Positions 1 to 64,000 of a stretch of DNA of 64,000 nucleotides are shown here, piece after piece. The DNA lies in the NCBI GenBank assembly GCA_050084515.1, contig CM114271.1:28024001-28088000 (forward strand). Direction: 5' to 3'. The DNA comes from Blasia pusilla. Lineage: Eukaryota. Every line of letters begins with the position of its first letter. The stretch's first letter is position 1. Under the pieces are notes generated by a model. The model made no database searches and was not told the DNA's origin. It worked only from the letters and a program-made list of their open reading frames with translations. The translations under genes and the position numbers were made by a program.

Positions 1-88
1 AGCGCAAACCTCGCGGCATGAGTTCCTTTGAGTTCTGATGTTTCGCTTGGCGCGTATTTGGTGTTGTTTGGTTATGAGGGTCGCGACA
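1..88 (+). mobile_element. 3' end of an LTR of family A (runs off the window)
   Basis: GTTCTGATGTTTCGCTTGGCGC...TTTGGTTATGAGGGTCGCGACA closely matches the end of the solo LTR at 14623-15625 (GTTCTGATGTTCCGCTTTGGCGCTCGTTTGGTCATGAGGGTCGTAACA); ends in CA. Confidence 0.7.
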
Positions 89-696
89 ACCTGGGAGTTA
101 GAGGGACGTTACTTCCAGTTAGGGGGGCGAGTTGTGGTACACTTGTGTTTGTGGATGCTCTCGTCTATGTTATGTATGTATGTGAGTATGGTATGTCAGC
201 GATGTATGTTGTATGACGATATGGATTCGCACGACAGCTGTCATGACCATACGGATTATGTCGTAGAGTATAGTGTGCTAGTAGAGGCCATACCTTATAT
301 AGGGCCGCAGTGTTTAGGTAGAGATGTGATTTCATACATAGGGTTGGGGGTTACTCAGTTGAGGGAGAGTTTTCCAGTAGGGCCCGCTCTTAGGTTGGAG
401 GATATAAGGTGGAGCAATTCTTTGAGTTGAGCCTGTTGCGTTGGGAATTAGCCTTGGTAGTGAGTAGAGCTCTTGGCTATGGTGTTTCCCGCAAGCTTTG
501 ACCTAGATTCTCCCATCGTGGAGTGGGTTTGGCTCGATTGTATGTGATTCTATACGTGTTTTATGACAGTAGGTCTTTCACGGATTTCAAGTTGTGGTAC
601 ACTTGTGTTTGTGGATGCTCTTGTCTTTGTTATGTATGTATGTGAGTATGGTATGTCAGCGATGTATGTTGTATGACGATGTGGATTCGCACGACA
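89..696 (+). repeat. Two adjacent LTR-like units (89-236 partial; 239-696 TG...CA) sharing a ~105-bp terminal direct repeat
   Basis: ~131-236 and ~591-696 are near-identical and both end GCACGACA; the second unit starts TGTCATGAC; the GCACGACA terminus resembles solo-LTR family B. Confidence 0.55.
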
Positions 697-3554
697 ACCC
701 GAGGATGAATAGGCGCAAGGAGAGGATAAAATACCAACTCATTGTTTATAGACAACTACCCTGGTCATATAATTACGACAACAATTAGCATAGATTGTCT
801 AATATCCAATGATGTGTTAAAAATGTATAAATCATGTAGCACTCAATCATAAGTGACTATTATTTTCATGCAATGATTGATAATAAATAATCAGGTTGTA
901 TGATAATGATTACAATTCATTCATGTAGTTGTTGCATTACAACTTTGCATATCTAAATGAGTGAAAATTTTATGACTATGAAAGGCATATTGGGTTGTCA
1001 TGTTATGACTAGGAATGTCTTACAAAGTTGTCACATTATGAATATACAAGTTATAGCATTATGTATGCGAATGATTGAATTAGTTTTCTTTGGCAAAGAA
1101 TGATTAGAGTAGTAATTTTATAATCACTAATGAATTGAGTTCTTAATGAATGTTAGTCCTCATGTAATAACTTGAAGGTATTTGACTCTTATGGTTATAT
1201 TGTAGAACTCATCTTGTCATTGTGGACTACACCCGGAGTCATTTTAGTAGGACTAGAGTTACTTCATGATGCATTTAGTGTGGTTTTTTGCATGTATTAT
1301 CAGCTCAAAATGGTGGATGACTATATAATAAAGAATTGTCTTCCACAAATAAAAACCTTCATTAAAAAATCCCAATAGAACTTGCTTGATATAAATGAAT
1401 TAAGTAATGTAAACATGTTGTAATTATTGGAACTCATAACAAATACAATTACATTTGAGTTTAAGAAGCTATAGAGCCAAAAATTTAATTGAAAAAAATC
1501 AGATTATGTAAGATAAAACTTGTGATAAGCCATAACAAAATTCAAAATTGGACCATATATCTTTGATAATTAAAGATCTAATGCAACACCTTCCTCGTAT
1601 GCATTTTAGGCTAAAGCATGCTTGTCCCCAATGCATCCGCAAAAGTCAATTTTAGTACTTTTTCCTCTATGGTTCACAATCCATAACATCTATCAAATCT
1701 ACTTGCACGATGCCTATGCGCATGATGGCACGAAAACAGGCTTGTCTGTCCATGGGAAAAATATGTCCATAGATATGCCCAACGAGTCCCCTACACATGG
1801 TTTTTTTGTATCCTAGTGGCCCAGGAGAATGGATCGGAGCTCAAATGAAGGGAGGTGACCAATGATTGAATGGGTGTATAGGCTATGAGCTCCTATTTGG
1901 TCTGCACCTAGCGTGCAAGGCCCACTCTAAGCCCACATGTTATGGGCCCTATGCGGGCCAAGTGGGCTCGGTGCAGGCCTCTACGCTTGCACCGAGCCCA
2001 CTTGAATTATTCCTTGCCTCTAAACTAAAAAAGAATCCAAAGTCAAGCACCATCCTACTCAACTTTAGTTTAGCGAGAAGGACATAGTTGCCAATACATA
2101 ACTACTAATAACCACACAAACAACAAGACTATTAAATATTAGTCAATGGAATGTTACTACTCTGATGAAGCTTCATGACAAAAGAAATGGTTTACCTTTT
2201 TTAAAGGACCACCCTCATAACGTGGAAATGTCACAAGTCCTACATGTTGTGCGCATACATGCACATCGCTAGTCACATCTACACAACACTATTTTTCCCA
2301 ACCACGGATAAACCCACACATGCAAACAAAATACACTCATGTATCTACACCAAGCTAGATCATGCCTTAAAATCAAAGTAAAAGTGGCTCACACAGTCAA
2401 CTCCACTCTCAAATCTACATCAGCATATCGAGCCACATCCACCCTCAACCATGACGAAATCTAGAATCTAGCATACAAGCTTCTACAATACTTAAGCAAG
2501 AGAAGTATTCCAAAGGCTTAACATGAGAAAGATGGCTTGAGACAACTATCCCTCTATCTCTTCTACTCTTGGGAAGCGGCGAACATCTTTCCCCCAAAAA
2601 ACCCCCAAATGGTAACTTCTGTGCATGGATTATCAAGTGACCGTTGACTCAATAAAAAAAACTATCTAACAAAAAATAGCAAAAGAGGGGGATTTGTAGA
2701 AATGATAATCCCAATACAACAAACTTATCAAAAACTTCATCTGACACCTTAGGAAAAAATTATGCCTTAACAACTTGCTAACCCTATATATTGTCGATAT
2801 GGTAGAACCATACCCATCCACTAACTAAGATATGATAATTATCGTGTGCATACATATCGCTAGATAATCAGCATTGTAGGTCATATCAACACAATATAAA
2901 ACACCAATCATCCCAACATACGAGTAGATTTACACACAAACAAAATACACTCACGCATGTACACAAGACCAAGCAACCACCCCCTTCATAGGCACTTGGA
3001 TCCACCTAACGCTAGATGGTAGACATCATATCTATTTGACATAATCTACTACCCTATACGTATCTAGCATCGTTGGTGTCATCGTACCTAAAAAATCTCC
3101 CAAATAACACATGCTTATCCTAAGATCCATCTCATCTACCTTAACTTAGAGATATTGATGTTTACTCATGGTGAGCTCGAGTGATTGAGTGTGCATGAGG
3201 TTGGGTGTGTTATCACAAAATTTGCATTAGCGTAGGTGAGCTACTAAGAATTGTGGGAGACTCTTTGTGAGTCTAAGCGCTTGAGCATGAGAGACACGCA
3301 AGGTTGAACAGAAACAGACAAGTTTAGATATGTCCACAAACATGGAAAACCGATCGCCAATTCGAGTTTTTTTGGCGTGTGAGTCAACCGCTCGGGCTCT
3401 GCTCTTGGGAACAAGTGCGGGCTCAAATGAAGGGTGACATCCAAGGGCCGCTTTGAAGGCCGGGAATGGGCGTAATGTGGGCTCCCTCGCAGACCCTGCG
3501 GGATGAGGGCTAGCCAACATCAAAGAATAAAGGGGGGAAGTGGATCTCCATGAG

Positions 3555-5880
3555 GCATAAAAGACGTCGGAAGACTCTTGATATGCGTATGATAGTCATA
3601 TGCATTGGAGCACTCATAAGATTCCGTAAACAGTAGGGCATTAGTTGTTGCATGAAAATATGAAAATCGTGGGACTTCAAGCAACTTTTTTTTTTCTTAA
3701 GATATGTTTCTATAAGACACTAGCATACCCACTCGGGACTTTTAAGGTTTGAACTCTTGCCATGAATATTCTAGCCTCATGTGATGTCAATACGTAGTCT
3801 GCCTTGGGTTTCAACTTAACTCCTATTCTACTAGGATGAGGTTGGAGCCATAAATGTGGCCTAATCCCTATAACTTCCATATCAACTCTAACATGGGTGG
3901 AATTCTTTTTCTTAAGCCCGAAAATGGTTTTCAAGGTATTTTCGACCACATTTTTTTCACAATGCATCACATTGAGTGTGTAGCGAATCAACAAGTCTTG
4001 AAAAATGAACAAGTATTCTTGAAAGTTGTAGTCATAGTATAATAGAATTGTATGACTGAATAGAAATATTTAGATAGCTCTATTGCAAAGGCATGGCCTA
4101 TCATAGCTCACATTCCAATAAGGCAAATCAAATAGTATGCTCCTTCGTGCCACTCCATATACTTTATATGGATCTAGTAGGGGCTCGTCATTCCTCCTTT
4201 GCTTCAGTTTTGGACCCTCATCATACTTCGGCTTCAATTCAGCCCATGCTAATATATTAGAGCTTGATACCCCAGTTGGTGCTACACGATATTCAATCTT
4301 GCAATTGAAATGAACTTTCATTCGACTCCTATATGCATGGTTTCTTTCCACATAGCGTCGATGACCTTGAAATATAAGCTTATGTAAGGACTTAGAGTAA
4401 TACGAGTCCACTTGTGGTCCAAAATCGAACAAGCAAGATTTCCTTTCGTGGCTTGATCAGAAACTACACCCAATCTCGGATAGTCACGGATTGTCCATAT
4501 GATAATGGCTCTGAGAATGAAATGCTTATCAGGAAAGTGACTACTACTATCATAAGCTAAAACACCCTTCCATAATATTCCTAACTCTTCTACAAGGGGA
4601 GCTAGGTAGACATCCAAGTTAGTAGATGTAACTGACTCCTTACGAGGAATTATAAGAGCTAGCTGAAGGAAGAACTTCTTGGTACAAAGCCAAGGTGGGA
4701 GATTATAATTGATCAAAACCACCGGCCAAGTTGACCAAACACTTATTTTTTCACTAAATGGATTCACCCCATCTAATGCTAATCCAAGCCGACAGTTATA
4801 GGGCTCAAGATAGAAATCTGGCCACAACTCACCTATTTTCCTCCATTGTTTTGAATCCCCTCTTTGCCTCACCAATCCATCTACACTCTTATTGTTGGCT
4901 GTCCATGACATTAACTCAGACATACTCTTGCATTTATACATCCGTTTAAGCCTGGGAATGATTGGAAAGTGTCGAAGAACTTTTATTGCAATTTTTTACT
5001 TTCCAACTTCCTTAAACCGTTTTGCACCACACTTGAAACATTCATCCAAGTCCTTGTGCAATCCTCGGAAGAGCATACATCCACTTGGACATGCATGTAT
5101 CTAGACATAGTTCAATCCCAACTTTGTAATGAGCTTCTTGGCTGCGTAGTGATTTTTTGGCGCTATGTTGTTGAGGGGTAAGACTTGAACCGCCAAAAAT
5201 CTTAAAAGTTCATCTACAACTATGTTTGGGATACTATATGCACCAAAAATATTCAAAAATAACGTTGTGAATGCTAGCTTAGTGCTTCTACTTCCCACAA
5301 ATAAAGGCTCACATGCTTCTTGGAATGCGTCACAATTGGCATTCCAATCATCATCACCATCCTATACTTCATCTTCACTTGCTCCACACTCAAGAGGAGC
5401 ATCTTCCTCATTATCCTCTGGTGAAGATCGTGGGTTGTTTGTGGTGGGCTCATTATGTCTATTTTCAAGCTCATGGAATGCTTCATTTATCATCCTATGG
5501 ATCTCTATGTCTTCATCAAAATCAATCGATAAAGGAGGTGGAATATTGTCCTTATTAACTAGAGTTGGAGGTTGGAAATCCTCTCTAAACAAGTCATGGT
5601 TGCTGTGTTGGGATGATTCCCACTCAACATCGAAGGAGTCATAGTCATTAATATTCTTCCAAATTTGATTTGGAGGATATATCTTGTATAAAATGAGATG
5701 TTTTTTTGACTACGTGCAAGAGACGGAATTTAATTCCTCTGCACTTGTTACAAGGGCATCTGATTTTCTTCAGCTTGAGGATCCTAGCTGCCTCCTTCTC
5801 TCTTCGCCCAAGCTTCTCGTCATGGGCAAAAATCTATCTATGATCATTTACGTTTGGCCTATTTCCTTGAGAAAGTAGAC
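3555..5880 (-). pseudogene. CACTA TnpD-like transposase (Transposase_21 region), frameshifted and 3'-truncated
   Basis: Motifs YHACPSGC, CRLGLALDGVNPF, STWPVVLINYNLPPWLC, LDVYLAPLVEEL, SILFDLPYW, VMHCEKNV, LKVPSGY spread over ORFs 3710-4012, 4070-4432, 4318-4941, 5101-5298. Confidence 0.93.
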
Positions 5881-6924
5881 CACCTCTTGATATTTGCATT
5901 CTAGCAAGCTATCAACATTTCAGTTGATTCAATTATTTAATTTTGGCTCGTATATATTCAGTTATGTTCTTAATTCTTTCTCTGTCACCCCTTCTTTCTC
6001 TCAAGTGGACTACGCATCTTCTTTGTCATTCTTAAGCATCCAATAATATTATGGAGGTGAAAGTTATTGCAAAGAGAGGTCTCTATGCAAGGATACTTAC
6101 TAATAGAAGATCGCTCGAGGTAGCTAGAGGTTGATGTCAAGTCCTCTGCCTTCTTGTAGCCTCCTTCAATAACTCCCAAATGTATAACTTGCTTGTAAGA
6201 TTTGTGGGTACACTCCCAATGTCTCGTTAACATTAAGCTAATATATGCTGTAATAGAACTTCTCTTACTCAAAACTATTTCTCTACTGTAAAATATATGA
6301 CAACAAAATCACATTATATATCTACATCCTTGGGCGACCCTATTTGCCACAAGAAAGAACAGACTGACTCAGATTTCAAATCCATTTCCATGCTCAACTT
6401 GTCTCCTTCTCCGTAACTTCGATATAACCTACGTCGAATGTGTGACACTTGCATGGATTCGTTCCTTGTCACACTGCCTCATTTTTTTCTTGACATAGTG
6501 GCGAGAGTTTGGTGCAATCAATCTCCGTGAGCCATTTGATCTCACGGATCGTCCATTGTCCCTGCTCTTCGTTTGCTTGTGGGAAAGATCCTTGACACTG
6601 ATCATATCTTGGACTTCCTCCCGCGAGGTTTCTAACGCTGGTTGTTCTGTGGTAGTCATGAGTGCAATGTTCACTCGATGTACTGGTCTATGTGCTCAGG
6701 AAGTGGGAATGGGGAAAACAATTAGATAGGGTATGCTTTTCTCTAGAGAAAACAAAGTCCCGTCTATGGAGTCAGAGGGAGGTCAGAGCTTGAGAATCGT
6801 CCCTGGCTTTTGCCTGTTCCATGGTTAGGCAGTATCGTTCAGGGAGGTGTAGCCCGATTTTGCTGGGGAGCTCTTGGTCCTTGAGTAGAGAGAGAAGGGT
6901 ATGAAGTAGGGAGACTCTAAAAAC

Positions 6925-7941
6925 GTGGTTGGAATTAGACAGAAAAGTTGGACCATCTCTAAGTTGGAAGTGGCATCCATCACCACACGGTTCTCTGAAC
7001 TAGAAGGAAAATGGGAAAACTTTCAGGCCAACCAGATGTTGGCATGGAATACAATGATGCAGGCAGTAAAAGAAGAGCGGGGCAGATGGATGTCCAGCAA
7101 GGAATCGAACCTCCTCGAATGGACGGCTCAGAAGACAACTCTAGAATTAGAGCTCGCCGCTTTGAGGGCTGAAAACATGCAATTGAAGAAGGACTTAGTT
7201 GCCTGCTTCAAAGAGGATAACACTCAGCTTGGGAAAGTAATGCAAGAGTATCGTTTAACTGGGAACAACCCTGCAAATCCTGTTAGAACGTGGATTGAAG
7301 TAGTGGGCAAGCACACGATCACAACACAAATCACGGAGGTTGCAACACAGGTAGCCAAAGAGATAGCAAAAGAGGAAGCAGATAGGGGCCTAGGAATCCA
7401 GGATAGGAAAACCAGAGAACTCAATTTAGTTATCATGGGACTGCACTTTTCCAAGGAAGAAGATTGTAATTCAGTTTTGCAAGAGAAGGTCTTCACAACT
7501 CTCGGGGTCATACAAAAAATCACCTTCACAAGGATCAAACTTGGGAAAGGAACATGGGACCGACCACCACCAATGTTGGTAAAATTTGATCCCTCACAAC
7601 GGGGACCAACGATAAAAACAAGATTGGCCATCCTCCGGAATAAAGCAGTCCTGAAAGGATTTGCTATCCGTATCTTCCCAGATCTGACCACCAAGCAAAG
7701 AGCAGCACTCCCTATTGAAAGGGAGAAGGTTCTGGTTGCCCGCAACAACGGTCTTTGGAGTGAACTTAGGGAAGGAAAGGCCACGACACCAGTATCTAGG
7801 AGAAACAAAAATGCAACACCAACACGACAAATAGAAGGGGAAATGAGCGAAAACTCGGATTCCAACCAGGGAATTAGCAATTCTACAACTCAGAACCATG
7901 ACTTGGAGGTGACAAACCTCCATGACAAGACCTCCCTATAG
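6925..7941 (+). CDS. LINE ORF1-like protein (coiled coil plus RRM-like region); true start uncertain
   Basis: 338-codon open frame directly upstream of the endonuclease; heptad-like N-half; RELNLVIMGL...RPPPMLVKF...IRIFPDLT motifs typical of LINE ORF1p. Confidence 0.75.
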   Translation: MVGIRQKSWTISKLEVASITTRFSELEGKWENFQANQMLAWNTMMQAVKEERGRWMSSKESNLLEWTAQKTTLELELAALRAENMQLKKDLVACFKEDNTQLGKVMQEYRLTGNNPANPVRTWIEVVGKHTITTQITEVATQVAKEIAKEEADRGLGIQDRKTRELNLVIMGLHFSKEEDCNSVLQEKVFTTLGVIQKITFTRIKLGKGTWDRPPPMLVKFDPSQRGPTIKTRLAILRNKAVLKGFAIRIFPDLTTKQRAALPIEREKVLVARNNGLWSELREGKATTPVSRRNKNATPTRQIEGEMSENSDSNQGISNSTTQNHDLEVTNLHDKTSL

Positions 7942-8355
7942 GGAATGGAGGATGGGAAGGATATTACCAACCCATCTATTCAGGAAATTTTTCACAATTG
8001 TGGAGGACCATTCTGGTCCAGAGGCAATGGCATTACATATCTGGGCACAAAACTAGACCTTATCTTTTTTTCTTAAATACATGAACATGATTCCAACCGC
8101 ATTCCCAACATAGAGGACTTCCAGGTTTTTGCTATCCACAACCCACTCACAAACAGCAAAAGCAAAGGACACGGTGGCGTGGCATGCTTGGTAGCACCAT
8201 GGTTAAAACCTTTTGTCTCCATAGCCAACATTGATGAGGAGAAATACTTCCTCTGGATCAAGGTCAACAAAGAAGTGGGGTTACCGAAAGATCTCCTCAT
8301 TGCTGTTTGCTACTTCAGTCCCACTGTGCTCAAAAGAGAATTCTCGTATGAGGCT

Positions 8356-8799
8356 TGTGAGAAAACAGAAAGTGACGAAATCACTGAAAGCTTTACAAAA
8401 CTTAGAGATACAAAGTGGCCTAGTCCGTCCGTGTGCTCACAGAAGTGCTTTGATGGAACTGAACATGGAGATAACTCGACATACGAGAATGCGCTACCGC
8501 TGCGGCTCCCGACTATTTGACTACTCGGGAAAACTAGGGTTTTTACCTATTTTTCTTCGTTTCTATTAATAGAAAAAATTTACTAGGTTTATCTAATCCT
8601 ATATTGCATCAGGGTGCCCCGCATCCTGATGCAATATAGGATTAGATAAACCTAGTAATGCTACTCCTAAAACCACCTACGTCATATTAGTATGACTCCT
8701 TCGACGTCTAAGTCGGAACCATCAATCTAGGCTTCTCCTCATACAAGGGGGCCGATTAGATTAATGGTGCTTAGAGAAGTGGATGTTGAGAATCCAACA
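8356..8799 (-). repeat. copia 3' LTR
   Basis: Direct repeat of 12898-13341 (about 13 substitutions by eye, no indels); adjacent polypurine tract TTGAGGGGGGG on minus at ~8800-8810. Confidence 0.97.
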
Positions 8800-8809
8800 C
8801 CCCCCCTCA

Positions 8810-11800
8810 ATATCCATTCTCATATAGACTACTGTCTTGGACCTATGCCAAGACCCTTCATATTGTCGGTGAAGCTGATCTCCGCTCAAAGCTTTCGTGA
8901 AGATGTCTGCACGGTTATCCTCTATTGGACAATAGACTAACTTCAAAACCCCTCTCTCAATCAATTCACGAACAAAGTGATAGTGGATCTCTATGTGCTT
9001 CGTACGAGCATGAAACACATGATTATTTGCTATGGCAATGCAACTTTGATTGTCACACCACATTACAGTAGCATTTTCTGGTGCTTCTCCTATGTCCTCC
9101 AATATCCATCTCAACCACACTGCTTCACAAGAAGCATAACAAGCCGCCTTGTACTCTGCCTCGGTAGAAGAAATAGCCACTGTAGGTTGCTTCTTGCTGA
9201 CCCATGACACCACACCTGATCCTACCAAGAAGCAATAACTCGAAACTGATCTTCAAGAATATGAATCTCATGCCCAATCCGAGTCACAAAAACCTGTCAT
9301 TTCCGTCCCTGCTCCATAGGTGATGCCGTACTCGATAGTGCCTTTGATGTACTTTAATACACGCATCCCTGCCTTCCAATGTTTCTCACGAGGCTTAGTT
9401 GAGAACCTACTCAACACTCCCACAACGAAGCTAATGTCTGGTCTAGTGTTACACAAAAATATCAAACTGCGTACAAGCTTTCTGTACAACTTTTCATCTA
9501 CCAATGGTGAAACATCCTTCATCGAGAGTTTAAACTCTACCTCCATTGGCGAGACCAGTGCCTTACACTCGGTCATCCCAAATGCCTTCAAGATTTCTCT
9601 AGCATACTTCTACCGAGAGAGAAAAATAGAATCTGACTATTGCCTATAAAGTAGTGTAGAAGACCTAAATCTGACATTTCAAACTCAGATTTCAACACTC
9701 TCTTCATTTCCTCTATTTTCTTACAGTGGTCTCCTATGATGATAAGATCATCCACATACAGGACTATCAACATATACATCCCATCTTCGCAAAACACATA
9801 CAAATTTGCTTCTGACGGACTCTTGATGAGACCCTTCCCTCGAAAGAATGTATCTATTCATTGATACCATACCCTTGGGGCTTGCTTCAACCCATACAAT
9901 GCTCAATGAAGTAAAGAAACTTTCTCTTCTGATCCGGGTGTCTCAAAACCTGGTGGTTGAGAAACATATACCTCCTCCTTAAGATTCTCGTTCAGAAAGG
10001 TAGACTTCACATCGTATTGGTATACAGGCCAACGTCTTGTTCCTGCAACCGCTAGAACAATTTGAATGGTTGTCATCCTTGCAGTAGGAGCAAAAATCTC
10101 ATAGTAGTCAAAACCTTCGATTTGTGAGCATCCTTGTACAACCAACCTCGCTTTGAATTTATCAATGTACCGTCCGACTTGTACTTGGTCTTGTACACCC
10201 ACTTGGTGCGTATTATCTTCCTATCCTTTGGCTTTTTAACCAAAGTCCAAGTTTCATTTCTCTGAATAGCGTCCATCTCCATCTGCATGGCCTCTCTCCA
10301 TTGAGGATGGGCAAGGGCCTCATCCAAGCATGATGGCTCTTCCACCTTTAAGACCTCTTTCAACAAGGCCATGTTGACGAGATGTGGGGAAGCTCTATTC
10401 TGCTCCTCTAGTCTCTTGGATCTCCTTGGATGTGTAACAACTTCATCAGTTGCTAGTGGATCCTTACCATCCAAGAGCTGCTTTATCCACTTAGGGTATG
10501 ACGACCGTAGTGGAAGAGCAGGTTGCTCTTTGTAATCATCACCAAATTCTTCTTCTTGATGATCTTGTGTAAACATTGGTGGTGTGCTGTGGTGGGTTAT
10601 CTCTTCGTTTGATGATAATGTGGACGGACCACTGATATCCGCCACTTGACGAGGCTGTTCGTGGAACACCACATCACAACTCACAAGCATCTTCTTTTCC
10701 TCAGGACAACAAAGGCGATAAGCTTTAGACTCATCAATGTATCCCATAAAGATGCACTTCCTGCTCTTGGACTCCAGCTTGGTCCTAGATGCTTTAGGAA
10801 TATGTACAAAACACTCACTACCAAAAGTCCTGAAATGTTGGACTGATGGTACCTTACCTGAGTATGATTGATGAGGAGTCATGCCTTGCACTGACTTGGT
10901 AGCACTTCTATTTAGAATGTATACGGCAGTATTAACAACTTCAGCCCAAAATCCTTCTGTCAAACCTTTGGCTTTCATCATACATCTTGCCATCTCCACC
11001 ATTGTACGGTTTCAACGCTCAACAACTCCATTTTGTTGTGGTGTATGTGCCGTGGTTAACTGTTGCTTGATTCCATGCTCCCCCAAATATTTGTTGAATT
11101 CTGTTGATAAGAATTCTCCTCCTCGATCGGTGCGAAGCTTTTGTACCTTCTTTCCTGTCTCATTCTCAACCAGCTTGTGCCATACTTTTAATTTTCTAAA
11201 AGCACTTGCCTTATCACGAAGGAAATACACCCATATCTTCCTACTATAATAGTTGACAACTAAAAAGAAGTAAGAAGAACCACCTAATGCCACTGTTATC
11301 ATTTTACCACAGGGGTCAACATGTATCAACTCTAGAGGAGCCTTTACTCTATTGCTGGACTCTTGTGGAAATGGTTGTCGGTGTTGCTTGCCCATCATAC
11401 AAGCTTCACAAGTATCAGACACTCCAGAATTTATTGGTAAATCAGCAACCATGCCAGATTTCAGCATCTGACTTAGTAAGGGAAAGCTTAGGTGACCAAA
11501 TTTTTCATGCCACAACTTACTGCTACTCAGATCTGTACCTACACTTGTCGTGAAAGCATACAACTCGTAGATATTTTCACGTCGTATACCTTCACCCACT
11601 ACTTTCCCATTGGCATCCTCAATGATTGCTCCAGTTTTCTTGAAACGAACGTCTAGGTCACGATCGCATAATACTGCCACTGAAATCAAATTTCGCTTCA
11701 ACTCTGGTACGTACAATACATAAGTTAACTTCTTTTCATCTTCTTTTTGTGAGACTAAAGAAATTGTGCCTTTCCCTTCTACATGGCACTTTGCATTATT

Positions 11801-12825
11801 CCCAACAGTAACAACGATGGGCTCTTGCAGAGGTTGTAAGGAGCTATACCAATCCTTATGATTGGTCATATGCCTAGATGCTCCACTATCGAGCACCCAT
11901 GCATCTTCACTCTTTGACTTAGTGGAATGTTCTGCCTGTGTGCAAAACTCTTATATTGCTACCCAAGCATCTACTTCATGTTCTCCTAGTTCTACAGAAT
12001 TTCCAGACTCCTTCTTAGGTCTTAAACAACCGTTCTTCTCATCCTGACTCCTCTTTCTACAATCTTTGATAAGATGACCTAGCCACAATAAAAGCATTTG
12101 AAGTCTTTTCTTGGAAATTTCTTCTTGACATTTGAATTGTAATCCTGATTTCTACCTCTCTGCAGTAAATGCAGCATCACTTCCCTCTCTTGCTTTAAAG
12201 CGCATTTCCTCTTCTACCAACATTGCACTAAATTGATCAAAAGTAAGCGGCGTGGGTCTTACTTGAGTATTCAATGTAGTGACCAAACTGTCATACCTTA
12301 GAGGCAAAATCCTTATGCACTGACATGCCAAATCTTCGCTAGACTTTTAAATTCCTACGGACGCCATTTGATCTTGAAGATTCTTGATCCTTGTCAAAAT
12401 TTGCTCTACGCTTTCTCTTTCTGAAAATTTCTCAGACGTAAGCTGATTCTCCGGATTCTGAATCCGAGTCTCATTCCTCGTTTCATACTGATTCTTCGAA
12501 ATGTTCCACGCCTCAGTAGCAGTGGTTGTATGTTGAATGAGAGTCATGACAGAATCAGTTACATTCGTGACAATCGCATATAGAGCATCAGCGTTTCTAT
12601 GTCTCCATGCCAACAATACAACAGGATCGATATCCCCAGATGAAGACGAACATGCAGAACTCAAAGTAGCTTGTGGATTTGATCGACTTCTGTGGCCGTT
12701 TCCCAGACCTCAAATGATTCGAGGACAGTTCTCATTTTGAACTTCCACAACGTATAGTTAGACCCGTCTAACTTCCCTTCACCCAGCGGAGGATGGCGAG
12801 CACGAACTGACGAAGAAGTAGCCAT
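8810..12825 (-). pseudogene. copia gag-pol polyprotein, multiple frameshifts/stops
   Basis: KLDGSNYTLWKFKM (gag), WVLDSGAS (protease), LRTDRGGEF and TPQQNGVVER (integrase), KARLVVQG and LYVDD (RT), SSTEAEY and ADIFTKAL (RNase H). Confidence 0.95.
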
Positions 12826-12885
12826 CTCTCAAGATTTTGTGCAAACACACTAGATCGCGAGATACAAAATACTGGAAAACTTATC

Positions 12886-12897
12886 GCTCTGATACCA
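12886..12897 (-). other. Primer binding site complementary to initiator tRNA-Met
   Basis: TGGTATCAGAGC on minus, immediately inside the 5' LTR. Confidence 0.93.
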
Positions 12898-13341
12898 TGT
12901 GAGAAAACAAAAAGTGACGAAATCACTGAAATCTTGACAAAACTTAGAGATACAAAGTGGCCTAGTCCGTCCGTGCGCTCACAGAAGAGCTTCGATGGAA
13001 CTGAACATGGAGATAACTCGACATACGAGAATGCGCTACCCCTGCGGCTCCCGACTATTTGACTACTCGAGAAAACTAGGGTTTTTACCTATTTTTCTTC
13101 ATTTCTATTAATAGAAAAAATTTACTAGGTTTATCTAATCCTATATTGCATCAGGGTGCCCCGCATCTTGATGCAATATAGGGTTAGATAAACCTAGTAA
13201 CGCTACTCCTAAAACCACCTACGTCATATTAGTATGACTCATTCGACGTCTAAGTCGGAACCATCAATCTAGGCTTCTCCTCATACAAGGGGGCCGATTA
13301 GATTAATGGTGCTTAGAGAAGTGGATGTTGAGAATCCAACA
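12898..13341 (-). repeat. copia 5' LTR
   Basis: Direct repeat of 8356-8799; followed by the PBS in element orientation. Confidence 0.97.
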
Positions 13342-14622
13342 AGGCTCTCTCTACATCTATTGAGCACCACATGCAAAGGGGAAATATCCTCCTAGTAGGA
13401 GGTTTCAACGGGAGAACCAGAGGCTGCAAAAAAATTAACCCTGCCGACCGAATGTCGATACCCTTTCCTTCACAAAAAGAAAGATGAACTCATCACACTC
13501 GTCAACAAGGCTCTTACAGAGTGCTCACCCATAGTGAACACAACTAAGTTCAGCGACATCCTACATCAATGTTGCAGAAAAGTCCTAACTTTCCACATGT
13601 TTGGAGGCAAACACATTAGATCCACTTCTACGTTTTTCTCCCAACCTTGGTTTGACAAGGACTGCAAAGAGGTCTGCATGGAGCTGAATCACCGACTCAT
13701 GGAGAATCCACACTCTCCACACAATCGATTGTTGTAGAAAACTTACAAACGATTGGTACGTAGGAAGAAACACAAATACATTGCCATCAAGATCACAGAG
13801 TTCACAGAACAGATGAAATACCAATCGGCCAAATTTTGGAGAATACTCAGGAATAGACAGAACAACATTCCACTCCAAGATCTACAGATCTGGACCACAT
13901 ATAATACCCAACTTTACCACTCCAACACTGCTGCCCCTACGGACCCTTGGCCGAATGGGCTTCAGGATCTACCGGACCTCTTTACCATTGACGATGTCAC
14001 ATCATGAATCAAAAGGCTACATAACAAACCATAGGATGTCCTAGGGTGCCAGGCTCAAATGTTCAAATTCGCAAGTGAAGCAATTGGCCCAACCCTCACC
14101 AGAATGGTCAAAACTGCAGCTCAACAGGGCTTCCCACCAGAATGGCAAATGAATACGATCTACCCACTCTTCAAGGCTGGAGACCCAATGTCACCATCCA
14201 ACTACAGAACGATCATGGTGAGCTCCCTCATGGCCAAGTTGTACGGGCTACTGCTGGAAAGGAAAATCAACGATTGGGCTGAAGAAAAGAAGGTGCGAGC
14301 TAGAGGACTAGAAGCTTTCGACACTCACATAGCACCCTGGATCACCTTCTCACACTCCGGGTACTGATTGAAGAAACTTCCAAGTCAAGAATTGGTCACA
14401 AGCCCGGTAAATTGTTCTGCTGTTTTGTAGACTTCAAGAAGGCCTTTGACACATTCCCAAGGGCACTCCTTTGGAAACGACTTGAAGAGTTGGGTGTCCC
14501 ACCACAACAACTTACAGCAATCAAGGTCTTATATACTCAGGTGTTTGCAGAGATTTCCACTAAGAGGGGCAAATCTGAAACTTTATATTCCAACACCGGA
14601 GTCAAACAAGGATGCCCCCTCT

Positions 14623-15625
14623 TGTCATGTGCCTACTCTCCTTGAACGTCAATCTCTAGTATTGGGGAAGCGTACGTTCAGTAGGACACGCTCTCATCGC
14701 CGACATGCACCCAAACGCACCCACATTAGTCTGGCTTTGGGTCAAACGGTCTTCCAAACCACTGAGTCTTCTACTTGGCGTCTCATCAAGCTCAACTTTC
14801 CTTACTTCCTAGGTTCCCAACATGGCAAGTCCTTCAAGACTTGGAACATACTTTTTGGTTAGTCGAGGAACCTAAAACGGCACCTGCGCACCTAACGGTT
14901 CCAACTGTTCAACGGAAGTCGTGCGAGTTACTAACTGGGACCCAAGTAATTGAGTCACGGGTTGGAATCCAAGAGGGATCTCTAAAATCACCTCAATAGA
15001 CTTGGTTTAGGTTCTCAAGCCCCAACTCCAAACTCCCGATCCGTTCCATGCCCTTGAGCCGCCCCGCGGCGTCCAAAGTGGGGTTCGAGTCCCAAGCACC
15101 ATTGGAGACCTTTCCCCTTACTAGTACTTCTGGGGTCCTCCAATAACCTCTCCCCTTTAGAAAAGGATGGTCGGGCCCTTCATTGTGGCCCTCAACCCGA
15201 CTCTACTTACAGTCGTTTTTGGGTCGTTTCTCAGCCGCTACTTATGCGTTTGCAAAGATCTTATGTGCGTTTGGACCGAATTTCTATGAGCTTTCCAACC
15301 CACCCTTATTCGTCCCAAACGCATCTTGGCGCTAAAAGTTATGGCCATAAATACAGTCGGAAACTCTCAAACGCTAGTGGCGTCCCAAATTCGAATTCCT
15401 TCCTTTGGCGACCCACTTCCTAGACTTGACTCCTCTCAAGTCTTGATCCGCGTTTGGTCCAGGTTTCTCAGTCGCAACCACAACCTACGAAACGCAAACC
15501 CTTGCTTGCGTCTCATCTCTTGTCTCTTCTCCGAGACCACTCCAACGCGCAAACCATCTCAGCGTGAGCCTGCTAGTGTTCTGATGTTCCGCTTTGGCGC
15601 TCGTTTGGTCATGAGGGTCGTAACA
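14623..15625. mobile_element. Solo LTR, family A (1003 bp), inserted in the LINE RT domain
   Basis: TGTCA...TAACA termini; CCCTCT duplicated at 14617-14622 and 15626-15631; removal restores QGCPLSPILF. Confidence 0.88.
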
Positions 15626-18600
15626 CCCTCTCACCTATATTGTTTGGGCTCTACATTGATGAACTTGAAGAGGTGCTTTATGGAGTGAATGGAGATCCAC
15701 CAGAGCTAGCACACTGCCTCATCCCCCTGCTCTTGTTTGCAGATGATATAGTTCTGATGTCTAGAACAACATATGGGCTCCAACTTTACCTGAATGCACT
15801 TTCAAGCTTCTGCAACAAATCGGGTATGGAAGTCAACTTGCTGGAAATGAAGATAATCATCTTTGGATCACAACTCCCTACAGCGCAACGGTCACACACT
15901 TTCACCTTAAGCCAGGGACTAAGAAGGGAGATCAATGAGATTGTGGGTGTGTACATATACTTGGGGGTGCAACTCAAACCCAACAACCAATGGAGAGCCA
16001 ATGGGAGTTGCAACAACATCAATGCAGGCTTGAGGGGTCTACACCTGCTACAATCCAATTGCAGAAGAATGGAACTTTGGCATATTCCACAGAAACTCCA
16101 TCTCTTCAAAGCTCTGGTGATCCCAGCCACACTCTATGCATTTGAGGTGTGGGGCCCCAGCTCCAAGGCTTGGCCCCATGGCCTTGAGGCCCCCCAAAAA
16201 CTCTTCATGCGGCAGAGTCTGGGCATTAGGAAAACCACTCCCCACGACATTCTACTAGCTGAGTTTGGGGAGATACCAATGGAGATCCATGCTATTAAAA
16301 ATCTGATCATATTTCTCCAACACCTTGAAGATATTTGCGAGGACGATCCCAATCGTCTATCCACCAAGGCCCACGTGGTTTCAAAAAGTAGTGCCACCCT
16401 TGGGGCTAAAAATTGGTACTATGACTACACGGAGTGGTTGATGAAATGGGGAATATCCATCGGTGACCTGCCTACGGCCACCCACTCGGACCTTGCTAAA
16501 CAATTACATTGCCATCAATTGGGGCCGACACCAACGTCTCTTGGAAAGCAGGGGGAATTCCTCTCACAAAAATGGTGAAAGAATGAGGCGCTACCACACC
16601 CTCATGAACAACTGCAGATCCATGCAGCAAGCCTCTGATATCTCTGCCCCCATTCCCACTAAGTTAAGTCATACATTAGCGAGATTTAGATGTGGCTCTA
16701 CTGACCTAGAGATTGAGAAAGGAAAATTCTCACTGAAGAAAAGGGAGGACAGATTATGTAGATTTTGCAACTCGGGGCTTGTTGATGATGAACATCACTA
16801 CCTCTCCGATTGCACCTTTCACGATCACATTAGGCTTGACTTCCCGGATCTCTTTGTTCACTTGGCTCCTAGGGTCCTCCTCTTCATGGCTAGGCAAAAT
16901 CGGACGCATATTGCTAAATTCTTGCATAGTTGTGTGAAGACCAGGGACACTCACCTGGCTGTAAGGACTCCTTAGGCCCTCGCTGGTGCTTGCTCTCTCT
17001 CCAAAATTGTTATTAAGTCTCAATACTAAGTCCCATGGCCTTGTGGGGTCCCCGTGGACAATAAATCTATTCATTCATTCATTCTCTCTCTCTAGCATTG
17101 TCTAACCAAGGCGCGGCATCTATGGTCGCAAGGCTACAATAGGCACTACTTAATGAGTACACACACACACTCTCTCTCTCAACCATCTCTTTGCTGTACA
17201 ATATATAACAATAAAATGACACCATTATCTTAAGGAAATAAAGCATGCACATCACATATACCTATTTTACCAAAACACTCATTTTTTGGGTGACCACTCC
17301 TTGAAGTTCTTTCTCACTCCCTCTTCCTCCTTCCAAACCTTGTTATTCATTCGACTCTTCTCTTCCAAATCACGGTTCCACCAGTAAGCTAGATCTTCAC
17401 TTGCTTCCTCCTTACTTAGAAAATCCTTGATATAGTAACGAGTGCTCTCCTCTTCAATCCTCTTTAAATTTTCCTCTACCTTCTCAATCTTTTGTAACTC
17501 TATCTCCTCTTCGCGAGTTGCATATCGAACCCTAGGTTTTACAGACTTGTCTCTTTGAGTAGTATGTCTTGGTTCAACAGAGGCCATATACCGTCACCAC
17601 TTGTCAATCAATCCATAAACGACATTAACTCAAAAATTGGAAATTTATGCAGATACATTAAAAAATAAAGTCTAGAGCATCTCTACAAGAGCCTAACCAT
17701 CCTGGACATACTTGTCAGCAAAGATCAAACTCTCCAAATTAGTATCAACTTCTGTAGGCAGCTTTACCAATGATAAGCATTTAGCCATTGCTACTAGCCT
17801 TAAGCATATGTGAAGCACTTATATATCACAGAAAAGGGAGAGAAACATGGGCTTATTGAAAGCCTAGTGATAACAAAGAGTAAACTCTATCCAATGTTAG
17901 TCTCAGAAATTTAGCCTGCCATCCTCTCATCTTTCATCAAATCCACTTTTCTATCACCAGGAAGCAGAATTTCATGTACATTGAGTTCAAGACACTAGTC
18001 CCTTAATTTGTCAACAAACCAGCAGAGCCCGCCATCTTCAACCTAATCAATGGGATGAAGGAAAATTTATGGTGCTATTTTGGTTTCTTGAGGTTAAGGA
18101 ACTGGAGTTGAGATGACTCATGATCAATTGATTCTAATCAAAGGAAGATCTAGAGCATTTCTTACCAGAAATGTGAGCAATAGAACGAGAGTTCGGTTCG
18201 AACATGCTAGAAAACCTACTCAACTATGCATGGTTAGAGCCTTGAAGTGTTTAGTGAACGGAGTATAGAAGATCAGCACGCTGACTTTGGTGGGGGAGCT
18301 TAATCTTGAACAACACTACTGGGTCCAGTTCGGATGATGAGCATTGCCAACGTGAGCTGATTCCATCGCAAGCATGTGTTTCTTGATTGTCACTCCATCA
18401 AGAAATGAACCCAACTACTTGGAGATACTCCACACATATCTAGAATCGGAAATTGTGATTGCCTCAAGGGTAAAAATGACTAGAGTGCATTCTAAAATCA
18501 TCTATGAGCTTCACATTCATGACTTCCCCGAGACGGAGCAAAAGGTCATGGAAAGGAGCCACATCACAAAAATCTTGATCGTCTTGACGTTTCACAATAT

Positions 18601-19369
18601 CAAATATACACACTAAATCTCATATCAATATTGCAAAGCAAGGTGAGCATTTTGAGATTCCTGAGCAGACTCCTTGCCTTTCTGGATCAATATAGTGCCA
18701 CTTCCTAGTTAACCATCCCCCAACAGATCATCTCCTGCATCAAATCTAGATGTGAGGCCATTGTTTTAGGGTTTTCCATACGTCCAAAAGCTCCTTGCAT
18801 GAGAGATCTTAAGCATGCACAAAATCCATCTTTATTTAATCGAATAGATATCTCATAGACTAGATGGCACGCTCATCTCAATTTCTCGTGTGCAATTTGC
18901 CTCGTGTATTCTCATTCTGCCCGCTCTAGAATTTATCCGTCCTCACCCATGCATCGATATCATGGAACCACTGAAGATCCCGGAAACTCTCATCTTTCTG
19001 CTTCTAGAAGAGTGTATCTTCGCACAAAGTCTTTGAAAGAGCTTAGGCGTCCACAAGTCCGCCAGATCGGTATGAGAAAAATGGGTGCAACAAAATTTAA
19101 GCATTTAATTTGATTAGCTACTGATCTTGAGGCTCCACTTCCATGACTGATTTCATTTCATCTGAATGAGATTATAAGGTATCTTGAGATCTATAACAAA
19201 TGCCTATGTTGTGAATTTTCTTGCAGAGATCCTGATCGGCACTCTACCATATCGAGCACCATAGACATAAAAGAAAAATTCCATGGGTGGAAAAAGAATC
19301 ATCGAGTCTGCTAACTTGATATCCAAATGTGGATCATATTGGTAATCCTTAAAAAAAAAATCCGCAAAA

Positions 19370-20030
19370 TTGTAAGCGTGAAGACCGTGGATGGCATTTG
19401 GTGTATTTATCTTCTAGCCCTAGGATATGGTAAAGCCCTTGTATTCAAACGAGCACTGTAGGGTACAGTCGCAGTATTTCATGTACCGTCTACCAAGTAT
19501 ATTTCATGGCTCGCACATCTTCGATGGTAAAAAAAACTGGCCTTCCTCCTTTCGTGCGGAAATGCTTGCATGCTCTAAAATATTCACAGCCCAACCAAAT
19601 CATGCTTTAGCAATGTGTTGTAGGCAATCTAAGGGTAATAGATTTAGAGACCTAGTCGAGTCATCGACTAATTAAACCTGAACTTTGAAGCTGTTCTAGA
19701 CCAAACGAAGGCATATGTTTTCCCCTTCACTATGGGAGAATAATAACAAGAGTTAAAGGGCTTAACAATGACCCGCATCTCCATCAACAAATTCTCATAA
19801 TTCAAACAGTAGCGCACTCCGACTAAGCCAAATCACAGGGATCTCTTCAAAGTTCTACCTACGAGTTAACCATGTTGGTACGGATTCATGAGATTTGATC
19901 GCAATTTAGTTAATGTATGTTGTTCACATCTGCATCAAAGGATAACAGCCTCCTGCCCCTCACCGCATTAGAAAACTCTCAGGGTAGACAATCTGGGTAA
20001 AGTATAGGGAGACCTAGAGTAGCTGAACGT
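19370..20030 (-). pseudogene. Captured, degenerate cytochrome P450 fragment (CYP716/CYP85-clan-like)
   Basis: Manual minus-strand translation gives EHASISARKEEGQ/TIEDVRAMKYTW*TVHEILRLYP (K-helix ExLR) and FEYKGFTIS*G*KI; weaker N-terminal similarity (TLGLPI...[14 protein letters not shown]) near 19930-20030. Confidence 0.65.
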
Positions 20031-20084
20031 ATTGTCACAAGGAGGTATGATTGCGTAATCATTTGGACTCGCATGCACGCGCGC

Positions 20085-20230
<146 letters not shown>

Positions 20231-20546
20231 CCCATGAAGCCGAACTTCCTCACCACCTCCAATCAACCGTACTTTGGATAGCACATGTCTCCATCTCTCT
20301 CGAATCACTTATGTCTAACCCTACATTTACAAGGGAATAGATCAACCTCAAACTCACTCACTTTCTTATGTGCACTACGTTGCTCTTGCGATGTACACTC
20401 TTGGCCCTTGCTGTTGGTGATCAAAGATGCTTCATAAAGGTATGAAATCGGCAACCCCTACCACACAGCGTCCGCCTCTTGCATAATGAAATGCCCACCC
20501 TACAAGCTGCACATTGATGCTCATTATCGGAATACCAAGCTGAAAC

Positions 20547-20561
20547 TGTGTGTGTGTGTGT

Positions 20562-20645
<84 letters not shown>
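20547..20645. repeat. (TG)n(GA)n microsatellite
   Basis: Compound dinucleotide tract about 30 bp left of the inner CACTA insertion site. Confidence 0.98.
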
Positions 20646-20648
<3 letters not shown>

Positions 20649-20689
20649 TAACGGAGGTGAATGCAGACCGTTGACATCACTAGAACAAA

Positions 20690-21400
20690 CCGCATATTAG
20701 ATGACTCTAATAAATGAATAGGTTGAGTCATTGTTCACGGTAAATGACTCACGGTGACTCATAACCATTAGAGTGATATAAACCAAGTCATATATAGGAT
20801 ATGACTCTCCCTACCACATTGGTAAATGATTGAAGTCATTAGCTATTGAGTCATTGATATATGACTAAGATACCACGTGTGAGAGACACGTCAGAGTGCC
20901 ATGTTGGCGTATGACATGGCAAGAAGAAATGATGCAGCAAGGTGAGAATCAAATGAAAAATTTCCACGTGTCATACTTAGGATCGTTGGATTGTTTAGGC
21001 TCAATGAGACGAAGACATGTGTAATGATATGAACAAATGACTGAGTGATATTTGGTTGAAATGACTGAGTCATACGTCTTGATTGAGTTATATGTACCAA
21101 TTGCGTTGTTTCCTATTACTATATGAGTTTTTAAATGTGACTAGATTGGTTCTTAGTTACGACTATTTTGGTCATCTTATGTGTGGTATAATCGTATTTC
21201 ATAACTAAGTGAGACATTTTATTGATGGTTTGAGTCATTTATCTCATGCTTTACATGAGTGTACAAGTCATATTTCCAAACGATTTGAGTTATTAAGTTG
21301 ATTGTATGAGTTTTTATCATGACTACATTAGTCATATTTTAACCACTAAATGATATTTTGGTCGTATGAGCTATTTGGCATAATGTATGAGTCATTCACA
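20690..21400. repeat. CACTA left subterminal repeat region
   Basis: Many direct and inverted copies of ATGACT(C)/(G)AGTCAT. Confidence 0.8.
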
Positions 21401-23409
21401 CTATCAGCTGTGGTTTATTACTAGAGCATGTATTGTTCACAAATTTCCATTGCTCCTCCTGGCGATTGTTAAATCAGAGGAGTTACTCTGGTAAGTAAGT
21501 GGTGGTCATCTAAGTAACATAATCTCTTAACATAATTAGAGACTCTCTCAGATCCAGCAAGGAGTAATGTGTGAGCCTGAGTAGCATAGACAATGATGAG
21601 GATATACAAAATCTGAATCTGAAGGTCTAGAAGAGGGACATATATCAAGCAAGTAATTCTAGGGTACATGCCAATTATAATGAATGCTGAAACCTAGAGA
21701 TATATCACAATCAAAGCATTCTCTAATTGATGAAACCCAAAAATAGATTATTCATTATATGGAAGAATCAAGGTATTTACATATCAGCAAGTTGCAAGAA
21801 GGAACCAAGAGCATATGGAAACCAAACTACAAACAAATGATCTGATGGAATCATTGTGAAAGTTTACAAATTCATGAAAACCACCAAATCCCAACATCCT
21901 AATGAACTAGTTTCTTAAGATTCAACTCCGGCCATACGATTGAAGTTCCAACTACATCTCCAAGTATGAGTTGAGCAAGTTCGTCCATTGTATTTGGCTC
22001 CCATAGTTGGTAATCCCGTTGAGAAGTATCCTTAAGGTCCACTCAAAATCATCCAGGACCTATATCCTTCCCATGGAACTTATCTCGCCCACTCAAGCCC
22101 GAAACTACTCCATGACCCAAAATATTCTGATTGAGTTTTGGCTGTGTGAGGTGTACTGCATCTCCGAAACGTAGCTACATTCATACCAAATCAAAATAGA
22201 AAGTTAATGGTGAATATAAAAACATCGTCACAATTGATAAATTAGTATACTCTCAATCATTACCTTGGTGAAGGTCCATCCATCTATTGGTAAAGTCCTT
22301 GAAAAGTTGACAAGCCCCACTTGGTTGGGTTCTCGAAATAAGAATAAAAACACAAGAACTCATCCGTTGTTGTCACAAATCTACGAAAACACACATGAAA
22401 TGTCAAGGGAAAAAGTGAAAGCCTGATAATTTTACCCTTTGCTTCTTGCTATTTAGTACTTTCGAGTCACACTTTGACTCACTACCCACACTTGCAACCA
22501 TCTCGGTGGTTGCCTTCATCTTCTTCTTGATCTTTGGTGAAGCTTGTATGTCCACTATTGCTTCACCTATAGAACATTAAACTTCAAAAAGATTAATGTA
22601 TTCAACACTATTATCACCTGCGAAAATTCTCACTTTCACCACTCATAAACACAAAAGTTTATTGAATTGGTTGTTATTGTCATACATGCAGTTTGCTCCC
22701 ATGCTTGACATGTACTTCAACATTCCTAGGTCTCAGCAAGTGCAAATAGAATAATGAAAACATGGAGTAGAAAGAAAATAGAGTTGAGATATGCACCCTA
22801 GGATATTATAGTAGTCACAAATTTAGCTTTGTTAGTACTGTGGATAAGGTGAGTATGATCAATCTTCTCTTTACCTGCACAAGAGCAACAGAAAAATGCC
22901 AAAAAAATTGGTATGGTCTCAGTGAGGTGAGTGAGTAATCACTCACCATATCCAACTTGAAATTTTTCATTGCTAAAATATGGAATAGAGGCACGGAGAA
23001 ATTGGAAAATATAGGTACAAAATATGGCAGATGCTTGAGTGTTACCTTTGATCATTACACTTGAAGAGCTCTTATTCAACATCTGGCTCACCGTATCAAC
23101 ACTGTGGACTTTCTCCATTCCTATGGAATTTCAGATATACATTGCAGATCATTGTATAGTTATAGTACATCTACATTAAAAATTTCGAGAAAACTTGCTA
23201 TCTCCGAATTTAAGTGATAAAACCTACAAGAAGATATGTCAAAGATTTTCACCTATCAAAATAGTCATATCTTCAAAGCCAACATTCATGTGAGGCTTTG
23301 TCCTCCTTTTCTTAGGGGACTTCTTAGCCTCGGAAAGATTCTCAACATTGTGTGTAAGCTCATGCGATTCTTGATGACGCCCTATACAAGCCATACATAG
23401 AAGCAATTA

Positions 23410-25308
23410 GATCAAGGATGGTCTTTCTATTAAACTTTTCAAGTGGGGAGGATATTCTATTGGACCGATCCTCATCAAAGTATTGGGAGATGTTGCGATC
23501 TATGGTTTTCCTTCAACCTGGTCGCTACGGGAGATTGCTCCTATTCACAAATCAAGAAGGAAGGATTTGGTGACGAACTATCGTACTATCATGGTGGGTA
23601 GTGTTTTTGCCAAGTTGTTTGGGAAATTGGTGGAGCCAAAATTGAGCGCATGGACAAAGTCTTTCCAAAAGAGAGCACGGGTCCAAGCTGGTTTTTGCCC
23701 AACATACAACATCATCTACCATATCTTGGCCTTGCGTATTTTATGGGAGAAATCTAAGGGCAATGGGAAAGCTTTGTTTTGCGATTTCATCGATTTCAAG
23801 AAAGCTTTTGATACTGTACCTCATAAGCTCTTATGGGAAAGGCTGCAAGCCATTGGAGTACCACCAAATCTCCTAGCAGCCGTGGCCATGTTATACCATT
23901 CCGTTCGGGCCAAGATCAAAGGTTCACAAACTCAAGAGATCTTGAGTACCATCGAAGTCATTCAAGGTTGCCCTTTCTCCCCTACTCTATTTGGATTTTT
24001 CATAGATGATATCTAAAAGTGTCGGAGGAATGTGATAGTGAAGGTGTCAAGCTAGGAGAATTTGTCATCAAAGCTCTATTGTATACATATGACATCATAT
24101 TACTAGCACGTGATGGCATTAGTTTACAAAAACACATCGACACTTTGGCAAGGTTTTCTACCCAGAATCAGATGGAGGTTAATATGGAGAAGTCTAAAGT
24201 CATTATAGTGGGTACTAGATCAAATTTTTCGTTCTTTTAGAAAGGTCTACAATTAGAACAAGTGAAGAGTTACAAATATATAGGCATTGATTTCTCTCAT
24301 GACTATAGTTGGGCACTTTCCGTGCAAAAGAGAACAGAAGCTGGTTACAAAGCTCTATATTCATTTTTAAATCGGTATAGAAGAGCTCATCTTGTGTCTT
24401 GGGTTCTTAGGAAGTTCTTATTAAGAAGCTTTGTGTTGCCGGTGCTCTTATTTGGGACCCTAGTTGTAAGAAGACAGGTTGGGAGCGTGTGGAGAGGGTG
24501 CAAAAGATCTATCTATAAGAAGAATTGGGTGTAAGAAACCAAACTCCTTATACTATTCTTCTTGCGGAAATAGGTTGTCTTCCTCCAGAGGCTAATGCTC
24601 TTTACTAGACCATCACTTATATTGTAGGGGTGAGATCTCTTGATGTTTCTCGCCTCCCTCATCAAGCTTTGCGAGCCACACGTTCTATAAGATGGATGGC
24701 AAATGTGGTGACTTGGTCTTCAAAGTGGAATGTGGCGGAATGCGATTGGGACTTGAAACTGATGGCACTCCACGAGCATCTACAGAAGAAATTTCTCAAT
24801 ATTATTTGGAGCAGCCCGGGCACAAAAATGGAGTTTTATCAACTTCATGTTAATCTCATGCTTATATATTGTGAACAAGGATACCTACTTGCGAGGATCT
24901 CCACGTTCTTACGTCACATTATTGCACGATATAGAACTGGGTCTCATAGGCTAGGAATTGAGGAAGGACGATGGTTTAATATTGATAGAAGTGAACAAAT
25001 TTGTTGGTTATGTGACGGATAAAATATTGAGGATGAAGAATAAGTGTTTGTTACATGTCCAAGGTATGAAGAGATTAGACTAGCTCATAAAATAGATGTG
25101 GATAATTTATATTCTTTACTACAACTAGTGCCTTATGATTTAGGTTTTTATATTAGGGACGTCATTATTCATGGCTCAAGTGCTCTAGGCAGTAGCTAGG
25201 AGAAGGTCTTTAGGATCTTTTTCTGGGTTAGTGAAAGAATGACTTGTAATGTGTTTTTCAGCCTTTTGACCCTTTGGGTCCCACGGGCTTGATCCATTTA
25301 CCATTTAC
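23410..25308 (+). mobile_element. 5'-truncated RTE-X-like LINE (family 2)
   Basis: TNYRTIMV, FIDFKKAFD, QGCPFSPTLF, IARYRTGSHRLGIEEGRW...ICWLC; 3' tail of CATTTAC repeats. Confidence 0.9.
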
Positions 25309-26704
25309 AATGTGGAAATGAGAAAAACTGATCAGAATTTAGGGTGCCTTAATGAAACCTAAGTGGACTTATATAAGAAAAGGAACTTACTTCACGGTTG
25401 ATGGCTTGTCTACAAAACCATGATCAATTGATACATTAGACGTTGTTTCTTTTCCACTTTGAGCTAATTTTGAGACCATGCACAAAAGTACACTCAACTT
25501 CTCCTCAAGAAGTTGGTGACTTGCCTGAAGATCATTCCATTTATTTTGTTGCTTCCTCTGGCCATTTTCAATTTGGGATCTCATATCACGTAGACCTTCA
25601 TCCAATCTGGTCTACCATCTCATTCATGTGGGAAGTGATATATGATTCGACTCCCTATCAAGAATAACAGATAAATAATACAAGTTGTTAACATTTTCTA
25701 TGACAAATTTCCATCATTTTCCTTTCTATCCATGACATCATCACTAACCAATTTTGAAAACTTCTATGTAAGTTACCCGTGAAGCCCCACTAAAATCTGT
25801 ACTTGTGGGGTATGATGATGGAACCCCTTCTCTTGCTATTCCATCAGCAGAAATATCTCTTTTTGGAACCCCCTAAAACACATCGAATATTGTAGGTGTC
25901 ATTATGCAAATATTTGAAATAAAAAACAAGTACAGGTTTAGTACATAAGCTTATGGGAATTCCTAAATTGATAGAGTAGATACCAAAATAAGAACCCAAC
26001 AATTTGAAGCTATGTTTTTACAAGTGAAAGTCAAAGCTCATGTTAAGGGGCTTACTGAAAAACCGTCTAAGCCTGATGGGCCCCTGTAGTTCAAAGTTTG
26101 AACATGTGACCGAGCTTTCGTCATTTGCTCGGCCTTAAATTTTCCTGATTTGACATCCAATAGTTGACCATTTGTTCCCACTCCACGGCCCTTGCTTCAG
26201 GGTGGCAAGGGAATTATCTATGGCCTCCATTCTTTAGCCAATCAGTCTTTAAAGTTGACCTCTCAATTTTTAAGAGTTGGGCAATTTTCTTTCTTAAAAA
26301 CTCAGGATCCAAAAAAGGTACACCAACATAGATATAGGATTCATTTATATAGTTGGTAACCATTTCCATACTCACAGGGTCTGTCTACTTATCTCGATAC
26401 ATGAAAAATCGAGATAACGCATGGCTTGTACTTAGAGATCACTCAACCAAGGCTTATAACCATGAACCTTGGTTTTAAGACACTCGTTTGGCATTAATTT
26501 GCAACGAGGTTTCACATTGAGATCCTTGCATTGATTTACTTCATTTGTCCATACATCACGCTTGGATCTACTTGCCCTACCTATTGCAGAAGTAGTAACA
26601 ATGGGACAATGTGGAAATTTGAGTAAATAAAATCACAAAATTAGCAAAACTTCAAGTGCACTTTAGCCAAGTGGGATCCCCACAAAATAAAATTGACGTG
26701 AATT

Positions 26705-26706
<2 letters not shown>

Positions 26707-26789
<83 letters not shown>
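26707..26789. repeat. (AG)n microsatellite
   Basis: ~80 bp AG tract. Confidence 0.98.
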
Positions 26790-26791
<2 letters not shown>

Positions 26792-28481
26792 ACACTATTA
26801 CCATCCCATTGTAGTTGTGGTTCATAAGGCCATGAACCATATCTTTGTGGCGGGGGCGTCGGGGAAAACCACCCACCTAATGTGGGATTCCATTGCATCC
26901 CACTAGATGTCCATGCCTCACTAGGATATGGTGGTGGCGGACCACCTCGTCTAATTCCCAAGGAATTGTCTTTGTTTGAATCCCTTTGTGCATTCCTACA
27001 TCGAGGTTGAAAAGGAGAACTTTCTCTACCATGGCCTCCTCTGTGCGTTTAGGGGGGTTATGCAAGAGACACAAGACAATGAAGTCATCAAGAAAATGAC
27101 ACGAATTAAACTATCGCCCAATCTGCCTTAACAATATTACCAAAATTGCGTAGACATTTCCATTGGAGAAAATAAAAGTGCAAAACCTACCCATGACTTT
27201 TGTAAGTGATCGTGATCAGAAGAATCTTCCTCTTGCCTATCATAATCATCCTCCTTGTCAAAAGACATCATGACAATCAGATTTTGTGCACGAGTCAACA
27301 TGCACTCTTTTGGGCTTACAACACTCTTGGAATCTCCCAATTTGCTTATCTCCTTTAAGCGAAGACTTCGCCTTGATGGTTTTTTTTCCCCTCTACAAGT
27401 ACAAAATGATGTCTCTTTCTCCTACTAGATGCTATGACATTTGACACACTTCAAAAAAAACCAACAATGTAAATATTTTGAGATTTCACATAATAAGAAA
27501 ATGGCACTAATATTCATCAGCTCTTGTACTAATTAACACTCTTATTCACACTTACTGTAGCAAACGATCAGTGCTACTGAAGATGGCTGCTTTGCGAGCC
27601 TTGATTGCCAAAATTCGTTGCTTTCGCATCCCTTCGTAAGGATTTGGTAACACTTTCTCCTCCTGGTCTTGTTCAGATTCACTCATGAAATCTAAGTTAT
27701 TTGGGACACCTAAGTCTGTTCCATCCATCACACAAAGCTTCACCTCTCTATGTAGGCTTAATGGCTTCTCTTGAGAACCTTGCTCAAGTAAAGTTTGGGA
27801 AGATGGGCTGAAACCTTGAAGCACATAATCACTTGGACCCACCCTATTAAGATCCCCCTCATCACTTGGATTCACCCTCTTAAGATCAACCTCATTTTTC
27901 TGCCATGTTATATCTTAGCAGCAAGTTTCCCCTGCAACCACTATCCTATCTATGTCCAATGGACAACATGGAAGAATGTCATTATGTCCCACTTTCTTCC
28001 CTGCTATATCTACATTGACATTATTTGAGCTAGAATCTAGAAGTTTCTCTTCAAATTGTTGCTTTGGCTCTTCTTCCACATGTGCACTCATAGGAAACAT
28101 ACTCCAATCATCATCAACCACATCATCATATATACCAATCCTATCCACATGTATCTCGCTAAAAGTGGATCTTTTTCTTCTCTTTAAGGACCACAACTGC
28201 CACTCTACACCATCTAATAACTCACCACTCGTCCCACATCTTCCTTCATTGGAGAGAAGTGCTTCTATATCAACTCGCCTCCCTTTTGGATTCCATGAGC
28301 ACATATCCACAATTTGCTCTGGAAAAAAATAGAGCAGCCCCAATCGTCAAGGTTGTCAAGAAAAAACCTAAATCAACCTTTAGAACTATGTACTCTTCAG
28401 TCCAATCTTTCATTTTCAAAATCATCACTTGATGAGGTATCTTCTATACAAACCTACATCGGAATTACATTTGCAAAATCC

Positions 28482-31400
28482 CTAGATGCTACTTCTTGTT
28501 TTTCGTTTGTCAATTCTATAGCTCCTAATGCATGTGTTTACTGTAGGAATCCTCTCTGACAAGCTGATCAGAGCACGCAAGCCAATATAATCTCCATCAT
28601 CCCCGTGATCCAGTTCACTATCCTTTGCAAACACTCGACGTGCGTGAGCTTCCTTGTGCAATACAACTTTCCACCCACTTCCCTCACTTGCATCGCCAAA
28701 AAAAACTTGCTCCACTTGAGATGGAAAAACAAAAGGCTGGTCTAAACTGGATAGGCAGGACTTTAGATTGGCTAGCAAGAAGCCCTAAGCATCTCTTCTC
28801 ATTGATTTTCTATGGGACTCCCAATCTGCCCTAACCTATCTGCCTCTCATCAACACTATTGGTTGATCGACCAACCCATAATCAAAAGCAAGAATGTATG
28901 TCAAGGTTCCAACATAAGAGTATGAAAAATTGGATGGACTCGTATTCTCATCCACAAAGTGAGCTCCTATGCCACAATCAAAAGTGGTAAATGAATCCCA
29001 TCCCGTCCCGTCCCGTCACCTCGCTCTACTCGGTAATGGTTTCCATTTGCTTTCATACTTTTGTATGAAATCACCTTCGCTTGAGGTGGAATGGACAAGG
29101 CAAATGCTAATGGATCAAGTTCTAATGGCTTCCCGTTAGCCCGAGTGATCATAGCTCAATGAATCCAATCTTCAAAGGGTAAGTTGGGTTTTTCCAAGTT
29201 GTACTTCATGCAGAAAAAAAACCCAATTTAAGTAAAGATATGAAGTAAGGATTTTTCATGGTGTTTACTCTTGATTGAGACAAACAACAACCAAAAAATT
29301 ACACACAACAACAATTTTGCAATCACTCACCTATGCCATACTTCCATTGATTTTGTATTATGTAGAATGTAGTGATGTATGAGGAGTAGCAACTCGCGTG
29401 AGAGAAGTATGGGTACTCTAGCCCCTTCCAACTCCTCTCCTATTACTCCATCTTCCTCACCTTCATCCCATATTCGCGCCCTAATAGCTTCAAACCTCTT
29501 CTTATACTCAGTGATAAATACCATGGCTTCATTTTTAACATATCCTTCTGACATGCAACCCTCTGATCTCGTTTTAAACCTGAAGTACTTTTTAATTTTG
29601 CCCATGTATCTCTCTATTGGGTATATCCAGCGACAAGCCACTGGCCCACAAATATCAAGTTCCTTTATTAAATGGACAAGTAAATGGGTCATTACGTCAA
29701 AGAAGGCAGGAGGAAAGTGCATCTCTAATAGACATAAAGTGATAATGGTATCCTCACGTAGTCTTTCAAGTTGGGAAGGACCATAGACTTTGACACATAT
29801 ACTTCTAAAGTTCTTGCTTAACCTCATTCTAGTCATCTGAACTTCCTTTTTCATGAGGCCACGCAGAGAGTAAGGTAGGATTTGATGAATCAACACATGG
29901 TAGTCCTGTGACTTCATATTTCCCATCTTCTTGTTAACCACATGCTTCCTCAACTCACCACAATATCCCGTGGGCACTTTCAATTCCTAAATTCTACCAA
30001 GAACTATCATCAACTCATAAGGAGATAGTAAATAGTCTGCAATAGGTTTCACAAGACCTTCTACTCTTCGCGGATGCGGCTGCAACCACAAATGAGGTCG
30101 AACGCTTCTTGCCTCCATATCTCTTATAACCTTGACTGTATCTTTAATTCCAAATATTGTCTTTACTAAGTTTTCAGCAATGTTCTTCTCCACATGCATG
30201 ACATCCAATGTATGGCGAATGAGAAGATGCTGATTTTTTATCAAGAAATCTCGTCAAAGACAAATTTGGAACCAAAAAAAATCTTGATAATAAGACTTTT
30301 GGTAAAGGGAAACTTAAGTTGCTAGGATACTTGCCAATAAGGGAAATTTAAGAGCAAACTCCTCCTTTTGACTCCTATTTTTTTGTGTGGATCTCAAGGA
30401 CCATCTTCTCGTCCCCCGCTCTCGTCATATTCCAGTTTCTCCGCAGCCCAGGCCAAAATCTCCTCACTTGTAACTCTTTCTAGTGGTGTCCTTATTTCCC
30501 CTCTACCCTTAAAATGGATTCCATATTTCCTACCTCTGTAAGGATGAGTACAAGGCAAGTATCGTCGATGACCTCCAAAGATGGGTTATCCACATTCCTT
30601 TGAGAAATCTGATTCTACCCGAGGCGCGCATGTGGTATACGTAAGCTTCCCACCATGGCTTTGCCATGAGATTTTAACTAATGCAGGATATTCATTGATA
30701 TTCCAAAGAATCATCGGCTTAAAAGTAAACTCCCCGTGCCCACAAGGTCTTCAAACATCTTGGAGCACTACTCCCTTCCACAACTCCTCAAATTCCTCCA
30801 CTAATGGGGCAAGATAAGTTTTGATGTCACCAACATTTATACTCTCCTTACCAAGTATAAGGAGTGCAAGCATAACAATGATTTTTTTGCTTGCAACCAA
30901 GGAGGCAAGTTATAATTTACCAATAATACTGGCCATGTTGACCGGGAACTGGATTTATCTGAGAATGGATTCACCCCATCAAGAGCTAGCGTATAGCCCA
31001 AATCTACAATTTCTCATTTCTTGACTAAACTCTGGGTAAGTTTGATCTACATGATCCCCTGCTTTGCTATCACTTGCATATCTAACCATCCCATCTTTAC
31101 TGTTGTTACTTGCTTTCCAGACAAACAATTCAGACAATGTCAAACATCTGAACATTCGTCGCATCCTTGGGATGATGGAAAAATGGCGAAGAACTTTGCA
31201 GGGTACTAATGACTTTCCAACTTGCTTAAACCAACATTTTTTGCACTTTGGGCAGATTGTTGAATCTTTGAGATCCCCACCAAACAACACACATCCCATG
31301 GGACATGCATGATATGAATCATAACTCAATCCCAGCTTTCCTATAAGCTTCTTGGCTGCGTAGTAACTAGGAGGAACATGGTTGTCTAGTAGAAGAACGA

Positions 31401-32080
31401 GTTTACCAAGCAGCTTCAAGATCTCATCAAGAGCGATGTTTGGCAAGTTATGGGTAGCAGTAACATTTAAAAGCAACATCACAAAAGCTAAGATGGATAT
31501 CTTTGCCCTTGGAAAAAGTGGCTTGCATGCTTGTGCAAGCTCCGGAAATTGATCATCATCAATTCCAATGTCTACATTATTTCTTGTATCCATCGGATCA
31601 TTCCCACTATCTTCAACCCCTAGCTCATGATCCTCATCATCATGGAGGTGATTGTATTGCATAAACACATCACTCAACATTTGTTGAACATCAATATCAC
31701 CATCCAAGTGTTGCCTCTTGGATGTGTCATTTGGTAAATTAGGGTCAAGATCACAATGGGCTTCATGTATGATTTTTTCAGTTTGGTCCTTGAAGGACTC
31801 TTGATCTTGAATTGACCACTCCTCGTCAGAGGAATCCCACTTGTGTCTACTCTTTGGGATGCAAAAAAGATGAAAGCATTCAAACTGTTTTAGATGCTCT
31901 TCTATTCTATGAAGAGATAGATAAGTCCCCCTTTGCACTGATTACAAGGGCATCTCACTCTCTTAATCCCAAATTTGCGGGCCAGAACCTACTCTCTTTG
32001 CCATAATTTGAAATCGTGTGCTAAGACTCGATGTGGATGACCAAAAGGCAATCGATCTTGGGAGGTCATTGGTGGTTTCA
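28482..32080 (-). pseudogene. CACTA TnpD-like transposase (Transposase_21, DUF4218 and DUF4216-like regions), with introns and disablements
   Basis: YHACPMGCVLF, VLRHFSIIPRMRRMF, LDVMHVEKNI, MKSQDYHVL, FPPAFFDVMTHLLVHL, WIYPIERYM, DQPFVFPSQVEQVFF. Confidence 0.95.
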
Positions 32081-33139
32081 TGATAATATCTATTTTGGAT
32101 ATCCAATACAAATAATAACAAGACAATAGACTCCAATCAAACATAATATGTATCGAGGTTTCCCATCCATACAACTTTCCTAAAATTCATGTATGCATAA
32201 ACATACTATTGCAGATGTGAGAAAATCACAATTGAAGAGAGGGACAATGCGAAGGGTTTGTCAAGTACTTGTAATATAGTGATTTCACCAATATCCTTTT
32301 GACCAACTATTTTAACTCCTCCGTACATGTCACCCATTAAGTAGACTCCATTAGCTAGATGGTTCACACCATACACTAGTAATGTATGAAACCAAATACA
32401 TTTAACCACTATATAATTTTTTCCAAGCCAAGGTATAGTAATAGTGGGCCCATAAGGTTGTGGGCTGAGTAGGATATGGATTATGTGAGGGTAGATATTA
32501 AGCATCCTTGTAAAAAATGATCTTATATGATTTCTTATAAGGACACAATAGGTCATCATCGTAACCACTTGGGAGCGGCAGGGGATGGACAATATGAATT
32601 TAGCTATTGCCATTTGTTTGGGGGCAAAGTTAAGAGATTCAAGATCCTAGAATTCTAAGGATTTCATTTGGAATGGAGGCATTGTGGAGTCAATAACCTA
32701 GTAAGGTGCCCTACCAAGAATATTGTATTCATTCATCATCTGTTGCCATCTCCAATTATGAAACTATACCTTACAAGCTAGGTAGCCCATCACCACCTGC
32801 AGACAAACAGATCCTAATCAAGAGAAAATTCACAAAAAAATTTAGCAACCACCATAATGATTATTTTGTGCTCCAAAAAATTGTGAATGGACAAATTTCA
32901 AAATTGACTTGATATAAAGATTGAGTTTTGCAATTGTGGCGGTTGATTCAACGGATATGAGTATCATTTTCAAAATCAGAGGATAGGAAACGGTGAGTCT
33001 CTGTATGAAGTCATACCACCTACCTAGTATTCAAAGAAGCTCAACCCTCTTTGTATCTAAAGTTGTTACCTGAAAAACTCCACCAAAACGCCACGAGATT
33101 TTGTTCGGACACGGTGAATCTCATCTCACCACCTGAAAA

Positions 33140-33799
33140 TCAAATCCATGAAATATGGTCTCTCAAAGGAGTCTGAAGCGTGGGATCAACTTTGTGGTTG
33201 TGGCAATAAAACCACCACCTATCCTCGCCACATGCACCATGGTCATAAATAATCCTATCACATGCATAACCCTTGCTCATTGCTTTGTTCAAGCAAGTCC
33301 AGTACGTGCCATGCAATAGGACACCTAGGACAATACACCATATCCTCCCATAAATCCTCATCATGCTTATGGCATCCTCGGCAATAAAGCATGGGGCATG
33401 CCTCCATTTTCGGAGGCAAACAAGTAAAACAAAAAATCTTACACGATACGTATCTGGGCACTGTCTCACACGAAGCCCCGATTCCTCACTTTCTGCAAAA
33501 GTTCCTTGTATACCACAATTGGCACACTTGGCCGTCTTCTTCACATAATCCGGGCAAAACCACCTCCCTTCATGGTTAGGTGAAAGATCTACCCCAGGAC
33601 AAGCATTTTCAATAGCCCGGACAGATTTTGCAGTTGCGTGGAAATATCTAGCACAAGGCCCGTCGCAAACAATCAACTCCTCCCCATCCTCACAGATTGC
33701 ACAAATGTGGGCTGCCTTCTAGTGAATTCGGAGTGCAATGTATGGCGCTAAAAAGATCACCTTGGGGGCTTTCTTGGCCTGGAGCTTCGAGCGCGCCAT
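33140..33799 (-). pseudogene. EDM2-like multi-PHD-finger protein with H3-tail-like N-terminus; one premature stop and two compensating frameshifts
   Basis: ATG at 33799 gives MARSKLQAKKAPKVIFLAPYIALRIH*KAAHICAICEDGEELIVCDGPCARYFHAT...WFCPD...CANC...C/SCKIFCFTC...CPMLYCRGC...CPRCPIAWH/WTC...FYCHNHKVDPTLQTPLRDHISWI; Cys/His spacing and the terminal YCxxHxxDxxLxTPxRDH match the EDM2 PHD region as recalled. Confidence 0.85.
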
Positions 33800-35613
33800 C
33801 CTTGGACTTTCGTCAAAGTTGTATGTATACAAACTAGAACAAAAGTCAATTGTAGTAGTGTAAGACAAAGCTCATAGAAGAAAGAGGTGAGGGAAAGATT
33901 ACATCACTAGTAATGAATTGTGTGTGAATAATAGTATATTTCAAAGAGGAAAAATCACAATGTCTAGTGTATATATTTGCTTACTAATGATACGGCAAAG
34001 CACCCCTAAGTGTCGGACTCGTATGAATGACCAAGTCCTAATACGTAGTCTATGACAATATCACCAAGAAAAAATCATGACAAACACCCAAAATTAGTTA
34101 TTGTGCACACACAATTTACATCATCGTCCTATTTATTGATTTTATCTTCATGTCACATGTATATGGGGGCAGACTACTTAAATTCTTATTTGTGGTATAA
34201 CCTTGAAATGTCTCATGTTTTTCGGATTTTTTGCCATTTCAATTCTATAGTTTACATCAGGCTTGTCTATTTAAGGGTGTGGAACCCCTCCACAAAGTGC
34301 CTTATGCTCACAATTGCGAGATCCTTATATTAGGTGCATTTCAAGTGTTTGAGAGGTGTGCAATGTAGTGCCTTAAAAATATGAACACCGTAATCATAAC
34401 AACACCTTAATTTGAGTATCCATTCATCATGCATTTCAATGTCATTCCCATACTTGTCCATATTATATTAACATCACATATGTTTCGAGTTCATAATCAT
34501 AGTGTCCAATTTATGAGTCTGTATGGACTAGTATTGTTTTGAGTTAGTCTACAAAAATACTCTAGGAAAAATTTAGGAGGAAGAAAGTCCATAAAATCAC
34601 CATCTCTTGAAGGTGAAACCACTAGGCCTCGCACTAGGCTCATCAGGAAATGCAAGGGCCCTATCCTGTGGTGGCATGCACAATCATCACTACAGCATGG
34701 GCAGAATGTGTGATCACGCAGAATGTTGCCATCACACAATGTGTGCCCGGTTAGGCATGGTGTGCCAGGCCTCGTGTCAATGATAGTACTATAGAAGGAA
34801 CTCAATTGAGGAAAACAGTTATCCATGGAGAAAAACATATTACCCTCAATGCATATCCTACAAATGGCTCCGATCATGGACAACTCTCTTGAGTTGCACA
34901 GACGAGGCTTCGAATGGAAGCGCCCGTCATTAGAAGAGTGAATCCCAAAGCCTACATCGTGGCAAATGTGAAGTACCACATTGTTGACGAGACCCAGCTG
35001 AATGTAACATCTGATAGACTCAGCCTCCCATCATACTCAACCCACATCAACCATCTCAAAGAAAAGTAACACGTACGAGGCTTGCTAACTTCAGAGACAC
35101 AAAATACTCCTACGTCATGATCGTGCACAATAGCCCTGCTGTAGACGATGTCCTCCATGATGTTTGAAGGGAGTGCTGCAATGTGGTGTATGATAGTTAC
35201 GTGACCTTGCTAAATAAGAAGAGAAGATTACGAAACGATAAAGTACTACATTGCTTTCAAATGTAGACGTACCAAGAAAAATCCTATGTGCATTGTCCCT
35301 CTGTCTCGTCTCTGTCCACTCCTCTTCCCTGACGTCTCATACAACACCTCCACTTGTTAAATCTTGCACAAACGTATGATGGCTCTAAAAAAATGAGAGT
35401 GTCTCTCTTCTCAAGCCGCGTCCAAGTAGGACAGCATGTAAAAGGAAAAAAAGGAAGAAGATGGAAGTGAAGACTCAAGGACATACCCAATCAAAACACT
35501 CAAGAGCCGTAGGCGGCCTTGGTGCAGAAGGTTGAAGGAGATGAGGTGAGAAGGAAGACACGAGTAAGAGATAACAAACAAGATCCCAATTCTAAACAAG
35601 TGACATGCCTGTC

Positions 35614-35787
<174 letters not shown>

Positions 35788-35998
35788 GGAGAATTCTTGC
35801 ATGTCATGTTAAAGTCAAGCGCACTCGGTTCCAAAACCTACTCATCATGCGAAGAGAAGGACTATCCCGATGCTGGACATGACCAATATTAGGCTTGAAA
35901 TTTGAGGCGACAAAAGATCGAGGTTATAAGATTCAAGAGATGATTGACCAGCCAATCATCCACGATGCAAAAGGTCCCCATGAAGGCCTTGCGAGTTT

Positions 35999-36210
35999 TT
36001 AACTCCAATAGTAAAGACCATCGGAAGTGGGGTATGTAGAGCAAATCTCCGCCATGGACAGATCCACCAACATGTTGAAGAATCCTATTATTAGCCATCC
36101 ATATACCATCGATATAGGTCCACCAAATTGTAATCCAGTGTGGTAAAGAATGGTGATGCGTGTCAGTATCGAGATAATTAGACATCGAGAAGACAAAGTT
36201 GGAAATCAAT
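35999..36210 (-). pseudogene. Captured fragment of BAT1/GABA-permease-like amino acid permease
   Basis: SNFVFS/IISILTRITILYHTGLQFGGPISMVYGWLIIGFFNMLVDLSMAEICSTYPTSDGLYYWS matches the conserved BAT1 N-terminal transmembrane region (SMAEICSSYPTSGGLYYWS). Confidence 0.88.
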
Positions 36211-37186
36211 CTGCACATATGCAAAGAATGCGAGGAGGTCCTGGCAAACGTAGTGAGTACTAGTGGAGTGTGGCAAAGCACAGAAATCGACGATGCAGGC
36301 AATACCTTCATATTAGAGATGATAGTGCATAACCTACTCCATTTGATCAAGGTGCCATACCTATCCTGGTGGCTCGAATTGAAGATTTACGCAAGAATAT
36401 GGTCAGAATTGGGACGGGACGGTTCATGACCACCCTTGAGGAAGGCTTGGTGACCATTTTAGTTTGTTTCACTTACATACTGGATGATCAGGACATAGTC
36501 GCCTTGGCAAGGCAGTACCATCTGGGAATATATTTCAAAACTCTACTGCAAAAATCCAACCTCGATGAAGTGCAGCACCAGTCAGCCATTTCTCTAGAAA
36601 ATCTATCCACCTTTTCACCTCTGTGTCGGCCAACACTACCCGTAGCCTCACAAAAGAAGCTATTTTGTAGTTTATTTAGTTGCATTAATCCTCCTCCCAG
36701 CCCCAATGGGATCTGCCTAGTCCACTCAATGGGATGCTCTGCCATAGAAACGTTATGCTTTCTGGAGGCTGAGGCCATTGTCCCCTTAGTGTTGCGCCTG
36801 GACCACCAGAATGTGATGGTTGTTGAAGCGGCTTTAGGTGCTTTGTCGACTATTCTCCATGACAACATCAATCTAGTGAAGGGAGTAACAGTTCTTCATA
36901 CAGCTGATGCCATCCGACCCATTCTTGAAATCTTACAGGAGCATCGCACAGAAATGTTGCAACATAAGGCAATCTAGAGGGTAGAAAGGATCTGCTCAAT
37001 GCGGATCTCACCCATCTAATAATTGAAAATCCTCACGTTCACATCGCAATGGTGGACGCATTGCGACATGGCAACACCGTTTGTTGGTCTTCGGCAGAGA
37101 AGAGTCTGAAGCACCTCAACAAGATCCCCAATTTCTCTGGCGTGTTCCAAAAGGTGGACACACCTGCGAAACGGCCACCTGGTTAA
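36210..37186 (+). pseudogene. Captured C-terminal part of a SAUL1/PUB43/PUB44-like U-box ARM-repeat gene
   Basis: VHNLLHLI, EGLVTIL, SAISLENLS, GICLVH, LDHQNVMVVEAALGALST, AEKSLKHLNKIPNFSGVF; premature stop at 36975-36977 and frameshifts. Confidence 0.88.
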
Positions 37187-37384
37187 TAGTAGCGGGAGTG
37201 GTTTGAAGTTGTCACTGGAATGCAGCTTAGCAAGCGATGATGAAATATAATCTTAAACTAACACACGATGAATCATATGCCGTTTGAGTCTAATGCTTTA
37301 GGGCAACGGCCGATGGATTCTGCTCAAATCCTCCGCTCGCAGTGAAGAGTTGGGCATAGCAGGCATTGTTGTACGAGACGCAGC

Positions 37385-37625
37385 AACAATACGGATCCTA
37401 GAATAGAAGCAAAGTTGCTTCACGTTTTGGTTGGTTTGGCATCTTCACCTCATGCCATTGGAAATTTGTTGTCCTATATCATGAGTGTTGGTGCCAAGGT
37501 CAGCTTGATCCACTTCCTGGAAACTCATGTGGATGGTTTGCGTGTTCCTGTGGCCCGACTCCTTCACCTCCTTTACTCTCAATTGGGCAACAAAGTGGAA
37601 AATGGACTCACGCTCACTACCCGTG
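37385..37625 (+). pseudogene. Displaced internal segment of the same SAUL1/PUB44-like gene
   Basis: NNTDPRIEAKLLHVLVGLASSP...SVGAKVSLIHFLE...LRVPVARLLHLL corresponds to the part that normally follows NLLHLI. Confidence 0.8.
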
Positions 37626-38639
37626 AGGCTGCAGGGGTTGAATGGTTTGATTGCACAGCAGTCTTTAGTTGCATGACTCTTGGCCAATTTGCCAGTGGAG
37701 GATTTTCGACTTACTAGAGCTTATCTCTCATCAACGAGACGTGGAAAAATGCTTCCAGAAAAATGAAGTGAAGAATCACAAGAAGGCGGAAAAGAGGAAT
37801 GATTGGAGGAAGCTCAGTTACAACAAAAAAAAGGTACTAGTAGATTCGCAGCTCGTCCAGAATGCGAAACCGTCCTCAAAATTTTAGAGAGAGAGAGAGA
37901 GAGAGAGAGATTGCATCCACACCTATTTGGAGCTCAACCTCTAGAGCGGCTTTCCAAATTCACACCAATTCTTTTCAAACTGCACCTTTATTTCAATAGC
38001 ACATATCCGCAATTTGTCTCTCCCGCGCGCTCTTGCCCAACGTCGACGCTCTTGCCTCTCTTCCACGTCTCTTTGATCGTTCACACTCTCTCTCTCCCGC
38101 TCCAATGCATCTCCCACGTCTTGCAATCCCTCTCGTGTTCGTGGATCAAAACCCTAACAAAAGAGTTAATAAAATATAATACAAGAAAAAGAGGGCTCTA
38201 GGACAAGATAAGGTCGTATGTCTTCAACCCAATTCCTCGATTGCGGCCGTGCAGAACCGAGATCGAATCTGATCAGGTGCACTAGAAATTTCTAAGGCTT
38301 GAGGTGCTAACTCCCTTTTTAGAACTGGCAACATCACGTCCATACACGTAAGAGCGTTAAAGGGGGTCATTTGTTTTGTTCTAATTTTAAAGTTATTACT
38401 TTTTATAGTTTTTGGTTAAGATTTTACAAATTTTTTATTGGTAAGATATTTGGGATCTATCTTATATAGCATCACTATTAAATTTTTATAATAATTTATA
38501 ATTATTGAGTTTTATTCTCAATGCCCAAAAAATTAATTAATGCTTATAATTTTCTCTTTTATATTTGTAAAATTCAAATCAATATTTATATACTAATCTT
38601 TTCCAAATTAATTGTGTTCCATAATTATGTGTAAAAATG

Positions 38640-38880
38640 ATTCCCGTGATTGAGTGAGTCATGGAATATGACTTGCAAATGATCAAGTCATTTGTGTTAC
38701 TATTTCAAAGATTGATTTATGACTATTTCGGTTTTCTATGTCATATTAAATGATTGGACCAATTAAGTCATACTTTCAATCATTGATTTATGACTATTTC
38801 GGTTTTCTATGTTATACTAAATGACTGGACCAATTGAGTCATAGTTTTAGTCATTCATAGTAGAGTCATAAAAACCATAG
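38640..38880. repeat. CACTA right subterminal repeats, including a ~60-bp direct duplication
   Basis: ATTGATTTATGACTATTTCGGTTTTCTATG occurs at ~38711 and ~38782; several GAGTCAT motifs. Confidence 0.8.
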
Positions 38881-39379
38881 TTTTCTTCTAGTGCATTGAG
38901 GGAACGCAATATCCTCTCCTCTCTTGCTTTGACAAATGAGAGCTTCTGCTGCTCACAGATCCAGCGAGAGTCCATATGATATCTATATCATATGGATAGA
39001 CTCACCGCATGGTCCTTGCCAATGCATGAACCCTCACTCTTCGAGAAACAAATAGAGATCAAGGATCGAAGTTCAATTCTCAAAATTTCAACCTAGAGTT
39101 TGCACGGCCGTGGGACGGGACGCAAGCTCCAAGAGTGCAGGAAAATATTTGCAGTGAAGTCATAAACGACTCTAAACTCAAGGAGGGTCAAGACAAAATG
39201 ATGTGGTTTTATTAGGGTTCAGGGTATTATTTGTTGACTTGGCAATAGTTTAAATACAACAATTAGTTTTACAACTACCTACAAGCTTTTTTTAATAATA
39301 GTAATTATAATCTAGTATTATTTTTACACGTCATATTATGAATTAAAATTTATTTTAAATTGGTTCACAAAAATGCCTC

Positions 39380-40460
39380 GTCTAAGCCTCTTTTGCACTA
39401 ATCTAGTCTTTTAAAATGACATGTCATTAATTTATAAGAATTCTATTTTTTAAAGAAAATATTACATTAAAAAAATTCCATGTCATATCCTCTAGTCATT
39501 TCTAGTAATTAATTAATATAATATTATGCCACCTAGGCCTCCCTAGTTACATGTAGTTGTATTAGATTTCAATTGTAAGTGACTAACAACCCATGTCTAA
39601 GTCCTTTATGCACTAATCTAGTTATTTATAATTATATGGCATTAATTTATACTAATTATATTTAAAAATATTTTTTAATATCCTAAATAAAATTCCATGT
39701 CATACCCTCTAGTCATTCTTAATAACTGACTAATACTATATTATCCCACCTAGGCCTTGTCGTACGCATACACATCGCCACACAACAAATATCGCAGTCG
39801 ACAAATATACACACAAACCAGCACGATCCCATGCTAACTCATGGCATCCAAACAACGACACAAGAAGTACCAAAATATCTCCAATAAATCCAATAGATCC
39901 AATCTCTCTCTCAACACCATAGCTGTCAAATGTGTGCATTCTCACATGTATCTCAATGTCAAACCAAATCCACTCTCCTAATGAGAGGTTTGAGTTACAC
40001 TCACAAGGCAAACAAGACTATAGCTCCGCCGCCTCATGCCAAGAGGTTCAACAAAGAGAGAATGAGCTCTCAAGCTCTCTCTCCTTGAGGTATATCCCCT
40101 TTCCTCTCCCAAGCTCTCTCCTCGGTAACCTATACTCGCAAGTCACCTCCTTGGCTTTTGACCCACTGTAGCGAGTCAAGGGCCACTTCCCACAATGGAA
40201 AGTCAACTCTACCAAACATGGAAACTTACCCAAAATAGTGAGTTTCTCTATATGGCTCCAAATGAGCCAAAACGAAGGGGAAATTTGATCTCTCAGGTTT
40301 CCCGAAACCTTAGCAGGTCATCCTCAATCTCCTAAGCCTGTCCTCCTCTACTCGCAAAGGCGCTCTACCAGATCTCTCCGATCTATCCTAAAAATTCGTG
40401 ACAGCCTTTTAAGTTACATGTACTTGTATTTTAGTTGTATTGGACTTTAGTTGTAAAGAC
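39380..40460. repeat. ~215-bp tandem subterminal repeats of the outer CACTA, second unit split by a solo LTR
   Basis: GTCTAAG...GCACTAATCTAGT at ~39380 and ~39595; ACCTAGGCCT...AGTTACATG continues after the insertion at 40404. Confidence 0.75.
39758..40403. mobile_element. Solo LTR-like element, family B (646 bp)
   Basis: TGTCGT...CGTGACA termini; 4-bp TSD GCCT; second copy in opposite orientation at 56710-57347. Confidence 0.85.
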
Positions 40461-42379
40461 TTAGTGCCAAAAACACCATATTCCTTCTAGTGTTTTTATG
40501 AGCTTATAGAGCCCTCCCCATTGCAACGATAGGAAGTGAATGGATTGGGAGTTGCTAATAATAAGCTATAAGTTGTAGGACGTAATGTAGAAAGATTTCT
40601 TCAATTAATTTCATTTTGATTATACACATCAAGCGAGCTTTGCTCTCAATTCTCAACTACATGATTGTGTGTTTCATGCTAAGGCTAGTTGTATAGAAGA
40701 GTGGTTTTCAATCTGCCTCAAAGTGTATCGTATCTTTTGTGGTTCTTTATGATTTGAGCCATAGATATGTGATATATTTTTTTTATTAGAGAGCTCTATC
40801 TCTGTTATATTTCTCCATGTGATAAATACAAAAGGTTAACAAATGGTGCAAGTTGATTGTTCCATCGATCAACTCCAAATTCGGTACAAGGGGAAGAAAA
40901 GGGATTGTAACTGTGATTTTCTTGAGTTATTGCAATATTATTTAAATAACAATATTCTTTACTCTAAGTATTCCTCTTGCAAACTCCCTCTTCCTCCCAA
41001 GGAAGAGGGAGTTTGCAAGAGGAGTACTCAAAGTGAAAATAAAGCAAAAAGACGTATAGATATATCGTCCATGTGCACAACAAGCTCTCCAAGTAGCCAA
41101 GAAATATCAACTTGTAGCCTAATTATGCATGCAAAGAAGACGCGAACATAATAACCTGAATAAAGCCAAGGGACCTAGGAAGTGCAAGTATGCAATAAGT
41201 ATGGTATCTATTTAGTTTCACTTTTACTAGTATTATTAAACGCTTGAAGTTTGGATTGAAGTTTGAGTTTGCATGAGGCTAACACGACTACTTTAAATTA
41301 TAGCTACTTGGGGAGAATTTGTCCACCTATTACTAGCCGCCAATTTCTATTCTACTAATACAAATCCACTAGAAATTTAGCATTTAGAGCAAGAAATCAC
41401 TCAAAGTCCTAGATTTAACTTTCTTCACGTTTTGAATATAAGTGAAAAATATCCAACAACCAACGATTAGTGACATGCATCACTTCAAAATTCTTCTTAC
41501 ATCACTCTCAAATCACACATCCTAGTACGCACGATTCATTGTGCCCGAATCTTTAATGGAAGATTTTTCATTTAATTTAAACAAAATCTACCATATAAAA
41601 TCAAAGGAATTTCTTTCCTTCAATGATATCCTCAAGTAACTTCTTCCCTAGAGATCATAAATTTTTTCCTATGTTGCTACAAGCTATGGAAGTCATTCAT
41701 GTGAATTGATGCTGAAATTATTGGACTTGTGTATAGAAGCGTCTTTTACAAGCAAAGCTTGCTTCCATTCCAAGATGATTTTACCATTAGCCTCTTTGGA
41801 AGCGCCGATTATAGGGCATACTTATTCCAATTGGTTTGTCATGATCTTGATAGTGACTTATGTTTTAGAGAATCTCTCGAGGAATCATCTTTGCAAATCT
41901 TTCACTTATTTGAGTGTATGAGTGAGTATGACATTATTTTTTTGCTTTATCCCCATACACTCATCGAGACGATTTTCTCTCAAACCTCTTGTCAAATTTT
42001 CAATATAAATCAATGAATTTATCCATCGCTTCCAAACTTCACTAGAATTTAAAAAAAATTGAAAGGGACCATATTGGCGGGAGGATATGCCTATTGGTTC
42101 AATGAAAAACACTTTCTACGGCGCTGACATTATGATCCACAAGTAACAGGCGTAACCTATTCGATTGTATCACTTGAGAAACTTGGTCGTCTCTAGAGTT
42201 ATCTATGCTCATACTTTAAAAAAGTTTCAAAGACATACCTATTAGCTGATCAACACTTTGCCATAAAATGCTCTTTAAGAGATTATGGGGGATAAAATCC
42301 ATAACATCCAATTCTGAATAGATATGTGTTCATCACAAACGAGATCGTTAGTATCTTTATTGCCTTTTCAAGACTCTGC

Positions 42380-43081
42380 CATTTTGCTACAATGTCCACT
42401 AGAGTATTTACAAAAATTGATCTGAGGCACGAATCAAAGTCAAAGGTCCGCGTCCATACCAATACTACCTACAATTGGCTTGGTGTTAAAACCTTAAATC
42501 CAACCTCTTAGTTGATCGCATGCCCTTGGTTCATCCCCATGGTTCCCAAGCTGGGATTTAAGTTTCAAACACCCTAGGAGACTCCTCCCCTTTTGAATAG
42601 TTCTAGAAAACTCCATATCCTACATTTAACCATAGAATTCCTATTAAGGCACTCCTTGTGGTCCTCAACCTAAACTATCATTTGGATAATTTTAGGCGCA
42701 TGTCAGAACTTTGCTTATGCGTTTATCTGGATCTTTGGCGCGTTCTTACAATCCGACTCATCCCAAACATATCTTGCATCTAGTTGTTATGACTTGAAAT
42801 TTGGAGAACCCTTAAAAGATCAATGAGTTTCCAATTGAGATTGTAGTCTTCTTGGAGTCCAACTATTGAGGGGCTTGAACTCTTCTCAAGTTCCACCCAA
42901 TGTTTGATCATGCTCTCCCGGGTAACAACCTTCATTATCCTAGATGCCTGTTAAGGCTCATATCTTGCTTCTACAACTCTTGTCTTGCTTATAAGATTGC
43001 GACGTGTTTTCATCATAGTGTGAATTTAGTAGAGTTTTGTTGTTTTATTTTGGCGCGTGTTTTATTACTAGAATCGTAACA
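42380..43081 (+). mobile_element. Diverged LTR family A remnant (left boundary approximate)
   Basis: Colinear patches with 15000-15625 (CATGCCCTTG, TTGTGGTCCTCAACC, CTTATGCGTTT, TCCCAAAC); ends TCGTAACA. Confidence 0.65.
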
Positions 43082-44867
43082 TAAAATGATCTTGCAAAGT
43101 AATTGCATACCACAACAAATATGTCATTTGTGATTGGAAAAATAAAAATAAAAATAAAACTAACTGTCTTGTGTTAAAAAGACAAGATAAACAAGATTTT
43201 TTTGAATATACTTATTAAAATAAACGAAATATGTTAAAATCTCACATTGAAAAATAAACAAGACTAATGTTGGATAATCTATATTATTATTGGAGAGTGT
43301 CTTCTTGATTTGCAAACACCTCTATGCTTTGTATGTGGCAACTGGGCAACAAGAAAATGTTTCAATAAGAAAATTTAGATTTGTGTGCCGTATCATTAGT
43401 CCCTTCATGGGCTATACACTAGCAAAAACTGTTCAAACCCTTTTTTGTTTCCGTAGGCGCAAGCACCTTACTAGTTTACATTACCCGTCGTTGGGCCGGT
43501 GACTAATTGAACCCAAAAACAACCCCATACAATACACCTCCAAGTGTTAAAATTGGATAGGCTGAAAAGGCCATGTGTCAAAAGAGAGATGTTTTAAATT
43601 CCATAAGACACCCTCCCGTGATAATATGGAAGATTTGGAACAGGGGAAGAAGGATAAGATCGTGGGCTTATATTCCATCGGAAAGGAACGTTGTGATGCG
43701 GAAAGTGAAACGGACAGGGGCTTCGCAATGCGGGAAACAAAGTCGCTGGTTCGCCCAGCAAAGACGCACCCCCTTTCACTTTATCCTGACAATCCACGGG
43801 ACGGCGTGAAACGATGGAAGCCTGTCTTATCTGTCCCGTCGGCGTCCACCCTCTAACCAACCAATGCAAAACGGACGGATGCGGACGCACCGACCGGCCC
43901 GTCCATCCATCCATCCAGCAACGGTATATGGCATGGACATGCGTGATAGATCCAGCGCATATCACGCCATGGGTGGCTGCATGCATGACCATTAGTGTTG
44001 CTGTGGAAGGGCATGTTCCATCACATCATCCATCCATCGATGGCACGTCTCTCTCTCTCTCTGGCTCTGCCGCACGTTGTCTAGGTCTTCTGCAGTGCCC
44101 CTCACATGTTTCTCTCTTTCGCATGCACCGCTCTCTTTGTTCCTCCTTCTTCTGCTTCCGCTGCGCGATTCAGCTCGTCGAGTCTGGGCTGGTCTGTTGC
44201 GTTCTGGACTCTGGTCCGCCCTGCTCGCTCTGCAGCGAGGGTTCGTTCGGCCTCGCATCAGGTCCTCATAATCATCGATCGCCTGCCGCCGCTCTTTGAT
44301 CTTTCTCGATCGAGGTGCACGAGGCGGTTTGAGGTCGTTTGGCGCACTCTTACACAGGGGTCAGCATTAGAACACGTTTAGAATTACCTTCCATCGACCC
44401 TGCTGGGGTTGAAGAGAGTGAGAGTGAGAGAGAGAGAGAGAGAGGTTGAGCGAAGTCGAGAGGTCTAGGGCGTGTCGGTTAGGGCGTGAGCGGAGTCGAG
44501 GTTGATTTGGAAAGACACAGGAGCGGTGAGCAGCGGAAGGCTGTCTTCGCCCTTCGCCCGGGGGCTCCATTGAGTTTCGCGGCCAAGTGTCGTTGAAACT
44601 GGCGGATAGTGTGGGTGGAAGACGAGGAAGTGGCCATCTAGGTACTGATACTTCGAGGCCGTGAATTAGGATAAAGTGGGGCAGGTTAGAACAGGACAAG
44701 TGTTGTGTTGATCGTGTCGAGGATTAAGCCGGACGGAAGGAAGCCAAATTTGACTTGAAGGGGTGAGGGGACGTTCAGACGAGGAGAAAGCGAAGAACAC
44801 TTGGGAGGGTTATTTGTGTTCGCTGCCACCAGGCCTGGAGAAGAGGTAGAGAACCTCAGTCGTGAAA

Positions 44868-46259
44868 ATGCAGTCTATCGTAGGTCAAGGCGGGTTTGGA
44901 GAGAAGAGTGGGAAGAGTGGTCTGGGGAACAGCAGCAGGAAGAAGAGGAAGGGAGGGAGGAGAACATCGCATGCGCGTCCTTTCTGCGGAGACACGGGCA
45001 TGTCGGAGGGGGGAAATCGGGAGGGAAGCGTGCAAATGTGCTGGGATGAAAAGGGTGTGGACGTAGTGGGCGTCGACGAGGAAGAGGAGGAGTTGGAAAG
45101 CTGCAGCGTGAGTCCAGCCTCCGTCTCGCAGAGGGAGACAATGAGTTCCTCCTTGTGGAGCACTCTGCCCGATCACTTGCTTGATAGCATTCTTGCGCGT
45201 TTACCCATACAAACGTTCTTTCGTTGCCGCTTGGTGTGTAAAAGTTGGAACACACACATGTTCACGCGTAGCTTTTTGGAAGCCTATGCGGATATTCCTT
45301 CGCAAGGGCCTTGGTTTTTCTTCTTTACTCACGATGAGAGGAACCACGTATCTACTTACGATTCGGCATTGAACAAGTGGCACCGGATCCCGCTCTCTCC
45401 ACCCCACAGTAACACTAACCCTTTCTCAGCGGCAGATGGTGGTCTGGTTTGCTACTTTTCCTACGAGAATGGATCTAAGAGCGTTGTGGTTTGCAATCCT
45501 TTGACAAAGTCATGTCGCAGATTGCCTCCTTTGCTGAAAACTCCTTCCAAGGTTACTATGTTAGCCATGGCCTTTGACAGAGTCGCCAAAACCTACAAAG
45601 TGGTGGTAGCCGGGGTCGCGAAGTTCGATCATGGTAGGTTCTTGAATACAGCAGAAGTCTATGATTCACAGACACAGTGCTGGACGACAACCGGAAACAT
45701 TCCTGCTACCCACACACTCAAAGGGAAACCCATATTTTCTCAAGGATTTCTGTACGTGCGGAGTCAAGCGCAGCGGAGTTACCTGTTGGCTTACAACATG
45801 GATCAAGGGTCGTGGAGTGATTTGCAGGCTCCTTTACCGTCTACGGTTAGGCACGGAGAGCTGTTGGAGTGGCAAGGGCGAATCATGATGGTTGGAGAGT
45901 TGGAAGAGGATCACAAGATCCAGAGCATATGTATTTGGGAGCTTCAAACCGCAAGCTTGAAGTGGAAAGAGGTTGACCGATTGCCGGCTGGACTCTTCGA
46001 GGGCTTCTTTGGAGATAAGGACTATTTCCAATGTAACGAGCGGGACGATGTGATATTGGATTGGTGCCAGGCAGGTCGCTTCGTGCTGCTATTTACCTAC
46101 AACCTCTATGATATGAGAGGGCGATGCAAGCTACTCGTCTACGATCTCTCGAGGAAGTCGTGGCAGAAGTTGCAAAGCTTCTCAAGAACAGACGTTTGTG
46201 GGACAGGGCGCATCATCAGGGGAATTTTCCACGAACCCAGATTGGATGCGACGGCATAG
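44868..46259 (+). CDS. F-box protein with Kelch-like beta-propeller (LCR/FBX6-HWS-UFO-like group), intronless CDS
   Basis: Uninterrupted 463-aa frame from ATG 44868 (downstream ATGs are alternative starts); F-box LWSTLPDHLLDSILARLP...CRLVCKSWN; GGLVC, VVCNPLTK, AEVYDS, WKEVDRLP, C-terminal EPRLDA. Confidence 0.93.
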   Translation: MQSIVGQGGFGEKSGKSGLGNSSRKKRKGGRRTSHARPFCGDTGMSEGGNREGSVQMCWDEKGVDVVGVDEEEEELESCSVSPASVSQRETMSSSLWSTLPDHLLDSILARLPIQTFFRCRLVCKSWNTHMFTRSFLEAYADIPSQGPWFFFFTHDERNHVSTYDSALNKWHRIPLSPPHSNTNPFSAADGGLVCYFSYENGSKSVVVCNPLTKSCRRLPPLLKTPSKVTMLAMAFDRVAKTYKVVVAGVAKFDHGRFLNTAEVYDSQTQCWTTTGNIPATHTLKGKPIFSQGFLYVRSQAQRSYLLAYNMDQGSWSDLQAPLPSTVRHGELLEWQGRIMMVGELEEDHKIQSICIWELQTASLKWKEVDRLPAGLFEGFFGDKDYFQCNERDDVILDWCQAGRFVLLFTYNLYDMRGRCKLLVYDLSRKSWQKLQSFSRTDVCGTGRIIRGIFHEPRLDATA

Positions 46260-48740
46260 CTAAGGACAGACTTGTCGAATTTTGTTACGTACATGAAGAG
46301 GAGGTCAATTTGTGCAGCCTTATGTGTGAATTTTTTCGCAGACGTGTTTAGTTGTTGCATGTTCTACTCTTGTGGAACAAGTCATGTGGAATGACGTCAT
46401 TTTTGATTCCAAACATGAATGTCAGCTGCTGGTACCCTACTCTGGAAGCAGTGTTCCAGAACTGGGTCGGCTGGCATCCTCCTTCGTACTGAAATGGGAC
46501 AAGGCGAATGTAGGACAGCTCGTTTCACCTGTGTTATGCCCTGGAAGATGAATCAGGGGCACTTGGTCACTTCCGGGAGGGATGAATCATGTTGGGTGAG
46601 ATAGCTGAAGCAGAGAAACAGGCTGAGTCGTCTGTCTGTTCCACACGGGCAGGGTTGCGAGCGGATTCTCCTTGAGTCTCTGCAGGAGAGCATGAGAGTT
46701 CCGATGCCTTCAGTCTTTTGTCCCATGGCTACAGTTGTAAATAGAAAGATCCTCAGCTAGATAAGGTTGCAGTTGCCTCGTGTAGTCAAATGCTAATATA
46801 TCCAAGGTGCAGAAATAAAATTGTTTAATTACTTTGCAAGTTTGAGGTTCTCGTAAATTGTCTAGTCGGAAATATCCGATGCGTAGGTGGGAAGGTTCCT
46901 ACGGTGGACTACATCGATCTGTCTTACCCTGTGACTGAAATGGTATGCGACTGGCTTTGAAGTCCAGTCCTCCCTTCAATAAGTCTTGTTTTGAAAGTCG
47001 CCGAGTACATGTATGAAAGTAGGACCAGTTCGCTCAAGATTGTTGCGTTGTGTGTGAACTTCAAATGAATGAATGAATGTGATCACACATTTGTCAGTGT
47101 TTCCTATGCCAGACTCAAAGTGAACAATTAGATTTTCGAATGGATTTCTCGGACGATGAGAGTCGGGCGTTCAAGGATGCCACAAATACTTCGCAGACAT
47201 TTGGTAGACTGCACTTAGGTGACCCGGAGTTCATTCTGCTTGGCGTTGCAGGCCCCGCAGCTCTTTTGCTTGCTCTCTACCTTCTTGAGTCTGGGATCGA
47301 TTGGTACGCAACTGAGCTCGGTTAGATGCCGTTGAAAAGTCTCCCAGTTGTTTCATGTGGACCCACAATGCGCAGGTCCTTCTGCACCTCGGCACAGGGG
47401 TGCAGATTAGAGTGAATTAGTCCTAATGTGGACTCTTGTCGGGAAGTCGAGGTGTGCCGTACGGTAGTTTTGAAGCCTCATGAACATCCAAGTCCCTCAC
47501 TTGAAGCAGTCTTGAATAACGGGTACGAACATGCATGCCCATTGTGAAGATTACATATATGCTGGCGGTAGTGTAGGTAACACTTGTCATATGGGCTCGT
47601 GTACTGGATGATTCCAGAAACGAATGGTTTTAAAACCCTGTGAAGGCGGCGAAGATTTTGTGGAGCTTGCCGCTGGGGACAATCCACGGGCATCAAACTG
47701 TCTTTAGACGTAACGAGTGGTAATTTCTGGATAACGAACGGCACGCTCTCTTGAAAACGTGAAATTTAGATGGAACAAATTCCAACTCAGACAAAGCTTA
47801 CTTTGGGGAGCGCAAGTGTCCACGAATCGTGGATCCATGGGAGTATGTACCTACACTTGCAGTGAGTGCTCTGTCGATCCCTGCACCTAGAAGTGACCTC
47901 GAGTTCGTCGCAAGAGATGCAAATCGGTGAAAAGTCACCCGAGCAAGTCCGGTTAGAAACGCCGGAGATTCTGAAATAGTTTTCTCCTTGTAGCATCGCG
48001 TCCACCTCCAGCTAGGCGACGGGTTGCCCATCTCACTTCCGGGGCCGAGAGAAATGATCGCTCACATCCAGGTGGATGAGTTTACAGGTTTCTCGTGTCC
48101 AGTGCGAATGCCGTACAGGTGCGGAGCCACTGCGGTCGGAGGAGAACGTTGCCCGCGCACCTCATACCAGTCCTGGTAACAAGCTGGGGCTGTGAGAAAC
48201 TTTGAACATGAAGTTAAAGGAACACTTTCCCCACAGCGGGGCAAGGAGCAAGAACTTGGATGTTCGGCTTTTCAGACCGCCTGCGAACAAGTTCCAGACT
48301 TTTACTGTTTCGTGGCAGATTTGCCGCAAGGTATACGGTACATCATGTCGCCTGCTTAGTACAGTCGATTGCGTATGTATGATTGGAGGACCTCGCAGCT
48401 TTTCTTGACCGGACCGATCACCGATGCCTACCCTGCTGTGCCTCGCTCGCTGACGGACAGGGTCTTTCTTTTGGTCCAATGAAGCACCCTGGTGCGACGC
48501 GCGGCGCATCGAATGTGCATCTGCAAGCCTACCTCTATTACGCCTATTACGACACTCCCTTTGCAGCTTCACCAAGGAATCAGCTCGAGCCCTCTCAACC
48601 AACGAACCCACCCGTCCGTCCCCCAGGAATCCTGGATTTTGGTAACCTCCTCCCCTCCCGTCAGACTCCAGAGTCTAGCACGTCCTAGATGTTTCAGCAC
48701 CTCTCTCTCTCCGTCTCGAAGACCGGTACAGTCCGGTCTG

Positions 48741-49053
48741 TATATAAATTGTAAGCGGTATACTTCGACCCGAACGTGTTTTCGACACAAAATAGGAAGG
48801 CACACCCCACTGCCCGGGCATCTTCTTCCCCGCAAGGCAGAAACGGGAATTCCTAATTCTAACAGGCTAGCTCTACACGTTGCCGAACCAGACCTTAGGT
48901 CTAGGTCTAGTCAGCGGTGACATACTTCGTACGTATTTTTCTCCTTTGGGAGGGCATACGTGTCCACGTGCTTCGATGTGGAGGGGGCTCCTTTCTCCAT
49001 GACAACTCCAACTCCCGAGTCCCGATTCCTCCTCCCCTGTTGGTCAACACGTG
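48741..49053. promoter_or_regulatory. Putative promoter: TATA-like box plus ABRE/G-box cluster
   Basis: TATATAAA 48741-48748; ACGTGTC 48958-48964; CACGTG 48965-48970 and 49048-49053, at the edge of a GC-rich island. Confidence 0.35.
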
Positions 49054-52000
49054 CCCCGCCTCACACACTTGATTCCCGGGAGGTGGGCCTCCTTAATTAG
49101 TCTACGTATTTTTCGTACTGGCACTCCGTTCAAAGACATTCTTTATCCGTTGAGTTCCAGCTCTCGTCCATTTTTAATTCTGTTTAATTATTTTCTCGAT
49201 ATATTCTCATTCTCATAGTTCTTCTTGGAAATTTCTAGGTGATATCATCTTCTGTGTTCCGACCCATCTTTTCAGAAAAAATACGATGGGAAGGGATGCA
49301 GTTCATATACGAACAGAAGAAATCAAGATAAAACTTGGAATAAAGATTATGGTGGATAGCACGGAAAAGAAAAGTAAGTGTGAAAATCTTTGCATGCAAA
49401 CTAATTTTGCAATAATATAACTGACAACCCCTAAAGTAATGAAGATATGGTTAATAAAAGAAAACTTATGATTAGAGCTTTTCTCACTCTTGGAGCGTCA
49501 ATGCAAGAACAAAGATATACATGTTTATTTTATGAGTTAAAATCTTGTATAATAGAGTGATATTCATTTGTCCTCTTTCTTTTTTGGGCTATGATTATTT
49601 CTTGAAATTGATAATGATTTCATCATGCATCCCACTAGTATGCATGTACTGGGGGTTCAAAAGCCTAGTAGATCGGGAGGACACTTGTTTACAAAATAAG
49701 AGGGAAATTATAGAATTTGTCTCTTAACATTTATAAACTTTAAACCTTAATCCTTTGTATACCAATCTCTAATTGTTATCATGAAAGTCTTTCATAGGCG
49801 TGTTATCTTGCTCCACTCTTGCATAGCCAAAATCTAAATCTCGATTAAGAATAGATTTTCTTCGTCTGTTAACTAATGGATTTCTTTTAATCGCATCATC
49901 ATGATGCTCAATACTATGCGCCTTTCTTGACATGTACCACCCTACCACCATGAAGGGGTTGATATTCTCCTAGACCAACTCATCCATTGAGGTTGTGCAA
50001 CTAATTTTTAATATTGTAAAGCTAAATCAAGACACTTCTTTACATCTAATATCCAATCACCAATTATTGCCATTGGGTTGGGATTCAATCATGGTAATCT
50101 TAACTTGACTTGATTTCCTAGTCTTAACTATAACATGTAACATCCATTTTGTGAAACAAGTCATGGAACCCACTATTCAATGCCAAGCTAAACCGCCTCT
50201 CTTTGTCATAAAAAGTGACGAGGTTTTCTTATCACGGAAACCCTCTCCAAGTTGTTTTATATTTTGTATACCTATTCTTATCATAAGGCCAATTCTAGAC
50301 ACTTGATTTTGTAGTGAGGAAAAGTAACATGATGTAAGTTGGTAGGGTGGGACCCTATGGCCCTCGTCAAATGTAGACCTGCATTATGAGAGGCCATGCC
50401 TCCATGCTAAACAAGAATTTTTTTTCTTCTTAAAGCATATGGAGCTAAATTTTACCTTCATACATGGAAGGAAGAGCAAGCCATACAAACATGGAAAATG
50501 AATATATTTTTTCTTTCATGAAAAAGCCAAGTTGTATTGTAACATTAAGTGACTCTAGGCCTTACCATCTTGACTTTGGAAGAATTATCTTCGCACATAT
50601 ACCTTCATTTAAGCTCTCCGCTTACCTTGAGACATGCCCAAATTTGATCTATTTCTCCCCAATTTAAGAAAATGTATATCTAGAAATGATGAGTCATACT
50701 ATTGACATAAATTGTGATCCTATGCTACACATATTGTTAGAACTTTGTCTCCTTCCCAAAACACCATAATATTTTTGAATCAAAACTAAATTTTCTTATC
50801 ACATTATTATTAGTCAACTTATTATGAGTGGCAAACTACTTCTAGATTACCTTGGAATGCGCAAAGTCCATGAAAATTTGGTGGAGTTCTTGCTCTAGGA
50901 CAAACTATTGCTGTTTGTCCTATGTTTGGTAGCTTTGTTTCCTATATTGTAGTTGTCCTTATTAACGAAAGCCTTTGTGATAAACTATTCCCATGCATGT
51001 CATATGTGAAGTCTTTCACTTTTTTTAAAAGAGAAAAAGAAAAGATAATCACCCAATCATAAGTTGAGGGGATGATAGAGAAAGAGAGGTTATAGGTTTA
51101 GTTCTTAAGCTAATTTATATATTTTCCCTATTCTATCTAAAATTTTCCCGAATCTCCCTCATATATGTTATTTTTATCCTAAAATTAATTTTAGAATTTA
51201 TAGATTTTTTCCGCAGTTCAATTTTTGGAGCCTCACTCTAAAATGAGTTTTCCATTTTTTCTTATCTTCTGAAAAAAATTATCAATTTCTTTAATTTTGG
51301 TTGGAAGAGAATTTAAATTCTGTCTTGGAATTTAAAAATTTTGGAATAATTTTTTAAATAATCCAAGGAATTATTATTATATTTTTAAAATAAAAGGATT
51401 TCATTTTTCATAACCAGAAATATTCATTGCAAATGGAATGAATCTTAACGACTATTCCCATTAGTTTCTTGTGTGTGAAACTCCATGATTGAGACATGTT
51501 TTCAAAGGCGTAAGATGGTAGTTCTCAATATGTTGGACTTCTCAATATTTGCCTAATTTTTTAAAGATAAATTTCCATATTATATTGGTTATTATAAAAT
51601 ATGGTCCCTAAACCCTAAACCACCCTATTTTGATTCCTATCCATCTTTGTCTTGTGAGCTCCAAATTACTAAGTACTAGTAACAACGCTCTTTGCAAAAT
51701 TACAATTTTTATTGGAAATTTTTTTCAGTGCATATGACATAAAAGGAAAAATTGCACTCTACATAGAGATTCAATATATATCTGGTGGCTTCATATTATC
51801 ATGAATTTTCATCACTATACAAAATTTAAATAGTTTCTCTAATAGCTTCAAATTTGGTAAGTTCACATTTTGCTCCTTATCATTTTTATCATTTCCAATG
51901 GTATTACGGATCAAACTCGTAGAATCATGTATGGAGAATTTTCATATGAAGGCATTGGATCTAAAAAGATGACATAAAAATATTTAGGATAGATAGGATC

Positions 52001-54685
52001 CCTTCTTGATTGGGAAAAAAATGAGTTAGTCTTTGCTTTCCTATCTACATCTTTCAATCAAGAAGAAAAAAGTCACCCATTTAGACTTTTTTTCATACAT
52101 AAATATGTACTTTGAGAATTGTCCTCAGCTAGACATGCCATATGCCATCATCTCAAACATCCATCACAAACTAGCATAGTGGTTGCACCATGGGTAGATA
52201 AATTTTCCTCCCAACCGAGCTTGAAAATTGAAAATTAAATTAGAATGAGATTACTCTCATTTTTTTGAAAAATAATTCTTGCCTCAACATTCTCTTATTA
52301 TCCTTTTTCATTATTTTCCCAAAATATTATTAAAATTTCCCTCTAAACCAAACCTGAAAATTAAATTGTTGACTATTTTTTCAGCCCTTCAACAAATTAT
52401 TTTTAATTACTAAATGGGAATATATAATGAACATAAGGGAGACTTAAGAATATTTTTTGAATACTAGATGTTTTTAATGAAAGCCAAAACTTAGTACGAA
52501 TCAAAGTTTAAGATATTTACTAAATCCTCCTCATCCAAATTTTTTTTACTATTTTTATGATCAAAATTTGATGAACATTAAAAATAAAAAAATAAAAAAA
52601 TGAAGGAGACTTAGAAAATTTTCATAAAGAATAATAATATATCTCAAAATTAAAATTATTTGTAAGATATAACTATAAACATCTCAATGAAAATATGTTA
52701 AATTTTGCATAAAAAATAAATTGAAGAGATTTTATAAGGAAGATTTATTTTGAAACCTTGCAGAGGTGTCATCCAATTATTTGTACAAAGTTTTTTTTGC
52801 ATTGCAAGGGATAATTCCATCTCCTATTGTTTAAAAGATTTTTGTGATTTGGTTAATGGTCAACACATGTGTAAATAAATCAATTGGATCTCATCTAGAT
52901 TACTATGGGAGAGTACCTTTTCATTTTGAGATCACCTTCTTTTTGACACATGCCTTTTTCGGTCTATACAATCTTTCTCCGTTCAAATCAATATCATCAT
53001 TCAAATTCAATAATATATTTTGGAGGGATAATTCAAATTTATTTTTAATGCGCCCATGACACAGATCAGTTAATAAATTTTTTTGAAACCAAAATTTCCA
53101 AGTGAGAAAATTTAAAAACTTGTGTGATATGAATTTAAAATTAACTAATATTAAAAAATAAAAATAGAAGGAAATAATAAACACCCAAGAATCTCCCATT
53201 TCAGGCACCTAGTCATTTATACGTTTTCTTAAAGCTCCTCTCGTCTCCGCTGTAGGCGGTCCAAATTCGTCGCCTCACCAATGGCCTCACGCATGAACAT
53301 GAAAGCACTGCGTGTTCAACGAAATTTCGCTCAGCCATTCGTTTTAAGGTGAGCGATGACTGTCCCCTCAGGGCAGGCCATCTGCAAAGTAGCAACCACA
53401 CATGTCGAAACGCGAAAACCTGGCACCCGGGAGCGTACTTCTCGTGATATCCGTATTATGGAACATACGGAGTATAGGAGAAACGAAAAGAAATCAATTC
53501 GTGCGGCAGACAAGAGCGATGCTGTGGTGACATTCCACGTTCTGATCCGGCGATGGCTAATGTGTCTTGGTCTGCTAGGTCGCGACAACGATTGTGCCTC
53601 CTACGGTTTGGGGACGGAGCGGGTGGGAGCCTGGGAGGGGATTCGCGGTCGAGGACTCAGGTCTCACCGGGGAAGGGCACTGGGCCCTGCCTGCCCTTCC
53701 CCTCTGATTGATTGAATGCAAAAGCGAGCAAGAAGATCTGGGGGTGTGGATTCAGTTCCCCGAGCACTCAACCAACCGCGGATTTTGGCGTGGAAAGCTT
53801 GCGAAGAGTGAGCGCCAGAGGCCCAGTCCAGACTCCAGACCAAGCGCTTCTGCTATCCGATGCAGGGTGTATATTCATCGGGCCCGGACGAACGGCAGAC
53901 AGTTCTTGCGGTATCTCCCGCTGGAGTCCGGGCATCTCATTCCACGTCCAACCACATAAATGTCCGTGGCACCGTGCAGTGAATCCTTGCGGGAAAAACG
54001 CTTGACCTGGAGAAAGTCGATCTGGTCTCGTGGCGTCCGATTACGAATTTAGGCGTCCTCCGCCCGAGTATTGTCTGTGACTCCTTTCAGATCTGGACTC
54101 TCGAATCGCGCAGCGACCGTGCGAAGCGGAGCAGAGCAGAGCCGAGCCGAGCGGGCGAGGCGAGCCCGGAGGACATAGTGATGTCAGCGACGGCGAATGC
54201 AGAGCACCATACAAATGCTTGTACCTAACCCTGTTCGATGGATACGGTGCTCTCGTCCAGCAAACCTGCTCCCTCCTCTCGACTCTCTGCCCTTTTCCAC
54301 TTCGTCTCCCTCTCGCTGCGCTGCTCGATCACATAATTCCATCGCCTCGCTGCTCGAAAATCTCAACCAATCCATCGATCGATCGAATACCGACGCTACT
54401 GCACCGATCGCCATTTGTTCATTAGCCCCGTCCGTTCGCATTGCACTCGCGCGTGAGGACTACCACTGCACATGCGTTCACCTATCAAGCTGAGTTGTAC
54501 AGACGAGATTATGCATGTCAAATTCCCAAGATCATGGGGAAGATCACTTTTTACGGCATTTCCACCCGATATAGGCCAAATTAATTCGGCTTTCTATTTC
54601 CGAGGATTCTCTCTGGCGATTTGCCGAATTGTGCTTGCGAATGAATCAAATCTTCCTTTCCCTCCTCCTTCGTCACCGTCAATCC

Positions 54686-54850
54686 GCCTCCTTTCCTACT
54701 ATTTAATTCATCTTCCTTTATACTACTATTAATCCTTATTTTATCTTGATTTATATCTACACTAGCCCGTTTCAACTTGCCTCCTTTCCTACTATTTAAT
54801 TCATCTTCTTTTATACTACTATTAATTTATCTTGATTTATATCTATATCC
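54686..54850. repeat. ~70-bp direct duplication
   Basis: GCCTCCTTTCCTACTATTTAATTCATCTTC...TATACTACTATTAAT...TTATCTTGATTTATATCTA occurs twice. Confidence 0.85.
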
Positions 54851-56709
54851 TATTCAAATGTGAATAGGTTCAATTTTGAATAGGATAGCTTTATTCGCAA
54901 TTGAATCGAACAATCTTACCGGTTTAGATAGCGAACGACTCTATTGGTTGAAAAGGACATACGTCAAGAGGAAAAATGATTTCATAATGAGAAAAACAAT
55001 CTCCGATTGTTATAAGATCTATATTATTATAAGAGAAACCCTTCTCAGATTTTGACACATATCCTCTTAGGTCTCCTATGGTGTCTCACATATATCACAT
55101 TGAGAGAGGGAGTTAATTAAGGATAGATAATAAAAGAAATTAAGTATCATGCGCATAGCACATGCATCGGCTAGTAGACTATTAAAGACGGATGGGGATT
55201 ACTATTATAAGTAGGAAGGAACAAAAATTTCATTTCTATAAGAAACCGTGGCACTAAAATTAAGAACTCAACTTTATGGACTTGGGGTATGGTAATTTCT
55301 TTCATCCACACATATGTGTAGGAAACTCAGGCTACTTTCATCCACACAATTATGCAAGTGTCATTGGTTACAACTATAATTTTGTGAGGTAGTTGGAATA
55401 CTCAATTTACACGCGTGGTCATGTGTGGATGGTTACAATAGTAACATTTGTATAACTGTAGGTAGGAGGAGGTAGAAGGGAAGATTAACTTTGGAGCTCG
55501 GAAGTTGGCATTGTGAATGGAAGTGGAGGGAGAGCAAAATGGATCAACTAAAAGTTGGTAGGGCGTAATTAGGGAGAACGCGTTTGAGTAAAATTTTACC
55601 CCATATCTCCCCTTCTTTACTTTGAACAAATTGAATGGAACTTTTATGATGGTATATTCTATGGGTCGAGAGTTCCAAGTTTATGGAAATTGGAAATTTT
55701 CTAGAGAGACTGTGCCAAAGAGAGGTCAAGTTCATTTTGTAAGGAAATAAACTTAAGGTGGTTTCACTCCCTCAAAATAATTTAGGAGACTTGCAGACGT
55801 CCTCGTGAAGTCATGTCTATCAACATTTTGCACACCGGGAGCAAGATTGCACGGAAATGGGCATGTCCGAACAAGTTTGGACATGCCCAACGGATACCCA
55901 CTGAGGTTTTCCCGGTACTATGGTGGCCCTCCCAGGCTCGAGATGCGTGAAGGGGTGCACACTTAGATTAAAGGATGCAAGCAAGAATTGCCCCGCACGT
56001 AGCCCGCATTGGGCCGTAGGGTCCTATGCCTTAACTATGAGGTTCTTGTACCCTAACAACTTCTTATAATCACAACTTTGCATTCGCCTTGTGGGCACGT
56101 AGTCCGAGTTATGTCTAATCGACTATGCTTTGCTACGATATTCAACAATATCGTTGAATTTTTATAGAGATAAGCTATGGGAATAGCTTATCTCTATAAC
56201 AATTGTCTCTTAATGGACCGACCAATTTTTTTCAGGTCCTTCCACTTATTCTTCTTTCTTTCAGATAAATGGGAAAAACACAAAAAGGATGGGCCAATCG
56301 GGGAAATTCGTTAGAAGAGATCAGGGAGATTGTTAGATTATTACATGAAGACGTTCAATTTTTCTTGCTAACCCATTGATAACAATAATGTCCAATCGAG
56401 TTTAGAGTACTCCTTGTCATCTCGTACGTATCCAAGATTTTTTAGATTAAAATAAAGGTTCATTCTTTAACTGTAATCCATGAATTTCCATACACTATCT
56501 ACATTGATTTTCCACTCTTATTCCCGATGGATTGGATACACATTATGCCTTTTGGAGAGTCTCAATATAATAAGATTACCTTAGGATTCAATCCATGGAT
56601 TTCATCCGAGATTTCATCATTCTTTGATTGTATCAATTCACTCAAGACATAATGTTACATATCATAACTTTATCTGATCTAATTGCCATACAACTCGCTC
56701 AATATGTGC

Positions 56710-57347
56710 TATCACGTCTTTTAGGATAGATCGGTGAGATCTAGTAGAACGCCTTCATGAGTAGGTCAAGGATGACCTGCTAAGGCCCAGAAAAAACCCG
56801 AGAGAGCAGGTTTCTCCTTTGTTTCGGCTCATTTGGAGCCATATTGAGAAACTTACTATTTTTGGTAAGTATTATTTTGAGTATATGATCGACTTTATAT
56901 TTTTGGTAAGTGACCCTTGACCTCCTATATCAAGTCAAGAGCCAAGGAGGTGCCTTGGGAGCATAGGTTATCATGGAGAGAACTTGGGAGAGGGGAGGTA
57001 TATACCTCAAGGAGAGAGAGCTTGAGAGCTCATACTCCCTTTGTTGAACCTCTTGGCATGAGGCGGCGGAGCTATGGTCTTGCTTGCCTTGTGTGTGTAA
57101 CCCAAGCCTCTCATTAGGAAAGTGGGTTTGGTTTGACATTGAGAGAGACATGTGAGAGTGCACACATTTGAGAGCTACGGTGTTGAGAGGGATTGGATCT
57201 TATTTTATTGGAGATATATTTTGGTACTTCTTGTCTTCTTGTTTGGATGCCATGAGTTAGCATAGGATCGTGCGTATTTTGTGTGTGTGTGTGTGTGTGT
57301 TTGGTGACAGGGATGTATGTTATGTAGCGATGTGTATGCGCACGACA
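56710..57347. mobile_element. Solo LTR-like element, family B, inverted relative to 39758-40403
   Basis: Reverse-complement similarity over the full length; termini TA(TG)...CA; flanks GTGC/GTGA, a degraded 4-bp TSD. Confidence 0.85.
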
Positions 57348-57792
57348 GTGAACAAAAAACTGAATGAATTTGCAAGGTTTATTTCAACTGGCATATAATG
57401 TATAAGATGCGTCACTTTGGAGAGTCTGATTGTGGTACGATTATGGTCTGATTGTATGATGTCAATTCATTGTACCGGCATTCCAACTAGTGGCTACATA
57501 TTTTATCTTACTTTTTATTACTATTTATTTTACCATGTTATAATCTTGTCTTATTGGTATTTTACCACATTCCATAACATTTACATGTCTTATCATTGAT
57601 GATGATATATTCTTATAAGAGATCAACCGAAGTGTTCTAGAGATTTCTTTTCTAAGAATGTGAACAAATTTGAGTCTGTTTGTGATACGCAAAGGAGTTA
57701 GTTGATCCATACTCTATGAGTCTTATCAAATAAATTTTTAAGTGTTGAGAAATATGTCACTGCCACTCTACATTGTCTTGCCATATCTGATC

Positions 57793-58522
57793 AAATGGTA
57801 AATGGTAAATAGATCAAGCCCGTTGGTCCCAAAGGATCAAAAGGCTAAAAAACACTTTACAAGTATTACACCAACTCGGAAAAAGACCCTAAAGCCTTCT
57901 CCTAGTTAATTCCTAGAGCTTTTGAGCGATGAATAATGATATCTCTAATATAACAACTTAAATCATAAGGCACAAGTTGTAGTAAAAAATACAAATTCTC
58001 CACATCTATTTTATGAGCCAGTCTAATCTCTTTCATACCTTGGATACGTAACAAACATATGCTCTTCATCCTCAATACTTTCTCCGTCACATAATCTACA
58101 AATTCGTTCTTTTCTATCAATGTTGAGGCAACGTCTTTCTTCAATTCCTAGTCTATGAGACCCATTTCTATGTCGTGTGATAATATGACGTAACAACGTG
58201 GAGATCCCCACAAATAGGTATCATTGTTCACAATATACAAGCATAGGATTAACATGAAGTTGATAAAACTCCATTTTTTTGCCCGCGCTCCTCTAAATAA
58301 TGTTGAGAAATTTCTTCTATAGATGGTCGTGGAGTGCCATCGGTTTCAGGTCCTAATCTTGTTCCATCACATTCCACTTTGAAGACCAAGTCACCACATC
58401 GGCAATACATCCCATGGAACGTGTGGCTTGTACAACTTGACGAGGGAGATGAGAAACATCAAGAGATCTCAGCCTTGCAATATAAGTGATGGTCAAATAG
58501 AGAGCTTCAACTTCTAGAGGAA
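57793..58522 (-). mobile_element. 3' fragment of RTE-X-like LINE family 2
   Basis: Reverse complement of ~24580-25308, including GSHRLGIEE...ICRLC...DEEH and the CATTTAC tail. Confidence 0.9.
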
Positions 58523-58829
58523 TAGTAGGCATTGGCGAGCTCTTTGGTATTGAACCATTTATAATTGTGAGGTTTGTCAAAAGAATCATTGATGCACTCA
58601 TATATGAAGTGGTTTATGGGATGTGAAGTTGGTCAAGAAGAAAGCATGTGAGAGGGTAGAATTTGCATTTAAAGCACAACATGGATTTTTTAATTTTTGT
58701 GATGCAATCGATGTCGCTTTTTTTCTTCATGGAACTAAATGAAAATCCATAATACAATACATGTAGTCCTTAAAAGAAATCTTGCAAGGCTTGCAAGTTA
58801 GTTTTTGATTCAAGACTATGGGTCCTAGA

Positions 58830-59811
58830 TCTCATGATCCTGATAGCCAAACGTGTGCTAATATGGAAAATCAAAACTCTAGTGGGCTCACACTATGATG
58901 AAAGTGCATCAGATTCTCTTGAATGAGCCATAAGTTGTAGAAGCAAGACGCAAGCATTTTTGAGCATCTCAAGTGATGATAATGGTAACCTAGCTAGTAG
59001 AACAACACCAAACGTCAAACATGACTTGAGCTCCTCTCAAGTCCCACAAGATTTGGGTGCTAAGGGAATTGCAACCTCACTTGGAACTTGATGAATTTTT
59101 TGGGGGTTCTTCATGTTTGAAGCCATAACGACTAGATCCAATATGTGTTTGGGATGAGAAAGATGACATTGGAAAGCTTGCAAAAAAATAATTCTAATGC
59201 ACTAAAGATCTAGAAAAATGCATGAGCAAATATTGAGAATTGAAACCATCCCTAAGCTATCGGAGGTGGAGATCTCTAGAATTATTATTAGAGGAAGGGT
59301 CTCCAAGGGAGTTTGAGACTTGAACCCCATCTTAGGGAATTGTGGGGGTGAACGAAAGGCACAAGATGGATCGAGAGGTTGGCTTCAAGGTGTGGACACC
59401 GAGCCAAGTCTAAGGGAATTAATTATGGATATCAACCTTGTAATTGGACTTTGACCCATAACTCAAGTATTGGGTCCCGGCTAGAGATTTGTTCAAGGTC
59501 AATTGATTAGTTGGGATTGCCAAGTGTCTTAGCGTCGTTTTAGGTTCTTGGACTATCAAGAAAGTCCGTCCCAAATCTTGAAGGACTTACTTATGTTAGG
59601 GAGTAAGGGGTTAGGTCGATATCTCACCATGCCTAGATGTGATAAGCTGAAGGGATAGCTCCGGTCGGGAACTTGGGAGATTTAAGATTGTTTGACCCAA
59701 AAAGTGGCAAATGTAAGCGTGTTTAGGTATATCAGTAACGAGAACGTGATATGCTCAACTTAAGCTCAGCAATACATGAGACCAATATTCAAGAGGAGTA
59801 AGCGATCGATA
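58830..59811 (-). mobile_element. Diverged near-full-length solo LTR family A
   Basis: Both ends and internal patches align by eye to the reverse complement of 14623-15625 (e.g. GTTTGACCCAAA, TTCAAGAGGAGTAAGC). Confidence 0.7.
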
Positions 59812-62342
59812 CCATATGTGTTTGTTGGATATTCAAATTCTATTAATGAGATTTCCAAACTTCGAATTCTAAAAGTGAGGCCTCTCAGCAAATTCATACT
59901 GGAGCGCCCTAGGTAGGTCTTTAATTCCTCTAAGAAATGGTGAGAGAATTCATGGTATCTTATTGATGATGTAGAATATATGTGGTGGATATCCATTCTT
60001 CTCATAGCCTATAGTTTTTTTTTTTATCATGGATCACCCATCGGATAAAAATATACTTGAAACCATAACCTTTCTCCAAAGAATTAAGCAACACAAGATG
60101 GGATGAGATATCATGATGCTTATTTCAAGCATGTAATGCCAAGAGCTCCATAATGATTTGAAAAATTCAATAAATTTGTATACTTATATAAACCCATAAC
60201 ATATTCATATATACGTTTAACATCCCTCATACATAAACCATTAAAAAAACTTCAATAAATTTATTCATATTAAACATGAGTACTTCTATGAATTAGTTTT
60301 CAAGATGTCCCTTAAGAGATGCTACCAAGGATAGAGAATAATGCTTGAGATATCATTTTGAGAGCATGTGCATTCTATTGTAGGACTTGTAGGTCCTTTT
60401 TTTTGGTTTGAAATCCTCTTTCTAACGATGATCCATAATGTCTATCATGCAATTTGTGGATTGCTTCATGGCGTGGCCTATGGAGCTTTTATGTTAACAT
60501 TTTCCTCTAATCTCATTACCGAGGCTCATCCTTTTCTTAGTTCTCTCTTCAAGTATAGAGATATTATAAGTGCTTAAATGTACATTACCATATAAGACCA
60601 AAAATTTGATTAATTTAATTTAAAATCTCCTATTCCAATAAATATCATAGGAAAGAAAAATAATTTCAACTACCTCAAATGACAAAGAAAAAAATATTCC
60701 AAGTACTTGGAGAAGATGGAAACATTAAATTGAAACCAAGAGGGTTGGTAAATATCCCTTTTGAACCCAAAGGGATCTCACATGACTCCACTCATATCTT
60801 AACATACTACAAATTAATTAGATCCCTTACATACGTCACCCATGATGTTAAGCAAAAAAATAAACACTGTCATTCATATCCCTCATTGGGGGCTCCAAGG
60901 GGATCATAATATGTAGGCATCTACATCACTTCTTACGTTTTAAGATCTGGGCCCTCTAACTTTAAAGCCCCCAAAAAGGTTTTACTTCCCTTTCTTACTT
61001 AGAAATGTCCCAAATCCAAAAATGTCGACCGCGAAAATTTTCAAGTTAACTTTACAAAAGAATTGAAAAACCCTTGGAAGTAAAGAGACTCCTGTTTCTA
61101 GCAACCATGTTCATGAATAGGATATAATACCTCCTATCAATTACAACAACCAACTCTTGGATAAAGGAGAATCAAACCCCTGAATGAGCATACTCATTCA
61201 AGGGTTTGGGATAAAGAGTTTATACATGTAAAGTCATTGTGCAATCCATCACCCCCTAGTCTATCCCCTACACCCCCTACACCCACTACAACCAACTCGA
61301 TGATGCAGGGAAATTGAACCCATGAATAAGTATATATTCATTATACCACTCCATCACCCCCCCCTCCCATACCCACTTATCATATCAATCAATAAACAAA
61401 AATGCTCACTCACTAAAAAATGGAACTCAAAATTATGCTAAGCATATATATGCATATCTCAAAAGAATAAATATTTCATTGTGTATATGCATAGCTTTCC
61501 TATCAATAAAATATAATACATAGATGCGCGTAAGCCCTTTTTTAATAGTTAATATTATATTCAATATTATTATCTCAATATCAGCCTATTATAAATCAAT
61601 GTATCATATGTGAATTAAGATTTTTGTTATTTATGGGTTTATACCAATTGAATATGTTGTGCACATACACATCACTATACAATTCACATCCACACCACAC
61701 CACACAACACCAATATTCCAAATACACTGGTAGATGCACACACATAAAAAATTTCCCTCTATGTCTTCACATTCATGAGAGTCCCCTTCTCTCCATGGCC
61801 CTACTATGGTAAGGAGGTAGGATTAGGAATTTCCCTCTCCATGAAATAAAACACTTCCCGCCCCTTTTCACTCATACTTCTCCACTCCATCAACAATACT
61901 TATGACTAGTCTCACCCCTTGCACGGTGCAAGAGGGGTGACATTATTTTAAGTTAGGTCTTAGATAGAGCAAAAGAGATAGTTCCAAATCCATTTGGGTC
62001 AAAAGTAAGGGTAATAAATCTATACTATTATCAAAAAAATTGGGGGTTTTGTAATAAGTAAAGGGGAAAAAATATAAACTTTATAAGTCTATCTATAATT
62101 AAGAAGTGAAGCTAACTATTAAAAAAATTATTTTACGTTAAGAGACGAAAGCCTACTTTTTCCTAGGAATTTAATCGGTTAACTAAAGGTGAAGTGCTCT
62201 CAATTTTTGCTCGTAGGGGCTTTGCACTATGTTCACATGACATTGGTTAGTTACATGTGTTATTGTGTTAGGAGAGGTGCTATTGTATCTACACAAATGT
62301 GTGATAATTATGAGAGGTACTTTAGTATAACTCCGGGTACCT

Positions 62343-62425
62343 GCACATCCAAAGTTGGAGTTGGGGAGCTTGCACAACCAAAGTTGGAGTTGGGAAACCT
62401 ACACAACCAAAGGAGTTGCAGTTGT
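62343..62425. repeat. 29-bp tandem repeat, about 2.5 copies
   Basis: GCACA(T/A)CCAAAGTTGGAGTTGGG repeated head to tail. Confidence 0.8.
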
Positions 62426-62484
62426 GGGTGGAGGTGAATTGGAGCTCTCTGTGGAGGTGAAATTAAAGTTGTGGGCTGAGGGAA

Positions 62485-62617
<133 letters not shown>

Positions 62618-63805
62618 ACGAGTGATTTTGGATCAATTGCCGTTTCGTATGGTCCTGAGACATCTTAGAGCCGAAACCTCGTACGTATGTCTTGGACTTT
62701 TCATTCAATAAAATACTCGCTTTTGAGTCAAGTTAGAACGTCATGAGATATTAGAATCCAAGATCCAACCTCTTTACCAAGAAGATTTATCTTACCGGGA
62801 AAATTTACTCCCACTATGGAGGGCCAAGTGCTTCTCAAGTTTCGAGGTCATCCTAGGAGATAAGTACTAGCCTATGGGACCTTAGACTCCCACACTCCTT
62901 TCTGAAATTTTAAAAAATAATAAAATTTATAATTATCTTGTTTTTTTACTTTTTTATTTCTTCTTTTTACTACTTCATTTTTTCTTTATTTTCTTATAAT
63001 GTCTACTTTGGTTTCTATTTTTATTTAAATATAAGTGATAAAATTTTCTTTGGTTGCAACAAACACTTATTAATTATACAGAGTGATCCTAGGGTTAGTC
63101 ATGTCAAGTCTCTCGTCGACATGTAAGGGGCCTATAATTGTGAAAACAATTGTAGCAAATGGAAGCCCTGAATATTTGATAGAGAGACTTGAGGAGCATA
63201 GATTTTGTTTGTCTTGCTTTCAACGAAAATGAAAACTACTTCATTTACATCCTAACTTCTCCACTCGTACCTCTAATGTTTCATTGACTTTGAGGAGGCT
63301 AGGGAAGTTCAGAAAGGCCATGATATTGTAGGTACACTCATAGTGATGAGAGATACTCTATAGATATATGCTTTCGTCTTAAAGAACATGACGATGCAAA
63401 ATATTCTTCCACTTCTCTCTATTATTTAGAGGGATGGTATGTAGGTGATCGGAGGTCGTAAAAGTATCTAGCGATGGCTATGCTCCAATACATGTGTTTG
63501 ATGTTGAGGTAGAAAATCAGTACGTGATAGTATCGATCGAGGATATAAGGCAATAGCTCGATGAGAGTGTATCTAGAGTTGTATCAACTCCGTTAGTAGG
63601 ACATATTTATCCATGTATTAACATTGAGCCATCCCAAGGTGAGGAGGATGAAGGAGATACATGTTAAACTAATATTATATTCCTTCTTATGAGCGTATAT
63701 CTTCTAGCTGCTCATTTGTACAAGATGCCTTAGGTTTTGGGTCGAGGGCTCTAAGGAGTGGTCGTACTAATAACTCAAATGACTCAAATTAAATGATTAT
63801 TGCTG

Positions 63806-63892
63806 ACATTTTATATTTCATCAAGATAATGAATCTACTATCAAATGACTCATTTGATAGTAGATTCATTATCTTGATGAAATATAAAATGT
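63806..63892. repeat. Perfect 87-bp palindrome (43-bp arms, 1-nt spacer)
   Basis: 63806-63848 is the exact reverse complement of 63850-63892; centre ATGA-C-TCAT. Confidence 0.97.
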
Positions 63893-64000
63893 AATAAACT
63901 TTCCACTCTAGGTAAGATATCAATGTAAAAGTTAAGTTTGTTATATAGTTCTATTATTCCATAAGTGTATATTTATAAATGTTAATTCATATTGAAATTT

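Follow-up and report, generated by a model that had tools for sequence, protein, structure and literature searches.

The window, by which we mean the whole stretch of 64,000 nucleotides of Blasia pusilla DNA analysed here, carries on its minus strand the decayed remains of a PHD gene whose ancestral first codons encode a short look-alike of the histone H3 tail. Positions 33799-33140 represent a gene that once comprised about 220 codons in a single exon and is dead in this copy. Its product is a small NSD-type protein that consists of several PHD fingers, stands alone and begins with a basic tail, which is short and predicted to be disordered. For the gene family the finding is a promising lead, and at this particular locus it is inert. 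The features on which this statement is based are compiled in Table 1.

Table 1 Features of the PHD gene copy and its surroundings, in window coordinates
Feature	Position	Strand	Basis or remark
ATG, ancestral start of the small PHD gene	33797..33799	-	Alignment with Met1 of P0021 (tblastn)
Codons 2-10, ARSKLQAKK, H3-like motif [AS]-R-x-K-x-x-A-[KR]-[KR]	33770..33796	-	
Tail-coding region, 26 codons	33722..33799	-	Ungapped with P0022; disordered in the model of the relative P0021
TAG nonsense codon at Q of the Q-K-A-A-H motif	33719..33721	-	Alignments with relatives
Broken NSD-type multi-PHD module	33140..33718	-	Ends at the normal stop of the family (...RDHISWI, then stop)
TAT (Tyr85), CPDC changed to CPDY	33545..33547	-	Cys (C93, invariant) in 15 of 15 relatives
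CGT (Arg119), FCVRFF changed to YRVRFF	33443..33445	-	Cys in most relatives
Frameshift 1 (frame A to frame B), run of six T	33431..33436	-	Seven T needed for an intact frame
Frameshift 2 (frame B back to frame A), four extra bases	33302..33305	-	Comparison with most other copies
String TTTTGTTCTAG, putative leader-intron acceptor	33834..33844	-	Sequence
TNP2-type (CACTA superfamily) transposase remnant	29327..31941	-	At least two frameshifts
Multi-copy repeat unit holding PHD gene and transposase	27000..35500	.	Contig coverage

Gene model and start codon

The ATG at 33799-33797 opens MARSKLQAKKAPK on the minus strand, lies in the same frame as the PHD open reading frame and is embedded in the context CCAAGGATGGCG, with A at position -3 and G at +4. 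The listed PHD open reading frame begins only at 33676, the ATG being located 41 codons upstream of that point, and upstream of the ATG the minus strand holds no further in-frame ATG before a stop. Read from the ATG, the frame runs through MARSKLQAKKAPKVIFLAPYIALRIH, is then interrupted by the TAG and continues with KAAHICAICEDGEELIVCDGPC. All of these coordinates had been given correctly in the original prediction, which had also assigned the start codon a good context.

The relative P0021 aligns from Met1 at precisely this ATG. In tblastn comparisons, this protein of 226 residues matches window positions 33799-33143 from Met1 to Leu226 (E 1.3e-53), and P0022 aligns without gaps from its residue 13 through the tail and into the fingers (E 9e-51). 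The called starts of P0021, P0022 and P0009 read M-A-R, that of P0007 reads M-T-R. The glutamine that is replaced by the stop codon in the window, Q35, was flagged as nearly invariant (at least 90%) among 15 relatives and is present in 14 of the 15, with methionine in P0011. Since P0021 aligns from end to end and the Q at the position of the TAG is conserved, the tail counts as coding and the TAG as a later, secondary lesion. Going by these alignments, translation of the PHD gene ancestrally began at this ATG. The earlier proposal that the gene begins here and that a single TAG hides its start has held up. A GT...AG segment of 42 nt (33760-33719) was considered as an intron that would remove the TAG and was rejected, as P0022 aligns gaplessly across it. 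A length of 42 nt is below that usual for plant introns.

Lesions of the window copy

Judged from its sequence, the copy in the window is dead. With one stop codon, two frameshifts and two lost cysteines it gives rise to no functional product, and because the copy is dead, the locus itself is without consequence. A start-to-stop open reading frame is absent at the locus, interrupted as it is by the TAG and both frameshifts (Table 1), and the full set of zinc-binding Cys/His residues is not kept. The frame-B open reading frame at 33258-33461 carries the next finger and matches PHDvar_NSD (PF23004) with an E value of 0.0011, a match that falls short of the cut-off.

Contigs of three DNA sequencing runs (X1, X2 and X3) and of one possible RNA run (X4) from the same organism were placed on window positions 27000-35500 at 80% likeness, and other copies with frame-keeping states were found for both frameshift sites. 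At the first site, some other copies have an extra base at 33430 (three contigs in X1, two in X2 and one in X3). At the second, two plus two bases are absent at 33302 and 33305 (depth 35.3/38.4 in X1 and 25.5/31.5 in X2). At position 33646, most of the covering depth in other copies reads the family-consensus His. Base 33755, which is part of the tail-coding region, is missing in the possible-RNA contig of X4 and in one contig of X2. The copy behind the X4 contig may thus also be out of frame at this point.

The X4 contig just mentioned, classified as RNA by guess only, can be aligned with 33259-33817, differing at 67 positions and requiring 10 gaps. Its next 120 nt, beyond 33817, do not resemble the window, whereas DNA contigs extend across this position. 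The break weakly suggests that a leader is spliced on 18 nt ahead of the ATG and not at the acceptor that had been proposed. The string on which that proposal was built is indeed present 34 nt before the ATG (Table 1). The loose 5' end of the contig has no match within the window, and no leader exon was therefore placed. In the sequencing-run search, no RNA runs carrying the locus were listed.

A rare family of stand-alone PHD proteins

By homology, the gene is a member of a rare, unnamed family of stand-alone NSD-type multi-PHD proteins of about 220 residues. Pfam gave no match for the 178-residue open reading frame of the window at E values up to 0.1, and word-indexed protein searches with the 118-residue read-through translation returned no match, either among proteins of near length or among longer ones. 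When 1.84 billion representatives were scanned in full with HMMER, only 14 proteins were retrieved at E <=0.001, eight of which are small (131-257 residues; P0002, P0003, P0005, P0006, P0007, P0008, P0009 and P0011). P0019-P0023 were added later by profile search, and P0016 and P0017 by cluster look-up. The relatives, which exhibit 33-50% identity with the read-through translation of the window, all reside on single Logan or JGI contigs of 1-5.7 kb. Where the sources provide labels, these read 'hypothetical protein', apart from a misplaced ribosomal-protein label for P0007. A scan of metagenome contigs for relatives recovered only one weak, unrelated PHD locus (L001), and the ESM Atlas yielded only generic NSD-like PHD clusters.

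The view that the PHD module is akin to readers of the histone H3 tail, which was part of the original prediction, is borne out by sequence homology and by predicted fold. In the relatives, Pfam detects PF23011 (PHD-1st_NSD) and PF23004 (PHDvar_NSD) near or below the curated cut-offs, the best score being that of P0002 on PF23011 (27.7 bits; the cut-off is 27). The family profile matches NSD2 at 655-798 (E 6.6e-10) and also NSD3. With PHD1-PHD3 of NSD1/2/3 (PF23011, PF22908, PF23004; PDB 29hg, 7cro, 7crp) the homology extends over about 145 residues, whereas the family protein, with its approximately 220 residues, stands alone and is devoid of SET, PWWP or any other domain. The family may also resemble plant EDM2. 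A match of the profile with AIRE PHD1 (1xwh/2ke1; E 3.7e-5) comprises the common sequence C-A-x-C-x-D-G-G-E-L-I-x-C-D-G, and the family carries the first-finger signature of that domain, C-A-x-C-x-[DE]-G-G-[DE]-L-I-x-C-D-G. AlphaFold2 modelled P0021 with a mean pLDDT of 64 (70-90 in the core and below 50 for residues 1-47). When this model was submitted to Foldseek, the PZP domains of JADE1/BRPF1 and the PHD5-C5HCH domains of NSD proteins were returned as weak matches (E 4.5e-4 to 1e-2). Several of the matched domains have been solved with H3 peptides, and the fold of these H3-tail readers (8ge0, 6u04, 4gnf) is like that of the family model. In comparison with AIRE PHD1 and the PZP and PHD5-C5HCH domains, the matches are weak, with TM-scores of 0.19-0.27 by query length, and H3 binding by the family is putative.

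Association with a TNP2-type transposase

An old element of the CACTA superfamily likely owned the PHD gene, be it as a passenger or as an accessory gene. We infer this from the same-strand adjacency of the gene to the remnant of a TNP2-type transposase and from the multi-copy nature of the whole stretch. The gene is located about 1.2 kb upstream of the remnant, and both are similarly decayed. The remnant is recognized by DUF4218 (E 2.6e-34) and by pieces of Transposase_21 (E 4e-14 and 8e-6). Profile positions 1-36, 33-74 and 68-111 of Transposase_21 fall into three overlapping open reading frames in different frames, from which it follows that the remnant contains at least two frameshifts. 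On positions 27000-35500, 569 contigs were placed for X1, 227 for X2, 136 for X3 and nine for X4. Among those of X1, 430 of the 569 were less than 95% alike, and all 30 bins (30/30) were covered. These are too many distinct contigs for a single-copy locus, and the stretch is thus a diverged multi-copy repeat.

It is unlikely that the PHD gene does not belong to the transposon and instead derives from the host, as a pseudogene, or from another repeat, and merely lies beside the TNP2 remnant. Such an origin would agree with the observation that no TIRs or target-site duplication delimit an element: the best CACTA...TAGTG end pairs in the window agree at 17-19 of 30 positions (with five positions fixed beforehand by the pattern), none of them has a target-site duplication, and no long inverted repeats were found in the window. 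It would also agree with the presence of a second TNP2 element without a PHD gene in the window, with the location of the relatives on single short contigs, which could represent ordinary host transcripts, and with the outcome of our literature search, which found no paper on a PHD-encoding CACTA element and a gene-capture review containing neither 'PHD' nor 'histone'. However, many diverged contigs from all three DNA runs cover the PHD stretch, the spacer, the transposase and a further 1.7 kb upstream, and an unrelated origin of the gene would have to account for this as well as for the matching strand, the short distance and the similar decay of the two genes. Among the placed contigs, none links the PHD gene to the transposase in another copy. 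As to the assignment to a CACTA family, the TNP2 transposase and the multi-copy nature speak in its favor, while CACTA termini were not found.

The second TNP2-type transposase of the window is located at 3227-4995 on the minus strand (Transposase_21 E 4.1e-47 on the open reading frame 4318-4995). Its DNA is 67-72% alike that of the element at 29.3-31.9 kb, and no PHD gene is found nearby. Further mobile elements are represented by pieces of a Ty1/copia-type polyprotein at 10073-11950 on the minus strand (integrase core, GAG-pre-integrase, Pol beta-barrel, retroviral SH3-like domain and the start of RVT_2) and by RVT_1 reverse-transcriptase fragments on the plus strand at 15577-16578 (E 5.5e-8) and 23411-24016 (E 1.9e-14). 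Long (GA)n/(TC)n microsatellites occur at 20085-20227, 20562-20645, 26707-26790, 35616-35784 and 62488-62621, and those at 26.7 kb and 35.6 kb flank the multi-copy stretch in direct orientation. An open reading frame just outside the repeat (36333-36977, plus strand) gives one Armadillo repeat match (E 5.3e-5) and may be a host gene fragment. At 44850-46259 on the plus strand, where the GC content of the window is highest (0.53), an open 469-codon F-box/Kelch (KIB1-4 beta-propeller) reading frame probably represents a genuine host gene.

Conservation of the tail motif

In the relatives, the tail preceding Q-K-A-A-H comprises 24-38 residues, counted from the conserved Met, and apart from one motif is barely alignable. 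Motif counts were performed over 15 non-identical tails, including that of the window. P0006 and P0016 have identical tails, and P0006 was therefore left out. Expectations were derived from 5000 composition-preserving shuffles, and the patterns were picked after the tails had been seen. The pattern [AST]-R-x-K is present in 12 of the 15 tails (shuffle mean 1.18), R-x-K-x-x-A-[KR] in seven (shuffle mean 0.07) and [AS]-R-x-K-x-x-A-[KR]-[KR] in six, namely those of the window, P0021, P0009, P0008, P0019 and P0020 (shuffle mean 0.002). None of the 5000 shuffles reached any of the three observed counts, which, as the sequences are related, demonstrate retention by descent and not independent origin. 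In two MAFFT runs, R3 was invariant and K5 nearly invariant; this was not the case in a third run with another row order.

The tails were grouped by eye and without a tree. The group of the window consists of nine tails (window, P0021, P0022, P0009, P0003, P0007, P0002, P0023 and P0005). M-A-R is found in seven of them, in four at the called protein start, and the called open reading frame begins further upstream in P0003, P0002, P0005 and P0023. A start of the form M-[AT]-R-x-K is present in the window, P0021, P0009 and P0007, and in P0003 it follows seven extra called residues. P0002 and P0023 have lost the motif, P0022 has an altered form of it, and in P0005 its position is near-internal. 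In the other group (P0016, P0017, P0008, P0011, P0019 and P0020), the motif is situated 6-19 residues inside the called protein. The tails of P0019 and P0020 read S-R-x-K-x-V-A-R-R-[ST], with Arg at the equivalent of H3 K9, where the subgroup of the window has Lys.

With regard to the positions equivalent to K4 and K9 of H3, on whose conservation the original prediction had staked its case, A-R-x-K...A-K-K is kept in part of the family, but a free Ala1 is not a family-wide trait. The additional 'KAP' that had been compared with K14-A15-P16 of H3 is confined to the tail of the window and looks like chance.

Basic signal, histone mimicry or chance resemblance

Proteins that imitate the N-terminus of H3 are known from humans. 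In Chen et al. 2021 (PMC8166343), H3 N-terminal mimicry proteins (H3TMs) are defined by the start M-Z-R-X-K, with Z standing for a residue that allows Met to be removed (A, G, S, C, T, P or V). The same study reports that 48 of 20,996 human proteins (about 0.2%) belong to this class, which is enriched in chromatin proteins, that seven tested H3TM peptides bound H3K4me3 effector domains and some of them NuRD, and that PHD and Tudor readers bound in vitro (PMC8166343). The window and four relatives are like H3TMs such as VRK1, PCLAF and BCL11B in that M-small-R-x-K stands at the predicted start of a chromatin-type protein. They differ from them in that the tail is joined to a PHD reader in one small protein, in a plant and in a transposon-like setting, in that some family members carry the motif internally, and in that any binding or methylation of the tail is putative.

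In our preferred reading, to which we give even odds, the conserved tail motif is a basic signal for recognition or import, and its likeness to H3 is incidental. In intact relatives, [AST]-R-x-K-x-x-A-[KR]-[KR] would then serve in nuclear import, in contacting acidic chromatin or nucleic acid, or in both, would act equally well at the terminus or internally, and would resemble residues 1-9 of H3 as a by-product of basic chemistry. As the motif is internal in at least six of the 15 relatives, a free N-terminus is not needed for the conserved function, and Lys/Arg-rich stretches located just before a PHD finger in NSD2 and NSD3 align with the family tail. The same two observations count against true H3 N-terminal mimicry by intact members of the subgroup of the window, which we consider somewhat unlikely. 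In that case, Met would be removed and the exposed A1-R2-x-K4...A7-K8-K9 would be read or modified like the H3 tail, and the protein would either gate its own PHD module in an autoinhibitory manner or compete with H3 for readers and writers as an anti-silencing factor. Mimicry has in its favor that the start in the window conforms in sequence to M-Z-R-X-K in every respect (Chen et al. 2021, PMC8166343), with Ala following Met and with R2 and K4 after Met removal, that starts of this kind recur within the subgroup, that six of the 15 tails agree with the H3 pattern at each constrained position (A1, R2, K4, A7, R8 and K9), and that the module joined to the tail shares homology with readers of the H3 tail (AIRE PHD1, PZP and NSD PHD5-C5HCH). 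In addition, the small residue before R and the Ala at +5, which coincide with A1 and A7 of the H3 tail, are not required by a plain Lys/Arg import signal, and the frequency of M-A-R in the subgroup, together with M-T-R in P0007, fits with selection for an exposed A-R start. On the other hand, the motif is lost or altered in three members of the subgroup itself, the AlphaFold2 model of P0021 shows the tail disordered and undocked on the PHD module, and the locus in the window is dead. When the tail of P0021 (residues 1-35) was submitted to complex prediction with the PHD module (residues 36-226) and zinc, the score was 0.01, which speaks neither for nor against docking. Furthermore, the family has A-A-H-V before the first Cys where AIRE has N-E-D-E. 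In AIRE, this acidic stretch helps to contact H3K4.

We regard it as very unlikely that the likeness is due to chance and without function, arising from a drifting disordered leader that combines the common plant Met-Ala start with richness in Lys and Arg. The match is short, KAP is restricted to the window, three of the 15 tails are without [AST]-R-x-K and the patterns were picked post hoc, all of which would be expected of a chance resemblance. Yet [AST]-R-x-K recurs in 12 tails, the remainder of which is nearly unalignable, R-x-K-x-x-A-[KR] by far exceeds its expected count, and R3 and K5 stood out in two of the MAFFT runs. Derivation of the tail from an H3 gene was also considered and rejected; agreement is limited to the first four to five residues.

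The original prediction of a histone-mimic tail fused to a histone reader is thus upheld in part, with respect to the gene model, the motif and the kinship with readers, but not with respect to a free Ala1 or docking of the tail. Likewise, the peptide A1-R2-S3-K4 that was expected after Met removal is compatible with the start in the window, but the internal position of the motif in at least six of the 15 relatives argues against it as a general feature. That intact members of the family combine a transposon-carried look-alike of the H3 tail with an H3-tail reader, such that the tail gates its own PHD module or diverts H3K4/K9 writers and readers from the element, is distinctly unlikely in our estimation.

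Relation to known viral and transposon-encoded factors

The influenza H3N2 NS1 histone mimic 'ARSK' has the same four letters as the tail in the window. In NS1, these residues form the C-terminal end, so that a free Ala1 is not imitated, and the protein is a viral and not a transposon protein. VANC of VANDAL elements is said, with reference to work by Fu et al. in 2013, to be a transposon-encoded anti-silencing accessory protein. The family described here would share with VANC an accessory, chromatin-directed gene beside the transposase, but there is no homology and the transposon superfamily is a different one. An anti-silencing role of the family, suggested by this analogy, is pure conjecture.

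Implications

Transposon silencing works through histone H3 marks. If the reading of the tail as a mimic were true, an element that brings along a reader of the H3 tail, and perhaps a decoy for it as well, would represent a new counter-silencing strategy in plants, and a plant DNA transposon would encode a histone-mimic anti-silencing device. Even on the cautious reading, small NSD-type PHD proteins that stand alone emerge as a family that is rare, had no annotation and has a conserved tail motif.

Follow-up and report, generated by a model that had tools for sequence, protein, structure and literature searches.

A decayed stand-alone triple-PHD gene, probably an accessory reader carried by a bryophyte CACTA transposon family

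Readers of the EDM2 type are host tools allowing transcription through transposon-caused heterochromatin. Of the related human proteins NSD1, NSD2 and NSD3, the PHD5-C5HCH tandems have been solved with H3 peptides. On the side of the transposons, VANC and TnpA bind DNA, and the integrases of chromoviruses carry a chromodomain. EDM2 is reported to bind to chromatin that carries H3K9me2 and to recruit ASI1/IBM2 as well as EDM3/AIPP1, and the methyltransferase-like (ELP) C-terminal domain belongs to its definition (PMC7529245); two further papers describe TE accessory proteins that modulate integration or counteract silencing (PMC13547354; PMC10398659). Searches of the full-text literature gave no mention of an EDM2/NSD-type PHD gene borne by a CACTA element.

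The window analyzed here is the whole 64,000-nt stretch of the Blasia pusilla contig CM114271.1. Positions 33140..33718 form, on the minus strand, a stop-to-stop open frame of 192 codons that encodes a PHD array of the EDM2/NSD type; it lacks an ATG of its own and reads ...FYCHNHKVDPTLQTPLRDHISWI at its C-terminal end. This Cys/His-rich multi-PHD array and its ending had been noticed in a preliminary description of the DNA, and they are indeed present: a phmmer search with the window frame against 1.84 billion representatives (threshold E≤1e-3) gave 58 matches, including named EDM2 and EDM2-like proteins at their PHD arrays, so the likeness is far above chance. A homologue search with the same frame at 'longer' lengths returned none of 258 candidates at E≤1e-3. 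In tblastn with 67 proteins (among them EDM2-like proteins of 1,200-1,300 aa) the matches within the window were confined to 33065-33838; the alignments of the long proteins end at about residue 450 and do not include the methyltransferase-like (ELP) part, while the N-terminal DNMT1-RFD-like domain matches nowhere in the window. The earlier statement that neither an EDM2 N-terminal nor a methyltransferase-like domain lies nearby is thus upheld. Proteins of the short family described below align from 33799/33796 to 33143. The coding features are the following:

33140..33799, minus strand: remnant of a tri-PHD gene, with ATG at 33797-33799 and TGA at 33140-33142 (660 nt, intronless)
33143..33718, minus strand: open frame of the preliminary description, which keeps the ancestral frame over PHD1, over the greater share of PHD2 and over the C5HCH-like C-terminal part
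33258..33485, minus strand: 75-codon frame in which the third finger is encoded and PHD2 has its true end (CFTCLPPKMEACPMLYCRGCHKHDEDLWEDMVYCPRCPIAWH)

When the frame is repaired (X at the breaks), the translation aligns with the family protein P0071 without gaps over 192/192 positions, with 57% identity and an E value of 9e-80. The middle 44 codons of the 192-codon frame, including most of the third finger, lie outside the ancestral frame, and another protein, P0008, is split by tblastn over two frames (33799-33425 and 33434-33312).

The top phmmer matches are short proteins aligned from end to end (the first, P0001, has 245 aa and an E value of 1.2e-35), and a profile search brought in P0068-P0077, of 211-278 aa. 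Together they represent an unnamed small tri-PHD family of ~220-aa proteins, which have a start and a stop of their own and range, when intact, from 211 to 278 aa. A full-length, uninterrupted alignment is seen for 17/29 database members (P0009, interrupted despite an automatic 'full' score, is excluded from the 17), and the other 12/29 end prematurely or are interrupted. The intact proteins begin with a short basic leader (MARPK.K.K-like), which may have a role in nuclear import, followed by PHD-1st, PHD and a variant PHD with a C5HCH-like tail. Sixteen of them, 40-79% identical to P0071, share 52 columns conserved to at least 90%, of which 27 are Cys/His and persist at 40-57% identity; the conservation of the ligands, read among members picked for their intactness, suggests constraint on the family. 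The Pfam families PF23011, PF22908 and PF23004 are all found in its members, and relatives score above the curated cut-offs (P0001: PF23011, 27.7 bits; P0038: PF23004, 31.2, and PF22908, 28.3; metagenome locus L001: PF23004, 32.4, and PF22908, 25.8). P0040 and L002 possess the DNMT1-RFD-like domain, which is absent from the scanned family members of 187-245 aa. Among named or annotated proteome entries the short family has no member, its sequences coming from Logan, JGI and ENA contigs only; this absence is probably due to a location in repeats, so annotation pipelines may hide the family.

In respect to this family, the copy in the window shows the following lesions, all on the minus strand:

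33719..33721: TAG stop, in frame, in place of the Gln that the family has here (Q35 in P0071)
33545..33547: lost zinc ligand, family Cys93 to Tyr (TAT)
33443..33445: lost zinc ligand, family Cys127 to Arg (CGT)
33425..33433: 1-nt deletion in a T-run (A-run on the plus strand), right after ...RFF
33387..33389: lost zinc ligand, family His146 to Leu (CTT)
33299..33306: 4-nt insertion after ...AWH, which restores the first frame

The glutamine at position 35 is invariant in 16/16 intact members, and the TAG in its place severs the leader MARSKLQAKKAPK... and the family ATG from the PHD array. The 1-nt deletion shifts the frame, so that the family sequence CFTCLPP... is moved to the other one, and the 44 out-of-frame codons deprive the third finger of six conserved ligands. 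The copy retains 24/27 of the conserved Cys/His columns. A GT...AG pair flanks the TAG, and the intron read from it would be 42 nt long; this candidate was rejected, the stretch being the in-frame homologue of the family's coding leader. The window copy is a pseudogene and not an intact gene, inactive by the nonsense codon, the two frame-breaking indels, the three ligand losses and the broken transposase of the same element. An own start and stop, as claimed in the preliminary description, are therefore a property of the ~220-aa family and not of this copy.

The remnant lies within a transposon, whose main features are:

20678..38893, minus strand: proposed CACTA element, 18,216 bp, with termini CACTAGAACAAACC... 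and ...GTTTTCTTCTAGTG
29330..31941, minus strand: broken remnant of a TnpD-type transposase, Transposase_21 in five overlapping frame pieces, then DUF4218
35999..36205, minus strand: fragment of an amino-acid permease (BAT1-type), AA_permease_2, E 4.6e-7
36202..37733, plus strand: fragment captured from a U-box/ARM E3 ligase gene (SAUL1/PUB type), with its parts rearranged

The element is flanked by a 3-bp duplication, CAT / CAT, at 20675-20677 and 38894-38896, and the terminal scan gave this one pair only, with 13/20 bases matching, the first 8 identical, plus the duplication. Motifs of the form [AG]AGTCAT/ATGACT[CT] are concentrated at the ends: 17/50 in the window fall within 20500-21499 and 38500-38999, which make up three terminal bins of 500 bp, while each of the remaining bins holds fewer than three. 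A 62-bp subterminal repeat is present in tandem at 38711-38843. The PHD gene follows the 5' subterminal region and precedes TnpD (DUF4218 with E 2.6e-34), on the strand of the latter, and from the PHD stop codon it is about 1.2 kb in the downstream direction to the upper end of TnpD, so that the order and orientation given in the preliminary description hold. Regarding a second protein of the TnpA type, the minus-strand frames at 26644-29155 contain no Pfam family.

The element also holds captured pieces of host genes, from which the PHD gene differs in several respects. The U-box/ARM fragment corresponds to residues 598-1044 of a 1045-aa relative, scrambled in the order 598-646, 766-1044, 648-768, and is 60-72% identical to its relatives; it fits the usual features of a transduplicate, a partial gene with a highly similar parent. 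The permease fragment covers profile positions 3-68 of 427 only (66 residues), and the ESM Atlas returned nothing for a 165-aa frame at 35892-36386. The PHD gene, in contrast, is complete by the standard of its family, running colinearly from family start to family stop in the orientation of the transposase; it belongs to a multi-species family and shares no more than 30% identity with the closest named proteins. The impression in the preliminary description that it is more diverged than the neighboring captures is borne out in comparison with the U-box/ARM fragment (27-30% identity to the nearest liverwort proteins against 60-72% for that fragment).

The gene is not restricted to this copy of the element. 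In three DNA runs of the same organism 455, 183 and 113 contigs were found on 29000-35500, mostly 80-95% alike, covering 30/30 bins in X1 and in X2. Single contigs cross the borders between the gene and its flanks (32998-33248, 33731-34191, 33588-33834 and 33793-34037), and the copies of the PHD gene in the organism are as diverged (80-95% alike) as the rest of the element. An occurrence in this copy only, which the preliminary description had named as evidence against its proposal, is thus not what is seen.

The locus 33140-33799 is best explained, and in our judgement probably, as what is left of a stand-alone gene, small and without introns, that forms part of the body repeated among the members of a CACTA (En/Spm-type) family, that is, a transposon-borne accessory reader. 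More tentatively, and with somewhat less confidence than doubt, a bryophyte CACTA lineage may have held for long, and across species, a third gene beside TnpD and TnpA, encoding a conserved, stand-alone triple-PHD histone reader of the EDM2/NSD type; supplied in trans by intact copies, it would shield the elements against heterochromatin readers or steer them toward particular chromatin.

The main alternative, which we regard as less likely, is that the tri-PHD family is an ordinary bryophyte host family, possibly multi-copy and fast-evolving, of which one CACTA lineage transduplicated a whole copy that was never of use and is now decaying. Captured host fragments are demonstrated in the same element, the window copy is dead, and DNA and protein comparison shows no PHD gene beside the other CACTA transposase of the window (3713-4995). 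In addition, the linkage of the family with a CACTA transposase is observed in this window only. With lengths of 200-470 nt, the run contigs do not reach from the PHD gene to TnpD, and the metagenome, genome-contig and viral-contig scans gave no second case. In the metagenomes, 69 pattern matches were reduced to 11 loci, with L001 (1867 bp) and L003 (1495 bp) as the only members of the short family (L007-L009 were left out); both are too short to extend to a transposase, their flanks do not match the CACTA element, and the frames upstream of the two genes, of 129 and 125 aa, show no Pfam family and no match to each other or to the window. The scan of genome contigs and viral contigs with the family alignment gave no relative. 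Among the other metagenome loci, L002 was set aside as an EDM2 orthologue and L004-L006, L010 and L011 as NSD-like sequences of other organisms. Against a host family speak the named liverwort proteins, which include no member of it; the named matches are long and 27-30% identical. That 12/29 members are truncated or shifted in frame is unusual for a constrained host gene; of the two metagenome members, L001 is stopped within the leader and L003 is frameshifted. In contrast to the neighboring captures, the PHD gene is whole, colinear and transposase-oriented, and the organism's copies have diverged like the rest of the element, some of them retaining the frame and the His ligand.

The liverwort proteins in question are Mp1g03210 of Marchantia (768 aa) and those of Riccia sorocarpa (692 aa) and Calypogeia fissa (747 aa). 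They are the best named matches of the window frame (E 1.7e-11 for Riccia) and carry the array at the C-terminal end, as would the donor of a 3' capture, but they have 450-540 extra N-terminal residues in which no Pfam domain is found. Proteins of the Mp1g03210 type are sister to the short family with a support of 98 in a 40-row tree, and this grouping is not recovered in a 50-row tree.

Both trees were built on the arrays, with SH-aLRT support, the 50-row one as a quick tree. In each of them a branch with SH-aLRT 100 separates the short family (7/40 and 17/50 rows, respectively) from all other rows. It lies outside the EDM2 clade, with an SH-aLRT 100 branch between them, as a separate clade on a long branch. 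The likeness to EDM2 and EDM2-like (ELP) proteins resides in the three-part atypical PHD array (PHD-1st_NSD, PHD_NSD, PHDvar_NSD) and the ...YC..H....L.TP.R.H... tail; the proteins of mango and pea are matched at these arrays, around residues 220-450. However, the short proteins have ~220 aa instead of about 1,300, contain neither the DNMT1-RFD-like N-terminus nor the methyltransferase-like ELP domain of EDM2, and their arrays are only 24-27% identical to those of EDM2 and EDM2-like proteins. In the second finger the short family has Cys (FFC) at a position that we take to be His in EDM2. The name 'EDM2-like' used in the preliminary description, judged from the sequences, is correct for the PHD array only and does not extend to the clade. 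The supposed age of the gene agrees with its membership in a monophyletic ~220-aa family with conserved zinc ligands.

That a host EDM2 or EDM2-like exon was captured recently in a pack-type event, giving a gene without a history of its own, is very improbable. The array is of the EDM2 type and the element does hold captures, but the identity of the array to EDM2-like and long liverwort proteins is 24-30%, far from the near identity to a host exon that had been named as a counter-indication, the family has a conserved leader, start and stop foreign to EDM2, and it stands apart in the tree. Hardly credible is the notion that the 192-codon frame, as is or spliced or recoded, is the working gene of the window copy: its 192 codons are open and a GT...AG pair surrounds the TAG, but the would-be intron is coding leader in frame and the TAG falls exactly on an invariant Gln, the out-of-frame codons cost six ligands of the third finger while the chance that 44 codons stay open is ~1/8 by our own arithmetic, three more ligands are gone and TnpD is broken.

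The comparison with EDM2 and NSD arrays proposed in the preliminary description gave a divided answer. The window frame itself stays below the curated Pfam cut-offs (PHD-1st_NSD, PF23011, with E 4.8e-4 and 20.6 bits against a cut-off of 27; PHD with E 3.8e-3), whereas the family profile, searched against the PDB, matches NSD2 residues 647-799 with E 1.5e-12 and NSD3 with 3.9e-11. The AlphaFold model of P0071 (pLDDT 74, pTM 0.72) resembles the H3-binding PHD5-C5HCH tandems of NSD1/2/3, which superpose on its C-terminal half, with a probability of 1.0 and a target TM of about 0.6, and the PZP domains of JADE1/BRPF1 with E 4e-5 to 4.5e-4; in the ESM Atlas the same protein meets generic NSD-type PHD clusters and nothing else. 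Besides the tandem, the human proteins have the PHD1-3 array; they belong to another kingdom, and the short family has no SET, PWWP or other domain. Histone binding by the family is predicted from this likeness of fold in a model of moderate confidence.

If the gene is indeed an accessory reader borne by the transposon, its intact copies would provide a reader of the histone H3 tail in trans. A bare reader, devoid of the other domains of EDM2, makes placement on the element's own chromatin the most plausible use. There it might, as one tentative scheme, compete with host readers and serve as an anti-silencing decoy; a fainter prospect is that it would tether the transposition machinery to particular chromatin. 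By analogy, such a protein would be of one kind with VANC of VANDAL, TnpA of En/Spm and the chromovirus chromodomain, as element-borne, lineage-specific and acting on host chromatin. It has, however, no sequence relationship to VANC or TnpA and presents a histone-reader fold, not a DNA-binding one. The findings suggest that a chromatin reader may be part of the equipment of some DNA transposons. If true, this would be the first EDM2-type reader borne by a DNA transposon, and counter-defence or targeting proteins of TEs would gain a new class; a transposon family with a bare reader module would be a clear candidate case of molecular mimicry between host and transposon in conflict, or of chromatin-guided integration. 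The family is amenable to testing, with about 17 natural intact sequences that are small, predicted to fold, and have structural relatives solved with histone peptides.

The defects of the window copy are partly private to it, as seen at three sites in the other copies. An extra A is present behind 33430 in six contigs (three of X1, two of X2, one of X3) and behind 33425 in one of X5. The 4-nt insertion is absent, as 2+2 nt at 33302/33305, in two contigs of X1 (depth 35.3/38.4) and one of X2 (25.5/31.5), and one X5 contig misses 4 nt at 33302. At 33388 nearly all other copies have T in place of A, restoring the His: five contigs of X1 (39.1/39.1 depth), three of X2 (31/34.2), and one each of X3 and X5, none of these contig depths being taken as a measure of copy number or gene rank. 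One contig of X5, 673 nt in length, covers 33259-33817.

The stop-to-stop frame at 33140..33718 of the minus strand is 192 codons long, with the C-terminal end ...FYCHNHKVDPTLQTPLRDHISWI. The Pfam evidence alone for a PHD array in this frame is weak (PHD-1st_NSD with E 4.8e-4 and PHD with E 3.8e-3, each below the curated cut-off). A phmmer search of 1.84 billion representative proteins with the frame gave 58 matches at E<=1e-3, 10 at <=1e-10 and 2 at <=1e-30. The named long matches form three groups: liverwort PHD proteins (Riccia sorocarpa, 692 and 1320 aa; Marchantia polymorpha Mp1g03210 and Mp2g00350; Calypogeia fissa, 747 aa), one Mesotaenium protein, and angiosperm EDM2 or EDM2-like proteins (mango, pea). 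Each of them is aligned to the frame at its PHD array, and on these arrays the Pfam trio PHD-1st_NSD, PHD_NSD and PHDvar_NSD is found (DNMT1-RFD is also present in the mango EDM2-like protein). With 192 open codons and these matches, EDM2 included, the PHD-array frame of the preliminary description is real. In a tblastn comparison of 67 relatives with the window, matches were confined to 33065-33838, so there is a single PHD locus with no further EDM2 part nearby, as had been claimed.

The best phmmer matches are short proteins (P0001, 245 aa; P0002, 222 aa; P0004, 220 aa; and others), aligned end to end over the frame, and a profile search added ten further members (P0068-P0077, 211-278 aa). 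The source contigs of these proteins (Logan, JGI, ENA) are 0.8-13 kb long, and no member has a name or an annotated-genome accession. Seventeen of 29 short-family proteins were aligned uninterrupted and at full length to the family profile, while 12 are interrupted or end early (including P0009, which is aligned in two stretches and has a 45-residue tail). Seven of the 12 carry unaligned tails (16-80 residues) of the kind expected from a frameshift, and some of the early ends may be contig ends. In the metagenome contigs, the family gene shows a frameshift in one case (L003) and an intact array with a stop in the leader in another (L001). In 16 intact members (40-79% identity to P0071, one of the short proteins), 27 Cys/His columns are kept at a level of at least 90%, which, for rows selected for intactness, argues at the sequence level that the zinc scaffold has long been under constraint.

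At the start of the short proteins, a basic leader, M(A/T)R.K..., precedes the invariant QK(A/S)(A/P)H.CAIC. In the window the family leader, MARSKLQAKKAPKVIFLAPYIALRIH, is located immediately upstream of the array and in the same frame (ATG at 33797-33799), and a TAG (33719-33721) occupies the exact site of a Gln kept in 16/16 intact members. The family text after ...RFF, CF.CLP....C.LH.C..C...........C.RCP..WH, is absent from the 192-codon frame and is found in another frame at 33258..33485; the switch is a 1-nt loss within a T-run (~33430), and a 4-nt gain (~33299-33306) returns the gene to the first frame. The out-of-frame codons number 44 of 192, and since by our own arithmetic they would stay open by chance in about one case in eight, the long open frame is no evidence of function. 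The computed read-through, with X at both indel breaks, is aligned to P0071 over 192/192 residues without gaps (57% identity, E 9e-80) and retains 45 of the 52 columns conserved at >=90% in the intact members. Three of the 27 Cys/His columns are lost (Cys93->Tyr, Cys127->Arg and His146->Leu). The locus is, close to certainly, a decayed member of the stand-alone tri-PHD family. The start and stop of its own, attributed to the module earlier, are not usable in this copy, in which the TAG separates the ATG from the array and two indels are present in addition. The copy is unable to contribute to any role for the element; as a locus it is an ordinary pseudogene, and the interest lies in the family that it reveals.

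In trees of the array, for which the support values are SH-aLRT and not bootstrap, the short family constitutes one side of a branch with support of 100 (7 of 40 rows and 17 of 50 rows), and the window copy is placed inside it, adjoining P0071 and P0073. The description "EDM2-like" therefore stands for the type of array (EDM2/NSD) but not for descent, as this branch sets the family, the window copy included, apart from host EDM2 and outside the EDM2 orthologue group. The family is joined to the Mp1g03210-type liverwort proteins in the 40-row tree (support 98), and this grouping is not recovered in the 50-row tree. The metagenome contig L002 (295-4209, +) contains an uninterrupted 1305-codon frame with DNMT1-RFD and a PHD array; it groups with angiosperm EDM2 and, judged from sequence, represents an EDM2 orthologue whose form is mRNA-like. 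Calypogeia fissa has a pair of long PHD proteins (P0014 and P0063, 747 and 748 aa, >90% identical), annotated on separate large records, which may be duplicated host genes or repeated sequences themselves.

A scan for CACTA-type ends gave a single pair, at 20678 and 38893, matching in 13 of 20 bases (the first eight are identical), with CAT flanking both ends. The subterminal motif [AG]AGTCAT or its complement has 17 of its 50 window occurrences in three terminal 500-bp bins, with fewer than three in every other bin of the window, and a tandem 62-bp repeat is present at the right end. The element so delimited measures 18.2 kb. Along its minus strand, read 5' to 3', the 5' end is followed by a U-box/ARM fragment, a permease fragment, a (GA)n tract, a 177-codon frame, the PHD gene and TnpD, beyond which Pfam-less frames and a nested LINE reverse-transcriptase piece are found. 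The frames preceding the PHD gene are:

36202-37733, plus strand, U-box/ARM E3 ligase gene fragment (residues 598-1044 of a 1045-aa Marchantia paleacea relative)
35999-36205, minus strand, amino-acid permease fragment, a 68-codon frame (AA_permease_2, E 4.6e-7, first 66 positions only)
34497-35030, minus strand, 177-codon open frame, with the captures on one side and the PHD gene on the other

The PHD gene is thus within the CACTA element, on the transposase strand and ~1.2 kb upstream of the transposase, in agreement with the preliminary description. The U-box/ARM fragment is intron-free, shows 60-72% identity to Marchantia paleacea and Riccia proteins, and is scrambled in order (598-646, 766-1044, 648-768), with a frameshift at 36992. 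The permease frame is the neighbouring capture previously named BAT1; for a 165-codon frame overlapping it (35892-36386) no match was found. The 177-codon frame matched no Pfam family, and contigs of the organism repeat this part as they do the remainder of the element. Transposase_21 is broken up into five frame pieces that overlap one another; the element as a whole is therefore an old copy, and dead. LINE-type RVT_1 pieces are located at 14304-16575 (+) and 23411-24013 (+), the second being probably a nested insertion because of its position within the proposed element. Long (GA)n/(TC)n microsatellites occur at 20085-20646, 26707-26790, 35616-35784 and 62488-62617, two of them within the element.

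Four DNA runs of one organism contain small shares of this stretch. The contigs of three of them (X1, X2 and X3), and those of a further run from the same sample (X5, whose label "RNA?" is a guess), were aligned to 29000-35500 at >=80% likeness. The contigs number 455 in X1, 183 in X2 and 113 in X3, with a likeness mostly of 80-95%, and they cover 30/30, 30/30 and 29/30 bins. Both gene borders are crossed by single contigs (32998-33248, 33731-34191, 33588-33834, 33793-34037, 33779-33979), so the PHD gene with its flanks is a repeated unit, and the module is not limited to this copy. Among the differences listed, an extra A is seen behind 33430 (three contigs in X1, two in X2, one in X3) or behind 33425 (one in X5). 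Absence of 2+2 nt at 33302/33305 is seen in two X1 contigs (depth 35.3/38.4) and one X2 contig (25.5/31.5), and of 4 nt at 33302 in one X5 contig; a base at 33388 restoring His146 is present in five X1 contigs (depth 39.1/39.1). Part of the copies are free of some defects of the window copy. By depth, most contigs are without the extra A behind 33430, and the T-run deletion may therefore be common to many copies; at this site P0002, which comes from a different source, has RFFVVLVC....

That the family is a transposon accessory gene is less sure than the decay of the locus, and we consider it rather probable, because of the position and orientation of the gene in the element, its amplification along with its flanks, the large share of decayed members across sources, and the lack of the family in named proteomes, three annotated liverworts among them. 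A single case of linkage to a transposase is known, the remaining contigs being too short to show it, and the same element demonstrably acquires host genes; whole-gene capture from a host tri-PHD family is possible, though the less likely of the two. Other readings of the locus are very improbable.

With the family profile, matches were obtained to human NSD2 (residues 647-799, E 1.5e-12) and to NSD3. In the AlphaFold model of P0071 (16-row alignment; pLDDT 74, pTM 0.72) the leader is disordered, and Foldseek superposes the C-terminal half on the PHD5-C5HCH tandems of NSD1/2/3 (probability 1.0, target TM ~0.6), the structures of which were solved with H3 peptides. The whole model loosely resembles the PZP domains of JADE1, BRPF1 and AF10, which bind the H3 tail. 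EDM2, according to PMC7529245, binds chromatin marked with H3K9me2 and brings in RNA-binding partners, giving transcripts through heterochromatin. From these likenesses we infer that intact family members are nuclear readers of the histone H3 tail. Unlike EDM2, the short proteins would be bare readers without partner-binding regions, for which the simplest role would be to occupy the chromatin of the element itself, in competition with host readers (anti-silencing by mimicry); alternatively, the reader could tether transposition to certain chromatin. Chromatin-acting transposon accessory proteins are already known. In the texts reached by full-text literature searching, a CACTA-borne PHD gene of the EDM2/NSD type is nowhere described, and the word PHD is absent from the main text of a 2026 atlas of Arabidopsis transposon products (PMC13547354).

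A second CACTA-type transposase is found at 3713-4995 (-) (Transposase_21, E 4.1e-47, 225-aa frame). Its DNA is only ~67% identical to that of the transposase at 29330-31941 over 290 nt and no PHD gene adjoins it in the window, so the two transposases represent, by sequence comparison, separate CACTA lineages. Several frames at 9906-12709 (-) carry Copia-type LTR retrotransposon genes (gag, integrase, RVT_2). Of the host-type genes seen in the window a single one is clearly intact, an F-box/Kelch frame at 44850-46256 (+) with 469 uninterrupted codons. Just beyond the right end of the CACTA element, an inverted pair (39758-40000 and 57095-57347, 82% identical, ~17 kb apart) may represent the ends, or two copies, of another element.
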